Shown here: positions 1 through 64,000 of the stretch, piece by piece
Layout: every line of letters begins with the position of its first letter
Position numbering within the stretch: the stretch's first letter is position 1
Assembly: GCA_019638025.1 (NCBI GenBank)
Contig: JAHBUO010000003.1
Coordinates: 53,194-117,193 of the forward strand
Origin: Ignavibacteriaceae bacterium
GTDB taxonomy: Bacteria; Bacteroidota; Ignavibacteria; Ignavibacteriales; Ignavibacteriaceae
Reading direction: 5' to 3'
DNA: 64,000 nucleotides
Translations under genes and position numbers: made by a program
Notes under the pieces: generated by a model
Seen by the model: only the letters and a program-made list of their open reading frames with translations
What the model was told of the DNA's origin: nothing
Databases searched by the model: none

Positions 1-1832
1 GCCGGTCTATGAAAATATCGACGAACTCCTCCACCGGTACCATAATTAAGAACATCTTGCATCATGTTAGCAATAATTCCTGCAGTTTCAGCCGACATGG
101 CTTCACGGAATTCCGGTCTGAATTCATCAATCACAATTCCATTTCTATCTTCAATTTTCAGAATAGAAATTGGACTTACGTAAATTCCACCGTTTGCAAA
201 AACACCAAAAGCTGAATTCATCTCTAGGGGTGAAATTTCTGCGGTTCCAAGAGCGATAGATGGATATGGAGGTATTTCTGCAGAAATGCCCATCTTTCTA
301 GCTAAACGTATTACCTGTTCAGGGGGAGCGTATTCACCAATAGTCAATCTACCTGCAACTACGTTAACTGATTTAGCCAACGCTTCTCGGAGTGTCATAT
401 ATCCTGTGTACTCATTATCAGCGTTAGATGGCGACCACCCATTATAATCAAACTTTTGATTCAATAAAGCAAATGCAGGATAGAATCCATTTTCAACTGC
501 TTGTGCATAAATGAGAGGTTTAAATGATGATCCCGGTTGCCGTTTTATTTGGGTAACGTGATTCAATCCATAAAAGAATTCTTGATTTTCTCCACCGACC
601 ATTGCTCGAATCTCTCCGTTGTGCGGGTCGGAGACAACGAATCCTGTCTGAATCGTTTCCTCAACTTTTTTAACTGAATCAACAAAGTTTTTATCATTTG
701 ATAATCTATTGATGAGCAGTGCCCTATCAGATGGAGAGCCTTCCCGATACTCAGGCAATGATTTAATTGCTTTATCGACCAACGAATTTAGAATTTTTTG
801 ATATCTATCCCAGTTCCAATTCTTATTGAATAATTGCTGATATTCCTTTAAATGCTCAGAAGCAACTTTATTTGCAATTCGTTGCATCCTTAAATCAAGA
901 GTTGTATAGATACTTAATCCATCACGATACAAATCATAACCATATTTTTCAGACATTGCAGACATTTGTTGTCTGATATATTCCATAAAATGTGGGGCTT
1001 CACTACTAATTTTGATTGTGTTTCCGCCGGCTAAAACAATTGGTTCTTCTTTCAATCTGTTATATTCATCTAAGGTGAGGTAGCCCGGCTCAATCATATT
1101 ATAGAGAACAAGATTCCTTCTGCGTAAAGAATTTTCGGGGCGACGCACCGGATCATAAAATACATGTGATTTTAATAGAGCTACGAGCAATGCTGATTCT
1201 GTTATAGTAAGATCTTTCGCATGTTTATCGAAATATGTTTTTGCCCCGGTTTCAATTCCATAAGCGCTTTTTCCAAGAAAAGAAACATTGAGATAAAGTT
1301 CCATTATTTCTTTCTTTGTGTATGTCCTTTCAATTTGAATGGCTGTGATCCATTCTCGAATCTTTCTTACTGCAGTATCAAACGTTGTCTCTTTAGTCCC
1401 CTTCAAAGAGTATAGATTTTTTGCTAATTGTTGTGTTAAAGTACTTGCTCCTTCACGTGAGAAGGTGAAAATATTTTTAATCATAGCTTTAATAAATCTA
1501 TCTACATCCACACCCCAATGATCAAAAAATTTTCTATCTTCAGTAGCGATTAGTGCATGTATAAAATGTTGTGGAATACTATCGTAATCCGTTTCAATGC
1601 GGTTTTCGATGTAAAACTGCCCAAGCAACTCCCCATCGATAGTATAAACTTTGCTTGCTAATTGTGGTTTCGGGTTTTCTAATTCAGAGAGGGGTGGCAG
1701 ACCATCAATTACATAGTAAGAAAAACCTCCTAATACCAATATGAAGATTATGATAACAGAGACTACCAAAAATGGATGCCTTTTTGTGAATGACACTTTC
1801 ATCGGTTTATTTTGCTTGGTGTTAGAACTCAT
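1..1832 (-). CDS. mrcA: Class A penicillin-binding protein (PBP1A-type glycosyltransferase/transpeptidase); 3' end runs off the window
   Basis: Absent from the ORF track because its stop lies outside the window. My own minus-strand translation from the ATG at 1832 gives MSSNTKQNKPMKVSF... followed by a TM anchor. GT51 motifs are present (IATEDRKFFDHWGVD, GASTLTQQLAKN, RKIREW), followed by transpeptidase SxxK (SGSSFKP) and SxN (KSVN). The frame stays open to position 1. Confidence 0.9.
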   Translation of the reverse strand, partial: MSSNTKQNKPMKVSFTKRHPFLVVSVIIIFILVLGGFSYYVIDGLPPLSELENPKPQLASKVYTIDGELLGQFYIENRIETDYDSIPQHFIHALIATEDRKFFDHWGVDVDRFIKAMIKNIFTFSREGASTLTQQLAKNLYSLKGTKETTFDTAVRKIREWITAIQIERTYTKKEIMELYLNVSFLGKSAYGIETGAKTYFDKHAKDLTITESALLVALLKSHVFYDPVRRPENSLRRRNLVLYNMIEPGYLTLDEYNRLKEEPIVLAGGNTIKISSEAPHFMEYIRQQMSAMSEKYGYDLYRDGLSIYTTLDLRMQRIANKVASEHLKEYQQLFNKNWNWDRYQKILNSLVDKAIKSLPEYREGSPSDRALLINRLSNDKNFVDSVKKVEETIQTGFVVSDPHNGEIRAMVGGENQEFFYGLNHVTQIKRQPGSSFKPLIYAQAVENGFYPAFALLNQKFDYNGWSPSNADNEYTGYMTLREALAKSVNVVAGRLTIGEYAPPEQVIRLARKMGISAEIPPYPSIALGTAEISPLEMNSAFGVFANGGIYVSPISILKIEDRNGIVIDEFRPEFREAMSAETAGIIANMMQDVLNYGTGGGVRRYFHRP

Positions 1833-1833
1833 A

Positions 1834-2571
1834 TTATTCCCAATCAACTATCTGAAAATTATTTTCATGAAAAATTCCATAACATGGTTTTTCCAACCAC
1901 GAACCAAGATTTATATATCTGCCATTTTTATACTTAATATTTTGGCGTTGATGAAGATGTCCGAAGATGACGTATTCCGCACCTTCTTCTATCTTTTGTT
2001 GAGCAGCACTTAAAAGACCATCGGCTTCACCGTAGTCTTTGCCGGTGGTATATTCTCTGCTTGACTTACTTGTTCCACTGGCAATTTTAATTCCAATATC
2101 CGGATGAAGCCATGAATAAAGTTCCTGAACAAACTTATTCCGGAGAACTTTTTTTAGAATTCTGTATCCTAAATCGTTTTGAACTAAGCCATCTCCATGA
2201 GCGATAAAAAACTTTGTTCCGTTAAGAGTGAAAAAACCACCATCATCATACAACTCAACTCCGATTTCATTTTCAAAAAAATCTCGATGCATAAAATCGT
2301 GATTACCAATCAGGTAATGAATTTTTACTCCACTTATTACTAAATCATTCAATGCTGTGAGTGTACGGTAAAAACCTTTTTGATAAACTCTACGGTACTC
2401 AAACCAGAAATCATATAAATCACCAACTATGAAAAGCTCACAATCCTTATTTTTAAGCGAATATAAAAGTTTAACTAGCGATGACTCCTTCTTTTTCTCT
2501 CGCTCAGCTCCTTCAAGGCCCAAATGAATATCTGAAATAAAATAATAAGCTTTACTCAATTCACTTGTCAC
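1834..2571 (-). CDS. lpxH: UDP-2,3-diacylglucosamine diphosphatase (LpxH-type metallophosphoesterase)
   Basis: Calcineurin-like motifs appear in order: ISDIHLG, GDLYDFW, GNHD, HGD, GHLH. The track ORF extends to 2655 but overlaps the upstream gene by about 95 nt. An in-frame GTG at 2571 (or TTG at 2559) gives the usual short N-terminus before YFISDIHLG. Confidence 0.85.
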   Translation of the reverse strand: MTSELSKAYYFISDIHLGLEGAEREKKKESSLVKLLYSLKNKDCELFIVGDLYDFWFEYRRVYQKGFYRTLTALNDLVISGVKIHYLIGNHDFMHRDFFENEIGVELYDDGGFFTLNGTKFFIAHGDGLVQNDLGYRILKKVLRNKFVQELYSWLHPDIGIKIASGTSKSSREYTTGKDYGEADGLLSAAQQKIEEGAEYVIFGHLHQRQNIKYKNGRYINLGSWLEKPCYGIFHENNFQIVDWE

Positions 2572-4243
2572 TTTTCTTTTTTGAAATATTTGCCAACAAC
2601 CAACCTTTTGAATCCGGTTTGATGGCAATTGGTTTTTCAGCAAACTCGAATTCAAATTTATTATTCATCTTATCAATTCTCATAGTTTTCTCAATATTGT
2701 GATTATTGAATTCAAATTGAACATCAAGCGGAAAATTGTAAGGTTTATCCAATTCTACTTGGTCGATAAATAACTCAACAACAAATTTATCATTAACTTG
2801 CTTCACTTTATAATCATAAATTATGTTAAGAAAACCAAAATCATTGAACAACCATTGATTAAAAAATAATGACAAATCCAATTTGGAAGTTTCTTCAGCA
2901 ATATGTATAAAATCAGAAGTTGAAGCAGAAGAATATTGATACAATTTATGATATTTATTTAACATAAGAAAAAAAGTTGAGTCTCCGACTTCTCTTCTCA
3001 ACATGTGTAAAATCCAAGCTCCTTTATTATAAACTAAATTACCAAAAAGGTTTTTAGGGTCGTAAACTATTCCACTAAAATCTTGTTTGATTTTGTTCAT
3101 CTCATTTGTAAGAACTGTTTCACCAAATTTCCACTCGTTATAAAGTGCTTCAGAATAAGTAGCAAAACCTTCATTTAACCAAATATCTTTCCACTCTTTT
3201 GGAGCAACCGAGTTTCCCCACCAATGATGAGCTAATTCGTGCAATAGCATATCATTAAAAAATTTTTTCCCGGTTATGAAATTTGAACCTAATCCCGTTA
3301 CTGTTTGGTTTTCCATCGCTCCCATCTGCCAAAGAAAAACGGCAACTGCATACTTTTCTTTCATAAATGGATACTCTCCAAATGTATCACTTAAAAACCG
3401 TAACATTGAAGGATGTTCTTCAAAATCTATTTTCGCCTTTTCTTCTTGTCCAGGAAGTACATAGTAGAATAATGGTAAGGTATCTTTTTGAGAATTAATG
3501 TAGTAATCTTTTAATACTGAATATTCAGAAGAATAGACTGATATCAAATAAGTGGATATAGGATAAAAAGTTTTATAATGAAATATCCTTGTTGAATCAG
3601 TTTCGTTTTCAGAAATAAGTTTTCCGTTTGATACAGATATGAACTTCTTTGAATTTTCGATTCTCATATCCAGCAAGGCTTTATCACTCGGAATATCATT
3701 ACACGGAAACCATGAAGATGCGTGTTCGGGCTCATTAATATTATATACTAATGAGTTTCCATTGATACTTCCAAAAACAAAACCTGAAAGCCCAACTCTC
3801 TTTGGAGTCCCATGATACTTTATCAGAACAGAAACAGTATCACTATTTATCAATTTATGTGGAATAAAGATTTTATTATTTGATTGATTAAAATCTACGC
3901 TCCTATTATTTATGCTAAGTGAACTGATTTTCATGTTGTCATAAAAATTTAAGACAATTGTGTCAATATCCTTAATCGGGGAATAAAGTTTAATGATTGT
4001 TAATCCATCTATTATTTTAGAATTAACATCGAGTTTTAAGTATATATCATAATGAAGGACATCAATAGAATATTGGTTCTTGGAGATATATTCTGAATCA
4101 TTTCTTCCAATTTCTGAAACAGTTATAAAACTTATATCGTCAAAATTTTTGAATCTATTTCTGGAAACAGAAAAAAATGAGATTGACATGATAAATGAAG
4201 CAACAAGGAAAAATTTATAATGCTTATTTAAGTTCAAAATCAA
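2561..4243 (-). CDS. M1-family zinc aminopeptidase (aminopeptidase N-like), membrane-anchored or secreted
   Basis: Has the GAMEN exopeptidase motif (MGAMENQT) and the zinc site HELAHHWWGN...WLNEGFATY (HEXXH-18-E). The N-terminus is hydrophobic. Confidence 0.9.
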   Translation of the reverse strand: MILNLNKHYKFFLVASFIMSISFFSVSRNRFKNFDDISFITVSEIGRNDSEYISKNQYSIDVLHYDIYLKLDVNSKIIDGLTIIKLYSPIKDIDTIVLNFYDNMKISSLSINNRSVDFNQSNNKIFIPHKLINSDTVSVLIKYHGTPKRVGLSGFVFGSINGNSLVYNINEPEHASSWFPCNDIPSDKALLDMRIENSKKFISVSNGKLISENETDSTRIFHYKTFYPISTYLISVYSSEYSVLKDYYINSQKDTLPLFYYVLPGQEEKAKIDFEEHPSMLRFLSDTFGEYPFMKEKYAVAVFLWQMGAMENQTVTGLGSNFITGKKFFNDMLLHELAHHWWGNSVAPKEWKDIWLNEGFATYSEALYNEWKFGETVLTNEMNKIKQDFSGIVYDPKNLFGNLVYNKGAWILHMLRREVGDSTFFLMLNKYHKLYQYSSASTSDFIHIAEETSKLDLSLFFNQWLFNDFGFLNIIYDYKVKQVNDKFVVELFIDQVELDKPYNFPLDVQFEFNNHNIEKTMRIDKMNNKFEFEFAEKPIAIKPDSKGWLLANISKKKSDK

Positions 4244-6219
4244 TACTCAATCAGTTTTACAAGCTTTTTGAAAAAACGCTCTTTTGGCAAAAACTGATGC
4301 TCCAATTCGATAGAAAATGGAACAGGTGTATCGAGAGAACCTTCTCTAAAAATGGGCGCATCTAAAAACTCAAAACAATTTTCATTAATTGAAGCACTGA
4401 TGTCCCCACCAAGTCCTCCGGTTAGACAATCTTCATGCAATATTATACATTTACCTGTTTTCTTCACACTATTGAAAACTGTCTCTTTGTCCCAAGGTAA
4501 CAGAGTTCTCAAATCAATTAAGTCAGCGGAAATATTTCCAATCTTTCGAATAGCTTCTTCTGCCCAATGAACACCCATGCCGTAAGTAATAATCGAAATA
4601 TCATTCCCCTCATGTACTAAACGAGCTTTTCCGATTTCTTGAGTATAATAATCATCGGGAATCGTATCGCTCATAGAACGATACAATACTTTGTGTTCAA
4701 AAAACATAACCGGATTTGGGTCTTCAATTGCTGCGAGTAACAACCCTTTTACATCAAATGGATTACTTGGATAAACAATTTTTAAGCCTGGTGTGTGTGT
4801 AAACCATGCTTCGTTTGATTGAGAATGAAAAGGACCTGCACCGACACCCGCACCGGTAGGCATCCTAACAACAACATCTGCATTTTGCCCCCATCTGTAA
4901 TGAAGTTTTGCAAGATTATTAACTATTTGATTGAATCCACTTGAAACAAAATCTGCGAACTGCATTTCTACAACTGCTTTTCCTCCTTTTATTGAAAAAC
5001 CCATAGCAGCTCCAATAATTGCTGATTCGCATAGTGGAGTATTTCGTACTCTCTCTTTACCAAAAACTTTTACAAATCCATCAGTAACTTTAAAAGCACC
5101 TCCATATTCAGCAATATCTTGTCCCATCAAAATAAGTTCAGGAAACTTTTTCATTGCGCTACTTAAGGCATCCGAGATAGCATTAATAAATCTCTTCTCT
5201 GACTTTGAATCACTATTTGGATAAGTAATTGAAAACTTATTTGATTTGTATACATCGGATAATTCTTCATCAAGACTTGGAGTGATTGATTCTTCATCTT
5301 CAGCTGAATCCCAGGCAGTATTAATTTGATCAGATATTTCATTTCGAATTTTTTCAATTTCTACTTGAGAAATTAATTTCTCTAATAATAAAAATTGTTC
5401 GAAATTTTGAATTGGGTCTTTTTGTTTCCATTCCTCAAAGAGATGTTTTGGTACATACTTGGTTCCTGAGGCCTCTTCATGCCCTCTCATTCTAAAGGTT
5501 AAGGCTTCAATTAAAATCGGTCGTGGTTTTTGTCTTATTTCTTCAGCATATTTTTTTATTGTTGAATAAACCTCAACGACATTATTCCCATCAACAATAA
5601 CCGATTCCATTCCATAACCAATTCCTTTATCAGCAATAAATTTGCATCGAAATTGATCTTGCGAGGGAGTTGATAATCCATAACCATTATTCTCAACAAT
5701 AAAAATTACCGGTAAATCCCAAACAGCAGCTAAATTAAGTCCTTCGTGGAAGTCACCTTCACTCGTACCACCGTCTCCGCTGAAAACAATTGTAACTTTC
5801 CGTTCATTTTTCAATTTGGAGAACAATGCAATTCCATCAGCAACTGCAAGTTGTGGACCGAGATGTGAGATCATACCAACAATATAATGTTCGAGGGAAC
5901 CAAAATGGAATGACCGATCCCTCCCCTTAGTAAAACCGTTTTTCTTTCCTTGAAATTGTGAAAATAGTTTTTGTAATGGAATATTCCGACCGGTAAAAAT
6001 TCCAAGATTTCTTATTAGTGGAAGCACAAATTCATCGGGATAAAGTGCGCTAACAGCACCAACTGAAATAGCTTCTTGACCAATGCCGGAGAACCATTTT
6101 GATATTTTTCCTTGACGCAAAAGATTCAGCATCTTTTCTTCAATCAACCGTGGAAGAAGAAGGGAACGGTATAATTCAATTAGCTTTTCGGTAGAAATAT
6201 CTTGAGTATTAAATTTCAT
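4240..6219 (-). CDS. Fused alpha/beta E1 component of a TPP-dependent 2-oxoacid (branched-chain keto acid type) dehydrogenase
   Basis: The N-terminal half carries the E1-alpha TPP-binding signature (GDGGTSEGDFHEGLNLAA...ENNGYG). The C-terminal half is E1-beta-like (RNTPLCESAIIGAAMG, EMQFADF, PFHSQS). A 659-aa single chain is typical of Bacteroidota-style fusions. Confidence 0.9.
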   Translation of the reverse strand: MKFNTQDISTEKLIELYRSLLLPRLIEEKMLNLLRQGKISKWFSGIGQEAISVGAVSALYPDEFVLPLIRNLGIFTGRNIPLQKLFSQFQGKKNGFTKGRDRSFHFGSLEHYIVGMISHLGPQLAVADGIALFSKLKNERKVTIVFSGDGGTSEGDFHEGLNLAAVWDLPVIFIVENNGYGLSTPSQDQFRCKFIADKGIGYGMESVIVDGNNVVEVYSTIKKYAEEIRQKPRPILIEALTFRMRGHEEASGTKYVPKHLFEEWKQKDPIQNFEQFLLLEKLISQVEIEKIRNEISDQINTAWDSAEDEESITPSLDEELSDVYKSNKFSITYPNSDSKSEKRFINAISDALSSAMKKFPELILMGQDIAEYGGAFKVTDGFVKVFGKERVRNTPLCESAIIGAAMGFSIKGGKAVVEMQFADFVSSGFNQIVNNLAKLHYRWGQNADVVVRMPTGAGVGAGPFHSQSNEAWFTHTPGLKIVYPSNPFDVKGLLLAAIEDPNPVMFFEHKVLYRSMSDTIPDDYYTQEIGKARLVHEGNDISIITYGMGVHWAEEAIRKIGNISADLIDLRTLLPWDKETVFNSVKKTGKCIILHEDCLTGGLGGDISASINENCFEFLDAPIFREGSLDTPVPFSIELEHQFLPKERFFKKLVKLIEY

Positions 6220-6240
6220 TCAGTATATGTTTTCCACAAA

Positions 6241-7605
6241 TTATTTAATAAAAACAGTCTTAATATTTACAAATTCTTTTATTCCAAAAGGAGAAAGTTC
6301 ACGTCCATAACCGGATTCGTTGATACCACCAAAAGGTAAACGGGGATCAGATTTCACAAATGTATTAATAAAACAAGAACCTGCATTAATATTATTTTTT
6401 GCGATTGATTCTGCAAGAGCTAAATTTTGTGAGAAGACAGCGGCTCCCAAACCAAATGGAGTATCGTTTGCAATTCTGATTGCATCTTCTTGATCTATAG
6501 CTTTGATAACAGATGCAACAGGTCCAAATAACTCCTCATCATATGCCGGCATTCCGGGTCTAACATCTGTTAGGATTGTGGGGGGATAAAATGCACCGGC
6601 ATGGTCAGGAATAAATCCTCCTAATAATTTTTGGGCACCCATTTCGATACTTTTTAAGACTTGCCGGTGAAGTTCATCACGCAATTCAGTTTTAGCTTGT
6701 GGTCCAAGGTCGTTAACTTCGTTCATCGGATCACCCATTTTTTTTGATTTCATAACTTCACAAAAAAGAGAAACAAAATCATCATAAATTTCTTCAACGA
6801 CAATAAATCTTTTTCCTGCGATACAGCTTTGTCCTCCATTAATAAGTCTAGCTATAACACATGCATTTACAGTTTGCTCTAAGTCTGCATCTTTTAAGAT
6901 TACATATGGATCACTTCCACCAAGCTCTAATACGGTTTTCTTTAGAACATTACCTGCAGTTGATGCAATACTTTTTCCGGCTGGAGTACTCCCTGTTAAT
7001 GTAACCGCTTTTATTTTGGGATTCTCAATTACAGCTTTAACTTTTGAAGAAGAAGCTAATATTGTCCTAAAAAGATTTTTTTCAAATCCGGCTTCTTCAA
7101 AAATTTTTTCGATTGCAAGTGCACACCCAGAGACATTTGAAGCATGTTTTAACAATCCCGCATTACCGGCCATTATATTTGGTGCGGCAAATCTAAACAC
7201 TTGCCAAAATGGAAAATTCCATGGCATAACTGCTAATACAATTCCAATTGAATTATAGGTTATAAAACTCTTTGTTGCATCAGTTTCAACTATTTCATCA
7301 GAAAGAAAATCTGCAGCATTCTTAGCATAGTACTCACAGACCCAAGCACATTTATCTACTTCCGCTCTTGATTGAATTATTGGTTTCCCCATTTCTTGAG
7401 TCATCAGGATTGATAATTCTTCTCGTTGTGACCTTAATAGTTCAGCGGCCGTTAACATTTTTTCTGAGCGCTCTTCAAAAGAAGATTTTAAATTAACCAA
7501 ATATGCTTGATGAGTTAAATCTATAATTTCAATTATCTCTTCAGTTGTATGTTCATTATATTCTCTTAACAGTTCGTTATTGAAAGGATTTATTGATTGT
7601 AGCAT
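6241..7605 (-). CDS. NAD(P)-dependent aldehyde dehydrogenase (succinate-semialdehyde dehydrogenase-like)
   Basis: ALDH-family length (454 aa). Catalytic Glu motif LELGGSDP, catalytic Cys region NGGQSCIAGKRF, and the PFGG(I)NESGYGRE C-terminal motif are present. Confidence 0.88.
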   Translation of the reverse strand: MLQSINPFNNELLREYNEHTTEEIIEIIDLTHQAYLVNLKSSFEERSEKMLTAAELLRSQREELSILMTQEMGKPIIQSRAEVDKCAWVCEYYAKNAADFLSDEIVETDATKSFITYNSIGIVLAVMPWNFPFWQVFRFAAPNIMAGNAGLLKHASNVSGCALAIEKIFEEAGFEKNLFRTILASSSKVKAVIENPKIKAVTLTGSTPAGKSIASTAGNVLKKTVLELGGSDPYVILKDADLEQTVNACVIARLINGGQSCIAGKRFIVVEEIYDDFVSLFCEVMKSKKMGDPMNEVNDLGPQAKTELRDELHRQVLKSIEMGAQKLLGGFIPDHAGAFYPPTILTDVRPGMPAYDEELFGPVASVIKAIDQEDAIRIANDTPFGLGAAVFSQNLALAESIAKNNINAGSCFINTFVKSDPRLPFGGINESGYGRELSPFGIKEFVNIKTVFIK

Positions 7606-7630
7606 AATATTTCTCCCATGTAAAACTATT

Positions 7631-8863
7631 CTACTTAATTTTTTTTATTACAACGACTGTCTTATCATCTGAGTATTGACCATCTTTTTCGAAGATCAAA
7701 ACTTCTTCAATCAAACGTAAGGCGATTTCTCTTGGACTTTGATTTCTATGCTTCAGTAACAACTCAACAATTTTTTCTTCACCATAGAAATCATAATTGT
7801 TATCAGCTGCTTCAGTCATTCCATCAGAGTAAATTAATAATATATCTCCATGATGAAAATTAATTGCTTCAGTCGAATAGACTGCTTTTGGTGCAGGACC
7901 TAACACAGGTCCGGTTGGATTTAGGAAATGAATTTCATTAGAATTTTTTTTTAGAAACAATGGAGGATTGTGCCCTGCATTTGAATAAATGAATAATCCA
8001 TTTTTATCCCGAGTTAATTCGCCATAAAAAAGAGTACTAAATCTGTCATCACTAAAAATCTTATTTACAAGACGATTCATCCTCTTCATAAGTGTTGAAA
8101 TTTTTATTTCGAACGTGGTTGCCATTCGAATTGCTCCGGAGATATACATCGCTTCTGCAGCTGCACTTATTCCTTTACTAGCTGCATCACCAAGTGCAAT
8201 ACCAAGGCGGTCTTTATCTTCTCCGATATCAAGATAATCAAAAAAATCACCTCCGATTATTTCTGCAGGAATCGTAGCACCGTAAATTTCATAATCAAAA
8301 TAATTGAACTCATGCTGCGGTAAAATGCTTTTTTGAAGTTCTCGCGCTCTATCCAAATCTGCTTTTAGATACTTCTGACTTGAGGCAGTTCTCCATTGTT
8401 TAATTTTTGAAGTTAAGACTGTAGCAATAATATTCAACGAATACTTGAACTCTGTTGTTAGGTCGCTCGAATTTACTGCTAAGATATACTCATAATAAGA
8501 CATGTTATCAATTTTAGTTCGGTTCCCCACGGCTGATGCCGCATACTTAAATATCCCCTTCTTTCTTAATACATGATTGGTTTCATGTCCGAAGATTGTT
8601 CGTTCTTTTAGAAACAAATCGAATAAAGGATAATCCTTAAGCTGGACAATAAAATCATCATTGATAGGTTCAATTTTACCATTCTGATATGCGAGGCCGT
8701 AACCTTTTTTCTCGGGAATTAATTTCCAAATTCTTCCCCCGCTAATAGCGGTTGAATCATCAGTGATTAGCTCATTTAATACGGAGATTAACATTTCCTC
8801 TTCATTAGCGTAGAATTTTGAAGAAATTTTTTCAACGGTTTTATGGAGTTTTCGATAATACAT
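7631..8863 (-). CDS. PP2C/SpoIIE-family protein serine phosphatase with an N-terminal GAF-like sensor region
   Basis: The C-terminal half has the SpoIIE/RsbU pattern (GGDFFDY, GDAASKGISAA, NAGHNPP, SDGMTEA, DDKTVVVIK). Confidence 0.85.
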   Translation of the reverse strand: MYYRKLHKTVEKISSKFYANEEEMLISVLNELITDDSTAISGGRIWKLIPEKKGYGLAYQNGKIEPINDDFIVQLKDYPLFDLFLKERTIFGHETNHVLRKKGIFKYAASAVGNRTKIDNMSYYEYILAVNSSDLTTEFKYSLNIIATVLTSKIKQWRTASSQKYLKADLDRARELQKSILPQHEFNYFDYEIYGATIPAEIIGGDFFDYLDIGEDKDRLGIALGDAASKGISAAAEAMYISGAIRMATTFEIKISTLMKRMNRLVNKIFSDDRFSTLFYGELTRDKNGLFIYSNAGHNPPLFLKKNSNEIHFLNPTGPVLGPAPKAVYSTEAINFHHGDILLIYSDGMTEAADNNYDFYGEEKIVELLLKHRNQSPREIALRLIEEVLIFEKDGQYSDDKTVVVIKKIK

Positions 8864-8961
8864 ATATAAGCAAATTTTTATTATTACAATATAAGTGAAA
8901 GGTTTTTTTATTTAAATGATTAAAGACGGTTTGTATATATAGATGTACAAACTGAAATAAA

Positions 8962-8991
8962 ATAAAAAAGTGCAGAATAATCATTCTGCAC
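8962..8991 (-). terminator. Rho-independent terminator downstream of tRNA-Thr
   Basis: 9-bp stem GTGCAGAAT/ATTCTGCAC (8970-8978 with 8983-8991), 4-nt loop, followed on the minus strand by a T-run (plus-strand A-run 8964-8969). Confidence 0.7.
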
Positions 8992-8998
8992 CCCAAAG

Positions 8999-9071
8999 AG
9001 CCAGCTGCCGGATTCGAACCGGCGACCTATTCATTACGAATGAATTGCTCTACCAACTGAGCTAAGCTGGC
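8999..9071 (-). tRNA. tRNA-Thr (anticodon CGU)
   Basis: Hand-folded cloverleaf: acceptor GCCAGCT/AGCTGGC, D-stem GCTC/GAGC, anticodon stem ATTCA/TGAAT with loop TTCGTAA (anticodon CGT), T-arm GCCGG-TTCGAAT-CCGGC. CCA is not encoded. Confidence 0.93.
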
Positions 9072-9093
9072 TTCAAAATTTAAGAAGTCGAGA

Positions 9094-9189
9094 CTATCTT
9101 AATTTCTTTTTATGTCTATTTTTTCTAAGTCTTTTTTTCCTTTTATGGGTAGACATTTTATGGCGTTTTCTTTTACGTCCGCAAGGCAT
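9094..9189 (-). CDS. 31-aa highly basic peptide, resembles the AURKAIP1/COX24 (bS22-like) small ribosomal-protein family
   Basis: Not in the ORF track because it is under 60 aa. My translation is MPCGRKRKRHKMSTHKRKKRLRKNRHKKKLR*. A perfect GGAGG (9195-9199) sits 5 nt before the ATG. The ORF lies 22 nt upstream of tRNA-Thr on the same strand. Confidence 0.65.
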   Translation of the reverse strand: MPCGRKRKRHKMSTHKRKKRLRKNRHKKKLR

Positions 9190-9213
9190 TTTTCCTCCAA
9201 TTCATTTAATTTT

Positions 9214-10167
9214 TTAATGTGATTCTAATAAATGTCGCGCTCGTTGAGCTATTTCTGTTCCGGGATTAATTTCAATTGCTTTCTGAAACCATTTGTTTGC
9301 AACTTCAACATTCCCTTTTGATAAATTTACAACTCCCAAATTAAGATGCCCAATCTGATGCATCGGATTGGTCTTAATCGCTTGTTCCATATACTTGATT
9401 GCATCATCGTATTGTTTTAACTCGAAGTAACAAACTCCCATATCAACAAGAACATCAGGAACATTTGGATTTTTTTCTAGATACTTTTTGTAGTTATCTA
9501 TTGCTTCACCGAAAATTCTGGAATCCATCAATAAATGGGCTAAATCTAACATCGCCGAATAATTTTCAGGATTATTATTAACAATATCTCTAAGTTGATT
9601 TATTTTTTGAAGATTGTTCAAATCAACAGACTGACTTTGTTCCCCTTGAGGGGGTTGTGAATTAACACTACTCTCAACTTTATGTGAATCGAACACTCCG
9701 GCTGAGTATAATATCACAATCCCCAAAACAATTACGATTGCTATTACTCCAAATAATTTTTTATCATCTATACTTTTGTAATTTGAATTTGATGATGATT
9801 TTTGAATTTTAATCGAAGAATCTTTTTTCTTATGTGAGGATTTCTTCTTAACATTATCCACGACCGGAATTTTAGGTTTCTCGGACTTAATTTCATCGCC
9901 AGGTTTTAAATTCGATTTCTTTTCAATGGTGTGTTGAACAATTTTTGGATTATCTAATTTTATTCCACACCACTCACAAAAAGAAACTGAAACTTTATTC
10001 TCAGCACCGCAATCCGAACATAATGCAAATTCTTGTACTTCTGAAAAGACTTTAGTGATAACAATCTCTCTGTCTGAGGGCTCAATTGTTAGTTCAGCTC
10101 CACATTTAGGACAAAAAGCAAAATCTTCCTGTAACTGGAAATTACACTGATTACAAACTAACGACAT
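9214..10167 (-). CDS. Membrane protein with two N-terminal zinc ribbons and C-terminal TPR repeats
   Basis: Two CxxC...CxxC ribbons (CNQCN..CPKCG and CSDCG..CEWCG), a Lys/Ser-rich linker, one TM (FGVIAIVIVLGIVILY), then about 4 TPR-like repeats. Confidence 0.75.
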   Translation of the reverse strand: MSLVCNQCNFQLQEDFAFCPKCGAELTIEPSDREIVITKVFSEVQEFALCSDCGAENKVSVSFCEWCGIKLDNPKIVQHTIEKKSNLKPGDEIKSEKPKIPVVDNVKKKSSHKKKDSSIKIQKSSSNSNYKSIDDKKLFGVIAIVIVLGIVILYSAGVFDSHKVESSVNSQPPQGEQSQSVDLNNLQKINQLRDIVNNNPENYSAMLDLAHLLMDSRIFGEAIDNYKKYLEKNPNVPDVLVDMGVCYFELKQYDDAIKYMEQAIKTNPMHQIGHLNLGVVNLSKGNVEVANKWFQKAIEINPGTEIAQRARHLLESH

Positions 10168-10168
10168 T

Positions 10169-10465
10169 TTAACCTATTTGTTCTTTCATTCCACCATCAA
10201 CTGAAACTTTTAAGTCCTTTGAAAATTTGAATACCGGGACAAAATGTTCAGGGACGAAAACTTTTTCACCTGTTTTGGGATTGCGAGCAAATCGAGCATT
10301 CTTTTTCTTTACTTTATAAGTTCCGAATCCTCTAATCTCAATTCCTTTACCATTTTTTAAGGATTCAATTACACTATTAAAAAATCCTTCTATTACTGCT
10401 TCAGTTTCAAGTTTTGTTAAACCTGTTCCCTGAGCAACAATATCAACCAGATCCGCTTTAGTCAT
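10169..10465 (-). CDS. HU/IHF-family DNA-binding protein
   Basis: 98 aa with the canonical pattern: MTKADLVD...G(L)TK...IRGFGTY.V..K.AR.ARNPKTGE.V.VP....P.FK. Confidence 0.92.
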   Translation of the reverse strand: MTKADLVDIVAQGTGLTKLETEAVIEGFFNSVIESLKNGKGIEIRGFGTYKVKKKNARFARNPKTGEKVFVPEHFVPVFKFSKDLKVSVDGGMKEQIG

Positions 10466-10733
10466 TACTAATCCTTTAAGTATCTTAAGTTATTAAAAAT
10501 CAAGCAGTTAAAATAAATAAATCATTTTTGAAATGCAATTTTTGTCTTTGAGATTTATATTTTAAGTTTCATACAAGGTTTCTGAGATTTTTAGTGTGTG
10601 TCTCATTATGAAACTATCTCTCAATTCTATACGCAAAATATTCTGAAATATTTGAATTTTCGAGTTAATTCGAATTGGCACAGCTTTTGATTAACTTAGC
10701 CAAATTCATAACACGTAATTAAGGATAAAAAAA

Positions 10734-11216
10734 ATGGAATTAATACCAATAATCAAACTTGCGCTAGTCGTATTTGCAGGTTTTGTGGGTCTATCTATGA
10801 TTATTTCGTATTTTCTATATAAGATTAAGAATGCAAAAATGCCAAAGCGTTCTGATGTACAACCTACACCTGTTAAGCAATTTGTAACTACTTCTCACAA
10901 AGTTAAAGTTAGTGGTGTTCATACAAAGGATGCTGCTCAAAATGATCAAGCTTATTATGTACCACAACGCAAAGTTCATCAACAAGTAGTTAAGCAACAA
11001 CCTGCAATTGCCCCTCGTGAGCGATTTCAAGTTTTAAATCATCAGATAGTTGAAGAGAGACCTGCAGTACTAAATTTAGAGCAAAAAAAGGCATTCTATC
11101 AACCAAGAACAAATTATAACGTGTTTACACCTTCTCAAACTGCAAAAAGTTTATTCGATCGTTACTCATCAGGAAATGAACGACTTCATAAATTAAATTT
11201 CAACGGAAATATTTAG
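10734..11216 (+). CDS. Hypothetical single-pass membrane protein (Gln/Val-rich tail)
   Basis: ORF with an N-terminal TM helix (IIKLALVVFAGFVGLSMIISYFLY) and an A-rich leader, followed by a strong terminator. I recognised no family. Confidence 0.55.
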   Translation: MELIPIIKLALVVFAGFVGLSMIISYFLYKIKNAKMPKRSDVQPTPVKQFVTTSHKVKVSGVHTKDAAQNDQAYYVPQRKVHQQVVKQQPAIAPRERFQVLNHQIVEERPAVLNLEQKKAFYQPRTNYNVFTPSQTAKSLFDRYSSGNERLHKLNFNGNI

Positions 11217-11220
11217 AATA

Positions 11221-11251
11221 AAAAAAAACCGGAGTGAATCCGGTTTTTTTA
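11221..11251. terminator. Bidirectional rho-independent terminator between convergent genes
   Basis: A-run, then stem AACCGGA (11227-11233), loop GTGAA, stem TCCGGTT (11239-11245), then T-run. It sits between the stops at 11216 (+) and 11255 (-). Confidence 0.85.
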
Positions 11252-11254
11252 TTT

Positions 11255-13324
11255 TCAGTATGCTTTATTTCTCACCATTAGTTCGGAATCATACGGAGCT
11301 TTTTCTCCTCCTAAATACTTATGAAACCACTCAAGATGGGAATTATAATACAAAGGCATTGACTTGATGTTACTTGGCCAGTGTCCATCATTCTTAAAGA
11401 TTATTAAGCGAGAATCTATCCCCTTTTTTTGGAGTGCAGTGAAGTATTCTAAGCTTTGGTTGAATGAAACTCTAAAATCTTTCTCACCTGAGATTACTAA
11501 TGTTGGAGTGGAGAAATTTTCAACAAAATTTGACGGGGAGAATTTCTTGTATAAGTCTGAATTCCAAGGTGTCCCCTTCAAATCCCATTCAGGGAACCAT
11601 AACTCTTCTGTAGTTCCATAAAATGATTCAAGATTATATAAGCCCATCATTGAAACAAAACATTTAAATTTGTTTGGACTCTTAGCTTGAAGCCAATTCA
11701 TCATATAACCACCATAGGACCAGCCCATAGCTCCGATTCTCTCTTCATCAATAAAAGGTAATTTTGCTAATTCGTCTATAACAACCAAAACATCTTCATA
11801 AACTTTTCCACCCCAATCTCCGCTGATTGCATCAGTATATTCTTGACCATAACCTGTTGAACCATGCGGATTTGGAAAAGCCACCACATAACCATAACCG
11901 GAATACAATTGTGCATCACCTCGAAAAGCATCCATCCATTGACTTTGCGGACCGCCATGTACATTTATTACTAAAGGATATTTTTTTGATGGTTCGAAAT
12001 TGTGTGGCTTAACTAAGAATACATGTACCGGTTTATTATTACTCCCTTTAATCCACATTTGTTCAGCCGGAATAAAATTAATTTCGTTTACGAGTGCTTC
12101 ATTAAAGGTTGTTAATTTCTTTTCAACTCTACTTTCAATATCAAACGAATAAATTTCAACCGGAAGATGCATTGCTCTTTTGTTATAAAATAGTTTTTTA
12201 CCATCTCTACTTAGACTGTAACCACCATGAACTAAGTCTTCTGAAATTTTTTCAGTTGTCGATTTTTCAATATCATACTTATAAATTGGAGTGTAACCTT
12301 TTACATCGCCGCTAAAGTAAATTGACTTTGAATCATGTGACCAGATGAAATCATTAACCCAATTATCAAATGACTCAGTAATTATCTTGCTCTCACCAGT
12401 TTCTCTGTTGAGTAATGCGATTCGAAATTTATCTGCTTCAAAACCGGGAACTAATTGTTTTCGATAAGCTAAATATTTTCCATTGGGGGAATAAATCGGT
12501 GTTCCATCCCATGCTTTATTAGCTCCTGTAATATTTTTAAGAGTTTGATTTTGGATTGAGTAAGTCCAAATATCAGCATTTGTTGTCGAGGCTTGATCTT
12601 TTTCTCTATTTGAAACCAATGCAATTTCATTTCCTTCAGGTGAGATTGCAAAACCAATTCCTCCTCCTAACATAAAAATCGGTGTGTGGTATTTTCCCGG
12701 AGTTAAATCAGTATATTCATTTTTTTTAATATCAAACAGAAAAGTATGTGTATATTTTCCTTCTATATTAAAATCCCAATGACGGTATAATAACTCATCT
12801 GCTAAATATGCCTGAATTGGACCATCTGAACTTCCATCAGAATTTACTTTGTTACATTCTTGGTCAGCGCCACAATCAGGATAAACCTCGGCAGAAAATA
12901 TCAAGAATGAATAATCATCGGAAAATACCGGCGAAGAAATCCCCCCATAAAATGAAGTAATTTGTTTGGTTGTTTTTCCATTTAAATCAAATTCAAATAA
13001 TTGGGGAAATCCATCAATATTTCGCATGAAGAAAATCGTGTTGTCATCTTTTCCCCAAAAAGGTGAGTTCGCTTTCTCTTCTCCAAATTCAATTTCTGAC
13101 AAATCGCTGCCATCTACCTTCATTGTGTAAATATTTGATTTAGTTTTTCCCTCTTTCATATTTGGAGTGTTTACCGTAAAAAGTAACAAATCTCCGGAAG
13201 GGGATGATTCCGGTGATGAAATCCCTTTTACTCTATAAATATCATCAAGAGTTACTCCTCTTTTTTGAGGAAAAACAATCAATGACATCAATAGAAATAC
13301 CAATGTCAATTTGTATAATTTCAT
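11255..13324 (-). CDS. S9-family serine peptidase (prolyl oligopeptidase/dipeptidyl peptidase type) with an N-terminal beta-propeller
   Basis: Signal peptide, TolB/propeller-like N-terminal half, then the catalytic domain with GWSYGGYM (GxSxGG nucleophile elbow) and the later Asp and His (DGHWP) of the triad. Confidence 0.9.
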   Translation of the reverse strand: MKLYKLTLVFLLMSLIVFPQKRGVTLDDIYRVKGISSPESSPSGDLLLFTVNTPNMKEGKTKSNIYTMKVDGSDLSEIEFGEEKANSPFWGKDDNTIFFMRNIDGFPQLFEFDLNGKTTKQITSFYGGISSPVFSDDYSFLIFSAEVYPDCGADQECNKVNSDGSSDGPIQAYLADELLYRHWDFNIEGKYTHTFLFDIKKNEYTDLTPGKYHTPIFMLGGGIGFAISPEGNEIALVSNREKDQASTTNADIWTYSIQNQTLKNITGANKAWDGTPIYSPNGKYLAYRKQLVPGFEADKFRIALLNRETGESKIITESFDNWVNDFIWSHDSKSIYFSGDVKGYTPIYKYDIEKSTTEKISEDLVHGGYSLSRDGKKLFYNKRAMHLPVEIYSFDIESRVEKKLTTFNEALVNEINFIPAEQMWIKGSNNKPVHVFLVKPHNFEPSKKYPLVINVHGGPQSQWMDAFRGDAQLYSGYGYVVAFPNPHGSTGYGQEYTDAISGDWGGKVYEDVLVVIDELAKLPFIDEERIGAMGWSYGGYMMNWLQAKSPNKFKCFVSMMGLYNLESFYGTTEELWFPEWDLKGTPWNSDLYKKFSPSNFVENFSTPTLVISGEKDFRVSFNQSLEYFTALQKKGIDSRLIIFKNDGHWPSNIKSMPLYYNSHLEWFHKYLGGEKAPYDSELMVRNKAY

Positions 13325-13344
13325 TTTATTTTCTCTACCTTTCT

Positions 13345-15348
13345 TTACTTAATTAAAATCATCTTCTTTGTTTTAAATAAATCATTTGCCCTTAGTGTGT
13401 AGAAATAAATACCACTTGATAAACTGCTTGCATCAAACTCAATTGAATGAATTCCATCTTTTTTAACTTCATCAAAAATTGTTACAACTTCATTCCCTAA
13501 CATATCGTAAAGCTTTAAAGAGGTTTGTCCCTCTGCAGCGAGTTGAAATGAAATTGTCGTTCTTGGATTAAATGGATTTGGATAATTTTGCAGCAGTTCA
13601 AAAGTAAAAGGATGTACATCAATTTCAGCTATTTCGAAATATGTGAATTCACCTGAGAAATCAATCTGCTTTAATCGATATTCATATCTTCCGGATGTCT
13701 TTATCAAATCAACATATTCGTAAGAAGTATTATCTAGAGAGTTTCCTCTTCCTTTTATAAAAGAAATTACTTCCCAATCTTCATTCTTACCATCTTTTTT
13801 CATTCGCTGGACTTCAAATCCATTATTATTTGTCTCGGTTACAGTTTGCCAATTAATGGTTACTTTATTCCCATGATTAAACATTCTGAGATTTACCATT
13901 TCAACAGGAACTTGATAATCTGCTACCGTTGTATAATTTCCGTTAGGAGCGGTCATAGGTTTCGAAATAGTTTTCCCACTTGTTGAGCTTGCAGAAATAT
14001 AGTATTTAATTTTTGTCCCGACGGGTTGGGCGGAAATATATCCAATATATTCAGAGTTTCCATTTGATTGCATTACAACTTGATTATAAAGCTGCTCCCC
14101 ATCAATTTTCCAGAATAAATTAACTTGAGTGATGTTCAGCATTGATTTTACTTTTGCTGAAATTTCAATACCGAATTCATTTTGTACAGATGTTAAATTT
14201 GGTTTATGTGAAATGTATATTGGATTTTTTATTCCCACTTCTTTTGTGATACAATGAATTGCACCCAATGCACCAATAATACCGTTACAATTGATCCCAA
14301 CTACATTGTATCCCGGCATAGCTTCTCTATAAATTCTTAGAGCAGTTGTATCATATTGGACATCATAAGTTGGGACTATTACGGTTTTATTTACAATAAC
14401 TGAGTTTGTAAAAGTCCGATATTGCCCTCCTCCACTCGGGTAACGTCCTGTTGCATCAGGAGGCATTTGAACCCTCACAACTTTATAAGGTCGTCCAAAA
14501 CTATTCATGAAATTTGTTAAGACATAATTCAGATTTGCTTCAATTTGTGGACCATCTGAGATACCTGTTGGATATTGCCCGACCAATAAAGTTTCTTCAT
14601 CCAATAACTTCATATGCATATCGATATGGTGTATTTCATCATAAGGAAGAGTATTCATTTTTATGAAACGATTTATTCCCATAAATTTTTTAATTATTGT
14701 ATCGATTTCGGCTTCTGTCTTCGTCGAATTTTCTGTTAGTACTAGCTTCGAAGCGAATGCCGTTCCCATTCCATCAACCATAAAATTTCCACCGGTGTTA
14801 ACCAAATTGTATGGTGAAGAAGTTGTTTGATAAATCGGAGCATTATAATAATTAGCAAAATAAACTGGGACAACATCATCAGCAGGGCGAGGTCTATTAT
14901 AAACCCAATCAACAATATAGAGACTGTCCACATCATCAGCATAAACTGTCCATGGGCCATAATCTCTCACCCAAATAGAATTATATCCGGTGATTAGAAA
15001 ATTCACATTAGTAAGTGGAACTCCGCCGGAAGTTAAGTATGATTTTACAGAATTTGAATCCGAACATACGATAAAAACTTTTCCTTCCTCTTGAGCATAA
15101 TCTACTATTTGACGCAATATTGAGGTATAAGAAGTCCATGTGATAATTATTCCTTCCAACTCTTCCCACTCTGCCATTGTTCTGACATTTCTTACGGGAG
15201 GGGTTATGTAATCCACATTTATTGCAGGCGGCGTGTAAGTTTTTAATAATTCCTTTTCATGGTCAGTTAAATAATGAGGTAGATTTTGGCTATATAAGTT
15301 GGGAATAAATAGAATCAGAATAATTAGGAGTGAAAATTTTGCTTTCAT
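13345..15348 (-). CDS. Secreted agmatine deiminase / Porphyromonas-type peptidyl-arginine deiminase family protein with a T9SS C-terminal sorting domain
   Basis: Signal peptide. PAD_porph motifs are present: WVRDYGP, NRPRPADD, GGNFMVDG, HIDMHMKL, and catalytic Cys GAIHCITKE. About 300 extra C-terminal residues end in a type-A T9SS CTD (QNYPNPFNP...GIYFY...KKMILIK). Confidence 0.85.
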   Translation of the reverse strand: MKAKFSLLIILILFIPNLYSQNLPHYLTDHEKELLKTYTPPAINVDYITPPVRNVRTMAEWEELEGIIITWTSYTSILRQIVDYAQEEGKVFIVCSDSNSVKSYLTSGGVPLTNVNFLITGYNSIWVRDYGPWTVYADDVDSLYIVDWVYNRPRPADDVVPVYFANYYNAPIYQTTSSPYNLVNTGGNFMVDGMGTAFASKLVLTENSTKTEAEIDTIIKKFMGINRFIKMNTLPYDEIHHIDMHMKLLDEETLLVGQYPTGISDGPQIEANLNYVLTNFMNSFGRPYKVVRVQMPPDATGRYPSGGGQYRTFTNSVIVNKTVIVPTYDVQYDTTALRIYREAMPGYNVVGINCNGIIGALGAIHCITKEVGIKNPIYISHKPNLTSVQNEFGIEISAKVKSMLNITQVNLFWKIDGEQLYNQVVMQSNGNSEYIGYISAQPVGTKIKYYISASSTSGKTISKPMTAPNGNYTTVADYQVPVEMVNLRMFNHGNKVTINWQTVTETNNNGFEVQRMKKDGKNEDWEVISFIKGRGNSLDNTSYEYVDLIKTSGRYEYRLKQIDFSGEFTYFEIAEIDVHPFTFELLQNYPNPFNPRTTISFQLAAEGQTSLKLYDMLGNEVVTIFDEVKKDGIHSIEFDASSLSSGIYFYTLRANDLFKTKKMILIK

Positions 15349-15440
15349 TTTTGTATCAATCGAGTGTTAAATATATTTATAACTAAAATATAAAAAACTA
15401 TTCCCATCATTAGAAGAACTTTTTAATAATTGGAGGATTC

Positions 15441-15797
15441 ATGAGTCATAAAATTCAACTTAAGCCATTCGTTGTTCCAACTTCGGATGGAAAATTAATT
15501 GAAGAGCATTTTGGTTTAGCTAGTATTAATGAAGGTGATTTTAGCATCGCTCATATGGTAGCTCCCGCCGGTTGGTCTGAACCATTTCAAACTCCGGCTT
15601 TTGATGAAATAACATACATCATCAACGGTAAGAAAAGTTTTGAAGTTTATGGTAGAGTTTTTACCCTCGAAAAGAACCAATCGATAATTATTAAATCCGG
15701 AAGCAGAGTCAGATACAGCAATCCATTCAAAGAAGAATGTGAATATTTATCATTTTGTATTCCGGCATTCAGTGTAGAACGTGTAAATAGAGAATGA
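15441..15797 (+). CDS. Cupin-domain protein
   Basis: 118 aa with a small beta-barrel pattern (AHMVAPAGWSEP...E..YI..G). A GGAGG RBS lies upstream (aattggaggattcATG). Confidence 0.7.
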   Translation: MSHKIQLKPFVVPTSDGKLIEEHFGLASINEGDFSIAHMVAPAGWSEPFQTPAFDEITYIINGKKSFEVYGRVFTLEKNQSIIIKSGSRVRYSNPFKEECEYLSFCIPAFSVERVNRE

Positions 15798-15810
15798 AGT
15801 AAAATTATAC

Positions 15811-17703
15811 CTACTTCATCAATAGCATTTTATTGATAGAAGTCTTACCATTTACCGAGAGTCTATAAAAATAAATCCCGCTTGTTAGTGAATATTTTTG
15901 TGCATCGAAATCAATTTCAAATATCCCGTGACTCTGTTCCGAATTAATTAGCACTGCAACTTCTTTTCCGAGGATATCATAAACACTAAGTCTAACAAAA
16001 TTATTATCTCCATTATTTGGAATTGAGAATTTAATCTTTGTAACCGGATTAAAAGGATTCGGATAATTTTGAAATAGTTTATAATCTGTTATAACTGAAC
16101 TTAAATATTCCTCACTCTCTATATCCTTTGTTGAAGTTATAATCACATCAGGAGAGAGTTTTCTGTTTATTAATAGCATTGTGGCATCTGCAAAAATATA
16201 CTTTCCCGGAATAATATTCCTATTATCAAGTTTTAGTACAGTTTGAGTTCCTTCACTCAAAAAAACATCTCCTAAAAATGTCCATCCGTTGTTATTGTTA
16301 TCCTTTTGGTCAACTAACAAGAGAAGCGAATCTGTAGCCGAGTAAAGCGTATAATGTGCGTTTTGTGAAAAGATTGTATTCGGGACTAAGTATGAATATA
16401 CTCTATAATATGCCGTAGCGGGAATCTCAAATGTATACGTAATTGACGCATAACTTGTATCATTAGTCCAGAGTGCATTGGGATTGTATCCCGGGATTGC
16501 TATCTGCTGCCAATTTCCGGTTTTTGTTGCACCGGATTCATTTTCATTTACTATTAATCCTTTCGGTCTCCATAAATTTCCATTTCGGTAAGGAAGTAGT
16601 GCCGGAGTCGTATAATATTGGGTTTTCAATATATTTCCCAATTGTTCGCTATTTGCTTTTAATGCTTCATAAAAGAAATACGTTTCTCCTTTTACATTAT
16701 ATGCACGATTAGTATCAATAGTTTGTTGAAAAAATAAAGGGTCAATAACATATGAGCCGGCTTTTGCTAAAACTCCGGCAAAGAAAATATCTCGTTTAGA
16801 TGCTGAAGTAAATGCTAATGAATTTTTAAGTTCATTAGTGTACTGATGAATATTAGTCCGATATAGCTGCGGAATAAAATTATCTACAATGCCCGAATCA
16901 ACCCATGTACGAGAATCTTGTAAATAATTATCTAATCCCCACGGATACACTGAAGGGGCAGATGAGACAATGTAATTTTCATTTCTAACTTTAACTGAAT
17001 CTCTTAATCTACTAAAGAATTGATTTAGCTTCCCTGCTCTCCATATTTTCCAATTATAATTATAAAAATCATTTGGTGGATTATTCCCATTATGTTCAGC
17101 TTTATATAGTGCAACTGTAACCGAATCATAACCACCTTCAATCGGCATTGCCGGAAGTCTATCATCTCCTTGTATTCCATCAACTTCGTAATTGTCAAGC
17201 ACTTCAGTAATAAGTGAAGTAAGAAAATTTTGCACATCCGGATGAGTACCAGCCATCCAATCAAAACCATTTTTTACGACTAAGTTTCCTTGATTATTCA
17301 GTGCTTTCCAACTTGGATATTTTGCGAGAATATGTCCTCCATTTAAGGAGTATGAAGATGAAAAACCGAATTCAAACCAAGGAATAACTTCAATACCATT
17401 ACGATGAGCTTCAATAATCAATCTTTTTAACGGATCTCTTCCGGCAAATGTTGAAATAATCGGGGCACCAAAAAGTTCATTCATAATTTGACTTTGATAA
17501 ATCGTATAACCTTTATTCCAAACGACAGGAAAGACTACATTAACACCGATGTCGCTTAAAAAATTCATAGCATTTGCAATAGTTTTATCACTATTTAGCA
17601 CATCACTATCAACATTCGTAAGCCATACGCCTCTTAACTCAGATTTGGTTTGAGGTAAGATTATTAATTGAAAAACACAAAAAAGAATAAATAACTTTTT
17701 CAT
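15811..17703 (-). CDS. Glycoside hydrolase-like family 10 (GHL10/DUF187, YngK-type) protein with a T9SS C-terminal domain
   Basis: Signal peptide. The TIM-barrel-like N-terminal half is paralogous to the upstream gene (RGVWLTNVDS, WFEFGFS, VDGIQGDDRLPAMP). A middle domain of about 200 aa follows, then a T9SS CTD (QNYPNPFNP...GIYFYRL). Confidence 0.85.
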   Translation of the reverse strand: MKKLFILFCVFQLIILPQTKSELRGVWLTNVDSDVLNSDKTIANAMNFLSDIGVNVVFPVVWNKGYTIYQSQIMNELFGAPIISTFAGRDPLKRLIIEAHRNGIEVIPWFEFGFSSSYSLNGGHILAKYPSWKALNNQGNLVVKNGFDWMAGTHPDVQNFLTSLITEVLDNYEVDGIQGDDRLPAMPIEGGYDSVTVALYKAEHNGNNPPNDFYNYNWKIWRAGKLNQFFSRLRDSVKVRNENYIVSSAPSVYPWGLDNYLQDSRTWVDSGIVDNFIPQLYRTNIHQYTNELKNSLAFTSASKRDIFFAGVLAKAGSYVIDPLFFQQTIDTNRAYNVKGETYFFYEALKANSEQLGNILKTQYYTTPALLPYRNGNLWRPKGLIVNENESGATKTGNWQQIAIPGYNPNALWTNDTSYASITYTFEIPATAYYRVYSYLVPNTIFSQNAHYTLYSATDSLLLLVDQKDNNNNGWTFLGDVFLSEGTQTVLKLDNRNIIPGKYIFADATMLLINRKLSPDVIITSTKDIESEEYLSSVITDYKLFQNYPNPFNPVTKIKFSIPNNGDNNFVRLSVYDILGKEVAVLINSEQSHGIFEIDFDAQKYSLTSGIYFYRLSVNGKTSINKMLLMK

Positions 17704-18854
17704 TTATAATTATTAAACTCCGGAAACTTTACTTTACCTTGATTATAATTATTTTCGAGATACTGAATATGCTTTTTCAATCCTTCGTAGAAAAAGAAAA
17801 CTTCTCCATTCAGGCCATTTTCTCTATTATACTCTATCATCTCATTTAAATATTTTTCTGATGAATAATATGCACCCACTTTAATTAATACTCCCGGGTA
17901 AATTCTCCAAAGGTCTTGAGTAGGGACTTGTTCTTTTACAATATCTGTTAATGCACTTTGATATTTTGAAAGATCATATCTATAAACTTGTGGACAAACG
18001 AGTTCGACAATCCCTCTTCTCAGCCATTCAGGCCAATCTTGTAAATACTCCTCTTTACTCCACGGATAAATACTCGGTGACATTGACACAATTACATTAT
18101 TGTTGATTGCTTTCACTCTTGAATATAACTTCTCAAGAAAATTTGTAAGTATATCAGCTCTCCATTGCACCCAATCTTCATCTTTAAAATTAGTTGGTGG
18201 ATTTTTCCCCTCATGAGATTTTTTATAAAGAGAAACAGTAAAATCATCGTAACCACCTTCAGAAGGCATTGCAGGAAGTCTATCATCACCTTGAATACCG
18301 TCAACATTATAGTTTGTTACAACTTCTTCAATCAAAGAAAGCATAAAATTTTGAGCTTCCGGATGGAATGCATTCATCCAATCGAAACCGTTTTTAACAA
18401 CCAAATTTCCATCCGATTTTTTGGATGCCCATTCAGGCTTTTTCTTCAGAATGTGTCCGCCATCTAATTGATAAGAGGTCGAAAATCCAAACTCAAACCA
18501 AGCAAACACTTTTATATTTCGTTTATGAGCCTCTTCGATAACTTCTTGAAGTGGGTCTCGCCCAATAAATGCTGAATCAATCTCAACATCAAATAAGTTT
18601 TTCATTACTTTACTTGGATATAGAGTCATACCTTTATTATAAGTAACAACGAAAATTACATTGAGTCCGAGACGTTCACATAACTCAACTGCTTCAGAGA
18701 TTTTTTCGCGTGAATTTAAAACTTCGCTATCGACATTAGTTAACCATACTCCACGAACCCCTTCAGTTATTGATTCGGAATTCACTTTTTGTGAAAAACT
18801 AATAGTCAAACTAGTTAATAGAAAAACAAACAATACAATAAAATATTTTTTCAT
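17700..18854 (-). CDS. Glycoside hydrolase-like family 10 (GHL10/DUF187) protein, shorter paralog without a T9SS domain
   Basis: Signal peptide and the same conserved blocks as 15811-17703 (RGVWLTNVDSEVLNS, WFEFGFSTSY, NVDGIQGDDRLPAMPSEGGYD). ATGA stop/start overlap with the downstream paralog. Confidence 0.85.
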   Translation of the reverse strand: MKKYFIVLFVFLLTSLTISFSQKVNSESITEGVRGVWLTNVDSEVLNSREKISEAVELCERLGLNVIFVVTYNKGMTLYPSKVMKNLFDVEIDSAFIGRDPLQEVIEEAHKRNIKVFAWFEFGFSTSYQLDGGHILKKKPEWASKKSDGNLVVKNGFDWMNAFHPEAQNFMLSLIEEVVTNYNVDGIQGDDRLPAMPSEGGYDDFTVSLYKKSHEGKNPPTNFKDEDWVQWRADILTNFLEKLYSRVKAINNNVIVSMSPSIYPWSKEEYLQDWPEWLRRGIVELVCPQVYRYDLSKYQSALTDIVKEQVPTQDLWRIYPGVLIKVGAYYSSEKYLNEMIEYNRENGLNGEVFFFYEGLKKHIQYLENNYNQGKVKFPEFNNYK

Positions 18855-18870
18855 TTGAATTAGTTTATAT

Positions 18871-18893
18871 GAAAAAGGCGTATCAAGTACGCC
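18871..18893 (-). terminator. Putative rho-independent terminator after the OMP operon
   Basis: Stem GGCGTA/TACGCC (18877-18882 with 18888-18893), followed on the minus strand by TTTTT (plus-strand A-run 18872-18876). Confidence 0.55.
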
Positions 18894-18908
18894 AAATTCA
18901 GATTAATG

Positions 18909-19622
18909 TTAGAAATTTAGTTTTAATTTTATTCCCGCTCTCAATTCAGCCATCTGAAATGTACTCACATTTTCTAAATCAATTTTTAGTGCTGGCCATA
19001 GCTCGCCTATTATAATTTTATATTGAGCTCCAAGAGTAAACCACACAGGCCCGTATAATTTAATAGCCGTTTCAGCACCAATATTAAAGCCACCACTCCA
19101 CTCAGACTGCTGCTTTTCAGGAACATCTATATAATCGACTAGTAGGAGTGAATCACTAGAATTTCTGGTTACAAGTGAGTCGATAAAATCTCTTCTATTA
19201 CCGATCCATTTATAAATACCGAATCCAAAGTTCACATTTGTTTCCCAAAAGTCTGATGCAAAATAATTTACGTTTGCATTTGCACTCAATCCGATAATTT
19301 CAAGATTCATTTTTAATTTATTTAGAGGGAAACTTAGTTGTTTTTCCGACCCATCAACCGTGAACTTCCTTTTTACATTCAAGCGATCGTAATTAACTTT
19401 ATCAAAATTGAAATATTCAATCTTACCATACCAAATCCAATCTTTGCTTGTATTCTTACCAAAGACTGCTGAGTATCCTAAAGTAGGTTTAAATCTGTCT
19501 TTTAATGATCCTATTGGAGCATAATAGGAAACGTCACCTCCCGAATACCAGATGTTATTCTGAGCATTGGAAAAATTGGCTGCAATGATTAATACCAAGA
19601 GAGCTAGTAAATTTATTTTCAT
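18909..19622 (-). CDS. Small outer-membrane beta-barrel protein (hypothetical)
   Basis: Signal peptide, alternating amphipathic beta-strand pattern, and a C-terminal aromatic residue (…KLKLNF). Confidence 0.65.
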   Translation of the reverse strand: MKINLLALLVLIIAANFSNAQNNIWYSGGDVSYYAPIGSLKDRFKPTLGYSAVFGKNTSKDWIWYGKIEYFNFDKVNYDRLNVKRKFTVDGSEKQLSFPLNKLKMNLEIIGLSANANVNYFASDFWETNVNFGFGIYKWIGNRRDFIDSLVTRNSSDSLLLVDYIDVPEKQQSEWSGGFNIGAETAIKLYGPVWFTLGAQYKIIIGELWPALKIDLENVSTFQMAELRAGIKLKLNF

Positions 19623-19624
19623 AT

Positions 19625-20383
19625 TTAATATTGGAATGTAATTCCGAGTTTAGTTGAAATATAATTATTAAAGATATAGTTATCGTAACCAAGTTTACCT
19701 TCAGTTTTTAGAATGTGAGTATAATTCAATGATGCGTCAATTCTAAATGCATCATTCAAAAGATAACCTAGATTAATACCTCCGTAAACAACCAAAGGGT
19801 TTCCATTTTTTGAAGGAGCAAAGTTTCTGAATTTGTATTGAAATACATAACCGATTTGTTCATACTTTTTTGACCATTCTTCTTCTAAAAACATTCTTCT
19901 TGAATAAAATATAATCCCACCTCCAATCGAAGGTTGAACAAAAAACTTTTCTGCGAATGTAAAATCACCATTAAGCGTGATAATTAATGGAATCACATCC
20001 ATTTTCTGAATTGATTGTATTGTTGCTCTTAGCGTTGTATCTGTTAAATCAGCATTAACATTGCCACGATAACGATTATCCCAGAAATCCCACTTCCACT
20101 GAATTAGCCCAGAATCTTGCTGAACACTAAATAGTTGATAACCACCAATCAAACTAACTGAAAGATTGTCGAGGAGTTTATAATCAATTTTAAGTGTACC
20201 ACCAACTGCATCTGCTTTTGTTACTGCTAACCTTTTGCTCCCACTGATTGAATAATCACCATTTAATGAAATTGATGATAATTGCCCAAAAGTGTAGTGG
20301 GACAGAAATAGCATGATAAAAACGACAAAAGCAATATTTTTATAAATTCTTGTATTATTCGAAACTCTACTTCTCATATTCAT
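19625..20383 (-). CDS. Small outer-membrane beta-barrel protein (hypothetical)
   Basis: Hydrophobic signal/anchor, beta-strand periodicity, and a terminal ...GITFQY. It is 2 nt from the downstream OMP gene. Confidence 0.65.
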   Translation of the reverse strand: MNMRSRVSNNTRIYKNIAFVVFIMLFLSHYTFGQLSSISLNGDYSISGSKRLAVTKADAVGGTLKIDYKLLDNLSVSLIGGYQLFSVQQDSGLIQWKWDFWDNRYRGNVNADLTDTTLRATIQSIQKMDVIPLIITLNGDFTFAEKFFVQPSIGGGIIFYSRRMFLEEEWSKKYEQIGYVFQYKFRNFAPSKNGNPLVVYGGINLGYLLNDAFRIDASLNYTHILKTEGKLGYDNYIFNNYISTKLGITFQY

Positions 20384-20389
20384 ATCAAA

Positions 20390-21331
20390 TTAATTTACTC
20401 CAAGTTGAAGTGATAGCCGCATTATCTTACCAAGACGACCGTAATCGGAATAAGCAAAATCAAGAGTAAGTGGAATTGATAAATTTGGATTAACACCAAA
20501 ACCAAAACTGTAAGATTCTTCATCATAAAAGAATTTATAACCTAATCGAAGTGAAAGCATATTCATCCAAGAAAGTTCAAGTCCGGTATTTAATTTTTCA
20601 TCTGCATCATTTGGATGAAGCGCCTCAACAAGTGCAGTAACTTTGTACTCAGTTGTTTCATCACCAAATACTTCACCGGCTAAGCCTAATCTTAACAATG
20701 CCGGCATCTTAAATGGATCATTAATGTATTGAGCATCCACACCAAAATTTTGAATTGTTGCTGCAATTCTTAGACTTCCCAATCCAGTATAATAGAGCAT
20801 GCCTCCATCGAATAAAAAATTATCAACTGAATAAATATCAATCCCCTCTTTAACATATTTTGCTCCAACCCCAAAAGAAAAACGATCTGTTAATTTTCTG
20901 GAATATGTAATTCCGACTGCCAAAGCATTTGCATTAAAAGTACCTAAAACCTCGTAAACGCGCTGCCCTGCAATCTTTTTTGTTTTTGGCATTGAACCAT
21001 AGTCAACTCCTATAAATCCTACTCCAAAAACTCCGAATGAAGTATTGAAAATATACGAAGAAGCATAATGTTTAATGTCAGCAATCCATGGCGAGTAAGA
21101 TGCAAAAAAAGAATGAGTTTGTTCTGTGAATCCTGTAGAAGCTATATTACTAAATATTCCGGAAGCATTCATATCTGATAAAGTAATTGATGATTCACCC
21201 AATGCGGCACCACGAGCTGTTACCGGAAGTTCTAAAAAAACAAATCCGGCAGTTGCATTTTTCTTAAACTCTTGCTGAGCAAAAGATATTGAGAGTGTTA
21301 AAATAAAAAGTATTAAAATTCTATATTTCAT
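20390..21331 (-). CDS. PorV/PorQ-family outer-membrane protein (T9SS-associated shuttle-like beta-barrel)
   Basis: Signal peptide, then the family-typical start ATAGFVFLELPVTARGAALGESS and a Gly/aromatic-rich barrel ending ...LQLGVN. Confidence 0.75.
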   Translation of the reverse strand: MKYRILILFILTLSISFAQQEFKKNATAGFVFLELPVTARGAALGESSITLSDMNASGIFSNIASTGFTEQTHSFFASYSPWIADIKHYASSYIFNTSFGVFGVGFIGVDYGSMPKTKKIAGQRVYEVLGTFNANALAVGITYSRKLTDRFSFGVGAKYVKEGIDIYSVDNFLFDGGMLYYTGLGSLRIAATIQNFGVDAQYINDPFKMPALLRLGLAGEVFGDETTEYKVTALVEALHPNDADEKLNTGLELSWMNMLSLRLGYKFFYDEESYSFGFGVNPNLSIPLTLDFAYSDYGRLGKIMRLSLQLGVN

Positions 21332-21359
21332 TAAATAAAATTACTCCAATTAAAAGTCA

Positions 21360-23453
21360 TTATCTGACAATTGCAAATTTCCCTATTTTTTTACCGTAAG
21401 GAGATTCTATGTGATAAATATAAACTCCGCTTACAACAAATTGACCAAAATCAGTCACTTGATCCCATGTAACAATTCCGCCAACATTATCACCGACATT
21501 TATTGTTTTGACTAAATCTCCTCTGACGGTATAAATCCTAATTGTTGATGGATTTGGAACATTAACAAACTGAATATCACTCCCCTCTCCCGGACGTGAA
21601 AAACCTTCACCGATAATAAATGGATTTGGAACAACTAGAACATCATTCACTTCATTTTTAGCCGGAAGAGTTGCAAGAAAAGGTTCGCTCATTCTGTTAG
21701 CAAATATTGATGATTCCATTGGTGGAACAGCATTTGAATTTGTTTCGGGAAATCTTGCTGCCGGATTAATCGGCCAGCTCGCTTTTCCGGTATCGAAAGC
21801 TGTGAGTGAGTAATAGTATGACCTTCCTATTTCAACAGATGAATCTACATACGAATATTTATTTGTTAAAAGATCGAAATAATTTGCATCCCCTTTTGTG
21901 ATAGTTGCGATTTTCTCCCATGGTCCGTATGGTAAAAAGTCCGAGCGATAAATATTATAACCTGCCAAATCTAACTCACCATCATCAGGGTCAGGGTGAG
22001 ATTCAGTCTCATTTCCCCACAAAATAACATTTGCTGCAAGTTGAGTTGCTCCTTTGTAAAAATCTAATGTAAATTTTGGAGCAGCAGGTGGATCAGGATG
22101 ATTCATATTATTGTCAAAAGTAAATTTTGCTCTGTTATATGAATCAGTAAAAGCTTTATTGCTCGCAGTAAAAAGTGCGTTCTGTGTTAAATTTTTATCG
22201 AATAAAAATTTTGCATCCATCCCATTTACGATTTCAGCAAGAACGATTCTAATTGAATCACCGGGAAATAAATTCCAAGGTCCGAGAGCCATCAAAGACC
22301 ACATTCTGTTTTTAAGCATGTAGTTTGTATCGGCAAAACTTGTAACAAATCGATAGGCGTTTGAAGGATTTTGAAGAACACTATATTTCCCTTCATTTGT
22401 GCCGGATACACCTGTGAAAGGACCACTTAAATCGAGCGAGTTTTCAGCTGCAGACCACCCTACTCTCCCGGTCCCAATTCTTGTGGCTTGGCCTGTTGAA
22501 TCGGGGGAAGAATAAAATAGTGACACACCTACAAATCCGGGGGCTAAATACTCACCTGAAGGTTGACCATTGATTATTCTACCCAACGAGTTTGAAAAGC
22601 CGTAACTCTCATCAATACCTTGCGTTGTCTTATAATCTGCTGAACGTCCCCAAATCATTTTTTTGACTGGGTCGTAGAAGAACCAAGTATTTCTTGCTCC
22701 GGGAGTTTCTTGCCTAAACAAAACATTCCATGAACGAGAATTTGATTGGAGACCATAATTTAATAGAGTATAGAGTTTATAAAGTGAATCAACAATTACT
22801 CTATTTGGATTAGCTGCTAAAATTTCATTCGAAATATTTTTAAATACATATTCATAAATGATATAATTTTCATCCTTCATTGAACCGTTCCATTGATGCA
22901 CTCTACGCGTAACTCTCAATGGAAGCTGTCTTTCAAGGTCATTTTCTCGAAAATAATTTACATTATACTCCCAGATAGTTTCAATAACCTCTTCGCCAAC
23001 GTTAGGATTTGTTCTTAACCAATGATTTTCACCATTTTTATAGAGATGCCCATGTTTTCTCACAATATATTTTGAACCGGGTTCATCAGATACAGTCCCT
23101 GCATACATTGACCAATCTTCAACTACCAAAACTGAATCATTTGATTTTTTTGCTCCAATCCAAAACCCACCTGCAACCATATGAGACGGCGACCCACCGA
23201 TATCATCTCTAATCCAAGACTCATCAAATGCAGGCCAATCTAAACTAGGTCCTGTCTTTCGCCAATTATTATAAGTTGGACCAACTTTTCCAAATTGCAC
23301 ACTTTGCCATAACGAACCTCTATTAAAAAACTGTAATGAAGATTCAACTTGTGGTTTAATTTCAAAACTGACTAACAAAATAATGGTTGCAACTAAAATA
23401 ATATTCTGAATTTTCTTACTCATATACTGATTATTTTTATTTGAATTAATCAT
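21360..23453 (-). CDS. Secreted protein of unknown function with an Fn3-like module and a FlgD-Ig/T9SS-like C-terminal beta-sandwich
   Basis: N-terminal signal/anchor. I recognised no catalytic motif. An Fn3-like stretch is present (GYNIYRS...YYYSLTAFD), and the C-terminus reads VVPNPF...RIYTVRGDLV...GVYIYHIE...FAIVR. TAATG overlap with the upstream TBDR gene. Confidence 0.7.
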   Translation of the reverse strand: MINSNKNNQYMSKKIQNIILVATIILLVSFEIKPQVESSLQFFNRGSLWQSVQFGKVGPTYNNWRKTGPSLDWPAFDESWIRDDIGGSPSHMVAGGFWIGAKKSNDSVLVVEDWSMYAGTVSDEPGSKYIVRKHGHLYKNGENHWLRTNPNVGEEVIETIWEYNVNYFRENDLERQLPLRVTRRVHQWNGSMKDENYIIYEYVFKNISNEILAANPNRVIVDSLYKLYTLLNYGLQSNSRSWNVLFRQETPGARNTWFFYDPVKKMIWGRSADYKTTQGIDESYGFSNSLGRIINGQPSGEYLAPGFVGVSLFYSSPDSTGQATRIGTGRVGWSAAENSLDLSGPFTGVSGTNEGKYSVLQNPSNAYRFVTSFADTNYMLKNRMWSLMALGPWNLFPGDSIRIVLAEIVNGMDAKFLFDKNLTQNALFTASNKAFTDSYNRAKFTFDNNMNHPDPPAAPKFTLDFYKGATQLAANVILWGNETESHPDPDDGELDLAGYNIYRSDFLPYGPWEKIATITKGDANYFDLLTNKYSYVDSSVEIGRSYYYSLTAFDTGKASWPINPAARFPETNSNAVPPMESSIFANRMSEPFLATLPAKNEVNDVLVVPNPFIIGEGFSRPGEGSDIQFVNVPNPSTIRIYTVRGDLVKTINVGDNVGGIVTWDQVTDFGQFVVSGVYIYHIESPYGKKIGKFAIVR

Positions 23454-26400
23454 TAAAAACCAAATCCTAAAGTGAAAAATACTTGACGTGGAATATTTCT
23501 ATATGCTTTGAAAGGGGCGTTTATATAACTTTTCCTTAACTGATCATCCGGAATTCTTGGATTCCCCGGGTCAGCCATAGTATATCCATATTCTACCCAT
23601 CTAATTATGTCGTCTGAAGATTCACTCCCCGGCATAGGAGTTAACCATTTATTATCTAACAGATTCATTACTCTAACTCCTAAAACTATCCGATATCCCG
23701 AAAAATTAATATTCTTAATAAAGTTGAAGTCAAAATTTTGTTCTAACGGATATCTTCTATTATTCACAGCATCTTTTAAGTCGAATGAAGTGACATAAGT
23801 AAATGGAGCACCCGACATCGCTTTGTATGTTAAACTAAATGTCGAATTTTGAAATGGCTTAATTCCAAAGATAGAAAGACCTTCTTCATCCTTTAAATTA
23901 TACTGGAGTAAACCGCTGAAGTTATGAGTTCTATCATTTACAGATAAAAATTCTCCTGTATAATTACGTCGTGCAAAATTTCGAGAGTTATCCGGAAATA
24001 GAACTTGTGGTCCATAATTACCTTCCGTAGTTTGCGATAAACTATAACTTAAACGATATGACCACTCTTCATAAGTAACTTTCTCAAATGTGACATCAAT
24101 ACCAACAGTAGCACCAAAAGTATTATTTGCAAAAGTTGTATAAGTATATAATTTCTCGTTATCATCAGTATAACCGGCCGGTTCTCGAGATTGAGTGCCC
24201 GTAAAAGAAGCAATCCTTTGTAAACCGATTTGTGTAACTCTATCATTATAATAGAGAGCCACATCTAAACGATGTTTTTCATCAACCATTTGTTGAAGCC
24301 CAAATTCATATTGAATAGTCTTTTTCGGTTCAAGATTTGGATTGCCGTATCCTGCCCATCCTGATTGAGTTCTTTTCGAAAGTCCGTGTGAAAAAATTGG
24401 CATCGATGCAAAATGACCATATTGAATTCTGAACGCTGTGGATTCTCCAATCGGGAAAGAGACCCCAATTCTGGGTAACAGAATAAATTGTGTTTCGGAA
24501 GGGACTGTCTCAGGATTTCCTAAAGCAGGGCCTGATCTCCCCTGATAAAAAATATTATATGGGTCAATTGGATAATTTGATTGGAAATTGTAAGCTTCTG
24601 CACGAAGGCCAATATTTGCAATCATCCCCGAGTATTCCATCTTATCTTGAAAATATACTGCAACATTATATGGATAAGCTCGATAATACTCTGCAAATCC
24701 GGCTCTCACAAGAAATGAATTTGCTTGATAACTTGAATTAACACCATTATTAAACATATCCCAATAATAGAATCTGATTCCTGCTTTTAACAGATTCGTC
24801 GGGATTATTTGATTAGTATAATCTGCACTTATACTCCATTGTTCGGTTCTTGTATCTTGATAATAAAGTGTACTCACTGCATCCGGTGGTCTAAAATATT
24901 GGTTCGACTCCCACCAGGTTCCGGACCGTAATACAGTTCCGCTTGCGTCGTATAAACTATCTAACACATCTCGTTGTTGAGTATATCCCGGAAGATATTC
25001 ATACGGTAGCTCATATTTTTCTTGCTGATGAGTTACTGTTGCTTCAATAAAAGAAGTATTACTAATCGTATAAATAAAATTAACACTCTGAGCAACTGTT
25101 CTTTCAAGTCGAACCGGATCAATTTTTACATAATACTTTGACGATAAGCCGGGAGGTGAAAATGCAATTCCTGACCAACGGATATCTTCGGAACCAGACC
25201 AAATTCCTCCTTTATAATTCTGAAAACTTAACATTGTTTTAATTTTCAGTTCGGTCATGGGCTGATAGGTTAAGTTGAGAATATAATTCTGATAAATCTG
25301 ATTTTTCTCAGACGTTGGGAGACGAGTCGGATTCTTTTTATACTCACCTGAGAAATAGAATTTCAATAAATTTGGGTCTTTGCCAAGAGGACCGCCAAAA
25401 CCAACCATATATCTTGTATAAGCATATTGACGGTAATCATACACACCAAGAGGATTATCATCACTTGGAGAATGATTTTTCACCCATAAATCATAAGCCC
25501 AATCCATTTCACGAGTTTCAATCATACTTCGATATGCAGAATCCTCAGCAGTTGCGGTATTTGCCGTGAATCTATCATACAACCACTTATATCTATTCGG
25601 AAGATTTAATTCATTGATTATTGAATTTTTATTATCAATCCAGTGTTGTTTATTCCCCCACTTTTGCCATTCGTAATTTGATTTATCATATAAATACTGC
25701 CCAAAATGATATTGCCCTGCGGGTCGATACTCAGTCCTAAATTCTCCACTAAACTTTGGACTTCCATCCTTTAGAACAACTTTTACAACTCCGGCTTGTG
25801 CATTTCCGTATTCAGCTGAAAAACCGCCTGTTATAAGTTGAAGTTGCTGCACACCCAAAGGATTAACATCGTACTTCCACGAGTTATTAGCTTTTTCTGT
25901 TCCGAATGTACCGGGTCCGCTTGTTGCCGAGTTTGTTTGCTCAACACCATTAATCTGAAAATTGAGTTCATAAGAACCGGAACCTCTAACAGAATAATTT
26001 CCTGTAGCCGACTTTTGAAATCCTGCAGATAGGTCTAATGCTCCACGTAATCCTTCAATTGGAGCAGCTTTAATTTGTGATTCGTTTAGAGTTGAGGATG
26101 AGGAAGTTTGGTCTTTTATAATCTTTGGTTTTTCGGCAACTACAACAACTTGATCAAGCTGAACAGTCGCATCTTTTAATGAAAAATTTTGTGTGGTTGT
26201 TCTATCAATAATAATTTCAACATCTTTTGCAATAATCTTACCATAACCTAAGGAGCTAACTTGAACTGAGTAAATTCCGGGGGGAATGTTCAGGATTACA
26301 TATCGCCCTTCTAAATCAGTGGCTGAGCCGATATTAGTTCCAAGAATTAATACATTAGCACCGATAAGAGGTTCATTTGTAGACGCATCTTTTACGGTTC

Positions 26401-26518
26401 CCGCAAGTTTTCCACGCTGAGATTGTGAGAAGTTTGTGAACGGAATTGCTGTGAAAAATATTATAAAAAGTAAAGTGATTGAAATCTGATTTTGTAGCAA
26501 TTTTATCATGTAGACCAA
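23453..26518 (-). CDS. TonB-dependent receptor with an N-terminal carboxypeptidase-regulatory-like domain
   Basis: Signal peptide, CarbopepD_reg-like domain (GTVKDASTNEPLIGANVLILGT..GATDLEGRY), plug region, large barrel, and a terminal ...FFTLGFGF. An alternative ATG start lies at 26509. Confidence 0.88.
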   Translation of the reverse strand: MVYMIKLLQNQISITLLFIIFFTAIPFTNFSQSQRGKLAGTVKDASTNEPLIGANVLILGTNIGSATDLEGRYVILNIPPGIYSVQVSSLGYGKIIAKDVEIIIDRTTTQNFSLKDATVQLDQVVVVAEKPKIIKDQTSSSSTLNESQIKAAPIEGLRGALDLSAGFQKSATGNYSVRGSGSYELNFQINGVEQTNSATSGPGTFGTEKANNSWKYDVNPLGVQQLQLITGGFSAEYGNAQAGVVKVVLKDGSPKFSGEFRTEYRPAGQYHFGQYLYDKSNYEWQKWGNKQHWIDNKNSIINELNLPNRYKWLYDRFTANTATAEDSAYRSMIETREMDWAYDLWVKNHSPSDDNPLGVYDYRQYAYTRYMVGFGGPLGKDPNLLKFYFSGEYKKNPTRLPTSEKNQIYQNYILNLTYQPMTELKIKTMLSFQNYKGGIWSGSEDIRWSGIAFSPPGLSSKYYVKIDPVRLERTVAQSVNFIYTISNTSFIEATVTHQQEKYELPYEYLPGYTQQRDVLDSLYDASGTVLRSGTWWESNQYFRPPDAVSTLYYQDTRTEQWSISADYTNQIIPTNLLKAGIRFYYWDMFNNGVNSSYQANSFLVRAGFAEYYRAYPYNVAVYFQDKMEYSGMIANIGLRAEAYNFQSNYPIDPYNIFYQGRSGPALGNPETVPSETQFILLPRIGVSFPIGESTAFRIQYGHFASMPIFSHGLSKRTQSGWAGYGNPNLEPKKTIQYEFGLQQMVDEKHRLDVALYYNDRVTQIGLQRIASFTGTQSREPAGYTDDNEKLYTYTTFANNTFGATVGIDVTFEKVTYEEWSYRLSYSLSQTTEGNYGPQVLFPDNSRNFARRNYTGEFLSVNDRTHNFSGLLQYNLKDEEGLSIFGIKPFQNSTFSLTYKAMSGAPFTYVTSFDLKDAVNNRRYPLEQNFDFNFIKNINFSGYRIVLGVRVMNLLDNKWLTPMPGSESSDDIIRWVEYGYTMADPGNPRIPDDQLRKSYINAPFKAYRNIPRQVFFTLGFGF

Positions 26519-26689
26519 TTAAAAATTTTTTATATTTTTACTGAAGAAATTTAGAAACAAACTTGCAAATAAAAAAATTGTTATCGAGCCTCTCAAATGA
26601 GATTTGATACTCAATGAGATGACGAATAATGAACCTTAACATTACAATAAAAGTCAACAAATTTTATCATATTTAATTGAGCAATTCAA

Positions 26690-27541
26690 ATGAAAAAATT
26701 TACTGTATTCAATATTATTAGCGAGCCATTCGAACCGGAAATATTATCCGGATTTCTTTGGGAAACCGAACCATCAGGGATTGAAGAATTAAGCAATTCT
26801 CTAAACCTTTTTTTTGAATCGGAAGATGAAAATATAAAATCAAAATTAGTAGAGATTCTTGATGAACTAAAATCTGATGGTATGCTTGATACTTATGAAA
26901 TAAATTACTCGGTGTTTGAAGATCAGAATTGGAATGAAGAATGGGAAAAAGGGATTAAAGTAATTAATGTGACAGATAAAATTGTAATTAAGCCTACATT
27001 TAGAGACTACAATCCAAAACCGAATGAAATTGTAATCACTATTGACCCCAAAATGTCATTTGGAACCGGCGAGCATCAAACTACAAAATTAATATTATCA
27101 CTTTTAGAGAAATTTGTTTCATCAAATCAAAGGGTTTTAGATGTGGGGAGTGGGACGGCAGTTTTAGCAATTGCTGCTTTGAAACTTGGCGCAACCTCTG
27201 CAGTTGCTGTCGATAACGATGAATGGTGTCTCGATAATGGTATTGAAAATGCAAAATTGAATGATGTTGAGAATTTGTTACAAGTTAAACTCGGAGAAAT
27301 TAAAGATATTGAAGATTCCGACTTTGATTTAATTCTTGCAAACATCCAAAGAAATGTACTTCTGCCAATCGCACCCCAAATTTGTGAGCGGGTCAAAAAT
27401 GATGGATTAATAATTCTAAGTGGATTACTTATCGATGATGAGAAAGTGATTGTAGAAAAATATTCTACATTTGGCTTTAAGCTTTTGGAGAAATCTCAAA
27501 TGGATGAGTGGATTGCATTGGTCTTTCAGAAGACTCTTTAA
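26690..27541 (+). CDS. prmA: Ribosomal protein L11 methyltransferase
   Basis: PrmA layout with IDPKMSFGTGEHQTTKL and the SAM-binding motif VLDVGSGTAVLAIAA, then ANI(Q)... downstream. Confidence 0.9.
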   Translation: MKKFTVFNIISEPFEPEILSGFLWETEPSGIEELSNSLNLFFESEDENIKSKLVEILDELKSDGMLDTYEINYSVFEDQNWNEEWEKGIKVINVTDKIVIKPTFRDYNPKPNEIVITIDPKMSFGTGEHQTTKLILSLLEKFVSSNQRVLDVGSGTAVLAIAALKLGATSAVAVDNDEWCLDNGIENAKLNDVENLLQVKLGEIKDIEDSDFDLILANIQRNVLLPIAPQICERVKNDGLIILSGLLIDDEKVIVEKYSTFGFKLLEKSQMDEWIALVFQKTL

Positions 27542-27544
27542 TAT

Positions 27545-30124
27545 TTATTTCAAGTATACCATTTTTTGAGTTCTGATTATATTATCTGCTTTTAACTGAT
27601 AATAATATACTCCACTTGATAAATGCTTTAGATCAGAATTAGAAAAATCCAACTTAATTGTATATACACCTTGTCTATAAAAACCGGATTTAATTTCAGA
27701 TACTTTCTCTCCAAGAAAATTATAGAGTGATAAATCAATATAAGTATCGAAAGGTAATTTTATTTGAATTTCAGTTTGTGCATTAAATGGATTTGGATAA
27801 TTCTGTGACAGTTCGATAAAATGGAATTCTCCCTCATGCAGTGTTCCATTTTGAGTGGATTTAGTTAGGATGAAAATTTTTCCGGAACGAGTTCCGATAT
27901 ACACATCGTTATTTAGTGAATCAATTCCATCAATTGCAATAGAAGAAATTTCCAAACCAACTGCATTTTCATTATATCCGGGAACAGTATACTTAACTAA
28001 TGAAGAACGAATATCTGAAGCATTTATATCAAAATGAAAAATAGTCCCGTTAAAATATCCATAAATCAGACCATCATTTCCTTCTAATAATTGATTTACA
28101 TAACCACTCTCATAAAAAGCCGGCCCGCCGCAGTATGTATGAAAGAATTGATTGAATACTTGAACACTTACATCCGGATTTAGTGGATAAAAATCACTTA
28201 TGCTCTTGACTGTTAGGGCATCATACACTCGAAGATTATTACAATCTGCCAAAACTATTTTATCCCACTTTTTTGAATATACAATTGATGTTGGAAAAAA
28301 CTCAGGAAATGATGGTATACTTAACTGTTGAAAAGAAGAATTAGAGTTGTCTTTATTGATATCGAATAAAAATACTTTTTTGTCATCAACCGTTCCATAA
28401 AACCTGTGTTTAGATGGAAATGCCTTGTATGATAATGATGTAGTGAATTGTCCACCATCAGCCTTAGCAACAACTTTAGGATTGTTTATCCCCTTTAAAT
28501 CAACTAAAATATATGCCGGGGGTTCTGTTGAATAACTGACTGTAGCCGTTCCAAGAAGCACTTGATCATCTTCTGTAAGAGCCATTGATGTTATCCTACC
28601 TTGTTGAAGAGTGGGATTTAAGTAAGATAAATCAATTACTTTGTCTAACTGATTTGATAAAGACCTAATGCGTAAGTATGGACCTTTGTATAGACCATAC
28701 AAAACTAGGTTATTTGTTTTATCTATTATCATTTTATTAGATTGAACCGCTGTTTTACCAGGAATAGGATTCGGACCATTTATATTTGAGACTCTCCAAT
28801 ACGAATCAACTGAATCAGTCGTCAATTCAGATTCAGAGAAATAAATACTTGAAAATAATTTTCTACTTGCAACTGCTAATCCAGAGATTAATCCTCCCCC
28901 TGTTGGATTTTTAATTTGAGACGGCTCCGGAAGAATTTTAGTATTAACATAAGATGATGTTAAATCGAGTGAAAAAAATATTTTGGGATCATTTGACCAA
29001 CTATGAACACCAACTATGAGATTATTAATTAAATTCTTTCTTCTTGTAATCAATGGAGTATTGTTTTTGTATGGGATATACTTTATTGCGTCAAGTTCAA
29101 TAGTGCCCATATGTAAATACATTGTTCGGTTATAGATAGGAAAATCTTGTTGAATATTGTTCGAGAAAAATAGAGTCGTATCTTGCGGAATAAATGTATG
29201 AGTTGCATTCATATCCTTCAAATTTATTCGTCTTATTTTATAATCGAACAACCAAATAATGTTCTCCTTTATATCAGCCTTAAAATTTGATACTTGCAGA
29301 CGTCCGCTTGTATTTATATTACTTAATTTCTTTTCAATTAAAGGACTCGAAGGGTTATTAATTGAGTAAATAAAGATTGATTCTGTTGCTCCATCCCCTG
29401 CACCCAAATACAACACATCTTCTCCATCATATTTGCCTAATTCAATATCATACACTACCGGAAACGGTTTGTCAAACGTTATTACTTGAAAACCTTTTTC
29501 AGGTATTGTATTTTCAGGTGCGCTCCAACTGCTTATTTTCCACTTGATTATTTTCATGTTATTCTTCTCGTTAAGAATAGCACCAAAGAAAATAAATTTA
29601 TCCCCATTTGGGGCGGTATAAAAAATTGGGTCGTATAAACCTCGAATATTATTAGCACGCAATGTTTCATTTCCAAAAGCGTGGACTTTTTCAGTTGCCG
29701 GATTATAATAAAAAAGATACGGAACTAGCGATACTGCCCCATAGATAAAGTGATTATCGCTCAGTATGGCTTGAATTATTTTCATATCATAATAACCGGG
29801 TTCATTTGGTTCATTGGTTTCACCCGGATAACCTACCGAACCTAAATCTTTTTCAATTATCGGAGGATTTGAGAATGGATTTATTTTATAAATATGGGCA
29901 TTTGGGTAAGTTCCGACAAATAAACTCCCTTGAAAGTAAGTTGAATACCAGAGTATCTCTTTGGTATAACCCGGGGAAACGTCTTGTTGAGTAATGGTCG
30001 ATTTTTTAAAAAGTTCAATAACTTTTCTACTGTTTTGTTGTCCTGCTAATTCAATGTTTGAAGATACCACAGATACCAACAAGAGCAATCCCCAAAATCT
30101 TTTCATAATTTGAATAGATTTCAT
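27545..30124 (-). CDS. Large secreted protein of unknown function (probable beta-propeller repeats) with a T9SS C-terminal domain
   Basis: Signal peptide and about 760 aa with no motif I recognise. Terminal type-A CTD (QNYPNPFNAQT...GVYYYQL...KMVYLK). Confidence 0.75.
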   Translation of the reverse strand: MKSIQIMKRFWGLLLLVSVVSSNIELAGQQNSRKVIELFKKSTITQQDVSPGYTKEILWYSTYFQGSLFVGTYPNAHIYKINPFSNPPIIEKDLGSVGYPGETNEPNEPGYYDMKIIQAILSDNHFIYGAVSLVPYLFYYNPATEKVHAFGNETLRANNIRGLYDPIFYTAPNGDKFIFFGAILNEKNNMKIIKWKISSWSAPENTIPEKGFQVITFDKPFPVVYDIELGKYDGEDVLYLGAGDGATESIFIYSINNPSSPLIEKKLSNINTSGRLQVSNFKADIKENIIWLFDYKIRRINLKDMNATHTFIPQDTTLFFSNNIQQDFPIYNRTMYLHMGTIELDAIKYIPYKNNTPLITRRKNLINNLIVGVHSWSNDPKIFFSLDLTSSYVNTKILPEPSQIKNPTGGGLISGLAVASRKLFSSIYFSESELTTDSVDSYWRVSNINGPNPIPGKTAVQSNKMIIDKTNNLVLYGLYKGPYLRIRSLSNQLDKVIDLSYLNPTLQQGRITSMALTEDDQVLLGTATVSYSTEPPAYILVDLKGINNPKVVAKADGGQFTTSLSYKAFPSKHRFYGTVDDKKVFLFDINKDNSNSSFQQLSIPSFPEFFPTSIVYSKKWDKIVLADCNNLRVYDALTVKSISDFYPLNPDVSVQVFNQFFHTYCGGPAFYESGYVNQLLEGNDGLIYGYFNGTIFHFDINASDIRSSLVKYTVPGYNENAVGLEISSIAIDGIDSLNNDVYIGTRSGKIFILTKSTQNGTLHEGEFHFIELSQNYPNPFNAQTEIQIKLPFDTYIDLSLYNFLGEKVSEIKSGFYRQGVYTIKLDFSNSDLKHLSSGVYYYQLKADNIIRTQKMVYLK

Positions 30125-30152
30125 AGGTTATGATTTCTTAATCTAAGTTAAA

Positions 30153-32168
30153 TTATTTTAGATATACCATTTTTCTAAACGCAGTAAATCCATCAGTTTT
30201 TAGTTGATAGAAATAGATTCCACTAGCTAAACCAAAATGGTCTGCATTAAAATTTACTTCGTAAGTACCTTGAGAAAACTTTTCACTATTTATTAAAACA
30301 GCTACTTCTTTTCCGAGAGTATTAAATACTTTCAGGTTAATTTCAGAATTATCAACATCTATCGGAATTGAAAATCTAATTTTTGTCTCAGGATTAAATG
30401 GATTTGGATAATTTTGTGCAAGTTCAAAAGATGTTGGAGCAATTGCATCTAATTCCAAAATTTGTGAATAAGTAAAAGAACCATCCATATCTATTTGCTT
30501 GAGTCTATAGTAGACCGATGAAAAACTATTAAAATTGTCGGTATAGCTATACTCCTTCAGATTTGTAGATGTTCCACTTCCATCAATAAATGCAACGGAA
30601 TTCCAAACAACATTATCAATTGATCTTTCTAACTCAAAACCTTTGTTGTTTTTTTCTGATGAAGTCTGCCATGATAATATTATTTTAAAATTCTCACGAC
30701 TCGCTTTAAATATCCAACCTTCTACAGGAAGCGGATGGAAATTAATTGCAGCAACCGCATTTATAATTCCCCACCCCATTAATCTATCAGGATTTAATGC
30801 ATTTGATGCAGTACTTCTTAAAGCATCTCTTACTTGTATCGGAGTTAAGTTAGGATTATGTGACAAGACTAACGCAGCCACACCTGCAGCTAATGGACAA
30901 CTAAATGATGTGCCACTTGCTGTTGAATAATTTGTGTTGGAGAATGTTGAAGCAACCGCGACACTGGAACCCATCGCCATGATGTCTGGTTTAATTCTCC
31001 CATCTATGGTATTACCCACACTGGAGAAGCTTGAACGTACTCCGCTCGATGTTACTGCCCCAACAGCAATAACACTATCTCCATCGGCAGGTGCACCTAA
31101 TGTATTAGTAAGTGTAGCCATACCTTCATTACCGGCAGAATTAAGAACGACAATCCCTTTTTTCACTGCTAAATCAGCAGCAATTGTAATTCGACATGTA
31201 TTTCCATCCATACTCTGCCAAGTGTAACTTGTATAAGGGAAATCGAAACCAATATATCCCAATGATGTTGAAGAAACATCAACTCCAATAGAATCAGCCC
31301 ATTCAATTGCTGCAATCCAATTATCTTCTTCAATCGGAGTTTCTGAATCGGTATTCTCAGTTTTTGCAAGAATATAACTTGATGCAAAAGCAGGACCTAT
31401 TAATTTAGTTTCCTTAAATCCACCAATGGTTGATAGCGTTTGAGTGCCATGAGTTCCTGTACCCATGTCACCATGGTCACCGACATTAGCATCATTATTC
31501 ACAAAATCCCAAGCAGCAATTATGTTCATTGTTGAAAATGATTCGTGTGATAAACGATTGAATCCGGCGTCTAAAACTGCAATTGTAACTCCTTGCCCTG
31601 TTATTCCCATATCATGAACAGCCGGGACGTTTATTTGCTGGAGCTGAGTGTAAGAGTTCCCATAATTATAAGTATGAACACCTTCTGGTTGAACTACAGT
31701 TTTGTTAAGGTTTACATTGTTTTCTTCAACAATTCTTCTTGAAGGGAGTTTGTAAACAATATCTATTCCTTTTACAAATGGAAGTGTTTCAATTTTATTT
31801 ATGAGTGATTGATTAACAATGGCAGTTACTCCATTTAACCACTTTGATTTTTGTTTAATCTTTAATCCGAGTTTTTCAAGATTCTCAATATATTCTTGAT
31901 TAACAGGTAAATCTGTAATATCAAGAAGTTCATTCGATTCAAATACTTTCTTTCTTCTTTCTAAAGATTTGGGGCTAACGATCAGAGAAGGACTTTTTCT
32001 AAGAATTTCAACTTCCGACCCTTTATCGTTGAAGAAAATCCAAGTAAGAATCTCTGTTTCCCCTTTTTGAATCTGGTAATCTAAAATGGGGGAAACTTTT
32101 TTAACCGGAACTTGCGCAAATGATATAAAAGTTAAATTAAATAAAACAATAAATAAAAATTTTTTCAC
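30153..32168 (-). CDS. S8-family subtilisin-like serine peptidase with a T9SS C-terminal domain
   Basis: Asp/His/Ser triad blocks VAVLDAGF, GTHGTQT and GTSFSCP, with an Fn3-like module and CTD (QNYPNPFNPET...GIYFYQL). The track start at 32219 overlaps metG. An in-frame GTG at 32168, preceded by AAGAGG, gives a normal signal peptide (VKKFLFIVLF...). Confidence 0.9.
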   Translation of the reverse strand: MKKFLFIVLFNLTFISFAQVPVKKVSPILDYQIQKGETEILTWIFFNDKGSEVEILRKSPSLIVSPKSLERRKKVFESNELLDITDLPVNQEYIENLEKLGLKIKQKSKWLNGVTAIVNQSLINKIETLPFVKGIDIVYKLPSRRIVEENNVNLNKTVVQPEGVHTYNYGNSYTQLQQINVPAVHDMGITGQGVTIAVLDAGFNRLSHESFSTMNIIAAWDFVNNDANVGDHGDMGTGTHGTQTLSTIGGFKETKLIGPAFASSYILAKTENTDSETPIEEDNWIAAIEWADSIGVDVSSTSLGYIGFDFPYTSYTWQSMDGNTCRITIAADLAVKKGIVVLNSAGNEGMATLTNTLGAPADGDSVIAVGAVTSSGVRSSFSSVGNTIDGRIKPDIMAMGSSVAVASTFSNTNYSTASGTSFSCPLAAGVAALVLSHNPNLTPIQVRDALRSTASNALNPDRLMGWGIINAVAAINFHPLPVEGWIFKASRENFKIILSWQTSSEKNNKGFELERSIDNVVWNSVAFIDGSGTSTNLKEYSYTDNFNSFSSVYYRLKQIDMDGSFTYSQILELDAIAPTSFELAQNYPNPFNPETKIRFSIPIDVDNSEINLKVFNTLGKEVAVLINSEKFSQGTYEVNFNADHFGLASGIYFYQLKTDGFTAFRKMVYLK

Positions 32169-32178
32169 TTTGTACCTC

Positions 32179-34227
32179 TTACTTTGCTCTTGTTCCAAGT
32201 GGAATATTTTCATCCACATTTAATAATGTTAATTTACCGGATTCATCTTCAAGCGCAAGAATCATCCCTTGCGATTCTAACCCCATTAATTTAGCCGGTT
32301 TTAAATTTGCAACCATTATAATTTTTCTGTTTATAATATCTTCGGGAGAAAATGACTTTGCAATTCCGGCAATCACCTGTCGCTTTTCCTCTCCAAGTTC
32401 CACTTGAAGTTTTAAAAGTTTCTCACTCTTTGCAACTTTTTCGGCTGAAATTATTTTTGCAACACGAAGATGGACTTTCATAAAATCATCATAAGTGATT
32501 AATGGAGTTTCTTCCATCGGTTCAATATTATTTTCTGCTGAATTGCTCAAAATATTCATTTTAGTTTCAATAACCGAATCTTCAATTTTCGTAAAAAGAA
32601 TTTCTGGTTGTCCAAGTTTATGACCCTCGGTAAGATTAGGTTTTCCTGACTCTTTCCAATCGATTGACTTAGAATTCAGCATCTTAAATATTTTTTCTGA
32701 ACTAAAAGGAATCACCGGACTTAATAATTCAGCAAGTGTAAAAATAGTTTGTAACGAAATATTTAATGTTGTTGCACATTCATCTCTGTTTGATTTTATA
32801 GTTTTCCATGGTTCAGAATCATTAAAATATTTGTTTCCTGCGCGGGCAAGATTCATTATTTCGGCAACACCATCTTTAATTTTGTATCTTTCGAAATACT
32901 CTGCTATTCGACTTGGATAACTTTCAACAAGCTTGAGCATTTCGGAATCTCTTTCCGATAGAGTATTTTGATTCGGTACAATTCCATCAAAGTGTTTATG
33001 TACAAAAGTAAAAGTTCTATTTATAAAATTACCGAGAATGTCAGCTAATTCATTATTATTACGCGCTTGAAATTCTTTCCAATAAAAATCGGTATCCCTA
33101 TTTTCCGGAAGATTTGCGGCGAGTGTATATCTTAGCGGATCAGCCGGAAACTCTTTTAGAAAATCTATTGCATCAATTCCCCAATTTCGGCTTTTAGAAA
33201 ATTTCTTCCCTTCGAAATTAAGAAATTCATTAGCGGGAACATTTTGGGGAAGAATATATTTTTCTTCAGAAGCATCATTCCATGCCATTAACATTGCAGG
33301 GAAAATTATTGTATGGAAAACTATATTGTCTTTCCCTATAAATGCGATGTACTTTGTTGAAGAATCTTGCCAATAATTTTTCCATAAATCGGGATTTCCA
33401 ATCTTTGCAGAAAGTTCTTTTGTAGCTGAAATATAACCCAAAACTGCCTCAAACCAGACATAAAATACTTTACCTTCAGCACCATCCAATGGGACTTTCA
33501 CACCCCAATCCAAGTCACGTGTATAAGCTCTATCAGTTAGACCTTCTTTGAACCAACTTTTACAATATTGAAGAACTGTATCTTTCCATCCAAACTTTTC
33601 ATTCATATCACCGACATATTTTTCAAGACGCTCTTGAAATTCATTCAGCGGGAAATACCAGTGAGTTGTTTCTTTTAGAATTGGACGATTGCCACTTATT
33701 TTACTAACCGGATTGATTAATTCTGTCTGTTCATAAAGAGCGCCGCAATTTTCACATTCATCACTTCTTGCAGATTCATTTCCACATTTTGGGCAAGTTC
33801 CTTCTACATATCGATCCGGTAAAAACATTTTCTTCGATTCATCAAAAAACTGAAGTGATTTTTTTTCCTTCAGCAATCCTTGATTATAATACTTCAGAAA
33901 AAATTCTTTAGCCGTTTCGTGATGTTCAGGTAAGCTCGTTCGTGAATAAATATCGAAACTCATTCCAAATTTTTCAAATGATTCACGATTGAGATTGTGA
34001 AACCTATCAATTACATCTTTTGGTGTTATTTTTTCTTTATCAGCTGTAATGGTTATTGGTACACCATGTTCATCGGAGCCGCAAATATAGAGAATATCGT
34101 TGCCATTCAGACGTTTATATCTTACATAAATATCTGCAGGCAAATAGGCTCCGCTTAGGTGACCGAGGTGAATCGGTCCGTTGGCATATGGTAAAGCTGA
34201 AGTAACAATGACTTTTTCTTTGTTCAA
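32179..34227 (-). CDS. metG: Methionine--tRNA ligase
   Basis: HIGH motif (PIHLGHLSG), KMSKS variant (KFSKSRN), zinc knuckle CPKCG...CENCG, and a C-terminal Trbp111/EMAP-type tRNA-binding domain. Confidence 0.97.
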   Translation of the reverse strand: MNKEKVIVTSALPYANGPIHLGHLSGAYLPADIYVRYKRLNGNDILYICGSDEHGVPITITADKEKITPKDVIDRFHNLNRESFEKFGMSFDIYSRTSLPEHHETAKEFFLKYYNQGLLKEKKSLQFFDESKKMFLPDRYVEGTCPKCGNESARSDECENCGALYEQTELINPVSKISGNRPILKETTHWYFPLNEFQERLEKYVGDMNEKFGWKDTVLQYCKSWFKEGLTDRAYTRDLDWGVKVPLDGAEGKVFYVWFEAVLGYISATKELSAKIGNPDLWKNYWQDSSTKYIAFIGKDNIVFHTIIFPAMLMAWNDASEEKYILPQNVPANEFLNFEGKKFSKSRNWGIDAIDFLKEFPADPLRYTLAANLPENRDTDFYWKEFQARNNNELADILGNFINRTFTFVHKHFDGIVPNQNTLSERDSEMLKLVESYPSRIAEYFERYKIKDGVAEIMNLARAGNKYFNDSEPWKTIKSNRDECATTLNISLQTIFTLAELLSPVIPFSSEKIFKMLNSKSIDWKESGKPNLTEGHKLGQPEILFTKIEDSVIETKMNILSNSAENNIEPMEETPLITYDDFMKVHLRVAKIISAEKVAKSEKLLKLQVELGEEKRQVIAGIAKSFSPEDIINRKIIMVANLKPAKLMGLESQGMILALEDESGKLTLLNVDENIPLGTRAK

Positions 34228-34330
34228 TTTTATTCCGTAATTTTGAAAAACAATGTTGGTAAATATAACGAAAAATTAAAGTGAATTTTCGAAACCTTCC
34301 ATAATTTAATGACTATTTTTTGAGGTTATT

Positions 34331-35788
34331 TTGGAACTGTCAACAATTCTGATATTAATATTTTTAGTACTAAATCTTTTGCTGTTGGTTATTCTTCTGA
34401 ATAGAACCGGTAAGAGTAACGAGAATTTATCCTTGCCACAAATCACTAGTGAGTTTGAAAGAGTAAGTGATAAATCCGAAGAAAAAATTAAAAACGAGTT
34501 TTCGAGAAATCGTGAAGAGTCTTCAAATCAATCACGGCAAAGTCGAGAGGAATTGATGAACTCTTTCAAGAAATTAGAGGATTCACTCATTTCTCAAATT
34601 AAAAATTTTTCAGAGCGATTGGATAAGTTGATTGATACGCTTGACCAACGTATTGAGTCGTTCACAAAAATGACAAGAGAAGATTCAGCAAACTTTCAAA
34701 GAAATACTACCGAGACACTGATTAAACAGCTCTCTGAAGCCTCGCTTCAGCAAAAACATGAGCTTAATCTCTTCTCGGAAAAATTAGAAAAATTAATTTC
34801 AATGAATGAACAGAAATTTGAGAACTTAAGGGAAAAAGTCGAAGGGAAATTGAATTCTATTCAAGAAGCAAACACTGCCAAATTGGAAGAAATGCGAATT
34901 ACGGTTGATGAAAAACTTCATTCGACTTTGGAAAAAAGATTGGGTGAATCGTTTCAATTAGTTAGTGAAAGATTGGAACTTGTACATAAAGGTCTCGGCG
35001 AAATGCAAAATTTGGCTTCCGGTGTTGGTGATTTGAAAAAAGTATTAACCAATGTAAAAGCTCGAGGCACTTGGGGAGAAATTCAACTTGAAAATTTAAT
35101 CGAACAAATTCTTACACAAGAGCAGTATTCGAAGAATGTGCCGACTAAAAAAGGAAGCAATGACCGTGTAGAATTCGCAATCAAAATGCCCGGTAGAGGT
35201 CGTGATAAAGGGGATGTTCTGTGGCTTCCTATCGATGCAAAATTCCCGATGGAGGATTATCAAAGATTGGTAACCGCCCAAGAAGTTGCTGATGTAAATT
35301 TAATTGAGGAATCCTCTAAAGCGTTAGAAAATAGAATTAAGAGTGAAGCTAAATCCATCTCAGAAAAATATATTGACCCACCCAACACCACTGATGTTGC
35401 ACTCTTATTTCTTCCTGTTGAAAGTTTGTATGCAGAAGTATTACGCAGACCGGGTCTATTCGAAAAAATTCAAAATGACTTTAAAGTTATTTTAACCGGT
35501 CCAACCACTCTAACCGCTATTTTAAATAGTTTACAAATGGGATTCAAAACATTAGTAATTGAGAAGCGGTCATCAGAAGTTTGGAATTTGTTAGGTGGTG
35601 TTAAAACTGATTTTTCAAAGTTTGGTGATATTCTCGATAAAACTTATAAAAAACTCCAAGAAGCAAGTAATACTATTGAGGATGCCGCAAAAAAGACTAG
35701 AACTATTGAACGAAAACTTAGAAATGTACAAGAACTTCCGGTGAGCAACCAAGAAAAACTCCTCCCCGATTCAAGTGATGAGGAATAG
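34331..35788 (+). CDS. rmuC: DNA recombination protein RmuC
   Basis: N-terminal TM, long coiled-coil, and a conserved RmuC nuclease-like C-terminal region (RGTWGEIQLENL, VEFAIK.P, LPIDAKFP, FLP.ESLY). TTG start. Confidence 0.88.
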   Translation: MELSTILILIFLVLNLLLLVILLNRTGKSNENLSLPQITSEFERVSDKSEEKIKNEFSRNREESSNQSRQSREELMNSFKKLEDSLISQIKNFSERLDKLIDTLDQRIESFTKMTREDSANFQRNTTETLIKQLSEASLQQKHELNLFSEKLEKLISMNEQKFENLREKVEGKLNSIQEANTAKLEEMRITVDEKLHSTLEKRLGESFQLVSERLELVHKGLGEMQNLASGVGDLKKVLTNVKARGTWGEIQLENLIEQILTQEQYSKNVPTKKGSNDRVEFAIKMPGRGRDKGDVLWLPIDAKFPMEDYQRLVTAQEVADVNLIEESSKALENRIKSEAKSISEKYIDPPNTTDVALLFLPVESLYAEVLRRPGLFEKIQNDFKVILTGPTTLTAILNSLQMGFKTLVIEKRSSEVWNLLGGVKTDFSKFGDILDKTYKKLQEASNTIEDAAKKTRTIERKLRNVQELPVSNQEKLLPDSSDEE

Positions 35789-35791
35789 TTA

Positions 35792-36664
35792 ATGCAGCAT
35801 AAAACAACTTTTTCATTACTCGTTCTGTTTCTTATTCTTTCTACTGTTGGCTATTCACAAACTACTTTCGAATTTCTACCGGATGGAATCAGTTTTCTCC
35901 CATTACGAGCTAACAAACAAGAAGCTAAAATAGGTGTTTTATATTATCCTGATAATGCCAATCTCAAAGTTGATATTGGGAATAATATGGACCTTCTCGG
36001 TTTTCAATTTGATAAGGAGAAAAAACTCACTTTCGGAATTGAGTTTATGGCGTATGCAAACGTAATAGGTTACGAACAATTACGCTTGCAAATTGATGCA
36101 ATCGACGGTTTCTTCGGTGGTAACGCTATTTATCAAATTAATTATGATAAAAATCAGTTAGCATTTCGATTCAGGTTTATTCATAATAGTGCTCACCTCG
36201 TTGATGGAAACTGGTGGATTCACAAATACCCACGTAACTGGACTAAGCCGGGTGGACCTATTCCTTATACACGTGATTTTGCCGAATTAATGGTTGCAAA
36301 TTCCTTTAACTTGAAAAATTATCATACTCGAGTTTATAGTGGATTTGCATATTCATTCAGAGTTAGACCTTCTGAATTAAAGCGTCCGGGTTTTTCTTCA
36401 GGATTTGAGATTCATAATTCCGAATTAATTTCGTCTTTGTTTGAGAAACCCACTATTTTGTTTATCGCAAACCATTTTACTTTAGAAGGTGTTCCAAAAT
36501 ATTCCGGAACTAATCATTTGCAAGGTGGGATCAAGTTTGGAGAACTAAACTCAAAAGGAATAATTTTTTATCTCTCATATTTTTCCGGAAACAATCTCTT
36601 CAGCGAATATTATTCAGAAAAGCTAAAAAAATTTGGTATCGGTTTTACCGTTGATTTCCCTTAA
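35792..36664 (+). CDS. Putative outer-membrane protein (DUF1207-like)
   Basis: Signal peptide, beta-rich sequence, and an IHNSAHLVDG block reminiscent of DUF1207 (H.SsHlGDE). It starts 3 nt after rmuC. Confidence 0.55.
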   Translation: MQHKTTFSLLVLFLILSTVGYSQTTFEFLPDGISFLPLRANKQEAKIGVLYYPDNANLKVDIGNNMDLLGFQFDKEKKLTFGIEFMAYANVIGYEQLRLQIDAIDGFFGGNAIYQINYDKNQLAFRFRFIHNSAHLVDGNWWIHKYPRNWTKPGGPIPYTRDFAELMVANSFNLKNYHTRVYSGFAYSFRVRPSELKRPGFSSGFEIHNSELISSLFEKPTILFIANHFTLEGVPKYSGTNHLQGGIKFGELNSKGIIFYLSYFSGNNLFSEYYSEKLKKFGIGFTVDFP

Positions 36665-36718
36665 TATAACGCCGTAAATATTATCAACCGTTCATAACAA
36701 ATCGGATTCAATCCAAAC

Positions 36719-36738
36719 TTGAAACTTTTAAGTTTCAA
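36719..36738 (+). terminator. Hairpin (possible terminator or attenuator) between the OMP gene and the ABC operon
   Basis: 9-bp inverted repeat TTGAAACTT/AAGTTTCAA around a 2-nt centre, followed by T-rich sequence. There is no long U-tract. Confidence 0.35.
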
Positions 36739-36770
36739 TTCAGGTTTAGTTCTATAAAGTATAGAGAAAT

Positions 36771-37688
36771 ATGGAAAAAATAATTGAGATAAGTAATCTC
36801 ACAAAAACATATAAAAATTTAACCGCAGTAAATAATCTCAGTCTTAATGTATTCAAAGGAGATGTGTTTGGGTTTTTAGGCCCAAATGGTGCAGGTAAGA
36901 GTACAACAATCAGAATGCTCCTCACACTGATAAAACCTACCAATGGTGAAATTAAAATATTCGATAAAAACCTTAATACCAATCGAAATGAAATATTAAA
37001 GAAGATTGGTGCGATAGTCGAGAAACCTGATTTCTATGGGTATTTAACTGCATTCAAAAACTTAGAAATCTTAGGAAAAATTTCGGGTTGTGATGTTTCC
37101 AAAAATAAGATAATGGGAATTTTAGATTTAGTAGGTTTAAAAAGTAGATTCAATAGCAAAGTAAAAACTTTTTCACATGGAATGAAGCAACGTTTAGGTA
37201 TTGCTCAAGCTCTTTTACACGACCCGGAGTTAATCATTTTGGATGAGCCTACAACAGGACTCGACCCGCAAGGGATGAAAGAAATTAGAGACTTAATAAC
37301 ACTACTAAGTAAAGAAAAGAATAAAACTATTTTTCTCTCTTCACACATACTTTACGAAGTTGAGTTGGTAGCAAATCGCATGGTGATTATTAACAAAGGG
37401 GCTACAAAAGTTGAAGGTTATGTAAATGATTTATTAAATGCTGCGAACTTAAAAGTCACTGTCGGCTTTAACCCGAATGAATTTATTAAATCAATAATAA
37501 ATGAATCGTTATGGCAGAAAAATATCGACTCAATTACCGATTCAAAAATCATATTCAATTTAACTTCCGACCAAATACCCGATTTAAATAAATACTTAGT
37601 TCAACACGATATTGAAGTAAATTCTATTGTTCCGATGAGATCATTAGAGGAATATTTTTTAGATATTACGGAGAAGTCTGCTTCATGA
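36771..37688 (+). CDS. ABC transporter ATP-binding protein
   Basis: Walker A GPNGAGKST, signature FSHGMKQRLGIA, and Walker B LIILDEPTTGLD. Confidence 0.93.
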   Translation: MEKIIEISNLTKTYKNLTAVNNLSLNVFKGDVFGFLGPNGAGKSTTIRMLLTLIKPTNGEIKIFDKNLNTNRNEILKKIGAIVEKPDFYGYLTAFKNLEILGKISGCDVSKNKIMGILDLVGLKSRFNSKVKTFSHGMKQRLGIAQALLHDPELIILDEPTTGLDPQGMKEIRDLITLLSKEKNKTIFLSSHILYEVELVANRMVIINKGATKVEGYVNDLLNAANLKVTVGFNPNEFIKSIINESLWQKNIDSITDSKIIFNLTSDQIPDLNKYLVQHDIEVNSIVPMRSLEEYFLDITEKSAS

Positions 37689-38521
37689 TAAGTTTAGTTT
37701 CAATTGAATTGTATAAAATTTTCAAAAAATGGCGTTCATACATTGGATTTTTGGCAATTTCGGTTTTAGTCCCAATTATACAAATCGCACTTCTCATTGA
37801 AGGAGAAAAGTACCTCGAGTTTCTCACACAGAACTTACAGCAAACATTTGTTTTTGTCGGTAATCTCCTTAACGGATATTTAATTGCATTTATAGTGTTG
37901 GGAAGTTTTTGGGTACACATTCCATTCTTAGTAACTTTGGTTACAGGTGATTTATTAGCAGGTGAAGCAACCTCGGGGACTTATAGAATGTTGATAACCC
38001 GACCTGTATCTCGACTTAAATTAGTTACCGCAAAATTCATTGCCGGATTAATCTATACTCATTCACTCGTACTTTGGTTGTCAATTGTGAGTCTTGTTTT
38101 AGGGATTATTCTATTTGGAACCGGTGAATTGATTGTCATCGGAGAAAAAATAGTTATATTCTCAAAAGATGATATTATCTGGAGGTTTTTACTCGCTTAT
38201 GGTTATGCGGCACTATCAATGAGTGTGGTAGCATCATTGGGATTCTTACTCTCTTCTCTTGTTGAAAATGCCATTGGACCAATTATTTCGACAATGGCAA
38301 TTATAATCGTATTTACGGTTCTTTCCGCACTCAATTTTGATTTCTTCATTGAGTTGAGACCATATTTGTTCACTAATTATATGCCTCTATGGAGAAGCTT
38401 CTTTGATGATCCGATTGATTATTCCGAAGTACTCAAGAGTGGGTTCATCCTCTTGGGACACGTTATTTCCTTTTTTGGACTTACAATATATTTATTTAAC
38501 AAAAAAGATATCTTATCATAA
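37685..38521 (+). CDS. ABC-2-type transporter permease
   Basis: Six predicted hydrophobic helices and an ATGA overlap with the ATPase gene. Confidence 0.8.
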   Translation: MISLVSIELYKIFKKWRSYIGFLAISVLVPIIQIALLIEGEKYLEFLTQNLQQTFVFVGNLLNGYLIAFIVLGSFWVHIPFLVTLVTGDLLAGEATSGTYRMLITRPVSRLKLVTAKFIAGLIYTHSLVLWLSIVSLVLGIILFGTGELIVIGEKIVIFSKDDIIWRFLLAYGYAALSMSVVASLGFLLSSLVENAIGPIISTMAIIIVFTVLSALNFDFFIELRPYLFTNYMPLWRSFFDDPIDYSEVLKSGFILLGHVISFFGLTIYLFNKKDILS

Positions 38522-38523
38522 TT

Positions 38524-39249
38524 ATGAAATTTTCAAGACTACTAACCATTGTATTAATACTACTTGCTTCAAGTATTTCGTTTCCTCAAAAGCTAACGCC
38601 TGAATCTATTGTAGAAAATGTTCGAAAAAAGTTTTATGAGGTAGAAGATTATCAAGTTGATGTTAAAATTAACGTCGATGTAGATTTCTTAAAAGTACCT
38701 GAAACTAAAGCAAAAATATTTTTCAGACAACCTGATAAAATAAAGTTCAATTCAGAAGGCTTTGCATTACTACCGCGAGAGGGATTAAATTTTTCACCTC
38801 TTACTGTACTACAAGGAGATTTTACAACTCTTTTAGAAAAAGAAGATTTACTTGATGGTAAAAATGTTTATGTTATCAAGATTATTCCTCTTGGTGGAGC
38901 CAGTGAGGTAATTTTGACAACTTTGTGGATTGATAAAAAAGATTTCATTATTTATAAAGTCGAATCAACTACAAAAATGAATGGAACATTTTATATAGAT
39001 TTGAAATATGAACATAAAAATTCTAAATATCCTCTTCCTTCTTCGTTAGTCTTCACTTTTGATATTTCACGAACAAGTTTGCCGACAGCAATTGCGGGAG
39101 GATATACAGACTCCAAAAAAGATGAAAAAGAAAGATCCGGGCGTAAGAAAAAAAATAAACTAACCAAGGGAACAGTTACTATCTCCTATTCAAACTATAT
39201 CATCAATAAAGGAATAGATGATTCAATTTTCGAAGAGAGGAAAAAATGA
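38524..39249 (+). CDS. LolA-like outer-membrane lipoprotein-sorting/carrier-fold protein
   Basis: Signal peptide, then a pattern typical of LolA-fold accessory proteins that follow ABC-2 permeases (...YQVDVKINVD...KIKFNSEGF...). Basic Lys-rich segment near the C-terminus. Confidence 0.6.
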   Translation: MKFSRLLTIVLILLASSISFPQKLTPESIVENVRKKFYEVEDYQVDVKINVDVDFLKVPETKAKIFFRQPDKIKFNSEGFALLPREGLNFSPLTVLQGDFTTLLEKEDLLDGKNVYVIKIIPLGGASEVILTTLWIDKKDFIIYKVESTTKMNGTFYIDLKYEHKNSKYPLPSSLVFTFDISRTSLPTAIAGGYTDSKKDEKERSGRKKKNKLTKGTVTISYSNYIINKGIDDSIFEERKK

Positions 39250-40154
39250 AATTAGTTTTATTGTTTTTCGTTTCATCAATATTTGTGATTAATAATTTAG
39301 CTCAAACTAATTACAGTTATGATGTAACTGATTGGCAAATAGTTGCTGAGGATTGTGAATTTCCCGAAGGTCCTGCTTATGATGGAAAAGGTAATCTATA
39401 TTTTTCAAATTGCTATGGAAGCTGGATTGGAAAATATGACGGTATTGTGGCAAAGAAATTCTTATCCAAAAGTGATTCTTCATTTACCATTTCAAAGACA
39501 AACGGTTTAACTTTCGGGAAGGATGGATTTATCTATGCCTGTGATTATGGAATTGGTGCTATCTTGAAAATTTTTCATGAAGGAAGTTCAGAGATTTTAA
39601 TTGATGGATATTACAATGTTAAATTTAATAGACCAAATGATTTAGCATTTTCACCAAGTGGTAAATTGTTTTTTACCGATCCCAAGTCGTATGACAAGAA
39701 TAATCTTGATGGTAGAATATTTAAGTATGATTTCAAATCGAATAAAACAGAGTTGATTTCTGAAGGACTCGGATTTCCGAATGGAATTGCATTTAGTCCC
39801 GATGGTAAGTATTTATTTGTTTGTGAATCAGCACTCCAAAGAGTACTTAAATATGAAATAAATGTTGATGAAAAATTATCTTCACCAAAAGCTATTATCG
39901 ACTTACCCGGAGGAGACCCTGACGGAATTGCATTTGATGTTAATGGGAATTTGTGGATTGCTCATTTTGGTGGAAAAGCAGTTTATGTGGTTACTCAATC
40001 GGGTGAATTAATTTCAAAGATTGAAACACCGGGAATGAAGCCGAGCAATCTTGAATTCGGCGGTTTGGATATGAAAACTCTTTTTCTAACTGAAACAGAA
40101 ACCAATAAAGTTTATCAGTTAAATGTAGATGTCCCCGGGTTGAAATTATTTTAG
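39246..40154 (+). CDS. SMP-30/gluconolactonase/LRE-family beta-propeller protein
   Basis: Signal peptide and repeated propeller blocks (EGPAYD, PNDLAFSPSG, FPNGIAFSPDGKYLFV, PDGIAFDVNGNLWIA). Confidence 0.85.
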   Translation: MKLVLLFFVSSIFVINNLAQTNYSYDVTDWQIVAEDCEFPEGPAYDGKGNLYFSNCYGSWIGKYDGIVAKKFLSKSDSSFTISKTNGLTFGKDGFIYACDYGIGAILKIFHEGSSEILIDGYYNVKFNRPNDLAFSPSGKLFFTDPKSYDKNNLDGRIFKYDFKSNKTELISEGLGFPNGIAFSPDGKYLFVCESALQRVLKYEINVDEKLSSPKAIIDLPGGDPDGIAFDVNGNLWIAHFGGKAVYVVTQSGELISKIETPGMKPSNLEFGGLDMKTLFLTETETNKVYQLNVDVPGLKLF

Positions 40155-40160
40155 AATAAT

Positions 40161-40454
40161 TTATAAAATCCAATCTTTCAGAAAAGGTTGATATTTTACC
40201 GGTTCAAACTCAAAGAATTTGTAATCTGCAACATTATTCAACTTATATGGGTCATTGTTAAAAAAATTTTCAAGAGTTTCTAAACTTTCACTTTTACAGA
40301 TAACTATTCCTCCATCTTTTGGATTTCGAGGTCCGGACATTAAAATCTGTCCATCGTCATATCCAAGCTGTAAAAATTCACGATGGCTCTGAACAAACTT
40401 CAGAACATCTTCAAATGGGACTTTATAATTAATATGGACTACAAATTTTTGCAT
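40161..40454 (-). CDS. YciI-family protein
   Basis: 97-aa protein with a YCII-like pattern (H.EFL...Y..G.....GP......GG..I....S.E....F...DPY). Confidence 0.7.
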   Translation of the reverse strand: MQKFVVHINYKVPFEDVLKFVQSHREFLQLGYDDGQILMSGPRNPKDGGIVICKSESLETLENFFNNDPYKLNNVADYKFFEFEPVKYQPFLKDWIL

Positions 40455-42097
40455 TATACCTCAAATAATTTAATCGGTAACTTCCCTTTAAAATTAATTT
40501 CCCCTTTTAATCCTTTTACTACACTTCTCTGAGTCATTTTAGAATCGCCAAAAGCTGATATATAATTTCCATCTATTTTGATTTTATTAATTATGTATGG
40601 GTCACCAAAACTGATAAATATTTTTTGCTGATTAAGTTTTTCAATCTCAGAAATTAATTTCAATTGAACTTCAGTAAGAAGAACATCTCCTTGATAAGCT
40701 CTTATTCTAAAGAAGAGTGGAACAATGATTAAATCCGACTTTGAAATTTCTCTAATAATTGTCGCTATCTTATTTTCATTAAGTTCAGGATTTATAAATC
40801 GTGAATAATATATTGAGTATTCACCATACATCAGAGTAGTGAAGTGAGCTTCAACTTCTGTTTCCAAGACATCTGTAAAAGTGAGAATTGATATTTTTTT
40901 CTCTTTAGAAATAGGCAGATCTATATTCTTATCGATAGCAACAGTTATGGCTTCATCCGAGATTTTCTGAGAAAGAGCAAGTTTTTGGGGAGCCGAAATA
41001 GTTTTTCTTATGTTATCTAAATCAATTACTCTGTTTTCAAATAGACCAAGAAACATCTTAGCATAAAGAATTTTCTTCACTGAAAAATTAATTCGTTCTT
41101 CGGTAATAGTGCCGCATTTAACTTCATCAATAATTGATTTTATTGCTATTTCAGTATCCGGAGATAATATCAAAATATCAACTCCCGCTTGGATAGCGTG
41201 TTTTGCCCCTTCAGCAACTGAGTAGTTATTTGTAGCTCCATACATATTTAAAGCATCACTTATAATTAAACCATTGAAATCTAATTCCTTAATTAATAAG
41301 TCTGTAACAATTCGTTTAGAGAAAGTTGCGGGGATAATTTTATTATTTTCTAAAGAAGGGACTGCCAAATGCCCAATCATGACACTTCTGATTCCACCAT
41401 TAATCAAATTTATGAATGGAAACATTTCCTCTTCCATCAATTCAACTTTCGAGCAATTGATAACTGGTAATTCCCTATGAGAGTCTACATTAGTTCTGCC
41501 GTGTCCGGGAAAGTGTTTTGCTGTTGCTATGAATTTATAATTTTGTAAACCTCTTGCATAAGCTTGCGCAAAATTTGAGACAACCTCTCGATTATCACTA
41601 AATCCTCTAATATTTACAATTGGATTTTGTGAATCAGTGTTTATATCTGCAACCGGAGCAAAGTTATTATGTATTCCCAAACAAAGTGATTCTTCGGCAA
41701 TTGCTTCTCCCATTTTTTCAGCTAAGTCAAGATTTTGTGAAGCAGCCACCGCCATAGCATATGGGAAAGAAGTTGATTCATCAACACGCATCGCAGTACC
41801 ACGCTCAAAATCAGCTGAAAATATTAATGGTAGATTTGATAATCTTTGGAGTTCATTCCCAAGAATTGCATAATCATAAACCGTCCCTCGAAAGAATACA
41901 AAACCACCAACTTTCCACTTAGTGCATAACTCTACAACCCTTCGATAATCGATACTCTCTTTATTTCTAAAAACCGGAAGAGCAAATGGAAAAAACATTT
42001 GTCCAACTTTTTCTTCAATAGTAAGTTGGTTTAAAACTTTTTCAACTTCACTTTTTTGTTGAATTGAAACAGGAAAAAGTTCATCAAATGTGGGCAA
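40454..42097 (-). CDS. nagZ: GH3 beta-N-acetylhexosaminidase (NagZ-like), apparently cytoplasmic
   Basis: GH3 N-terminal domain motifs EEKVGQMF, NFAPVADI, KHFPGHG and the nucleophile region IISDALNM. No signal peptide. Confidence 0.85.
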   Translation of the reverse strand: MPTFDELFPVSIQQKSEVEKVLNQLTIEEKVGQMFFPFALPVFRNKESIDYRRVVELCTKWKVGGFVFFRGTVYDYAILGNELQRLSNLPLIFSADFERGTAMRVDESTSFPYAMAVAASQNLDLAEKMGEAIAEESLCLGIHNNFAPVADINTDSQNPIVNIRGFSDNREVVSNFAQAYARGLQNYKFIATAKHFPGHGRTNVDSHRELPVINCSKVELMEEEMFPFINLINGGIRSVMIGHLAVPSLENNKIIPATFSKRIVTDLLIKELDFNGLIISDALNMYGATNNYSVAEGAKHAIQAGVDILILSPDTEIAIKSIIDEVKCGTITEERINFSVKKILYAKMFLGLFENRVIDLDNIRKTISAPQKLALSQKISDEAITVAIDKNIDLPISKEKKISILTFTDVLETEVEAHFTTLMYGEYSIYYSRFINPELNENKIATIIREISKSDLIIVPLFFRIRAYQGDVLLTEVQLKLISEIEKLNQQKIFISFGDPYIINKIKIDGNYISAFGDSKMTQRSVVKGLKGEINFKGKLPIKLFEV

Positions 42098-42112
42098 CTA
42101 AATTCATCCTTC

Positions 42113-45019
42113 TTAATTTATAGCTTTGATTATTGCATCGTGAAGTAACGGTCTAAACTTAATATGTTTAGTATTATTCCGAGTTGGATATACTCGATTA
42201 GTGAGAAGAATTACAAATAGATTTTTATCGGGGTCAATCCAGATAGAAGTACCGGTAAAACCTGTATGTCCGTAAGAATTGCTTGAGAAATATTGCCCGG
42301 AGGAAGAAGGTGAATCATCTGATTTTGTATCCCACCCTAAAGCTCTTGAACTCTGTGATGAAAATCGTTTAGTAAATAGCTCAACTGTTTCTTTTTTAAT
42401 TAATTGATTACCCTGATAAAAACCTTTTTGCAAAAGCATTTGAGCTAGGAATGATAAATCTTTTGCAGTTGAAAAAAGACCTGCATGCCCCGCAACTCCG
42501 TTCAGTAAAGCTGAATTCTCATCGTGTACAGTTCCATGCACAAGTTTGTGTCTCCAATAATTATCAAGTTCAGTAGGTGCTATTTTCTTGTAATCTAAAG
42601 AAGGTGGATTAAATCTAGTGTTCACCATTCTAAGTGGTAGAAATATTTCATCTCTACAAAACTCGTCAAAAGATTTATTTGTGACCTTTTCAATAATTTT
42701 TGCGAGAGTGATGAAACCAAAATCTGAATATACAGTCTTGGTGCCTGTCGGGTATTCTAACTTTTCATCAAAGATTGCATTAATAACTTGTTCTGAGCTT
42801 GAATATTGTTTGTAAAAAGTTTTATATGCCGCAAATCCACTGTTATGCAAAAGTAAATTTTGAATAGTAATCTTGTCTTTTCCATTTTTGCCGAATTTTG
42901 GTAAATAATCTACGACTTTATCTTCAAGTTTTAATAAACCTTTATCAATGCATAACATTACGGCTGTTGTTGTCGCTATTACTTTTGTAAGTGAAGCCAA
43001 ATCATATATCGTTGAGGCGTTCACTTCTTGCGAAGATAGATTATATGTAAGATGCCCAAATCCTTTCTCGTAAATTATTTTTCCATCTTTTCCGATAAGC
43101 AATACACCTCCGGGGAAAATGGAGTCTTTAACTCCTCCTTTCATTAATTTATCAACATTTTCAAACTTGATGGGATTAATGTCAGTATTAGATGCAATCT
43201 CATCTTTCAAAGATGATTGAATAATTTCAATTCCGGAACCGATTCTATGCTTTGTGTTGGGAATTGATATGGGAAGCTTTCCTTGAATAGAAATTTCGCC
43301 AAAGATAGCTTCAGCAAAAGCTTTCTCAAGAACTTCGCTGCTTCCATAATTACATAAGTATGTTTTAGCGGTTGGAAATCCGGATAAGACATAAGGATTC
43401 CCATGTGCCAAGAAAACTATCTTTTTGTTTGTCTTCAGCAAGTCTTTTACAAATTGAGTTTGGTCTTTACTAAGCCCAATACTTCCCTTTCCATCTCTTA
43501 CTCGAGTGTAAGCGGAAATAAGTACAACATCACTTTTCTGAACATCTGATATAACCTCACGATAATCTTTCCTTTTTGCTTTAAGTGGAAGAGTAACTGT
43601 ACTTAGATTTGTAATTCTCTGTTTAAGCATATTATGAAAGTTATCAGCAACAGCATCTCGGTTATTATCCAAAAGAGCAATGTGAATATATCTAGACTTC
43701 AGATTTGGGCTTATCGGAATTAACTTTTGTTCGTTTCGAACCAAGGTAATCGCTTTTTGAGCCAGAGACCTTGATAGTTCCAGATGCTCTTGGATTCCAA
43801 CTCTTAGAGGAATTTTATCAACATCAACATATCGATTTTTATCCAGACCTGTCCATCTTTTTGCTAATAAAATTTTCCGGACTGAATGTTCTATTCTTGA
43901 TTCGGAAATTTGTCCTGATCTCACTGCGAAAAGAACTCCATTGTAGGCTTCCTCTTCATCTTTCGGGAAAAGCAGTATATCATTACCGGCTTCAACAGCT
44001 TTAATGGCTGCATCAGCCGAAGAATAGTAATTAGTTATTGCACTCATATTTAAGGCATCAGTAACAACTAAACCTTTATAATTAAGACTATTTTTCAATA
44101 AACCATTAATTATGTTTTTCGATAGCGTTGCAGGCAAATTATTGACGGTATCAATTGCCGGAATTGCTAAGTGTCCAATCATTATAGACATTAATCCATT
44201 ACTGATGTTTGATTTGAAGGGATATAAATCAATATTCTGCAAAGTCGCATTAGTTGAATTAATTATTGCGATATCGGAGTGAGAATCGGTTTCAGTATTG
44301 CCATGCCCTGGAAAATGTTTTGATGTAGCCAGCATATTCCATCTGTGCATTCCCCGAATTAATGAATTACTAAGTGAGCTCACTAATTCTTTATTCTCAC
44401 TGTAAGCTCTAACATTGACTATGGGATTATTAGGATTTGTATTAATATCAACAACCGGAGCAAAGTTCATGTTAACACCAATTGCTCTGCTTTCCTTACC
44501 GATTATTTCTCCGACTTTATAGACAAGGTTTGTATCTCTAACAGCACCCAAAGCCATATTTGTTGGAAAGAGGGTTGAATTCCTCGCTCTTTGAGCCACT
44601 CCATTTTCAAAATCTGAAGAAATTAAAAGTGGGTTTTGGGATAATCTTTGAAGTTTATTTGTCAGTATTGCTTGTTCATAAACTTCACCGCTGAAGAAAA
44701 TAAATCCACCTACTTTAAATTCCGTCACTAATCGTTCTAATCTTTTGAATGCATTATCATCTTCACTATAATAACGTCCGTATGCATACGGAAAAATCAT
44801 CTGTCCTACTTTTTCTTCTAAGGTCATCTGAGAAAGAATATTTTCTACCCATTCATCGTCAGTAATATTGAATAATGATGCATCACGGATTTTGTAAATT
44901 GGGTCTGACCTGTAAAGATTAGTGATTGAATCATCGTATAAATCCGAATCAGAGGTGCTTCCTACCAAAACAAAAACGATAATCAGTGATAATACAATTT
45001 TTAAAAACTTATTTAACAT
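42113..45019 (-). CDS. Fusion protein: GH3 beta-N-acetylhexosaminidase domain plus a class C beta-lactamase/serine-hydrolase (PBP-like) domain
   Basis: N-terminal anchor/signal. The GH3 half has EEKVGQMIFP, NFAPVVDI, KHFPGHG and VVTDALNM. The C-terminal ~370 aa has the SxxK motif (DLASLTKV), a YSD (YxN-like) motif and a HTGFTG (KTG-like) box. Confidence 0.88.
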   Translation of the reverse strand: MLNKFLKIVLSLIIVFVLVGSTSDSDLYDDSITNLYRSDPIYKIRDASLFNITDDEWVENILSQMTLEEKVGQMIFPYAYGRYYSEDDNAFKRLERLVTEFKVGGFIFFSGEVYEQAILTNKLQRLSQNPLLISSDFENGVAQRARNSTLFPTNMALGAVRDTNLVYKVGEIIGKESRAIGVNMNFAPVVDINTNPNNPIVNVRAYSENKELVSSLSNSLIRGMHRWNMLATSKHFPGHGNTETDSHSDIAIINSTNATLQNIDLYPFKSNISNGLMSIMIGHLAIPAIDTVNNLPATLSKNIINGLLKNSLNYKGLVVTDALNMSAITNYYSSADAAIKAVEAGNDILLFPKDEEEAYNGVLFAVRSGQISESRIEHSVRKILLAKRWTGLDKNRYVDVDKIPLRVGIQEHLELSRSLAQKAITLVRNEQKLIPISPNLKSRYIHIALLDNNRDAVADNFHNMLKQRITNLSTVTLPLKAKRKDYREVISDVQKSDVVLISAYTRVRDGKGSIGLSKDQTQFVKDLLKTNKKIVFLAHGNPYVLSGFPTAKTYLCNYGSSEVLEKAFAEAIFGEISIQGKLPISIPNTKHRIGSGIEIIQSSLKDEIASNTDINPIKFENVDKLMKGGVKDSIFPGGVLLIGKDGKIIYEKGFGHLTYNLSSQEVNASTIYDLASLTKVIATTTAVMLCIDKGLLKLEDKVVDYLPKFGKNGKDKITIQNLLLHNSGFAAYKTFYKQYSSSEQVINAIFDEKLEYPTGTKTVYSDFGFITLAKIIEKVTNKSFDEFCRDEIFLPLRMVNTRFNPPSLDYKKIAPTELDNYWRHKLVHGTVHDENSALLNGVAGHAGLFSTAKDLSFLAQMLLQKGFYQGNQLIKKETVELFTKRFSSQSSRALGWDTKSDDSPSSSGQYFSSNSYGHTGFTGTSIWIDPDKNLFVILLTNRVYPTRNNTKHIKFRPLLHDAIIKAIN

Positions 45020-45021
45020 AT

Positions 45022-46878
45022 TTAATCTGACTTCTTACCAAATTCTGAATCTAAAGGGATTAATTTGGTTACAATGAATGCAGGAATTGTTGCGAGACAA
45101 ACCCAAACAAAAAAGTGTTGGTAGCCTATTAATTCTTGTAACCAACCACTAAACATTCCGGGGAGCATCATTCCAAGAGCCATAAATCCGGTTGCTATTG
45201 CATAATGTGCCGTTTTATGTTCTCCATCGGATATGTATATCATATATAACATATAAGCTGTAAATCCAAGTCCATACCCAAATTGTTCTACTGCAACACA
45301 AAGATTTATAATGAAAAAATTATTTGGCAGTGCGTATGAAAGATAAACATAGACTAAATCAGGTAGATTTATCGCGAGTACAAATACCCAAATCCATTTT
45401 TTTAATCCATCACGAGCAGCTAAAAATCCACCTAATATTCCGCCAAGAGTCAGCGAAATAATTCCAACAGTTCCGTATACAAAGCCAACTTGACCTGTTG
45501 TTAATCCTAATCCTCCTACCTCAAGTGAATCAAGCAGAAATGGAGAGGCTAATTTAACAAGTTGTGCTTCAGCGAATCGGTAAAGAAGTAAAAATCCTAA
45601 AATATAACCGATTTTCTTCTTCTTAAAGAAAAGAGCAAAGGTCCTAAAGAATTCTTTAAAAATTCCGGATGAGTTTGAGCTTACAACAGGTACATCATCT
45701 TTTGAATAAGGAAGAATAATTTTATGATAAACAAAAAAGAGAACGAATAATATTCCTAGCACTGAAAATGTAACAATCCATGCTAACGGAATATTGCCCG
45801 ACCGAGCATGAAATACTGCGAAAGTATTAGTTTTAAGTTTTGGATCAAGTTGAATTATTGCTATAGCTACTTTGTCCCAATTCTTCTCATTAAAGACCAA
45901 TCTGGCACCTTCAACCAAAGAGATACTGTTATCTCCCGTCTCCCGACCAAAATTAACCACTACACTCTCTTCAGGCTTTTGTGAAAGTTTAAAGTAAACC
46001 ATCCCAATATTTCCTGTTAAATCTGACGTAGATTTTTCAGGTAATTCGGGACCAAAACTTTCTTTTAAGAACTTTTCGAGGGGCGCAATTAGAGTTTCAC
46101 TGAACCATGAGGGAGATTCACTTTTTGCCTCTGTAACTTTTTGAGTCTCCTCGAAATAAAAATGATTTTCTGTATTCCACTTCTTTGCAAATTGTAGAAT
46201 TGAATCAACCGAATTTTTTTCGATTAGAGATGTAGAGAGTTCAACTTTTTGAGGGAAGGAAACCACCTCGAGTGAAAGTTTATCATCAAACCGAATTGAG
46301 TCCGGATGATAAAACACTGTATTGGAATATTTTGGATTTACGCTTACCTCAATCTCTTTTGGAGCTAATCCACTATTACTTTCGATATATCCGGCAAGAA
46401 TTACTAAAATTCCCTGGCCGGTAATCATCGCCAATCGATAAAATGTACTTCTTATTCCAACAAACCATGCTTGGTCATGTTTAGAAAGACCAATCATGTA
46501 AAAACCATCAGCGGCAATATCATGAGTGGCAGAACTAAAGGCAAGCAACCAAAAAAATGCGAGTGTATATTGGAAAAAATTATCTACGGGAATTGTAAAA
46601 GCAACTCCGGCTAATCCGGCACCAATTATCAATTGCATAGTTACTATCCAAAACCTTTTTGTTTTGAATAAATCAACTACCGGACTCCATAATGGTTTAA
46701 TTACCCAAGGAAGATATAACCAACTTGTATAAAGTGCTATGTCCGTATTTGAAATCCCTAATCTCTTATACATAATAACTGAGACAGTCATAACAACTAT
46801 ATACGGAATACCTTCAGCAAAGTATAAGGATGGAATCCATGCCCAGGGGTTACGTTTATTGGGTTTTTCGTTACTCAT
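45022..46878 (-). CDS. ampG: AmpG-family muropeptide MFS permease with a ~195-aa hydrophilic insertion
   Basis: N-terminus typical of AmpG homologs (PWAWIPSLYFAEGIPY, LPWVIKPLWSP.VD, SATHDIA.DG). Hydrophobic helices flank a long soluble stretch at about residues 167-362. Confidence 0.85.
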   Translation of the reverse strand: MSNEKPNKRNPWAWIPSLYFAEGIPYIVVMTVSVIMYKRLGISNTDIALYTSWLYLPWVIKPLWSPVVDLFKTKRFWIVTMQLIIGAGLAGVAFTIPVDNFFQYTLAFFWLLAFSSATHDIAADGFYMIGLSKHDQAWFVGIRSTFYRLAMITGQGILVILAGYIESNSGLAPKEIEVSVNPKYSNTVFYHPDSIRFDDKLSLEVVSFPQKVELSTSLIEKNSVDSILQFAKKWNTENHFYFEETQKVTEAKSESPSWFSETLIAPLEKFLKESFGPELPEKSTSDLTGNIGMVYFKLSQKPEESVVVNFGRETGDNSISLVEGARLVFNEKNWDKVAIAIIQLDPKLKTNTFAVFHARSGNIPLAWIVTFSVLGILFVLFFVYHKIILPYSKDDVPVVSSNSSGIFKEFFRTFALFFKKKKIGYILGFLLLYRFAEAQLVKLASPFLLDSLEVGGLGLTTGQVGFVYGTVGIISLTLGGILGGFLAARDGLKKWIWVFVLAINLPDLVYVYLSYALPNNFFIINLCVAVEQFGYGLGFTAYMLYMIYISDGEHKTAHYAIATGFMALGMMLPGMFSGWLQELIGYQHFFVWVCLATIPAFIVTKLIPLDSEFGKKSD

Positions 46879-46894
46879 ATTTTCTCCGTAAACT

Positions 46895-47818
46895 TTATAA
46901 TTCTATCTTCTTCAATGCCATTAGAATTGCTCCGTATGCCGGAGAAAAATCTTTCTCTTTAATGATTACATCATCAAATTCAATTACAGTTTTTTCTATA
47001 AACTTTTGCGATAAAATATTTTCTGAACTTAATATTCCACCGATTAAGGATAAATAAAATGGTCTATCGGAAATTTTATTCTTCATAGCTTTAATGTGAA
47101 GAACTAATTCCGAACTTTCCTCTTCAACAATTGATACTGATACAGGGTCTCCTTTTGAAGCAGCTTCCAATACTACAGGAGCAAATGAAGCTATATCAAA
47201 ATTGTTTTTATAAATTTCGGTGATTAATAAATCTGTTGATTCGATATTGCATCTTTCGTTCAATAACTGCTTTAATAAAGTTTCTCGACCACGTCCATCA
47301 AAACACTTTGATGCAGCCACTAGTCCTTTTTTGCCGATTGAATAACCGCTTCCCTCATCACCAATAAATCTTCCGAATCCACCAACTCGGTAAACATTAT
47401 CACTTGAATCTTTACCAAACATTATTGAACCCGTACCGGCAATTAATATACTCCCTGCCTTACCCGAAAATGCACCTTCTAAAGCAATTCTCGCATCGGA
47501 TTCTACGAAAAATTTAACGTTTTTAACTTCTTTGTTTTGCAAGTAAGAATTGAAATCATTTTCTAATCTTTCCGCATCTGTTCGTCTACCGGCACCGGTA
47601 GTTCCTAATAAAATTGTTGAAAGATCATTTATAGAAGTGTTTGCTTCAGTCAAGGTTTGAAGGATTAAATTATATATTGTATCAGAGACAACCTGAGTCC
47701 CGAGCATTAGAAAGTTTGAAGGTCCTCCAAATGACTCTAAAATCACTTTTCCGGTTTCATCTGCTAAAATTGCGTGTGTCTTTGTACCCCCACCGTCTAT
47801 ACCAATTACATATTGCAT
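46895..47818 (-). CDS. BadF/BadG/BcrA/BcrD-type ATPase; N-acetylglucosamine (or MurNAc/GlcNAc) kinase
   Basis: ASKHA-fold start VIGIDGGGTKTH and a second phosphate loop LIAGTGS. The size (307 aa) and its position upstream of ampG fit this call. Confidence 0.8.
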   Translation of the reverse strand: MQYVIGIDGGGTKTHAILADETGKVILESFGGPSNFLMLGTQVVSDTIYNLILQTLTEANTSINDLSTILLGTTGAGRRTDAERLENDFNSYLQNKEVKNVKFFVESDARIALEGAFSGKAGSILIAGTGSIMFGKDSSDNVYRVGGFGRFIGDEGSGYSIGKKGLVAASKCFDGRGRETLLKQLLNERCNIESTDLLITEIYKNNFDIASFAPVVLEAASKGDPVSVSIVEEESSELVLHIKAMKNKISDRPFYLSLIGGILSSENILSQKFIEKTVIEFDDVIIKEKDFSPAYGAILMALKKIEL

Positions 47819-47901
47819 TTTTCACCCTTAATATGTGTTATTAATGATTACTTAAAAATAAATAAAAAGTGAAGAAGAAAAAATCGATTAGTAAATGAAT
47901 C

Positions 47902-48069
47902 TCAGCAATAAGCTATAAAAAAAATAAGTACAAAAAGAGAAATCACGAGCAGAAATATTTGAAATATTTCTTTCCCTTTTGCTTTCTCAAAAATTGATTT
48001 ATCTCTATGGATATCTTTTTGATAATCCCCTTTTTCAACTGACCATTTAGTCTTCTTTTTGCTATTCAT
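47902..48069 (-). CDS. Possible 55-aa tail-anchored membrane peptide (hypothetical)
   Basis: Own translation: MNSKKKTKWSVEKGDYQKDIHRDKSIFEKAKGKEIFQIFLLVISLFVLIFFIAYC*. It is the only open frame in an otherwise empty 388-nt gap. There is no homology evidence. Confidence 0.3.
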   Translation of the reverse strand: MNSKKKTKWSVEKGDYQKDIHRDKSIFEKAKGKEIFQIFLLVISLFVLIFFIAYC

Positions 48070-48206
48070 AATTTTGTCTAAATATTTTATTGTACAAGTT
48101 AGCTATAAATATTCAAACATCGAATGTTTACAATCACACAAAAATATTTGAAGTGATTTTTTACGATATTATCTTTCGCAATAAAGAAAGATAATTTAGG
48201 TAATAG

Positions 48207-49670
48207 ATGACAGCATCTGAAGAGTTTTTTGTATCGTACAGAAAAAATATTTTAGGAATTGAGCAAGAGTTTGATTCTCCATTTGGAAAAAAGAAGATTA
48301 TTTATGCCGACTGGATTGCAAGTGGAAGACTCTACACTCCAATAGAAAAAAAGATGACTGAATTATTCGGTCCTTTTGTTGGGAATACTCATTCTGAAGC
48401 CAGTATTACCGGCGTTACAATGACCCACTCATATCTTTCAGCTCGAGAAATAATTAAAGAACATGTTAATGCCAATAAAGACGATATAATTATTACAGCC
48501 GGCTCCGGAATGACCGGTGTTGTGAATAAATTGCAAAGAATATTAGGACTTCGAATTCCCGAGCAATTAAAGGATTTTACTAATCTTCCTAAGGAATTAA
48601 AACCAGTTGTATTTATAACTCACATGGAACATCACTCTAATCAAACGTCATGGTTAGAAACAATTGCTGATGTTATAATCCTTGAACCTGATGAATTGGG
48701 TCTTGTGAATCCCGAATCTCTTAAAAAAGAATTAGAAAAGTTTTCTGATAGAAAATTAAAAATTGGTGCTTTTACATCGTGTTCAAATGTAACAGGGATT
48801 AGGACCCCCTACCATCAACTTGCAAAAATTATGCATCAAAATAATGGATATTGTTTTATCGATTTTGCTTGTTCAGCACCCTATGACCCAATAAATATGC
48901 ACCCATCAGATGAACTTGAAAAATTGGATGCAATCTTTTTTTCTCCTCATAAATTCTTAGGTGGACCGGGAACACCCGGTGTTTTAATATTTGATTCCAA
49001 ATTATATCATAACAAAATTCCTGATAACCCCGGTGGAGGAACAGTTGATTGGACTAACCCATGGGGACAACATAAATTCGTAAACAGTATCGAAGCACGT
49101 GAAGATGGTGGAACACCTCCTTTTCTTCAAACAATAAAAGCCGCACTTGCAATTAAACTTAAAGAAGAAATGACTTCCGAAAAAATTGTTAAACGAGAAG
49201 AAGAATTAGTTAAAATTGTTTTTGATGAACTTGAACAAATTAGTTCTTTGCACATTTTAGCCGCACACATAAAACATAGAATAGGAGCAATTTCATTCTA
49301 TGTTGACAATATTCATTATAATTTACTAGTAAAAATTCTTAATGATAGATATGGTATACAAGTAAGAGGGGGTTGTTCTTGTGCAGGAACTTATGGGCAT
49401 TATTTACTTCATGTTGACCAAAATTATTCAAATAAAATAACAGAAAAAATTAGTCATGGTGACCTTTCAGAAAAACCGGGATGGGTGCGACTTTCGCTAC
49501 ATCCAACTATGAGCAACGATGAAGTATATTTTATCACTTCAGCCATTAAAGAGACAATTTTGAATATTGATGTTTGGAATAAGGATTACAATTATGATAT
49601 TCACACAAACGAATTTTTCCACAAAAGTCAATCTGCTAATGATTTTGATTTTATTAAGAAATGGTTCTAA
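48207..49670 (+). CDS. Class V-fold PLP-dependent enzyme (cysteine desulfurase/selenocysteine lyase-like)
   Basis: Fold-type I pattern with the PLP-lysine motif FFSPHKFLGGPGTPGVL and ITHMEHHSN upstream. Confidence 0.8.
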   Translation: MTASEEFFVSYRKNILGIEQEFDSPFGKKKIIYADWIASGRLYTPIEKKMTELFGPFVGNTHSEASITGVTMTHSYLSAREIIKEHVNANKDDIIITAGSGMTGVVNKLQRILGLRIPEQLKDFTNLPKELKPVVFITHMEHHSNQTSWLETIADVIILEPDELGLVNPESLKKELEKFSDRKLKIGAFTSCSNVTGIRTPYHQLAKIMHQNNGYCFIDFACSAPYDPINMHPSDELEKLDAIFFSPHKFLGGPGTPGVLIFDSKLYHNKIPDNPGGGTVDWTNPWGQHKFVNSIEAREDGGTPPFLQTIKAALAIKLKEEMTSEKIVKREEELVKIVFDELEQISSLHILAAHIKHRIGAISFYVDNIHYNLLVKILNDRYGIQVRGGCSCAGTYGHYLLHVDQNYSNKITEKISHGDLSEKPGWVRLSLHPTMSNDEVYFITSAIKETILNIDVWNKDYNYDIHTNEFFHKSQSANDFDFIKKWF

Positions 49671-49750
49671 GATTAATTTCCCTTATTTGGATTTTAATCT
49701 CTGTTAATTAAGTTTGCAAATTATTTACAATAAAAGAAAAGACTAAAAAA

Positions 49751-50248
49751 ATGGCATCCAATCACTCATTTGATATAGTTTCAGAAATCGATTTTCAAGA
49801 GGTCGATAATGCAGTTAATCAAACAATAAAAGAAGTTTCTCAACGTTATGATTTGAAAGACTCTCACACCACAATTGAACTTAACAAAAAAGAAAAGTTC
49901 ATTCTTATAAATACTAAAGATGATTACTCAAACAAACAAAGTATTGATATACTTCAGTCTAAATGCATTAAAAGAAGTATTGCAATTAAAGCTTTAAAAA
50001 TTGAGGAACCGGAACCCGCCAGCAATGGACGGCTACGTCAAAAGATTAATTTACAAAGCGGGATTTCAAAGGAGAACGGGAAAATTCTTACTAAAATGAT
50101 TAAAGACTCCAAATTAAAAGTAAATGCTCAAATTCAAGATGAACAAGTCAGAGTTACTGCCCCAAAAATTGATGACCTTCAAGCAGTTCAGAAATTGATA
50201 AAAGAAGCTAATCTTGATTTTGCGGTTCAGTATGTAAATTATAAGTAA
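49751..50248 (+). CDS. yajQ: YajQ-family nucleotide (c-di-GMP)-binding protein (UPF0234)
   Basis: 165 aa with the characteristic start SFDIVSEIDFQEVDNAVNQ..KE...RYDLK. Confidence 0.88.
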   Translation: MASNHSFDIVSEIDFQEVDNAVNQTIKEVSQRYDLKDSHTTIELNKKEKFILINTKDDYSNKQSIDILQSKCIKRSIAIKALKIEEPEPASNGRLRQKINLQSGISKENGKILTKMIKDSKLKVNAQIQDEQVRVTAPKIDDLQAVQKLIKEANLDFAVQYVNYK

Positions 50249-50256
50249 ATTCGAGT

Positions 50257-50290
50257 AAGGTTGTCTGATTTTTTTAGACAACCTTTTATC
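50257..50290. terminator. Hairpin terminator between convergent yajQ and the dnaE remnant
   Basis: 10-bp stem AAGGTTGTCT/AGACAACCTT with a T-rich loop, followed by TTTTAT. It overlaps the stop codon of the minus-strand ORF. Confidence 0.7.
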
Positions 50291-51959
50291 CCACATAAGC
50301 ATAAATTAATTTTTGTGGTGTAAGTTCACCGATTCGCATAATATCTTCGTCGCGCGTGACCTCATTATCACCGTAATATTTATTATCCGCACTATCTTTA
50401 TGAAGCGAATTTTTAATCCCTTGACGAGAAAGAACTTCTAACTTATCTACAATTAAATTATTGCCACTCTCAGCATCAACTCTGCCTGTAACAATGTACG
50501 GTCCAAAAGAGTATGTCTGTTGTGCAAATTTAGAGTAAACTCTCGGAAATAAAACTGCCTCAAAGGTTCCTGTTAAGTCCTCCAACGAAAGGAATTTCAT
50601 AATTTCCCCTTTACTTGTTTTAATTCTCTTTGAAGTCATAAACCATCCGCGTAAACTAATTCTTTTGTTATGATAGTTTTTCATATCGGATGAATTTATT
50701 GTTTTATACTTTTTTAATTCTTCTGCAAAAAGTTCAAGCGGATGCTTTGATACCATATAATCGAAAGTCTCGTATTCCAACCTACATTTTTCTTCTATTG
50801 AATAGTCAACTAAAGTTTCAATTTCATTTTCCAGCTTTATAGTCTCGTTAAAAAAAAGATCGTTATATGAAGGGCTATAAATCTTTCTTGCTTTGAGGTA
50901 TACATGTAAAAGTCTCAATAGAGTTGGTCGTGTTTTCTGAAAGCAATCCATAGCCCCACATTGAATGAGATAAGTTGATTCAGCCATGCCGGTTTTTGTT
51001 CGAAGTAAAAAGTCAAGTAAGGAAGTATATTCTCCATTATATTCTCTTTCAGTTACAATATTTTCTGCCGTATTGCGTGACATATTCTTAATTGCCATTA
51101 ACCCGATTAGAATTGTATTATTACTTCCTTCATATTCATATTCACTTTTATTAATGCATGGCAAAACTATTGTAAGACCGCATCTTTTAGCTTCTTGAAT
51201 GTAAACAGCCGCAGAATAATAGCCACCTCCGTTACTAAGAACACTAGCCATGAACTCGGCGGTATAATGAGTTTTTAAATATGCTACTTGGAAAGAAAGA
51301 ATAGCAAAAGCTGCGCTATGAGCTTTACAAAAGGCATATCCGGCAAATGACTCCATCTGATTCCATAATAGGATAGCCTTATCTCGCTCCAAACCATTAT
51401 CATCACACGACCGGAAATACTTTTCCTGCATTCTTTCAATAACTTCACGAGAACGTACTTTACCACTCATTCCTCGCCTGAGTAAATCTGCATCAATTAC
51501 ACTTAAACCGGCTATTTGATTTGCAACTTTGATAACATCTTCTTGATAAATCATAACCCCATAAGTATTTCCAAGAACTTTTTCCATCTCAGGGAAAAGA
51601 TATTTTCGCTTTGTTTTATCACGATGACGAAGAATATACTCCTTCATCATCCCGCTTTCTGCAACTCCGGGACGGATAATTGAACTTGCCGCCACTACCA
51701 TCTCAAAAGTATCGGCCGTAAGCCGCCATAGCAATGACCGCATCCCGGGAGATTCTATATAAAAACAACCGATTGTTCTTCCTTCTTTTATTAGTTTAAT
51801 TGTTTCAGCATCTGAAAAAAGTTTTTCATAATCATAAATATCGAATTTTACTCTTTTGGTATTTCGAGGAATTGGCGGATAGAGTCTCGCAATGCGAGGA
51901 CCCGTAGTACCCATCCGACTATATAAACTATCTTTCCCGCTCTCCCTTAACATTTCCAA
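50286..51959 (-). pseudogene. dnaE: DNA polymerase III alpha (DnaE/DnaE2-type) C-terminal fragment; 5'-truncated, missing the PHP and palm N-terminal half
   Basis: The 557-aa ORF starts at TTG and aligns by eye only to the distal part of Pol III alpha: TIGCFYIESPGMRSLL, IIRPGVAESGMM, MIYQEDV, the HhH region FAGYAFCKAHSAAFA, and the OB-fold tail. The frame closes at a TAG (51993-51995) 11 codons upstream, and no other coding remnant lies before ftsZ. Confidence 0.7.
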
Positions 51960-52166
51960 CTGCTCTTTAAATAATAGTGTTCATTTGCCCACTATATTTA
52001 ATTGCTTTTAAGGTGAAAGTCAAGAGAATAACAAAAAAGTAGTTTCGTGTCAGCATGAAACTTCTATATATGGATTATAGTAAAAGTGAATTTGATTGAC
52101 TTTAATTTGAAAAGAGAGGAAATTTCAGTTAGCAATAATAAGTATTTGCGGTAAAGGAGAATTGAA

Positions 52167-52361
52167 ATGCAAGCCGAAGATGAAGTAGTATGGGTATGTC
52201 AATATTGTGGTATCCATAATACTGTTGATGTAGATTTTACGGTAAGCGGAAAGCTTGATTTTATTGAGGATTGTAGAATTTGTTGCAGACCAAATAGAAT
52301 CATCATAACTATTGATCCTGATGAAAATATATTTGTTGAAGCTCGCTATATTGATGAATAA
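52167..52361 (+). CDS. CPXCG-motif cysteine-rich mini-protein
   Basis: 64 aa with CQYCG...DCRICCRPN (four-Cys zinc-ribbon-like pattern). AAGGAG RBS upstream. Confidence 0.75.
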   Translation: MQAEDEVVWVCQYCGIHNTVDVDFTVSGKLDFIEDCRICCRPNRIIITIDPDENIFVEARYIDE

Positions 52362-52424
52362 ATAATTAAGCTATTATGCTTATTTTTAAATTATCTGCAA
52401 AATAATTTACAACTATAAGAATGG

Positions 52425-52454
52425 GGATTAATAATCTTAAAAGATTATTAATCC
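52425..52454. terminator. Perfect 14-bp inverted repeat between the convergent CPXCG gene and ftsZ
   Basis: GGATTAATAATCTT-AA-AAGATTATTAATCC. The ftsZ stop codon (52448-52450) lies inside the right arm. There is no clear U-tract on either strand. Confidence 0.5.
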
Positions 52455-53761
52455 ATAATCATTCTTAAAAATGCTGAACTGTCTTCTTCATCAATATTCT
52501 TATGTTGAGGAATTACTTTAGCTTCTTCTTTACGATTCTGTTCTAATGAATATTGCTTAATCTTCTCAGTACTAAATCCTGAAGAAAAATTTTCTTCTTC
52601 TTCATTTGCCTCAAACTGAAATTGAGAAACAGAACTATCCTTGGTCCCTTTTCTAAAAATAGTTGGGATATTTAAATCATCTTTATCTACTAAATTATTG
52701 TCAGCAGTGTAACCACTAAATATTTGATGAATCGGTGTTGATTTTGGTGGATTTACAACTTTCTTCTCTGCTGGTTTTTGTGAGCCCATTAAATTCTGTT
52801 TATCAAAACCGGTTGCAATAACAGTATAAGAGACATAATCATTCATATCTTCTTTTGTAACATATCCAAAAATAATGTTTGCTTCTTCGCCTACAGTTTG
52901 TTGAATAATATTATTGCCTTCGTGAATCTCCATCATTGTTAAATTATCAGATCCGGTAACATTGATTAACACATTCTTTGCTCCTTGTATACTAACTCCA
53001 TCTAATAATGGACTAGAGATTGCTTTTTGAGCTGCTTCAATTGCTCTGTGTTCACCACTTGCAATTCCACAACCCATAACAGCAACACCACTTTGATTCA
53101 TAACAGTTCTAACATCAGCAAAATCGACATTAATAATCCCGGGGATAGTGATTATATCGGCAATACCGCGTGTTGCTTCATACAATACTTCATTGGGTTT
53201 ATCAAACGATGAAGAAGCAGGAGTATTTTTATCTAGTATAGCTAAAATGCGTTCATTGGGGATAACAATTAAGCTATCAACAAATTGTTTTAATTCTTGA
53301 ATACCGCTTTCAGCATTTAAAGTTCTAATTCTTCCTTCCCATTTGAAAGGTTTTGTGACAACACCAACAACCAATGCTCCCAAGCTTTTTGCTATCGAAG
53401 CAACTACGGGAGCTGCACCGGTACCGGTTCCGCCACCCATGCCTGTTGTAATAAAAACCATATCACTACCACTGAGAATTTCAGCTATTTTCTCTCTGTC
53501 TTCTTCAGCAGCTTTTTTACCAATTTTAGGATCAGCACCTGCACCCAAACCTTTTGTTATTTTCACACCGATTTGTACTTTGTGCTGAGCATTACTTTTT
53601 TCGAGAACTTGTGCATCAGTATTTACGGCCACGTATTCAACTCCGTTCAATCCTCTCTTAATCATAGATTCTACAGCATTACAGCCGCCTCCACCAACAC
53701 CAACTACTTTTAAGATTGCAGTCATTGGTTGTGATCTGTCTATTGTGGCAAAACTAGGCAT
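52448..53761 (-). CDS. ftsZ: Cell division GTPase FtsZ
   Basis: Tubulin signature GGGTGTGAAPV, NTDAQ, and a long variable C-terminal linker. Confidence 0.98.
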   Translation of the reverse strand: MPSFATIDRSQPMTAILKVVGVGGGGCNAVESMIKRGLNGVEYVAVNTDAQVLEKSNAQHKVQIGVKITKGLGAGADPKIGKKAAEEDREKIAEILSGSDMVFITTGMGGGTGTGAAPVVASIAKSLGALVVGVVTKPFKWEGRIRTLNAESGIQELKQFVDSLIVIPNERILAILDKNTPASSSFDKPNEVLYEATRGIADIITIPGIINVDFADVRTVMNQSGVAVMGCGIASGEHRAIEAAQKAISSPLLDGVSIQGAKNVLINVTGSDNLTMMEIHEGNNIIQQTVGEEANIIFGYVTKEDMNDYVSYTVIATGFDKQNLMGSQKPAEKKVVNPPKSTPIHQIFSGYTADNNLVDKDDLNIPTIFRKGTKDSSVSQFQFEANEEEENFSSGFSTEKIKQYSLEQNRKEEAKVIPQHKNIDEEDSSAFLRMIMD

Positions 53762-53781
53762 TCTATATTCTCCTATTTAAT

Positions 53782-55032
53782 TTATAATTCATTGAAAAAT
53801 TCTCTAAATCGTGTCCACGATTCTTTTACAATATTCTTTTTAACTTTTTTAGATTTTGAAACAGCTCCAACATTAAGAACTTTTTGTCCTGGGATTCCCT
53901 TTATCAATCCTACTACAGTCGCAAACTCAGGTTTTTCCATTTCCACCACAGCGCCCGTAGAAAATTCTAACGGAATACCGATTCTGCAATGCATCCCAAA
54001 TACTTCTTCTGCTAATTCAGTACAACCTCTTAGCATTGAACCACCACCTGTAAGAACTATTCCGGCTTTAATTTTATTCCGTAAACCAACGCTTCTAATA
54101 TCATTATCAATCAGAGTAAAAAGTTCACGCATTCTTAAACTTATAATTTGAGTTAAAAGACTAATTGGAATTCTTGTGCTCCCTTTGCCTCCGACACCTC
54201 TAATCGTGATTTCTTCATCTCTGATGATTGCTGCTTCAGTAGCATAACCATGTTGTTTCTTTAATAACTCAGCTTCGGAAGTAACTATTCCAAGCGATTC
54301 TCTTATATCATTTGTTACTTGATTTCCGGCAACTCCAAATACTTTTGAATGTTTAATTGCTTTTTTATGAAGCACAGCTATATCAGTAGTTCCACCACCT
54401 ATATCAATCAGTAAAACTCCCAAATCTTTTTCACTATCATCTAAAACTGATGAACTTGATGCAATCGGTTGCAAAATATACTGTGCAACTTTAAATCCTG
54501 CTCTTTCAACTGACTTACGAATATTTTGGATAGCCGGAATTGCTGCCAAAACTATGTGATTACTCGCTTCCAGTCTTGTACCTGTCATTCCAATCGGATT
54601 GTCAATGTTGCCATTATAGTCAATGAAAAACTCTTCCGGAATTATGTGCAATATTTGTCTATCTGAAGGGATTGGAATTGTTCTTACATCTGCTTCCAAT
54701 CTTTGTAAATCTTCTTTAGTGATTTCATGTTCTTCATTAGTAATAGTCACATAATTTCGATGTCTGAGACTTGTAATATGCTCTCCGGCAACTCCGACAT
54801 TTAATTCTTGAACTTGAATTCCTGCTCTATTAGATGCAATTGCAACTGCACTCTGTATCGCCTCTGCTGTTTTTGAAATATTTGCCACCAAACCTCTGCT
54901 TAATCCTTCAGACGGGGCAACACCAAAGCCAAGAACTTTAAACTTCTCATTTTCAATTTGCTCAGCTATAACTGCGCAAACTTTGGTTGTACCTAAATCT
55001 AATCCTGCTACAATATTATTTTTCATCATCAA
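53782..55032 (-). CDS. ftsA: Cell division protein FtsA
   Basis: Actin-like ATPase blocks (GLDLGTTKVCAV, DIGGGTTDIAV, VLTGGGS). Positioned between ftsQ and ftsZ. Confidence 0.96.
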   Translation of the reverse strand: MMMKNNIVAGLDLGTTKVCAVIAEQIENEKFKVLGFGVAPSEGLSRGLVANISKTAEAIQSAVAIASNRAGIQVQELNVGVAGEHITSLRHRNYVTITNEEHEITKEDLQRLEADVRTIPIPSDRQILHIIPEEFFIDYNGNIDNPIGMTGTRLEASNHIVLAAIPAIQNIRKSVERAGFKVAQYILQPIASSSSVLDDSEKDLGVLLIDIGGGTTDIAVLHKKAIKHSKVFGVAGNQVTNDIRESLGIVTSEAELLKKQHGYATEAAIIRDEEITIRGVGGKGSTRIPISLLTQIISLRMRELFTLIDNDIRSVGLRNKIKAGIVLTGGGSMLRGCTELAEEVFGMHCRIGIPLEFSTGAVVEMEKPEFATVVGLIKGIPGQKVLNVGAVSKSKKVKKNIVKESWTRFREFFNEL

Positions 55033-55787
55033 ATTCCTGTGAGCTGATTATTACCGATAAATAGACTTTCACTATATCTTAAATCTATATAATCCGATGT
55101 CTTGATCATCGAGGTATAATTCTCTGTCGATTTTAACAGCTCATATAATACATAAATTTTTTTCACTTCGTCATTTTTTCCCAAAAGTATAACCGGTTTT
55201 AGTCCCGATAAATAGATAATTATTTCGTTACCGTTTCTTAGGTTTATTTCCGATAAATTATTCGCAAAATCACTACTAATATTTTTTGATGTATACACAA
55301 TTTTCTTTGAAATCTTTAATTCTTCAGACTTAACTGATTGATTTATTTTAATTTCTTTTAATGTTGCATTAGTAATTACCGGATAATCAATCATCAAACT
55401 ATTATTTTCGATATTTAGTATCTCATACGAGTTAGTTACTAAATAATTCTTTCCATCATAGTTTAAAAGAGCAAATATTTTCTTTTCATCAACTTGAACT
55501 GTCACAGATTTATCTGCATTTAATTCAAGTTTTACTGATTCTACGTATGGATGATTCTCAAATTTTTCTTTAATTAAACGGAGACTAAGTTGACGGCTAA
55601 TTGCAACATTATCTAAACCGGTCATCAACAAGTAATCTCGCTCAGTGAGCATTAAATTACCTTCAACTTCAACTTTTGAGAACACTTCTACGTTGTTTTT
55701 TTGTGACTGAAAAATTGTTAAAAAAACAAGTATGCAAGTTAAGATAGAAAAAAGAGTGATACTAATAATTTTATCTTTTTTAGTCAT
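55029..55787 (-). CDS. ftsQ: Cell division protein FtsQ/DivIB-like (POTRA)
   Basis: N-terminal TM plus a POTRA-like region. Synteny murC-ftsQ-ftsA and overlap with the ftsA start. Confidence 0.8.
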   Translation of the reverse strand: MTKKDKIISITLFSILTCILVFLTIFQSQKNNVEVFSKVEVEGNLMLTERDYLLMTGLDNVAISRQLSLRLIKEKFENHPYVESVKLELNADKSVTVQVDEKKIFALLNYDGKNYLVTNSYEILNIENNSLMIDYPVITNATLKEIKINQSVKSEELKISKKIVYTSKNISSDFANNLSEINLRNGNEIIIYLSGLKPVILLGKNDEVKKIYVLYELLKSTENYTSMIKTSDYIDLRYSESLFIGNNQLTGI

Positions 55788-55793
55788 CTTTTT

Positions 55794-57164
55794 TTACTTT
55801 TTTAGACTTTCAACAAACTTTTCACCATACTTCCATATATCACCGGCACCCATCGTTACAATAATATCCCCGGCTTTAGCATTATCTTCAAGAACTTTAA
55901 CAACTTCATTTTTATCTTTAACATATATAACATTTTTATGTCCGAATTTTTTTGCTGCGTTGCTTATTAACTCACCTGAAACTCCTTCAATGGGGGTTTC
56001 ACGTGCAGGATAAATATCTGTGCAAATAAATAAATCCGAATTTAAAAACGACCTGCCGAATTCATTATAAAAATCCTTCGTTCTTGAATATAGATGTGGT
56101 TGAAATACTGCGACTAATCTTCTATTCCAACCCGAACGAATTCCGGCTAATGTTGCTGATGTTTCTGTTGGATGATGGGCATAATCATCAACTACCATAA
56201 TTTCTTTATTAAATTTTACCTCAAATCTTCTATAAACTCCGCTGAATTTTTCCAAAGATTTTTTAATTACAGTAAATTCGACACCCAATTCAATTCCAAC
56301 ACAAACTGCAACCAATGAATTTTTAATATTGTGTACACCGGGGATATTAATTTTAATTTCCCCTATGTTTTCTCCTTTGTACATAACAGAGTAGCTACTA
56401 CTAAACTCATTATGCATGATGTTAATTGCTCTAATATCAGCTTGTGGCGAAGTTCCGTATGTAATTACTTTTTTATTAATCTGAGGTAAAATATCTTGAA
56501 GTGCCGGTTCGTCAAGACATAATGTAACAAAACCATAGAAAGGCACTTTATTTGCAAATTCAATAAATGCTGACTTTATATCTTCTAAATCGGCATAAGT
56601 ATCTAAATGCTCTTTTTCAAGAGTTGTGATTGCAGCAATTGTTGGTGTAAGTTTCAAGAATGTTCTATCAAATTCATCGGCTTCAACAACTATAAACTCC
56701 CCATTACCAAGTCGGGCATTTGTACCACCTAATCCACTTAATTTTCCACCGACGATAATTGTGGGGTCAATATTAGCTTCAGTTAACACAAGTCCAACCA
56801 TCGAAGTTGTGGTAGTTTTCCCGTGTGTTCCTGCAATCCCGATACCATATTTCATTCGCATACACTCAGCAAGCATTTCTGCACGCTTGATTATTGGAAT
56901 TTTTTTCTGAATGGCTGCTTGAACTTCCGGATTATCCAGAGTTACAGCCGAAGAATAAACCAACACATCAACATCAGCAAGATTTTCAGCGAAATGGCCT
57001 TCATAAATCTTGATGCCTAAATCACTCAAACGTTGTGTAATTTCCGATAAGTTTTTATCTGAACCGGAGATTTCAAAGCCTTGATTTAGCAAAATCTCGG
57101 CAATACCGCTCATTCCTATTCCACCAATTCCAACAAAATGTACTTTTTTAATATTCTTAAACAT
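55794..57164 (-). CDS. murC: UDP-N-acetylmuramate--L-alanine ligase
   Basis: FVGIGGIGMSGIAE N-terminus, P-loop GTHGKTTTTSM, and DDYAHHP. Confidence 0.97.
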   Translation of the reverse strand: MFKNIKKVHFVGIGGIGMSGIAEILLNQGFEISGSDKNLSEITQRLSDLGIKIYEGHFAENLADVDVLVYSSAVTLDNPEVQAAIQKKIPIIKRAEMLAECMRMKYGIGIAGTHGKTTTTSMVGLVLTEANIDPTIIVGGKLSGLGGTNARLGNGEFIVVEADEFDRTFLKLTPTIAAITTLEKEHLDTYADLEDIKSAFIEFANKVPFYGFVTLCLDEPALQDILPQINKKVITYGTSPQADIRAINIMHNEFSSSYSVMYKGENIGEIKINIPGVHNIKNSLVAVCVGIELGVEFTVIKKSLEKFSGVYRRFEVKFNKEIMVVDDYAHHPTETSATLAGIRSGWNRRLVAVFQPHLYSRTKDFYNEFGRSFLNSDLFICTDIYPARETPIEGVSGELISNAAKKFGHKNVIYVKDKNEVVKVLEDNAKAGDIIVTMGAGDIWKYGEKFVESLKK

Positions 57165-57171
57165 ACTTTTT

Positions 57172-58272
57172 CTAATTTTTCTCTGCTAATGCAATAACTT
57201 GTTTTGCTATTTCTTCAGCAGCCAAAGGTTTTCCTAATTTTTTACTATTCTTTTTTAGTTCGATTAAAAGACTATCATTTTTAATCAACTCTAATACTGT
57301 ATTTGCAAAATCACTTTTCAAATCCCGGTCTTCCAATAATATTGCTGCATTCTCATCCACTAAAGATTTAGCATTGAAGTATTGATGATTCTCAGCTACA
57401 TTTGGTGAAGGTATTAGCAGTGATGCTATTCCAAGCGTTGTAATCTCAGCAATTGTAGTCGCTCCCGCTCGAGCAATAACTAAATCAGCTGCTGAATAAA
57501 CTGATGCTATATCTTCAATAAATGAGAATAACTTTACAGTTTTTGATTCATGCTTAGAATATTTTTCATAATAAGTTGAACCAGTTTGCCATACTAATTG
57601 AATATTTTCCTTATTAAATAATTCGAGTGATGATTCTATTGCTTCATTAATTGATTTTGCCCCTAAACTTCCACCAACAATTGCAATCGTCTTTTTGTTT
57701 AAGTCAAGATTCAATTTTTGGGATGCTGTTGATTTATCACTCAAAGCAATATCAATTCTAATAGGATTTCCGGTTACATAACACTTATTCTTATTAGCAA
57801 AATGTTTAATCGAATTTTCAAAACTTAGATGAATTTGCTCAGCATGTTTTTCAAGTAACTTCGTAGTTTTACCGGGGAAACTGTTCTGTTCAAGCAACAC
57901 TATTTTAGAGCCTAAAATTTTTGCCATCCATAAAGCCGGACCTGCCACATATCCGCCACTACCAATCGATACAGTCGGTTTAAACTTAAAATTGATTATA
58001 AATGATTGAATCAAACTCACAAATAATTTTAGTGGAAATAAAAAATTCTCTAAAGTGAATTTTCTCGCAAAACCTTTAATCCAGATTGCACTAAACTTAA
58101 ACCCCATTTGAGGAACCACTCTACCTTCAATTTTTTTCTTTGTTCCTACGAATAAAATATCACATTCAGGAACAGATGCTCTTATTTGCTGAGCAACAGC
58201 AATTGCCGGGAAAAGGTGTCCTCCGGTTCCACCACCGGCAAATAGAAAACGATATCTATTTACATTTTTCAA
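57172..58272 (-). CDS. murG: Undecaprenyldiphospho-muramoylpentapeptide beta-N-acetylglucosaminyltransferase
   Basis: GGTGGHLFPA motif, GT28 architecture, and dcw synteny. Confidence 0.96.
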   Translation of the reverse strand: MKNVNRYRFLFAGGGTGGHLFPAIAVAQQIRASVPECDILFVGTKKKIEGRVVPQMGFKFSAIWIKGFARKFTLENFLFPLKLFVSLIQSFIINFKFKPTVSIGSGGYVAGPALWMAKILGSKIVLLEQNSFPGKTTKLLEKHAEQIHLSFENSIKHFANKNKCYVTGNPIRIDIALSDKSTASQKLNLDLNKKTIAIVGGSLGAKSINEAIESSLELFNKENIQLVWQTGSTYYEKYSKHESKTVKLFSFIEDIASVYSAADLVIARAGATTIAEITTLGIASLLIPSPNVAENHQYFNAKSLVDENAAILLEDRDLKSDFANTVLELIKNDSLLIELKKNSKKLGKPLAAEEIAKQVIALAEKN

Positions 58273-59387
58273 ATTTCAGCAGTCTCAATTTGTGGTGGTA
58301 AATTTTCTTTAATATTACTAACTCCAATATTTATTAGTATACCAATCGATATACTCATAATAATAAGCGAAGTTCCGCCATAACTGATAAAAGGCAAAGG
58401 CAATCCTGTTGTTGGAATCAATCCTGATGCAACTGCAATATTCACTAGTGCATATGTGATAAAAGATAATGAAATAGCTATTCCTAATACTTGACCAAAT
58501 TTGTCTTTCGCGTTTTTAGCTATAATAATTCCCGCAATAAAAACTCCTAAATAAATCAGTAGAACGAAAGTGGCTCCTACAAACCCACGTTCTTCGCCGA
58601 GGATAGCAAAGATAAAATCGCCATAAGCTTCAGGAAGAAATAGATTTCGCTGGCTACTATGCCCAAAGCCGACGCCCCAAATTCCGCCACTCCCGAGCCC
58701 ATACAAAGCTTGTTTAACTTGGGAATTTATATGTCCTCCATTCATTAAGCTTTCCACAAAATTCATAATTCTGCCTCTGGAATGTGAGAATAACATAGCA
58801 ATAGAAATTGATACAATCCCGCTAATAACTAAAGAGAAAAAAATGTGAATGAATCTTGCACCACCTACATACAAAACAATCATTGAAATAAGTAAGAGTA
58901 AACTTGCATTACTAACATTCGGTTGAGCAAATATTAGCCCACACGTAAACAAAATCCACAGAAGTGCATATCTGAATCCTTCCTTATACTTTTTTATCTC
59001 TTCTCCTTTAGACTCAATTAATGCAGCCAAGTGAATAAATAAAAATAATTTTGCTAACTCTGCAGGTTGAAAATTTATAAATCCAAGATCAATCCAACGT
59101 CTTCCCCCCTTGACAGAAGCTGAGATTATAAGGGTTAATACCAATATAGTAACAATTATTAAAATCATTGGTTTACTGTAATTTTTGTAATACTCATACG
59201 GAAGGAATGAAAATAAAACTAAAAATCCGACAGCAAGAAATGCTTTATACAAATGACTATTAAACATATAAAATTGATTTGCAAATTTTGTATCACTATA
59301 AGTGCTACTTGCACTCATCACAAGATATAAACCAATTAGAATCAGAATAAATGAACCAAAGAAAATTGATATCGATAATTTTTTCAT
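58269..59387 (-). CDS. ftsW: SEDS-family peptidoglycan glycosyltransferase FtsW
   Basis: Polytopic SEDS pattern (QPAELAK, LPFISYGGTS). The track start at 59483 overlaps murD by 95 nt. The ATG at 59387 (MKKLSISIFF...) lies 1 nt after the murD stop. Confidence 0.93.
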   Translation of the reverse strand: MKKLSISIFFGSFILILIGLYLVMSASSTYSDTKFANQFYMFNSHLYKAFLAVGFLVLFSFLPYEYYKNYSKPMILIIVTILVLTLIISASVKGGRRWIDLGFINFQPAELAKLFLFIHLAALIESKGEEIKKYKEGFRYALLWILFTCGLIFAQPNVSNASLLLLISMIVLYVGGARFIHIFFSLVISGIVSISIAMLFSHSRGRIMNFVESLMNGGHINSQVKQALYGLGSGGIWGVGFGHSSQRNLFLPEAYGDFIFAILGEERGFVGATFVLLIYLGVFIAGIIIAKNAKDKFGQVLGIAISLSFITYALVNIAVASGLIPTTGLPLPFISYGGTSLIIMSISIGILINIGVSNIKENLPPQIETAEI

Positions 59388-59388
59388 A

Positions 59389-60747
59389 TTATAAACTCTC
59401 AACAGCTTTCTTAAATACTTCCCCTCGATGTTCATAATTGTTGAACATGTCAAAGCTTGCACACGCCGGTGAAAGCAGAACAATATCGCCTTCAGAAGCT
59501 AAGAGATTACTATTGCTAACACATTCTTCAAGTGTTTCAGCAATTTGAACAGGAACAAAACTATTGAAGTACTCAAATACTTTATCGGAGGAACTCCCGA
59601 TTGCATAGATTTTCTTGACTTTCGACTTAACAAGATTTTCAATTTTGCTGTAATCGTTCCCCTTATCTAGTCCACCAAGAATCAATATAATTGGATTTTC
59701 AAAACTATTCAGAGCATACCAAACTGAATCAACATTTGTAGCTTTTGAATCATTAATAAATCTTACTCCATTAAAATTTCTGACAAACTCTAGGCGATGC
59801 TCAACTCCCGGGAAAGTAATTAGCCCTTTAAGAATATCTTCATTAGAGATGCCAATTTGTTTTGCGGCAATTACAACTGCCATTGCATTAGCATAATTAT
59901 GCTCACCTTTAAGTGAAATATCACTAAGTTTACATCGAAATTTTTCGATATTGTTTTCGTTATATACTAACTCTGATTCAGTTAGGAATGCACCATCTTC
60001 AATATGAGTCTTGGTTGAAAATTTGAAAACTCTCGCATTTATTTTTAGCGAATTACTTCGAAGTAAGTCATCATCCTCATTTATTATGCAAACTTCGCTT
60101 TGTGTCTGATTCATAAATATTCTGAGTTTTGATTCAGTATATTTTTCAAAACTGTTATCGTATCGATTTAAATGATCAGGTGTAATATTCAATATTACTG
60201 AAATTCTTGGTTTGAAGTTTTCAATACTATCCAATTGGAAACTTGAAACTTCAAGTGCTGCATAATCATATTTTTCATCTCGCAAAATTACATCCGAAAA
60301 AGCAGTTCCAATATTCCCGCAAGCAACAACTTTTTTTATCGCTGTTTTTAAAATATGTTCCATTAAAGAAGTTGTTGTTGTTTTTCCATTTGTACCTGTT
60401 ATGGCAATAGTAACTCCATTAAAATAGTGTGATGCGAATTCAACTTCACTTATTACTCTAATCCCTTTTGCGATAAATTCCTTAACTATTTTTGAGTCTG
60501 TAGGAACACCCGGACTAACTATAACAAATGATGCATCAAATACTCTTTCAGAGTGCTCAGAGAATTCATAATCAATTTGTTCAGCACGAAGTTGGTTTAC
60601 CGCATTCATCATTTTAACTTCATCGGAAATATCGCTGACAAATGGAATTGCCCCTAATCTCTTTAGCAATCTTGCTGCAGATATACCGCTCCTCGCTGCT
60701 CCTAGTACAGTTACTTTTAATCCGGATATTTCTTCTTTATAATTCAT
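59389..60747 (-). CDS. murD: UDP-N-acetylmuramoylalanine--D-glutamate ligase
   Basis: VLGAARSG Rossmann start, P-loop GTNGKTTT, and DSKATN. Confidence 0.96.
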   Translation of the reverse strand: MNYKEEISGLKVTVLGAARSGISAARLLKRLGAIPFVSDISDEVKMMNAVNQLRAEQIDYEFSEHSERVFDASFVIVSPGVPTDSKIVKEFIAKGIRVISEVEFASHYFNGVTIAITGTNGKTTTTSLMEHILKTAIKKVVACGNIGTAFSDVILRDEKYDYAALEVSSFQLDSIENFKPRISVILNITPDHLNRYDNSFEKYTESKLRIFMNQTQSEVCIINEDDDLLRSNSLKINARVFKFSTKTHIEDGAFLTESELVYNENNIEKFRCKLSDISLKGEHNYANAMAVVIAAKQIGISNEDILKGLITFPGVEHRLEFVRNFNGVRFINDSKATNVDSVWYALNSFENPIILILGGLDKGNDYSKIENLVKSKVKKIYAIGSSSDKVFEYFNSFVPVQIAETLEECVSNSNLLASEGDIVLLSPACASFDMFNNYEHRGEVFKKAVESL

Positions 60748-60750
60748 ATC

Positions 60751-61875
60751 TTATCTAAGTTTAAATGAAGCTAAACTTACAATTGCAAGAATGATTGCGA
60801 TTATATAAAATCGAATCACAATCTTTGGTTCAGGCCAACCCACCATCTCAAAATGATGATGAATCGGCGCCATCTTAAAAACACGCTTTCCTTCACCAAA
60901 TCTTTTCTTAGTATATTTGAAATAGACTCTTTGGATGATCACTGAAACTGTTTCCATAAAAAAGACACCCCCTAAAATTGGGATAAGCAATTCTTTCTTT
61001 ATAAGAACAGCTAAAATTCCAAAAGCTCCACCCAAAGCGAGTGAGCCGGTATCACCCATAAAAATTTGAGCAGGATAGAAATTAAACCACAAAAAACCCA
61101 ATCCGGCACCAATCAAAGCTGCAATGAATACTGTTAACTCACCAGTTCCCGGTAGATAGATTATATTTAAATACTTCGCATAAATTGCGTTACCGCTCAT
61201 ATAAGCAAGGACAGCTAACGCCAGCATTACAATTGTTGTGACACCGATTGATAATCCGTCTAAACCATCGGTGAGATTAACAGCATTTGATGTGGCTGTA
61301 ATTATGAATATCACCATTGGGATATACAATATTGAAAAATCAAGATTTACATTTTTAAAAAATGGAAGAGTAGTGAATGTGTTTATTGAGTCAAAATTTG
61401 ACCCGAATATAGTTGGGAAAAAGTAAATCATACTACCGACTAATAATCCAACAACAACTTGTCCAAGTAATTTGTATCGTGCTATCAAACCATTTGGAAA
61501 CTTCTTTACTACTTTCAGATAATCATCTAAAAATCCAACTCCACCTAATAATAGTGTTCCGGTTAAAATTAGAATTATGTAAATACTAAGAATGTCACCC
61601 CATAATAATACAGGGACAACAACTGAGAACAGTATAATTAGCCCGCCCATCGTTGGTGTACCTGCTTTTGACCAATGATTTTTGGGACCAATCTCTTTCT
61701 TTGCTTCACCAATTTGATGCTTCTGGAGAAGTTTGATAATTTTTGGTCCGATATAGAGTGATAAAAACAAAGCCGTAATAGCTGCTAAAGCAGAACGGAA
61801 CGTTAAGAAACGGAAGATATCAAATCCCGGCGGATCAAATTTCACGTTAATATAATCAAACAAGTAGTAGAGCAT
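60751..61875 (-). CDS. mraY: Phospho-N-acetylmuramoyl-pentapeptide transferase
   Basis: NAVNLTDGLDGL, MGDTGSLALGG, and APIHHHFE. Confidence 0.97.
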   Translation of the reverse strand: MLYYLFDYINVKFDPPGFDIFRFLTFRSALAAITALFLSLYIGPKIIKLLQKHQIGEAKKEIGPKNHWSKAGTPTMGGLIILFSVVVPVLLWGDILSIYIILILTGTLLLGGVGFLDDYLKVVKKFPNGLIARYKLLGQVVVGLLVGSMIYFFPTIFGSNFDSINTFTTLPFFKNVNLDFSILYIPMVIFIITATSNAVNLTDGLDGLSIGVTTIVMLALAVLAYMSGNAIYAKYLNIIYLPGTGELTVFIAALIGAGLGFLWFNFYPAQIFMGDTGSLALGGAFGILAVLIKKELLIPILGGVFFMETVSVIIQRVYFKYTKKRFGEGKRVFKMAPIHHHFEMVGWPEPKIVIRFYIIAIILAIVSLASFKLR

Positions 61876-63262
61876 CTATCCGATTCTTTCTTTCAATGCA
61901 TTTACAAAATCTTCCATTTTCATCCCACGTGACCCTTTTACAAGAATAGTTGAGTTTTCAAATTCGAACTTTTTCAAATATGCAAATAGTGATTTTCTTG
62001 AAGAAAAGTACCGAGTAATCATCTTTAAGTTTTCTATCGTTTTGTAAAGTGCCTGCATATTTTTACCGATAGGTAAGACTTCATCAATATTTAATTTCTT
62101 TATTACTTTTGCGAGTTGGGTGTGTAAATTTTCCTGATTTCGCCCAGTTCAGACATATCTCCTAAAACTTCCACCAATCTTTTTAGGGAAAATATTTATA
62201 CTATCTAAAACTATGAGAGCAGCAATCATTGAATCAGGATTAGCATTATAAGTATCATCAATCAGAACCATCTTTTTATATTTTGTTACATTCAATCTTT
62301 GTTTTGATGGAAGTAATTTTTTTATTGCTGTAGTCAAATCACTTTTCTTTAAACCAACATGATTTGCAATCGCAGAAGCAACAAAGACATTGTGAGCACT
62401 ATGAAATCCATATAGAGGGACGTTAACTTTTAGATTAAGTTTTGGAGAGGTTATATTAAGTGTATAAAGTCCGGAATTATTATCCATTTCAGTTGAGCCT
62501 GAATACTCCGCAGTATTATTCATCATACTATAAGTAATTTTATTCTGAAAATTTGTACCAATTCTTTTAAGAAGAGATCATCAAGATTAATAAATACTTT
62601 TCCGTTAACGTTGGTATTATTGAATAAATTTACTTTTTCTTTCAGTACATTTTTAGATTTAGGAAACTCAATTGCGAATTGCCAATATTTGTTATCACAG
62701 AATAATCCGGTTTAGCAATTTTCGATGTGTAACCGATCTCGCCAAAATGATTTGTCCCAACCTCTAGAGACAAAAAGTCATCATTCTGTTTCGCAGAAAA
62801 TATTGTTAACGGAACACCTATATGATTATTGTTGTTAAGTGAAGTTCCTGTAACACGATATTTTTCTTTTAATAATGAAATTAAAATATCCTTTGTGGTC
62901 GTCTTACCCACGCTTCCGGTTATACAAATTACTTTTGCTTTTAGTTTACTTCTCCAGAAACTTGCTAATTCTCCCAATGCTAATGTTGTATTCGGTACAG
63001 TAATAATCGGTAACTTTAAATTGATAAAATTCTTAATCTGCTTCTTATTTATAATTATTGCGGATGCTCCACTATTCACTGCAGATTCAACAAACTTATG
63101 TCCATTGAATTTTTTACCTTGTATAGCAATGAATAAGGCTCCTTTTTCAATCTTACGAGAGTCTATCGATATCGATTTATAATCACCTATCAAATTGGCA
63201 TTATAAAGCTCTGCCCCCGATAGATTAAATAGATCGTTAATATTTATACAAAGCTTTGACAT
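61876..63262 (-). pseudogene. murF: UDP-N-acetylmuramoyl-tripeptide--D-alanyl-D-alanine ligase, interrupted by about four single-base indels (three track ORFs)
   Basis: ORFs 62642-63262, 62149-62526 and 61876-62058 are consecutive MurF segments (P-loop GSVGKTTTK; DDTYNANPDSM; ILVKGSRGMKME). The missing conserved stretches (IEF.KSKNVLKEK..., DDSLLKRIGTN..., EVLGDMSELGE) are readable in alternative frames across the breaks. Confidence 0.85.
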
Positions 63263-64000
63263 TATTTGACTGCCAATTCATTATTTAATTGATTAATAAG
63301 CTTAAGCGTTTCCTCTTTATCTGAGAAATAAAATTTTTCTTTACCAATTATCTGATAGTTTTTCATGTCCTTTTTCCTTATTAATACGACTGAACCATCT
63401 GGTGATTCATTTATAATAGTTGATTGTAACTTCACTACGATTTTTATTACAACAAAATTTTCTATCAAAATTCCTGACTTTATATCTTCGATTATTTGAT
63501 CTTCGTTTTCGGTACGTGGATTATCATTTGTGATGATCACTTTATCACTCAGTAACGATGCTATTTTCCCCATAATTGGTCTTTTGATTTTATCCCTATC
63601 CCCACCACACCCCATAACTGTGTAGAGTCGAAAGTCGTTACTAATAATTTGCCTTATCGATGTCAAAGCTTTATCAAGGCTATCAGGAGTATGCGAATAA
63701 TCGATAATAATTTTTTTATTGTTGAAGTGAATAACTTCAAATCGACCCGGGACATGTGGGGTTTTTGCAATACCTTCGATTATTTTCTCAGCGGAAATAC
63801 CGCATTTTAGTGCCGCGATGAATGCCGCAGCAATGTTGTATGCATTAAAACTTCCGATAAGTGAAGTTTTAATTTCATATACAGTAGATTGATTGCGAAG
63901 CTTGAATGACGTTCCCTCTAAATCAAAAGAAATTTCTGATATTATAAAATCAGAATCAGCATTTGTTCCATACGAAATCTTATTTGCTTTCGTATCTTTT
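63262..64000 (-). CDS. murE: UDP-N-acetylmuramoyl-L-alanyl-D-glutamate--2,6-diaminopimelate (or L-Lys) ligase, C-terminal part; 5' end outside the window
   Basis: My translation is open from 63999 to the stop at 63262: ...GSFNAYNIAAA...GRFEV...IIDYSHTPDSL...GCGGDRDK.KRP.MG...NDNPRTE. The track lists only 63262-63666 (internal TTG). The stop overlaps the murF ATG (TAATG). The C-terminal motifs look frameshift-scrambled (see findings). Confidence 0.9.
   Translation of the reverse strand, partial: KDTKANKISYGTNADSDFIISEISFDLEGTSFKLRNQSTVYEIKTSLIGSFNAYNIAAAFIAALKCGISAEKIIEGIAKTPHVPGRFEVIHFNNKKIIIDYSHTPDSLDKALTSIRQIISNDFRLYTVMGCGGDRDKIKRPIMGKIASLLSDKVIITNDNPRTENEDQIIEDIKSGILIENFVVIKIVVKLQSTIINESPDGSVVLIRKKDMKNYQIIGKEKFYFSDKEETLKLINQLNNELAVK

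What the first reader, a model, noticed from the sequence alone, without database searches (positions are those of the whole stretch)
15811..26518. SusD-less TonB-dependent receptor / unknown 697-aa protein / PorV-like / two small OMPs, followed by tandem GHL10 hydrolases: candidate T9SS-linked glycan-acquisition locus
Seven co-oriented genes have almost no spacers: TAATG overlap at 23453, gaps of 2-28 nt, and ATGA overlap at 17700-17703.
- A CarbopepD_reg-type TBDR.
- A secreted 697-aa protein with no recognisable catalytic motif but an Fn3-like module and a T9SS/FlgD-Ig-like tail.
- A PorV/PorQ-family barrel.
- Two ~240-250-aa beta-barrels.
- After a weak hairpin terminator, two GHL10 (DUF187) paralogs, one carrying a T9SS CTD.
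Classical Bacteroidota PULs pair SusC with SusD. This locus has no SusD-like lipoprotein and no regulator. Instead it has a dedicated PorV paralog, and PorV proteins are known as shuttles for T9SS cargo. One hypothesis is a surface complex in which the 697-aa protein, the GHL10 enzyme or both are T9SS-delivered and held next to the TBDR by the PorV-like barrel. As far as I know this architecture has not been characterised experimentally.
Basis: partly seen in the sequence, partly recalled or inferred. Interest (0 to 1): 0.65.

Follow-up and report, generated by a model that had tools for sequence, protein, structure and literature searches.

The report
SusD-less TonB receptor uptake cassette
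This Ignavibacteria gene cluster pairs an outer-membrane TonB-dependent importer with an unannotated secreted protein, that protein's own PorV/PorQ-type barrel and two small barrels; it is conserved across the whole class, I found no description of it, and it probably does the job that SusC/SusD does in Bacteroides, here feeding two GHL10 glycan hydrolases.

Summary
Seven co-oriented minus-strand genes lie at the stated coordinates, with the stated overlaps and the hairpin.

The gene order is far from chance. In Ignavibacteria species genomes with enough flank:
- the receptor precedes the 697-aa protein in 70/71;
- the PorV/PorQ-family barrel follows in 75/75;
- the two small barrels follow in 73/73 and 66/66;
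- GHL10 genes follow in 50/57.

Distant relatives of the 697-aa protein (KSB1 and others, 25-35% identity) keep the receptor-partner-barrel trio in 7/7 contexts. There the neighbours are other sugar-degrading enzymes. Starting instead from the barrel, 57/66 metagenome loci have a protein with the same variant tail directly upstream.

The tail is homologous to type-A T9SS sorting domains but is the most conserved part of the protein (73% against 55%). The true sorting domain of the neighbouring GHL10 enzyme is its least conserved folded domain (42% against 61%).

My reading: the partner is exported by T9SS, keeps its tail, docks on its own barrel as PorZ does on PorQ, and serves the receptor. 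The receptor is not SusC-family and no SusD is present. The substrate is unresolved; an amino-sugar glycan such as peptidoglycan strands is the best guess. I found no published description. All evidence is computational.

The parts
26519..26689 (-). Intergenic region upstream of the receptor. It is shared with the divergent prmA gene (26690-27541, + strand) and is the likely promoter region of the cluster.
   Evidence: Sequence read. One weak sigma-70-like match lies at 26689-26661, which is no more than chance. The divergent prmA arrangement recurs in related loci.
23453..26518 (-). TonB-dependent receptor, 1021 aa: signal peptide, N-terminal CarboxypepD_reg-like domain, TonB-box-like DQVVVVA, plug and a large barrel. 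It is not SusC/RagA family.
   Evidence: CarbopepD_reg_2 71 bits, Plug 34.9, OMP_b-brl_3 41.1. TIGR04056 60 bits against a cut-off of 368. It lies directly upstream of the partner gene in 70/71 loci. The plug is 77% conserved.
21360..23453 (-). 697-aa partner protein with no Pfam family. It has a Sec signal peptide with no lipobox Cys. Residues 35-94 are conserved but could not be modelled. Then come a beta-rich core (95-420), a long helix (424-447), an Fn3-like domain (about 456-560) and a variant CTD tail (605-697).
   Evidence: homologues are at least 52% identical across Ignavibacteria and all are annotated 'hypothetical'. AF2 model, pLDDT 76, pTM 0.76; only weak domain-level fold matches; 2266 representative proteins at E<1e-10.
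21363..21641 (-). Variant T9SS-type C-terminal domain of the partner (residues 605-697): VVPNPF, a 9-residue insert, SGVYIYHIE and the ending GKFAIVR.
   Evidence: It aligns motif for motif with four canonical type-A CTDs of the window. It is 73% conserved against 55% for the core. It weakly hits the PorZ and PorU tails. It has a seven-strand beta-sandwich in the model.
20390..21331 (-). 313-aa barrel of the PorV/PorQ family (FadL-like), the proposed docking site for the partner's tail.
   Evidence: NF033709 176.6 bits against 90; PorQ 99 against 220; PorV 65 against 250. It follows the partner in 75/75 loci and in 7/7 distant contexts. It is 27-32% identical to the KSB1-type barrels.
19625..20383 (-). 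252-aa small outer-membrane barrel, a paralog of the next gene.
   Evidence: hhalign 96%, E 3e-9 against the 237-aa family. Weak OMP_b-brl match, E 0.03. Present in 73/73 loci. It covaries with the receptor barrel: partial r 0.47, p 0.001.
18909..19622 (-). 237-aa small outer-membrane barrel.
   Evidence: AF2 pLDDT 93.3. Foldseek matches the OmpA transmembrane domain, OmpW, OmpX and NspA. Present in 66/66 loci.
18877..18893 (-). Short GC hairpin plus a T-run between the barrel genes and the hydrolase genes. It may be a partial terminator.
   Evidence: 6-bp stem with 4 G-C pairs, then TTTTT. Terminator-like sites are not enriched in the region (3 found, 5.9 expected).
17700..18854 (-). GHL10a, 384 aa, with a signal peptide and no sorting domain. 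It is probably periplasmic.
   Evidence: GHL10 228 bits. Cwp19 structure 5oq2, E 1.6e-13. 26% identical to E. coli DigH, E 3e-22. The DD motif is invariant.
15811..17703 (-). GHL10b, 630 aa: GHL10 domain, Golvesin_C-like domain and a canonical type-A T9SS CTD (15814-16065). It is probably secreted or surface-attached.
   Evidence: GHL10 183 bits, Golvesin_C 55.7, Por_Secre_tail 35.1, TIGR04183 38.5 against a cut-off of 23. 49% identical to GHL10a. GHL10 genes are adjacent in 50/57 loci.

Best explanation
The cluster encodes an outer-membrane nutrient-capture and import machine that works without SusC or SusD.

**Shown**
- The receptor, the 697-aa partner, the PorV/PorQ-family barrel and the two small barrels form a five-gene unit fixed across Ignavibacteria.
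- The first three genes form a trio that recurs in other phyla next to varied sugar-degrading genes.
- The partner's tail is a homologue of T9SS type-A sorting domains and is under unusually strong constraint.

**Inferred**
- The partner crosses the inner membrane by Sec and the outer membrane by T9SS.
- Its tail is not cut off. It stays bound to the dedicated barrel, as the tail of PorZ does on PorQ and that of PorU on PorV.
- This tethers a non-lipoprotein to the cell surface beside the receptor.
- The partner's core, and perhaps its conserved N-terminal stretch that could not be modelled, contact the receptor's outer face and help capture the ligand, in the role of SusD or of the alternative lids.
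- In this locus the secreted GHL10b would cut a polymer outside the cell, the receptor would import the fragments, and GHL10a would trim them in the periplasm.
- The substrate is most likely an amino-sugar glycan such as peptidoglycan strands. That step is the weakest.
- The role of the two small barrels is unknown. They may be structural partners of the receptor.
For: - **Synteny in Ignavibacteria:** receptor 70/71, barrel 75/75, small barrels 73/73 and 66/66, GHL10 50/57.
- **Distant relatives:** 7/7 contexts of distant partner relatives keep receptor, partner, barrel in that order. Neighbours include GH106, GH127, GH130, DUF4838, LacI, PfkB and RbsD/FucU.
- **Reverse test from the barrel:** 57/66 metagenome loci have a tail-bearing ORF directly upstream. 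A receptor lies further upstream in 22/22 where there is room.
- **Tail:** it aligns to the window's canonical CTDs and weakly hits the PorZ and PorU tails. It is 73% conserved against 55% for the core, whereas the CTD of GHL10b is 42% against 61% for its catalytic domain.
- **Covariation in 42 species, partial Mantel:** receptor barrel with partner core r=0.71 (p 0.001); receptor barrel with partner N-region r=0.59; tail with barrel r=0.21 (p 0.02); partner core with barrel r=-0.14 (not significant).
- **Sequence features:** the partner has no lipobox.
- **Literature:** PorZ and PorU keep their tails on PorQ and PorV, and cognate PorV-like barrels are proposed to protect tails from cleavage (PMC10202324).
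- **GHL10:** Cwp19 and DigH act on peptidoglycan glycan strands and DigH is GHL10. A DUF5009 (HGSNAT/NagX-like) gene follows the GHL10 genes in 18 relatives.
Against: - There is no experimental or complex-structure evidence. Surface location, tail retention and contact with the receptor are all inferred.
- The tail is below the TIGR04183 cut-off (19.2 against 23).
- Tail-barrel covariation is weak. Covariation of neighbouring genes can also reflect shared history.
- The partner's fold gave no clear carbohydrate-binding or enzymatic match.
- This ortholog group appears to be single-copy and is class-wide, which is unlike a niche-specific sugar locus.
- The window's GHL10 proteins have an invariant WFEFGF where Cwp19 and DigH have WFNPYR. 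The Arg proposed for Cwp19 catalysis is therefore absent.
- One GHL10 member, DogH, is reported to act on starch.
Confidence: 0.58

Rival explanations
1. Ordinary T9SS cargo with a private shuttle. The 697-aa protein is secreted, its tail is cleaved by the sortase as usual, and it is released or attached to lipopolysaccharide. The adjacent barrel only escorts it (and perhaps GHL10b) from the translocon, and no stable partner-barrel-receptor complex exists.
For: The tail is homologous to cleavable type-A CTDs. PorV is described as a shuttle. The barrel covaries with the CTD of GHL10b (partial r 0.34, p 0.003).
Against: A disposable signal would not be the most conserved part of the protein (73% against 55%), while the true CTD next door is the least conserved folded part. 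The tail carries a family-specific insert and ending that recur in thousands of proteins. Adjacency to a private barrel is nearly obligate (57/66).
Confidence: 0.15
2. Housekeeping envelope function rather than feeding. The cluster remodels or recycles the cell's own wall or surface polymer. The GHL10 enzymes would act like DigH on the cell's own denuded glycans, and the receptor would retrieve released fragments.
For: The cluster is class-wide, appears single-copy and is highly conserved: 167 species genomes, with proteins 50-70% identical. DigH is a housekeeping division enzyme. No regulator is present in the locus.
Against: GHL10b carries a T9SS CTD and would act outside the cell. Seven loci keep the five-gene core without adjacent GHL10 genes. 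Homologous trios elsewhere sit in typical catabolic sugar loci.
Confidence: 0.14
3. T9SS-independent reading. The barrel is a FadL-type channel for a small hydrophobic or amphipathic ligand, and the 697-aa protein is periplasmic and meets the receptor's N-terminal CarboxypepD_reg domain. The tail's resemblance to a CTD would reflect only a shared Ig-like fold.
For: PorV-family barrels are FadL homologues. Some trio barrels weakly hit Toluene_X. The tail is below the curated CTD cut-off. The receptor's N-terminal domain covaries modestly with the partner core (0.39).
Against: The tail shares the PNPF, SGxYxY and terminal K/R motifs with the CTDs of the same genome. The barrel passes the PorV/PorQ family cut-off. 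The lineages with the trio are rich in T9SS cargo. The strongest covariation is with the receptor barrel and not with its periplasmic domain.
Confidence: 0.08
4. Chance adjacency of unrelated outer-membrane genes.
For: None beyond the absence of experimental data.
Against: The same order occurs in 66-75 of 66-75 informative species loci, and in other phyla.
Confidence: 0.01

Closest known systems
SusC/SusD (RagA/RagB) core of Bacteroidota polysaccharide utilisation loci
   Same: A TonB-dependent receptor with an N-terminal CarboxypepD_reg-like extension is encoded directly before a surface partner gene. Glycoside hydrolases split between surface and periplasm follow. Some genomes hold several copies, each with different enzymes.
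   Different: The receptor fails the SusC/RagA model (60 bits against a cut-off of 368). The partner is not SusD-like and is not a lipoprotein. It has a CTD-like tail and its own PorV/PorQ-type barrel, and two small barrels are added. No regulator is in the locus.
PorZ-PorQ and PorU-PorV pairs of the Porphyromonas gingivalis T9SS attachment complex
   Same: In both, a T9SS-exported protein is thought to keep its C-terminal domain and stay bound by it to a FadL-like PorV/PorQ-family barrel. The tail here gives its best curated hits to the PorZ and PorU tails, and the barrel scores higher on PorQ than on PorV.
   Different: The partner is not PorZ (25 bits against a cut-off of 260, and no twin propellers in the model). 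The barrel is below both equivalog cut-offs. The pair is encoded with a TonB-dependent receptor and hydrolases, so its job is probably uptake and not cargo attachment.
Type-B CTD proteins with adjacent PorP/SprF-like barrels (for example SprB/SprF of Flavobacterium johnsoniae)
   Same: The principle is the same: a particular sorting-domain class with a cognate barrel encoded next to it.
   Different: The tail here is a type-A relative and not type B. The barrel is PorV/PorQ family and not PorP/SprF. The system is linked to a receptor and not to gliding adhesins.
Alternative lipoprotein lids of non-SusC TonB-dependent transporters in Bacteroides (BtuG, XusB, DUF4876 and others; Price et al., bioRxiv 10.1101/2023.03.17.533168)
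   Same: Non-SusC receptors are encoded next to a conserved surface partner, unrelated to SusD, that is predicted to sit on the receptor's outer face.
   Different: Those partners are lipoproteins exported by the lipoprotein route. This partner has no lipobox and would need T9SS and a barrel to stay on the surface.
GHL10 enzymes: E. coli DigH, Clostridioides difficile Cwp19
   Same: GHL10a and GHL10b pass the GHL10 model strongly and keep the DD motif (Cwp19 Asp195/196). The characterised members cut peptidoglycan glycan strands.
   Different: Identity to DigH is only 26%. An invariant WFEFGF replaces WFNPYR. One paralog is T9SS-secreted and carries a Golvesin_C-like domain. Another GHL10 protein, DogH, is reported on starch, so specificity is not transferable.

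Membership tests
TonB-dependent receptor | Plug domain plus C-terminal barrel, each above the curated cut-off | tested here: met
   Plug 34.9 bits (cut-off 23.9), OMP_b-brl_3 41.1 bits (cut-off 27), CarbopepD_reg_2 71 bits (cut-off 32.2).
TonB-dependent receptor | TonB box before the plug | tested here: inconclusive
   The sequence DQVVVVAEK lies between the N-terminal domain and the plug. It resembles TonB boxes from my own knowledge. No model was applied.
SusC/RagA family (TIGR04056) | Whole-protein score above the curated cut-off | tested here: not met
   60.1 bits against a cut-off of 368.25. Only residues 37-300 match.
Polysaccharide utilisation locus in the strict sense | Adjacent SusC-like and SusD-like gene pair | tested here: not met
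   None of the seven proteins hits a SusD family in Pfam or NCBIfam at E<=0.01.
PorV/PorQ family (NF033709) | Subfamily model above cut-off | tested here: met
   176.6 bits against 90, covering residues 28-310.
PorV proper (NF033710) or PorQ proper (NF033711) | Equivalog model above cut-off | tested here: not met
   PorV 65.4 against 250; PorQ 99.3 against 220.
PorV proper | Being the genome's general cargo shuttle, that is, the only PorV-type gene | not testable with these tools
The 64-kb window holds no second PorV-like gene.
T9SS type-A sorting domain (TIGR04183 / PF18962), 697-aa protein | Domain model above cut-off | tested here: not met
   19.2 bits against 23; no Pfam hit. Homology is nevertheless visible in the alignment to four canonical CTDs.
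T9SS type-A sorting domain, GHL10b | Domain model above cut-off | tested here: met
   PF18962 35.1 bits against 27; TIGR04183 38.5 bits against 23.
PorZ (NF052228) | Equivalog score; two beta-propellers plus CTD | tested here: not met
   25.2 bits against 260, tail only. The model shows a beta-sandwich core, a helix and an Fn3-like domain, with no clear propeller match.
GHL10 (PF02638) | Domain model above cut-off | tested here: met
   227.9 and 182.8 bits against 27.9. DigH scores 453 bits.
GHL10 peptidoglycan-cleaving enzymes (Cwp19/DigH type) | Active-site residues proposed for Cwp19 (Asp195/196, Arg132) | tested here: inconclusive
   The DD motif is invariant in 55 and 50 orthologs. The Arg132 position lies in WFEFGF, where Cwp19 and DigH have WFNPYR.
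GHL10 peptidoglycan-cleaving enzymes (Cwp19/DigH type) | Activity on peptidoglycan | not testable with these tools
   Needs an enzyme assay.

The most novel reading that the evidence does not exclude
The variant tail and the PorV/PorQ-type barrel would form a third class of T9SS signal with its own cognate barrel, after type A with PorV and type B with PorP/SprF. Its purpose would be to mount exchangeable, non-lipidated ligand-binding proteins on TonB-dependent receptors. This would give Ignavibacteria, KSB1 and allied lineages an independently evolved counterpart of the SusCD machine. The copy studied here would be its most conserved member, possibly ancestral, and dedicated to scavenging cell-wall glycans of other bacteria.
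Probability: 0.35. Interest if true: 0.85.

Novelty: new variant of a known kind. Interest (0 to 1): 0.7.

Why it matters
SusC/SusD explains how Bacteroidia capture glycans. Their sister lineages are abundant in sludge, sediments and soils, are rich in TonB-dependent receptors and T9SS cargo, and largely lack a described equivalent.

A receptor served by a T9SS-exported, barrel-docked partner would have three consequences:
- It would link two hallmark machines of this superphylum.
- It would give a function to a protein family with thousands of unannotated members (2266 representative clusters at E<1e-10).
- It would give annotators a new marker for finding substrate-utilisation loci outside Bacteroidia.

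If the substrate is peptidoglycan, the locus would also give a concrete mechanism for necromass recycling by Ignavibacteria in bioreactor communities.

Tried and rejected
- **Whole-genome tools.** I could not count the PorV-family, SusD or T9SS core genes of this genome.
- **Transcript evidence.** The only RNA run found was a sludge metatranscriptome. It gave one 160-nt contig identical to 22533-22692 and otherwise spurious short matches. It says nothing about the operon.
- **Fold search of the 697-aa model.** It gave only low-TM, domain-level matches: Fn3 arrays, the GH94 N-terminal sandwich, a polysaccharide lyase, and PorZ at rank 45. No function follows from this.
- **Mixed barrel alignment.** It had no stretch conserved enough for a collection scan. 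I repeated the scan with the KSB1-type subset.
- **Rejected readings.**
  - 'SusC without SusD': the receptor is not SusC family.
  - A PorZ ortholog.
  - A type-B CTD with PorP/SprF.
  - Chance adjacency.
  - The downstream PAD-type and S9 peptidase genes as part of the unit: they have no synteny.
- **Literature.** Searches found no description of the trio. The library lacks most subscription journals.

Full report
**1. Observation**

The seven ORFs, their order on the minus strand and their junctions are as described.
- Stop and start overlap as TAATG at 23453 and as ATGA at 17700-17703.
- The other gaps are 28, 6 and 2 nt.
- A 54-nt spacer before the first hydrolase gene holds a 6-bp GC-rich hairpin with a T-run.

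Pfam and NCBIfam give the following.
- Receptor: a TonB-dependent receptor with an N-terminal CarboxypepD_reg-like domain, a plug and a barrel.
- 697-aa protein: no Pfam family at all.
- 313-aa protein: a PorV/PorQ-family barrel (NF033709, 176.6 bits against a cut-off of 90).
- The two ~240-250-aa proteins: no family.
- The hydrolases: two GHL10 proteins. The second also carries a Golvesin_C-like domain and a canonical T9SS sorting domain.

The organism is an uncultured member of the Ignavibacteria from bioreactor or sludge metagenomes.

**2. The two small proteins**

They are distant paralogs (hhalign probability 96%, E 3e-9 over 201 columns). The 237-aa one folds with pLDDT 93 into a small outer-membrane barrel. 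Its closest solved structures are the OmpA transmembrane domain, OmpW, OmpX and NspA.

**3. Conservation in Ignavibacteria**

The 697-aa protein has full-length homologues of at least 52% identity throughout the class, all annotated 'hypothetical'. A scan of one genome per species found it in 167 genomes, and 80 loci were fetched. tblastn of the window's proteins on these loci gave:
- the receptor directly upstream in 70/71 loci with room;
- the PorV/PorQ-type barrel downstream in 75/75;
- the 252-aa barrel in 73/73;
- the 237-aa barrel in 66/66;
- GHL10 genes directly after them in 50/57, usually two or three paralogs.

In 46 loci a ~470-aa T9SS cargo of no known family lies directly before the receptor. 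The window's clade has a divergent prmA there instead. In 18 loci a DUF5009 membrane protein follows the GHL10 genes.

**4. Beyond Ignavibacteria**

A profile of the 697-aa family found 7177 representative proteins at E<1e-3 and 2266 at E<1e-10. Many share only the last ~100 to ~310 residues: the tail alone, or the helix, Fn3 domain and tail.

All seven distant relatives whose context I fetched sit between a CarboxypepD_reg-type receptor and a 314-358-aa barrel homologous to the window's barrel. They are 25-35% identical, and two with organism names are from candidate division KSB1. Their neighbours are typical sugar-catabolic genes: GH106, GH127, GH130, DUF4838, a LacI regulator, a PfkB kinase, RbsD/FucU and GFO/IDH/MocA oxidoreductases. 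By the longest-contig figures, two of these relatives lie on the same 5.46-Mb contig, although displayed one of them on a 5.36-Mb contig from another sample.

In the reverse direction I scanned metagenome contigs with the barrel.
- 57 of 66 barrels have an ORF with the same tail directly upstream.
- 22 of 22 of those with enough sequence have the receptor further upstream.
- Five of the nine exceptions have the receptor directly upstream of the barrel. In three of these (L116, L139, L144) a tail-bearing ORF was detected further upstream, which gives a permuted order: tail protein, receptor, barrel.
- Partner sizes range from 612 to 1381 aa.

**5. The tail**

The last ~95 residues align motif for motif with the four canonical type-A sorting domains in the window. 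Shared motifs are PNPF, a central G..V, SG[VI]Y.Y and a terminal basic residue. The tail also has a 9-residue insert after PNPF and its own ending, GKFAIVR. The curated models place it closest to the tails of PorZ and PorU, below cut-off.

Across the orthologs the tail is the most conserved part of the protein (73% identity to the window against 55% for the core). In the genuine cargo GHL10b the sorting domain is the least conserved folded part (42% against 61% for the catalytic domain). A signal that is cut off and discarded would not be expected to behave this way. PorZ and PorU are the known T9SS proteins that keep their tails, which bind PorQ and PorV. A review proposes that cognate PorV-like barrels protect tails from cleavage (PMC10202324).

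**6. Covariation (exploratory)**

I used 42 species with all seven genes and removed the shared phylogenetic signal with the remaining proteins. The partial Mantel results were:

| Pair | Partial r | p |
|---|---|---|
| Receptor barrel and partner core | 0.71 | 0.001 |
| Receptor barrel and partner N-region (residues 35-94) | 0.59 | 0.001 |
| Receptor barrel and 252-aa barrel | 0.47 | 0.001 |
| Partner tail and PorV/PorQ-type barrel | 0.21 | 0.02 |
| Partner core and PorV/PorQ-type barrel | -0.14 | not significant |
| PorV/PorQ-type barrel and GHL10b sorting domain | 0.34 | 0.003 |

The N-region is conserved but could not be modelled. The pattern fits 'core on the receptor, tail on the barrel'. 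Neighbouring genes can covary for other reasons, so I treat this as a hint only. The last row is unexplained.

**7. The partner's structure**

The AF2 model has pLDDT 76 and pTM 0.76. It shows:
- a signal-peptide helix;
- a low-confidence yet conserved region (29-94);
- a beta-rich core;
- a long helix (424-447);
- an Fn3-like domain;
- a seven-strand tail sandwich.

Foldseek against the PDB gave only weak domain-level matches: Fn3 arrays, the GH94 N-terminal sandwich, a polysaccharide lyase, and PorZ at rank 45. The partner has no lipobox. Surface exposure would therefore need T9SS.

**8. The hydrolases and the substrate**

GHL10a has a signal peptide only. GHL10b adds a Golvesin_C-like domain and a sorting domain. 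The two are 49% identical. A surface and periplasm split is therefore plausible.

Evidence pointing to peptidoglycan or amino sugars:
- Cwp19 is a lytic transglycosylase on peptidoglycan (PMC6016235). Its structure 5oq2 matches GHL10a at E 1.6e-13.
- E. coli DigH degrades denuded glycan strands (PMC12288456).
- I verified that DigH is GHL10 (453 bits) and that GHL10a is 26% identical to it (E 3e-22).
- DUF5009 proteins, which follow the GHL10 genes in 18 relatives, cluster with the transmembrane acetyltransferase HGSNAT (PMC12423673). The related NagX acts in glucosamine use and is distantly related to a MurNAc transporter (PMC9007349).

Evidence against transferring that specificity:
- A Deinococcus GHL10 protein is reported to act on starch (PMC9967864).
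- The window's enzymes keep the DD motif but have an invariant WFEFGF where Cwp19 and DigH have WFNPYR. They therefore lack the Arg proposed for Cwp19.

I put an amino-sugar glycan at roughly 50-60% and peptidoglycan strands specifically at about 35%.

**9. Comparison with what is known**

The unit works like a SusCD core but is not one. The receptor fails the SusC/RagA model (60 bits against 368) and there is no SusD. The barrel is PorV/PorQ family but neither PorV nor PorQ by the equivalog cut-offs. The partner is not PorZ.

The closest concepts are:
- SusCD;
- the alternative lipoprotein lids of non-SusC receptors (bioRxiv 10.1101/2023.03.17.533168);
- the PorZ-PorQ and PorU-PorV pairs;
- the type-B CTD with PorP/SprF pairs.

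Five literature searches found no description of the trio. The library is incomplete.

Earlier AI notes of this scan describe the same trio in other genomes. They agree with my reading but are not independent evidence. I reached the reading, before looking them up.

**10. Limits**

Everything here is computational. Whether another PorV exists in this genome is therefore untested. RNA data were uninformative. No multimer prediction was available.

**Verdict**

The finding is real, strongly conserved and probably undescribed: a new variant that combines known parts. The mechanism is plausible but unproven, and the substrate is open.

Noticed in passing
L040:5484-6911, L011:5273-6673 and 44 other related loci; absent from the window: A ~470-aa protein with a canonical T9SS sorting domain and no other family lies directly upstream of the receptor, on the same strand, in 46 Ignavibacteria loci. 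The window's clade lacks it and has a divergent prmA gene there.
   Followed up: partly
L073:19757-21178, L037:19646-21001 and 16 other loci: A DUF5009 (HGSNAT/NagX-like transmembrane acyltransferase) gene follows the GHL10 genes in 18 related loci. This points to amino-sugar substrates. There is no copy in the window.
   Followed up: partly
window 20390-21331 and 15814-16065: The PorV/PorQ-type barrel covaries with the canonical sorting domain of GHL10b (partial r 0.34, p 0.003). This is stronger than its covariation with the partner's own tail (0.21). The barrel might also handle the enzyme, but this is unexplained.
   Followed up: no
window 23172-23351 (residues 35-94 of the 697-aa protein): This stretch is well conserved (58% identity, many invariant W/G/D residues), yet AF2 gives it pLDDT below 50. 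It covaries with the receptor barrel (0.59). It may fold only on a partner.
   Followed up: partly
window 17700-18854 and 15811-17703: Both GHL10 paralog groups have an invariant WFEFGF where DigH and Cwp19 have WFNPYR. This suggests a distinct GHL10 subfamily, possibly with a Glu catalyst.
   Followed up: partly
L116, L139, L144 (metagenome loci): These are permuted versions of the trio, in the order tail-bearing protein, receptor, barrel. The adjacency of partner and barrel is therefore not absolute.
   Followed up: no
L026:17651-18463 and four other Melioribacteraceae loci: An ExbB/MotA-family gene lies just downstream of the GHL10 genes. TonB-system energising components are therefore linked to the cluster in that family.
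   Followed up: no
L040:1691-5333 and about 24 other loci: A divergent pair, a hydantoinase/oxoprolinase A-like gene and a 491-aa protein of no family, lies upstream of the cluster in many relatives.
   Followed up: no
window 40454-47818: Four co-oriented genes: a BadF/BadG-type kinase, a 618-aa MFS permease, a GH3 fused to a beta-lactamase-fold domain (968 aa), and a second GH3. They would fit amino-sugar or muropeptide processing and might act downstream of the cluster. No link was shown.
   Followed up: partly
window 13345-15348, 27545-30124, 30153-32219: Three more canonical T9SS cargo genes flank the cluster: a Porphyromonas-type arginine/agmatine deiminase, an 859-aa protein of unknown function, and a subtilase. 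None is syntenic with the cluster in relatives.
   Followed up: partly
window 22533-22692: A 160-nt contig from a sludge metatranscriptome (run X24) is identical to this part of the partner gene. This is a weak sign that the gene is transcribed in situ. DNA carry-over is not excluded.
   Followed up: no

Follow-up and report, generated by a model that had tools for sequence, protein, structure and literature searches.

The genome of Ignavibacterium album was obtained by 454 sequencing, followed by PCR gap closure and a frameshift review with GeneTack, after which "2 ORFs with frameshift mutations" were reported (PMC3362086). Neither murE nor murF is mentioned in that genome paper (PMC3362086). 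The window, by which we mean the whole 64-kb stretch of DNA analyzed here, matches I. album in its G+C content (about 34%) and in family-level taxonomy. For direct comparison, we used five contigs (L001–L005) from different assemblies and samples, namely, an NCBI MAG, two ENA assemblies, a JGI metagenome, and a Logan assembly. Their murE–murF–mraY segment resembles that of the window in its dcw gene order (in L001, mraZ-rsmH-ftsL-ftsI-murE-murF-mraY-murD-ftsW-murG-murC) and in the one-base overlap of the murE stop and murF start codons (TAATG). Unlike the window, these contigs carry uninterrupted murE and murF genes, whereas the window has 12 micro-patches that are private to it. The five contigs are mutually 100% identical over their 3- to 8-kb dcw overlap, and all of them encode, with identical protein sequence, an intact MurF of 462 aa (P0001, labeled as from an Ignavibacteriaceae MAG), which carries PF01225, PF08245, and PF02875. 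They may represent one clonal Ignavibacteriaceae lineage that recurs in bioreactor and sludge data sets, or they may come from related samples. Relative to these contigs, and to a further contig, L086, the window forms a separate lineage about 0.6% away.

Two known kinds of sequence damage are relevant to this locus. Consensus errors caused by low coverage or gap closure in finished genomes, for which the 454 and PCR gap-closure procedure used for I. album serves as an example, share with the window the concentration of frameshifts and miscalls in a short region of a clean assembly, as well as homopolymer length errors and patterns in which a base appears to "hop over" its neighbor; the +GGTG, +TTA, and −GC events of the window, however, are not typical homopolymer errors. 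Genuine bacterial pseudogenes share with the window the multiple frameshifts and the loss of conserved residues in a gene that is still recognizable. Unlike in pseudogenes, the changes in the window are not scattered but packed in 125 nt, the neighboring genes of the pathway are intact, and indel events are about as many as substitution events.

The dcw cluster and the interrupted murF gene

The end of the window holds, on the minus strand, a dcw cluster with the order murE (3' part), murF, mraY, murD, ftsW, murG, and murC, followed by a 252-aa ORF in the ftsQ position and by ftsA and ftsZ. The 3' part of murE (63262–64000) matches NF001126 and TIGR01085, the models for meso-DAP-adding MurE, and runs past the end of the window. 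The murF gene (61876–63262), encoding UDP-MurNAc-tripeptide--D-Ala-D-Ala ligase, lies between murE and mraY (60751–61875), which is its expected dcw position and the order seen in L001. The genes downstream had been described as intact in an initial annotation of this DNA, and mraY, murD, ftsW, murG, murC, ftsA, and ftsZ are indeed full length. The clean region begins with mraY (TIGR00445, 374 bits), which differs from its counterpart in L001 by six substitutions, all synonymous.

The initial annotation had also proposed that murF is split into three minus-strand ORFs, as is borne out by the ORF list and by matches to TIGR01143: ORF 1 (62642–63262; 206 aa) matches model positions 1–164, ORF 2 (62149–62526; 125 aa) matches positions 228–323, and ORF 3 (61876–62058; 60 aa) matches positions 373–418. 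The best single fragment scores 196.6 bits, which is below the family cut-off of 288.6 bits, and no uninterrupted MurF-family ORF above this cut-off is present at the locus. In a three-frame translation, the frame path across murF is 0>2>1>2>1, and the alternative-frame peptides that had been quoted (IEFPKSKNVLKEK...INLDD, VEVLGDMSELGE, and NQENLHTQLAKV) are found there; the net frame changes at the four breaks (−1, −1, +1, and −1) likewise agree with those first given. A frameshift-aware comparison, in which the window was searched with P0001 using tblastn, upheld the reconstruction in outline by placing residues 1–204 in frame −1 (63262–62651), residues 198–244 in frame −3 (62672–62535), and residues 233–462 in frame −2 (62571–61879). 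The three Mur-ligase domains (N-terminal, central ATP-binding, and C-terminal) are recognizable in order along the locus. When the frames are joined, the resulting protein is 96% identical to P0001 over 100% of its length, the next match being at 57%. A search with P0001 revealed no second murF within the 64-kb window.

The window is dense with genes, and every other gene examined is full length. Two overlapping ORF pairs that were considered as split genes proved to be unrelated, full-length neighbors: a metallophosphoesterase and an M1 peptidase (1834–2655 and 2561–4243), and a subtilase and a MetRS (30153–32219 and 32179–34227). Several secreted enzymes on the minus strand (13345–17703 and 27545–32219) have at their C terminus the Por_Secre_tail domain, a sorting signal that typifies cargo of type IX secretion; the carriers are a peptidyl-arginine deiminase, a GHL10 hydrolase, a subtilase, and a protein of 859 aa in which no further domain was matched. 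Another minus-strand region (40454–47818) encodes a GH3 hydrolase (547 aa), an MFS permease (618 aa), a BadF/BcrA-type ATPase (307 aa), and a 968-aa protein in which GH3 N- and C-terminal domains are fused to a beta-lactamase-fold domain, all of them intact. Judged by its Pfam matches, this cluster could serve the recycling of cell-wall sugars and peptidoglycan, and it would fit an organism that both makes and recycles peptidoglycan.

A stand-alone gene of 555–557 aa (50286–51959, minus strand) corresponds to the C-terminal half of the DNA polymerase III alpha subunit, aligning to positions 589–1064 of 1146 and comprising the finger and HhH domains. A PHP or palm half is absent from the upstream region, which is occupied by a zinc-ribbon gene (64 aa) on the opposite strand and, beyond it, by ftsZ; no intein-like N terminus is visible in the gene itself. 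The gene is kept with the same boundaries in three related contigs (L086, L088, and L089), and comparison with L089, which is 95.8% identical, gave 39 synonymous and 14 nonsynonymous codon differences; the gene looks selected.

Twelve patches in murE and murF

Lesions were called from pairwise DNA alignments of the window to L001, both residue-level and gap-favoring, and these calls rest on a comparison lineage that is 0.6% divergent, no other assembly of the exact strain having been found. The MurD and MurG proteins of the window, which have strain-specific residues, have no exact-protein match on record elsewhere, and the same applies to two further window proteins; the exact-protein matches of MraY all come from the other lineage (L002 and L004). 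A 42-mer taken from an undamaged central part of murF, made degenerate at two strain markers, gave 0 matches in the metagenome collection, which shows that this species is not represented there at the locus.

The window and L001 are 98.7% identical over 8.2 kb, and the DNA identity to the relatives outside the patches is ~99.4%. At each of the 113 points of difference, the five other contigs agree with one another, and the change is private to the window. All indels and all clusters of adjacent changes fall in the 12 micro-patches, which together cover 125 nt of the ~1.4 kb from 63468 to 62070. In order along the minus strand, patches 1–6 are at 63468–63465, 63447–63415, 63379–63362, 62771–62768, 62733–62732, and 62674–62649, and patches 7–12 are at 62576–62568, 62194, 62176–62169, 62153–62150, 62142–62133, and 62075–62070. 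The alignment to L001 contains 16 indel columns, all of them at 63446–62141, and no indels occur in 61999–55758 (compared with L001) or in 48046–60248 (compared with L086). The comparable sequence beyond the error zone, about 14.5 kb, has 0.6% divergence and no indels. The chance that at least 14 indel events would all fall within 1.4 of 16 kb is about 1e-14.

In murF, the patches make up two zones. The first (62568–62771) starts with GGTT>GTCT at 62771–62768 (V165S) and AA>GT at 62733–62732 (E177G). Break 1, at 62673–62672, reads CATCTT>CAATT (TC>A); the initial annotation had placed it near 62671 (CAA_TT) and had taken it for a simple one-base loss, whereas the 1-nt loss is accompanied by a substitution. 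It is followed by T>C at 62662 (L201P) and by an in-frame loss of TGG at 62650, which deletes Gly206. Break 2 had been placed at GATGA_TCT (62577); the alignment puts it 8 nt downstream, at about 62569, where A5 has become A4 next to a CCT>CTC swap at 62576–62574 (P231L). With this site, the peptide first read as DDSLLKRIG should read DD(P/L)FLKRIG.

The other murF zone (62070–62194) comprises A>T at 62194 (K358N), break 3 at 62175–62170, a TTC>TCT swap at 62153–62151 (F371S), break 4 at 62141–62134, and GCTA>ACCT at 62075–62071 (L398P). Break 3 had been interpreted as one extra G, but the change is ATTGCAGTT>ATTGGTGGAAGTT, that is, a 4-nt gain with a substitution (C>GTGGA, +4). For break 4, the proposed loss of one A gives the right net change (−1) but not the right event, since A5 has become A3 and a G has become GG. 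The description of murF as carrying four single-base indels therefore captures their net effect only; the lesions are complex, and changes in homopolymer length account for only about half of the events. The 3-nt deletion at 62650 and the patches at 62771–62768, 62733–62732, 62194, 62153–62150, and 62075–62070 had escaped notice. Because the murF indels sum to −2, the gene is broken into three ORFs.

We compared the affected residues with 80 MurF homologs. The residues struck in the first murF zone are 85–100% conserved among these proteins. Gly206, which is deleted in the window, is a Gly in 80/80 homologs, and the state of the window at V165, L201, G206, and F371 is found in 0/80. At one position, the window has an inserted MurF residue where 80/80 homologs have none.

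The damage extends into murE (63468–63362), a gene that the initial annotation had placed outside the problem. The murE zone (63362–63468) is private to the window in the comparison with the five identical contigs and consists of AAGC>TTGA at 63468–63465 and two groups of indels, one at 63447–63415 (A6>A5, C>G, +TTA, and −GC; net 0) and one at 63379–63362 (−GC, A4>A5, G>A, and A4>A5; net 0). Because each group sums to 0, the murE ORF stays open, with two internal segments out of frame. In the nominal frame, comparison with the MurE of L001 and with 74 homologs shows the replacements R440V, A443L, and I444Q, and the AGKGHE motif is read as RKKDMK (A460R, G461K, G463D, H464M, and E465K). R440, A443, and I444 are invariant in the 74 homologs, and the altered residues of AGKGHE (A, G, G, H, and E) are conserved in 73/74. 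The Glu of this motif aligns with Glu-468 of Escherichia coli MurE, which, together with Asp-413 of the DNPR motif, binds the amino group of the substrate (PMC3829189). The DNPR motif is present in the window, and AGKGHE is regained once 18 nt are swapped for the bases of the relative.

Replacing the 125 patch nucleotides with the bases of the relative yields a 462-aa MurF that differs from P0001 only at Y102F, H419Y, and T421S, and the same replacement restores a canonical MurE C terminus (...IKNRTEAINYAINESPDGSVVLIAGKGHENYQ...). The three remaining MurF changes, as well as the isolated changes A291T, R316L, D327E, T330A, and A455S in MurE, are at variable positions or are residues known from homologs. 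By our count, the isolated substitutions in murE and murF comprise 19 synonymous and 10 nonsynonymous changes, compared with 30 and 8, respectively, in the background; the scattered, selection-free changes of a pseudogene were not found. These isolated changes are mostly synonymous, and therefore purifying selection has acted on murE and murF for essentially all of the divergence. Outside the error zone, the sequences compared differ as ordinary strains do when purifying selection is at work.

The last 250 nt of the window, which ends inside murE (63750–64000, minus strand), contain eight substitutions, four synonymous and four nonsynonymous, which is somewhat above background; all are at variable positions. 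In L088 (GCA_003486905.1), two blocks of 8–9 adjacent private changes were observed at positions corresponding to 55634–55645 and 58111–58119 of the window. L088 is otherwise almost identical to L086, and the blocks differ from both L086 and the window; they look like small local assembly artifacts or micro-inversions in that MAG.

Origin of the lesions

The initial annotation had offered three options, namely, sequencing or assembly error, inactivation with a second copy elsewhere, and a non-clonal consensus, without choosing between them. The evidence favors the first, because the anomalies are private, are confined to 125 nt in 1.4 kb and strike invariant residues, and because the flanking sequence shows mostly synonymous strain divergence without indels. 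We estimate a probability of about 0.8 that the window has a local low-quality consensus over the end of murE and most of murF, rather than inactivated genes. From the location of the lesions, their privacy, and the invariant residues struck, all of which are read directly from the alignments, we infer that their origin is most likely technical.

If so, the stretch of ~1.4 kb (63468–62070) would have been built from poor-quality or very thin read support, leaving roughly 20 consensus errors packed into the 12 micro-patches. These errors would include homopolymer miscalls, bases hopping over a neighbor (TTC>TCT and CCT>CTC), small losses (−GC twice and −TGG), and small gains (+TTA and +GGTG). 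In murF, they would sum to −2 and produce the three ORFs, and in murE, two zero-sum groups would leave an open ORF with two conserved motifs out of frame. For several of the apparent swaps, one possible reading is that a homopolymer was undercalled and the same base was then called one or two positions later. This hop-over pattern presumably resembles the phasing errors of flow-based sequencers or of poor read tails. Two points argue against consensus error: classical homopolymer errors make up only about half of the events, and, in a finished genome in which predicted frameshifts had been re-sequenced, a check of the kind described for I. album (PMC3362086), some of the lesions might have been "confirmed."

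The alternative that fares best is that the mutations are real, so that murE and murF were inactivated very recently, for instance in a sub-population, or in a culture that wall-less growth, a helper organism, or a second copy kept alive. Taken at face value, the window does have a broken murF and codes for a MurE lacking AGKGHE, and nothing in it proves the sequence wrong; this alternative would gain weight if these particular frameshifts had been "confirmed" by re-sequencing. We nevertheless regard it as unlikely. Under neutral decay, one would expect few indels and single-base changes spread along the genes, whereas the window has at least 14 indel events and multi-base scrambles within 125 nt, and the isolated changes are still mostly synonymous. 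Two adjacent essential genes would have been struck, yet the genes from mraY through ftsZ are under purifying selection. A genome-collection scan returned an intact murF in 80/80 relatives (47–58% protein identity), each from a different genome, and the lack of a second murF within the window also speaks against real loss. A specific version of this alternative, in which a burst of clustered complex mutations over 1.4 kb recently ended MurE and MurF function in a free-living Ignavibacteriaceae strain, would be highly improbable.

The lesions could also stem from an assembly mosaic, in which reads of a diverged or degraded second template, such as a murE'–murF' pseudogene copy or another strain, were merged at this locus. 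Local mis-joining could look like what is observed, that is, short anomalous blocks with clean sequence between them. The patch sequences, however, resemble no homolog, the residues of the window being found in 0/80, and the patches, at 1–33 nt, are far shorter than reads. SNP-only strain mixtures, and a non-clonal consensus of this type, do not create frameshifts or indels such as these. Moreover, when 13-mers of the patches were sought elsewhere in the window, only chance AT-rich ones recurred and no meaningful second copy emerged; on this ground, both template switching and a duplicated source of the patch sequences were rejected. We consider a mosaic very unlikely.

Programmed recoding, by which ribosomal frameshifting or transcriptional slippage would restore a functional MurF, was rejected as next to impossible: although two of the frame changes are in short A runs, the changes are not conserved, being absent from the 99.4%-identical relatives and from the 80 homologs (47–58% protein identity), which have a single-frame murF, invariant residues are still replaced or deleted after frame correction, and we know of no precedent for four shifts in one gene without a conserved slippery site.

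Significance for the genome and the organism

As deposited, the genome would be counted among those without MurF, and the substrate-binding motif of its MurE would be scrambled although the ORF looks intact. Pathway reconstructions, surveys of the presence or absence of essential genes and of peptidoglycan, and protein databases may all be misled by such an error. The murE case illustrates how mutually cancelling indel errors can garble a protein and yet escape the detection of pseudogenes or frameshifts.

Were the lesions real, which is unlikely, it would be remarkable for a free-living bacterium to have lost two essential Mur ligases at once, and this loss would imply wall-less or dependent growth, an unrecognized bypass or second copy, or localized hypermutation acting on the dcw operon. 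On the sequence evidence presented here, the breakage of murE and murF is probably not a real feature of this genome. It is most likely a problem of data quality rather than of biology, and both murE and murF are most likely normal and intact in the organism from which the window derives.
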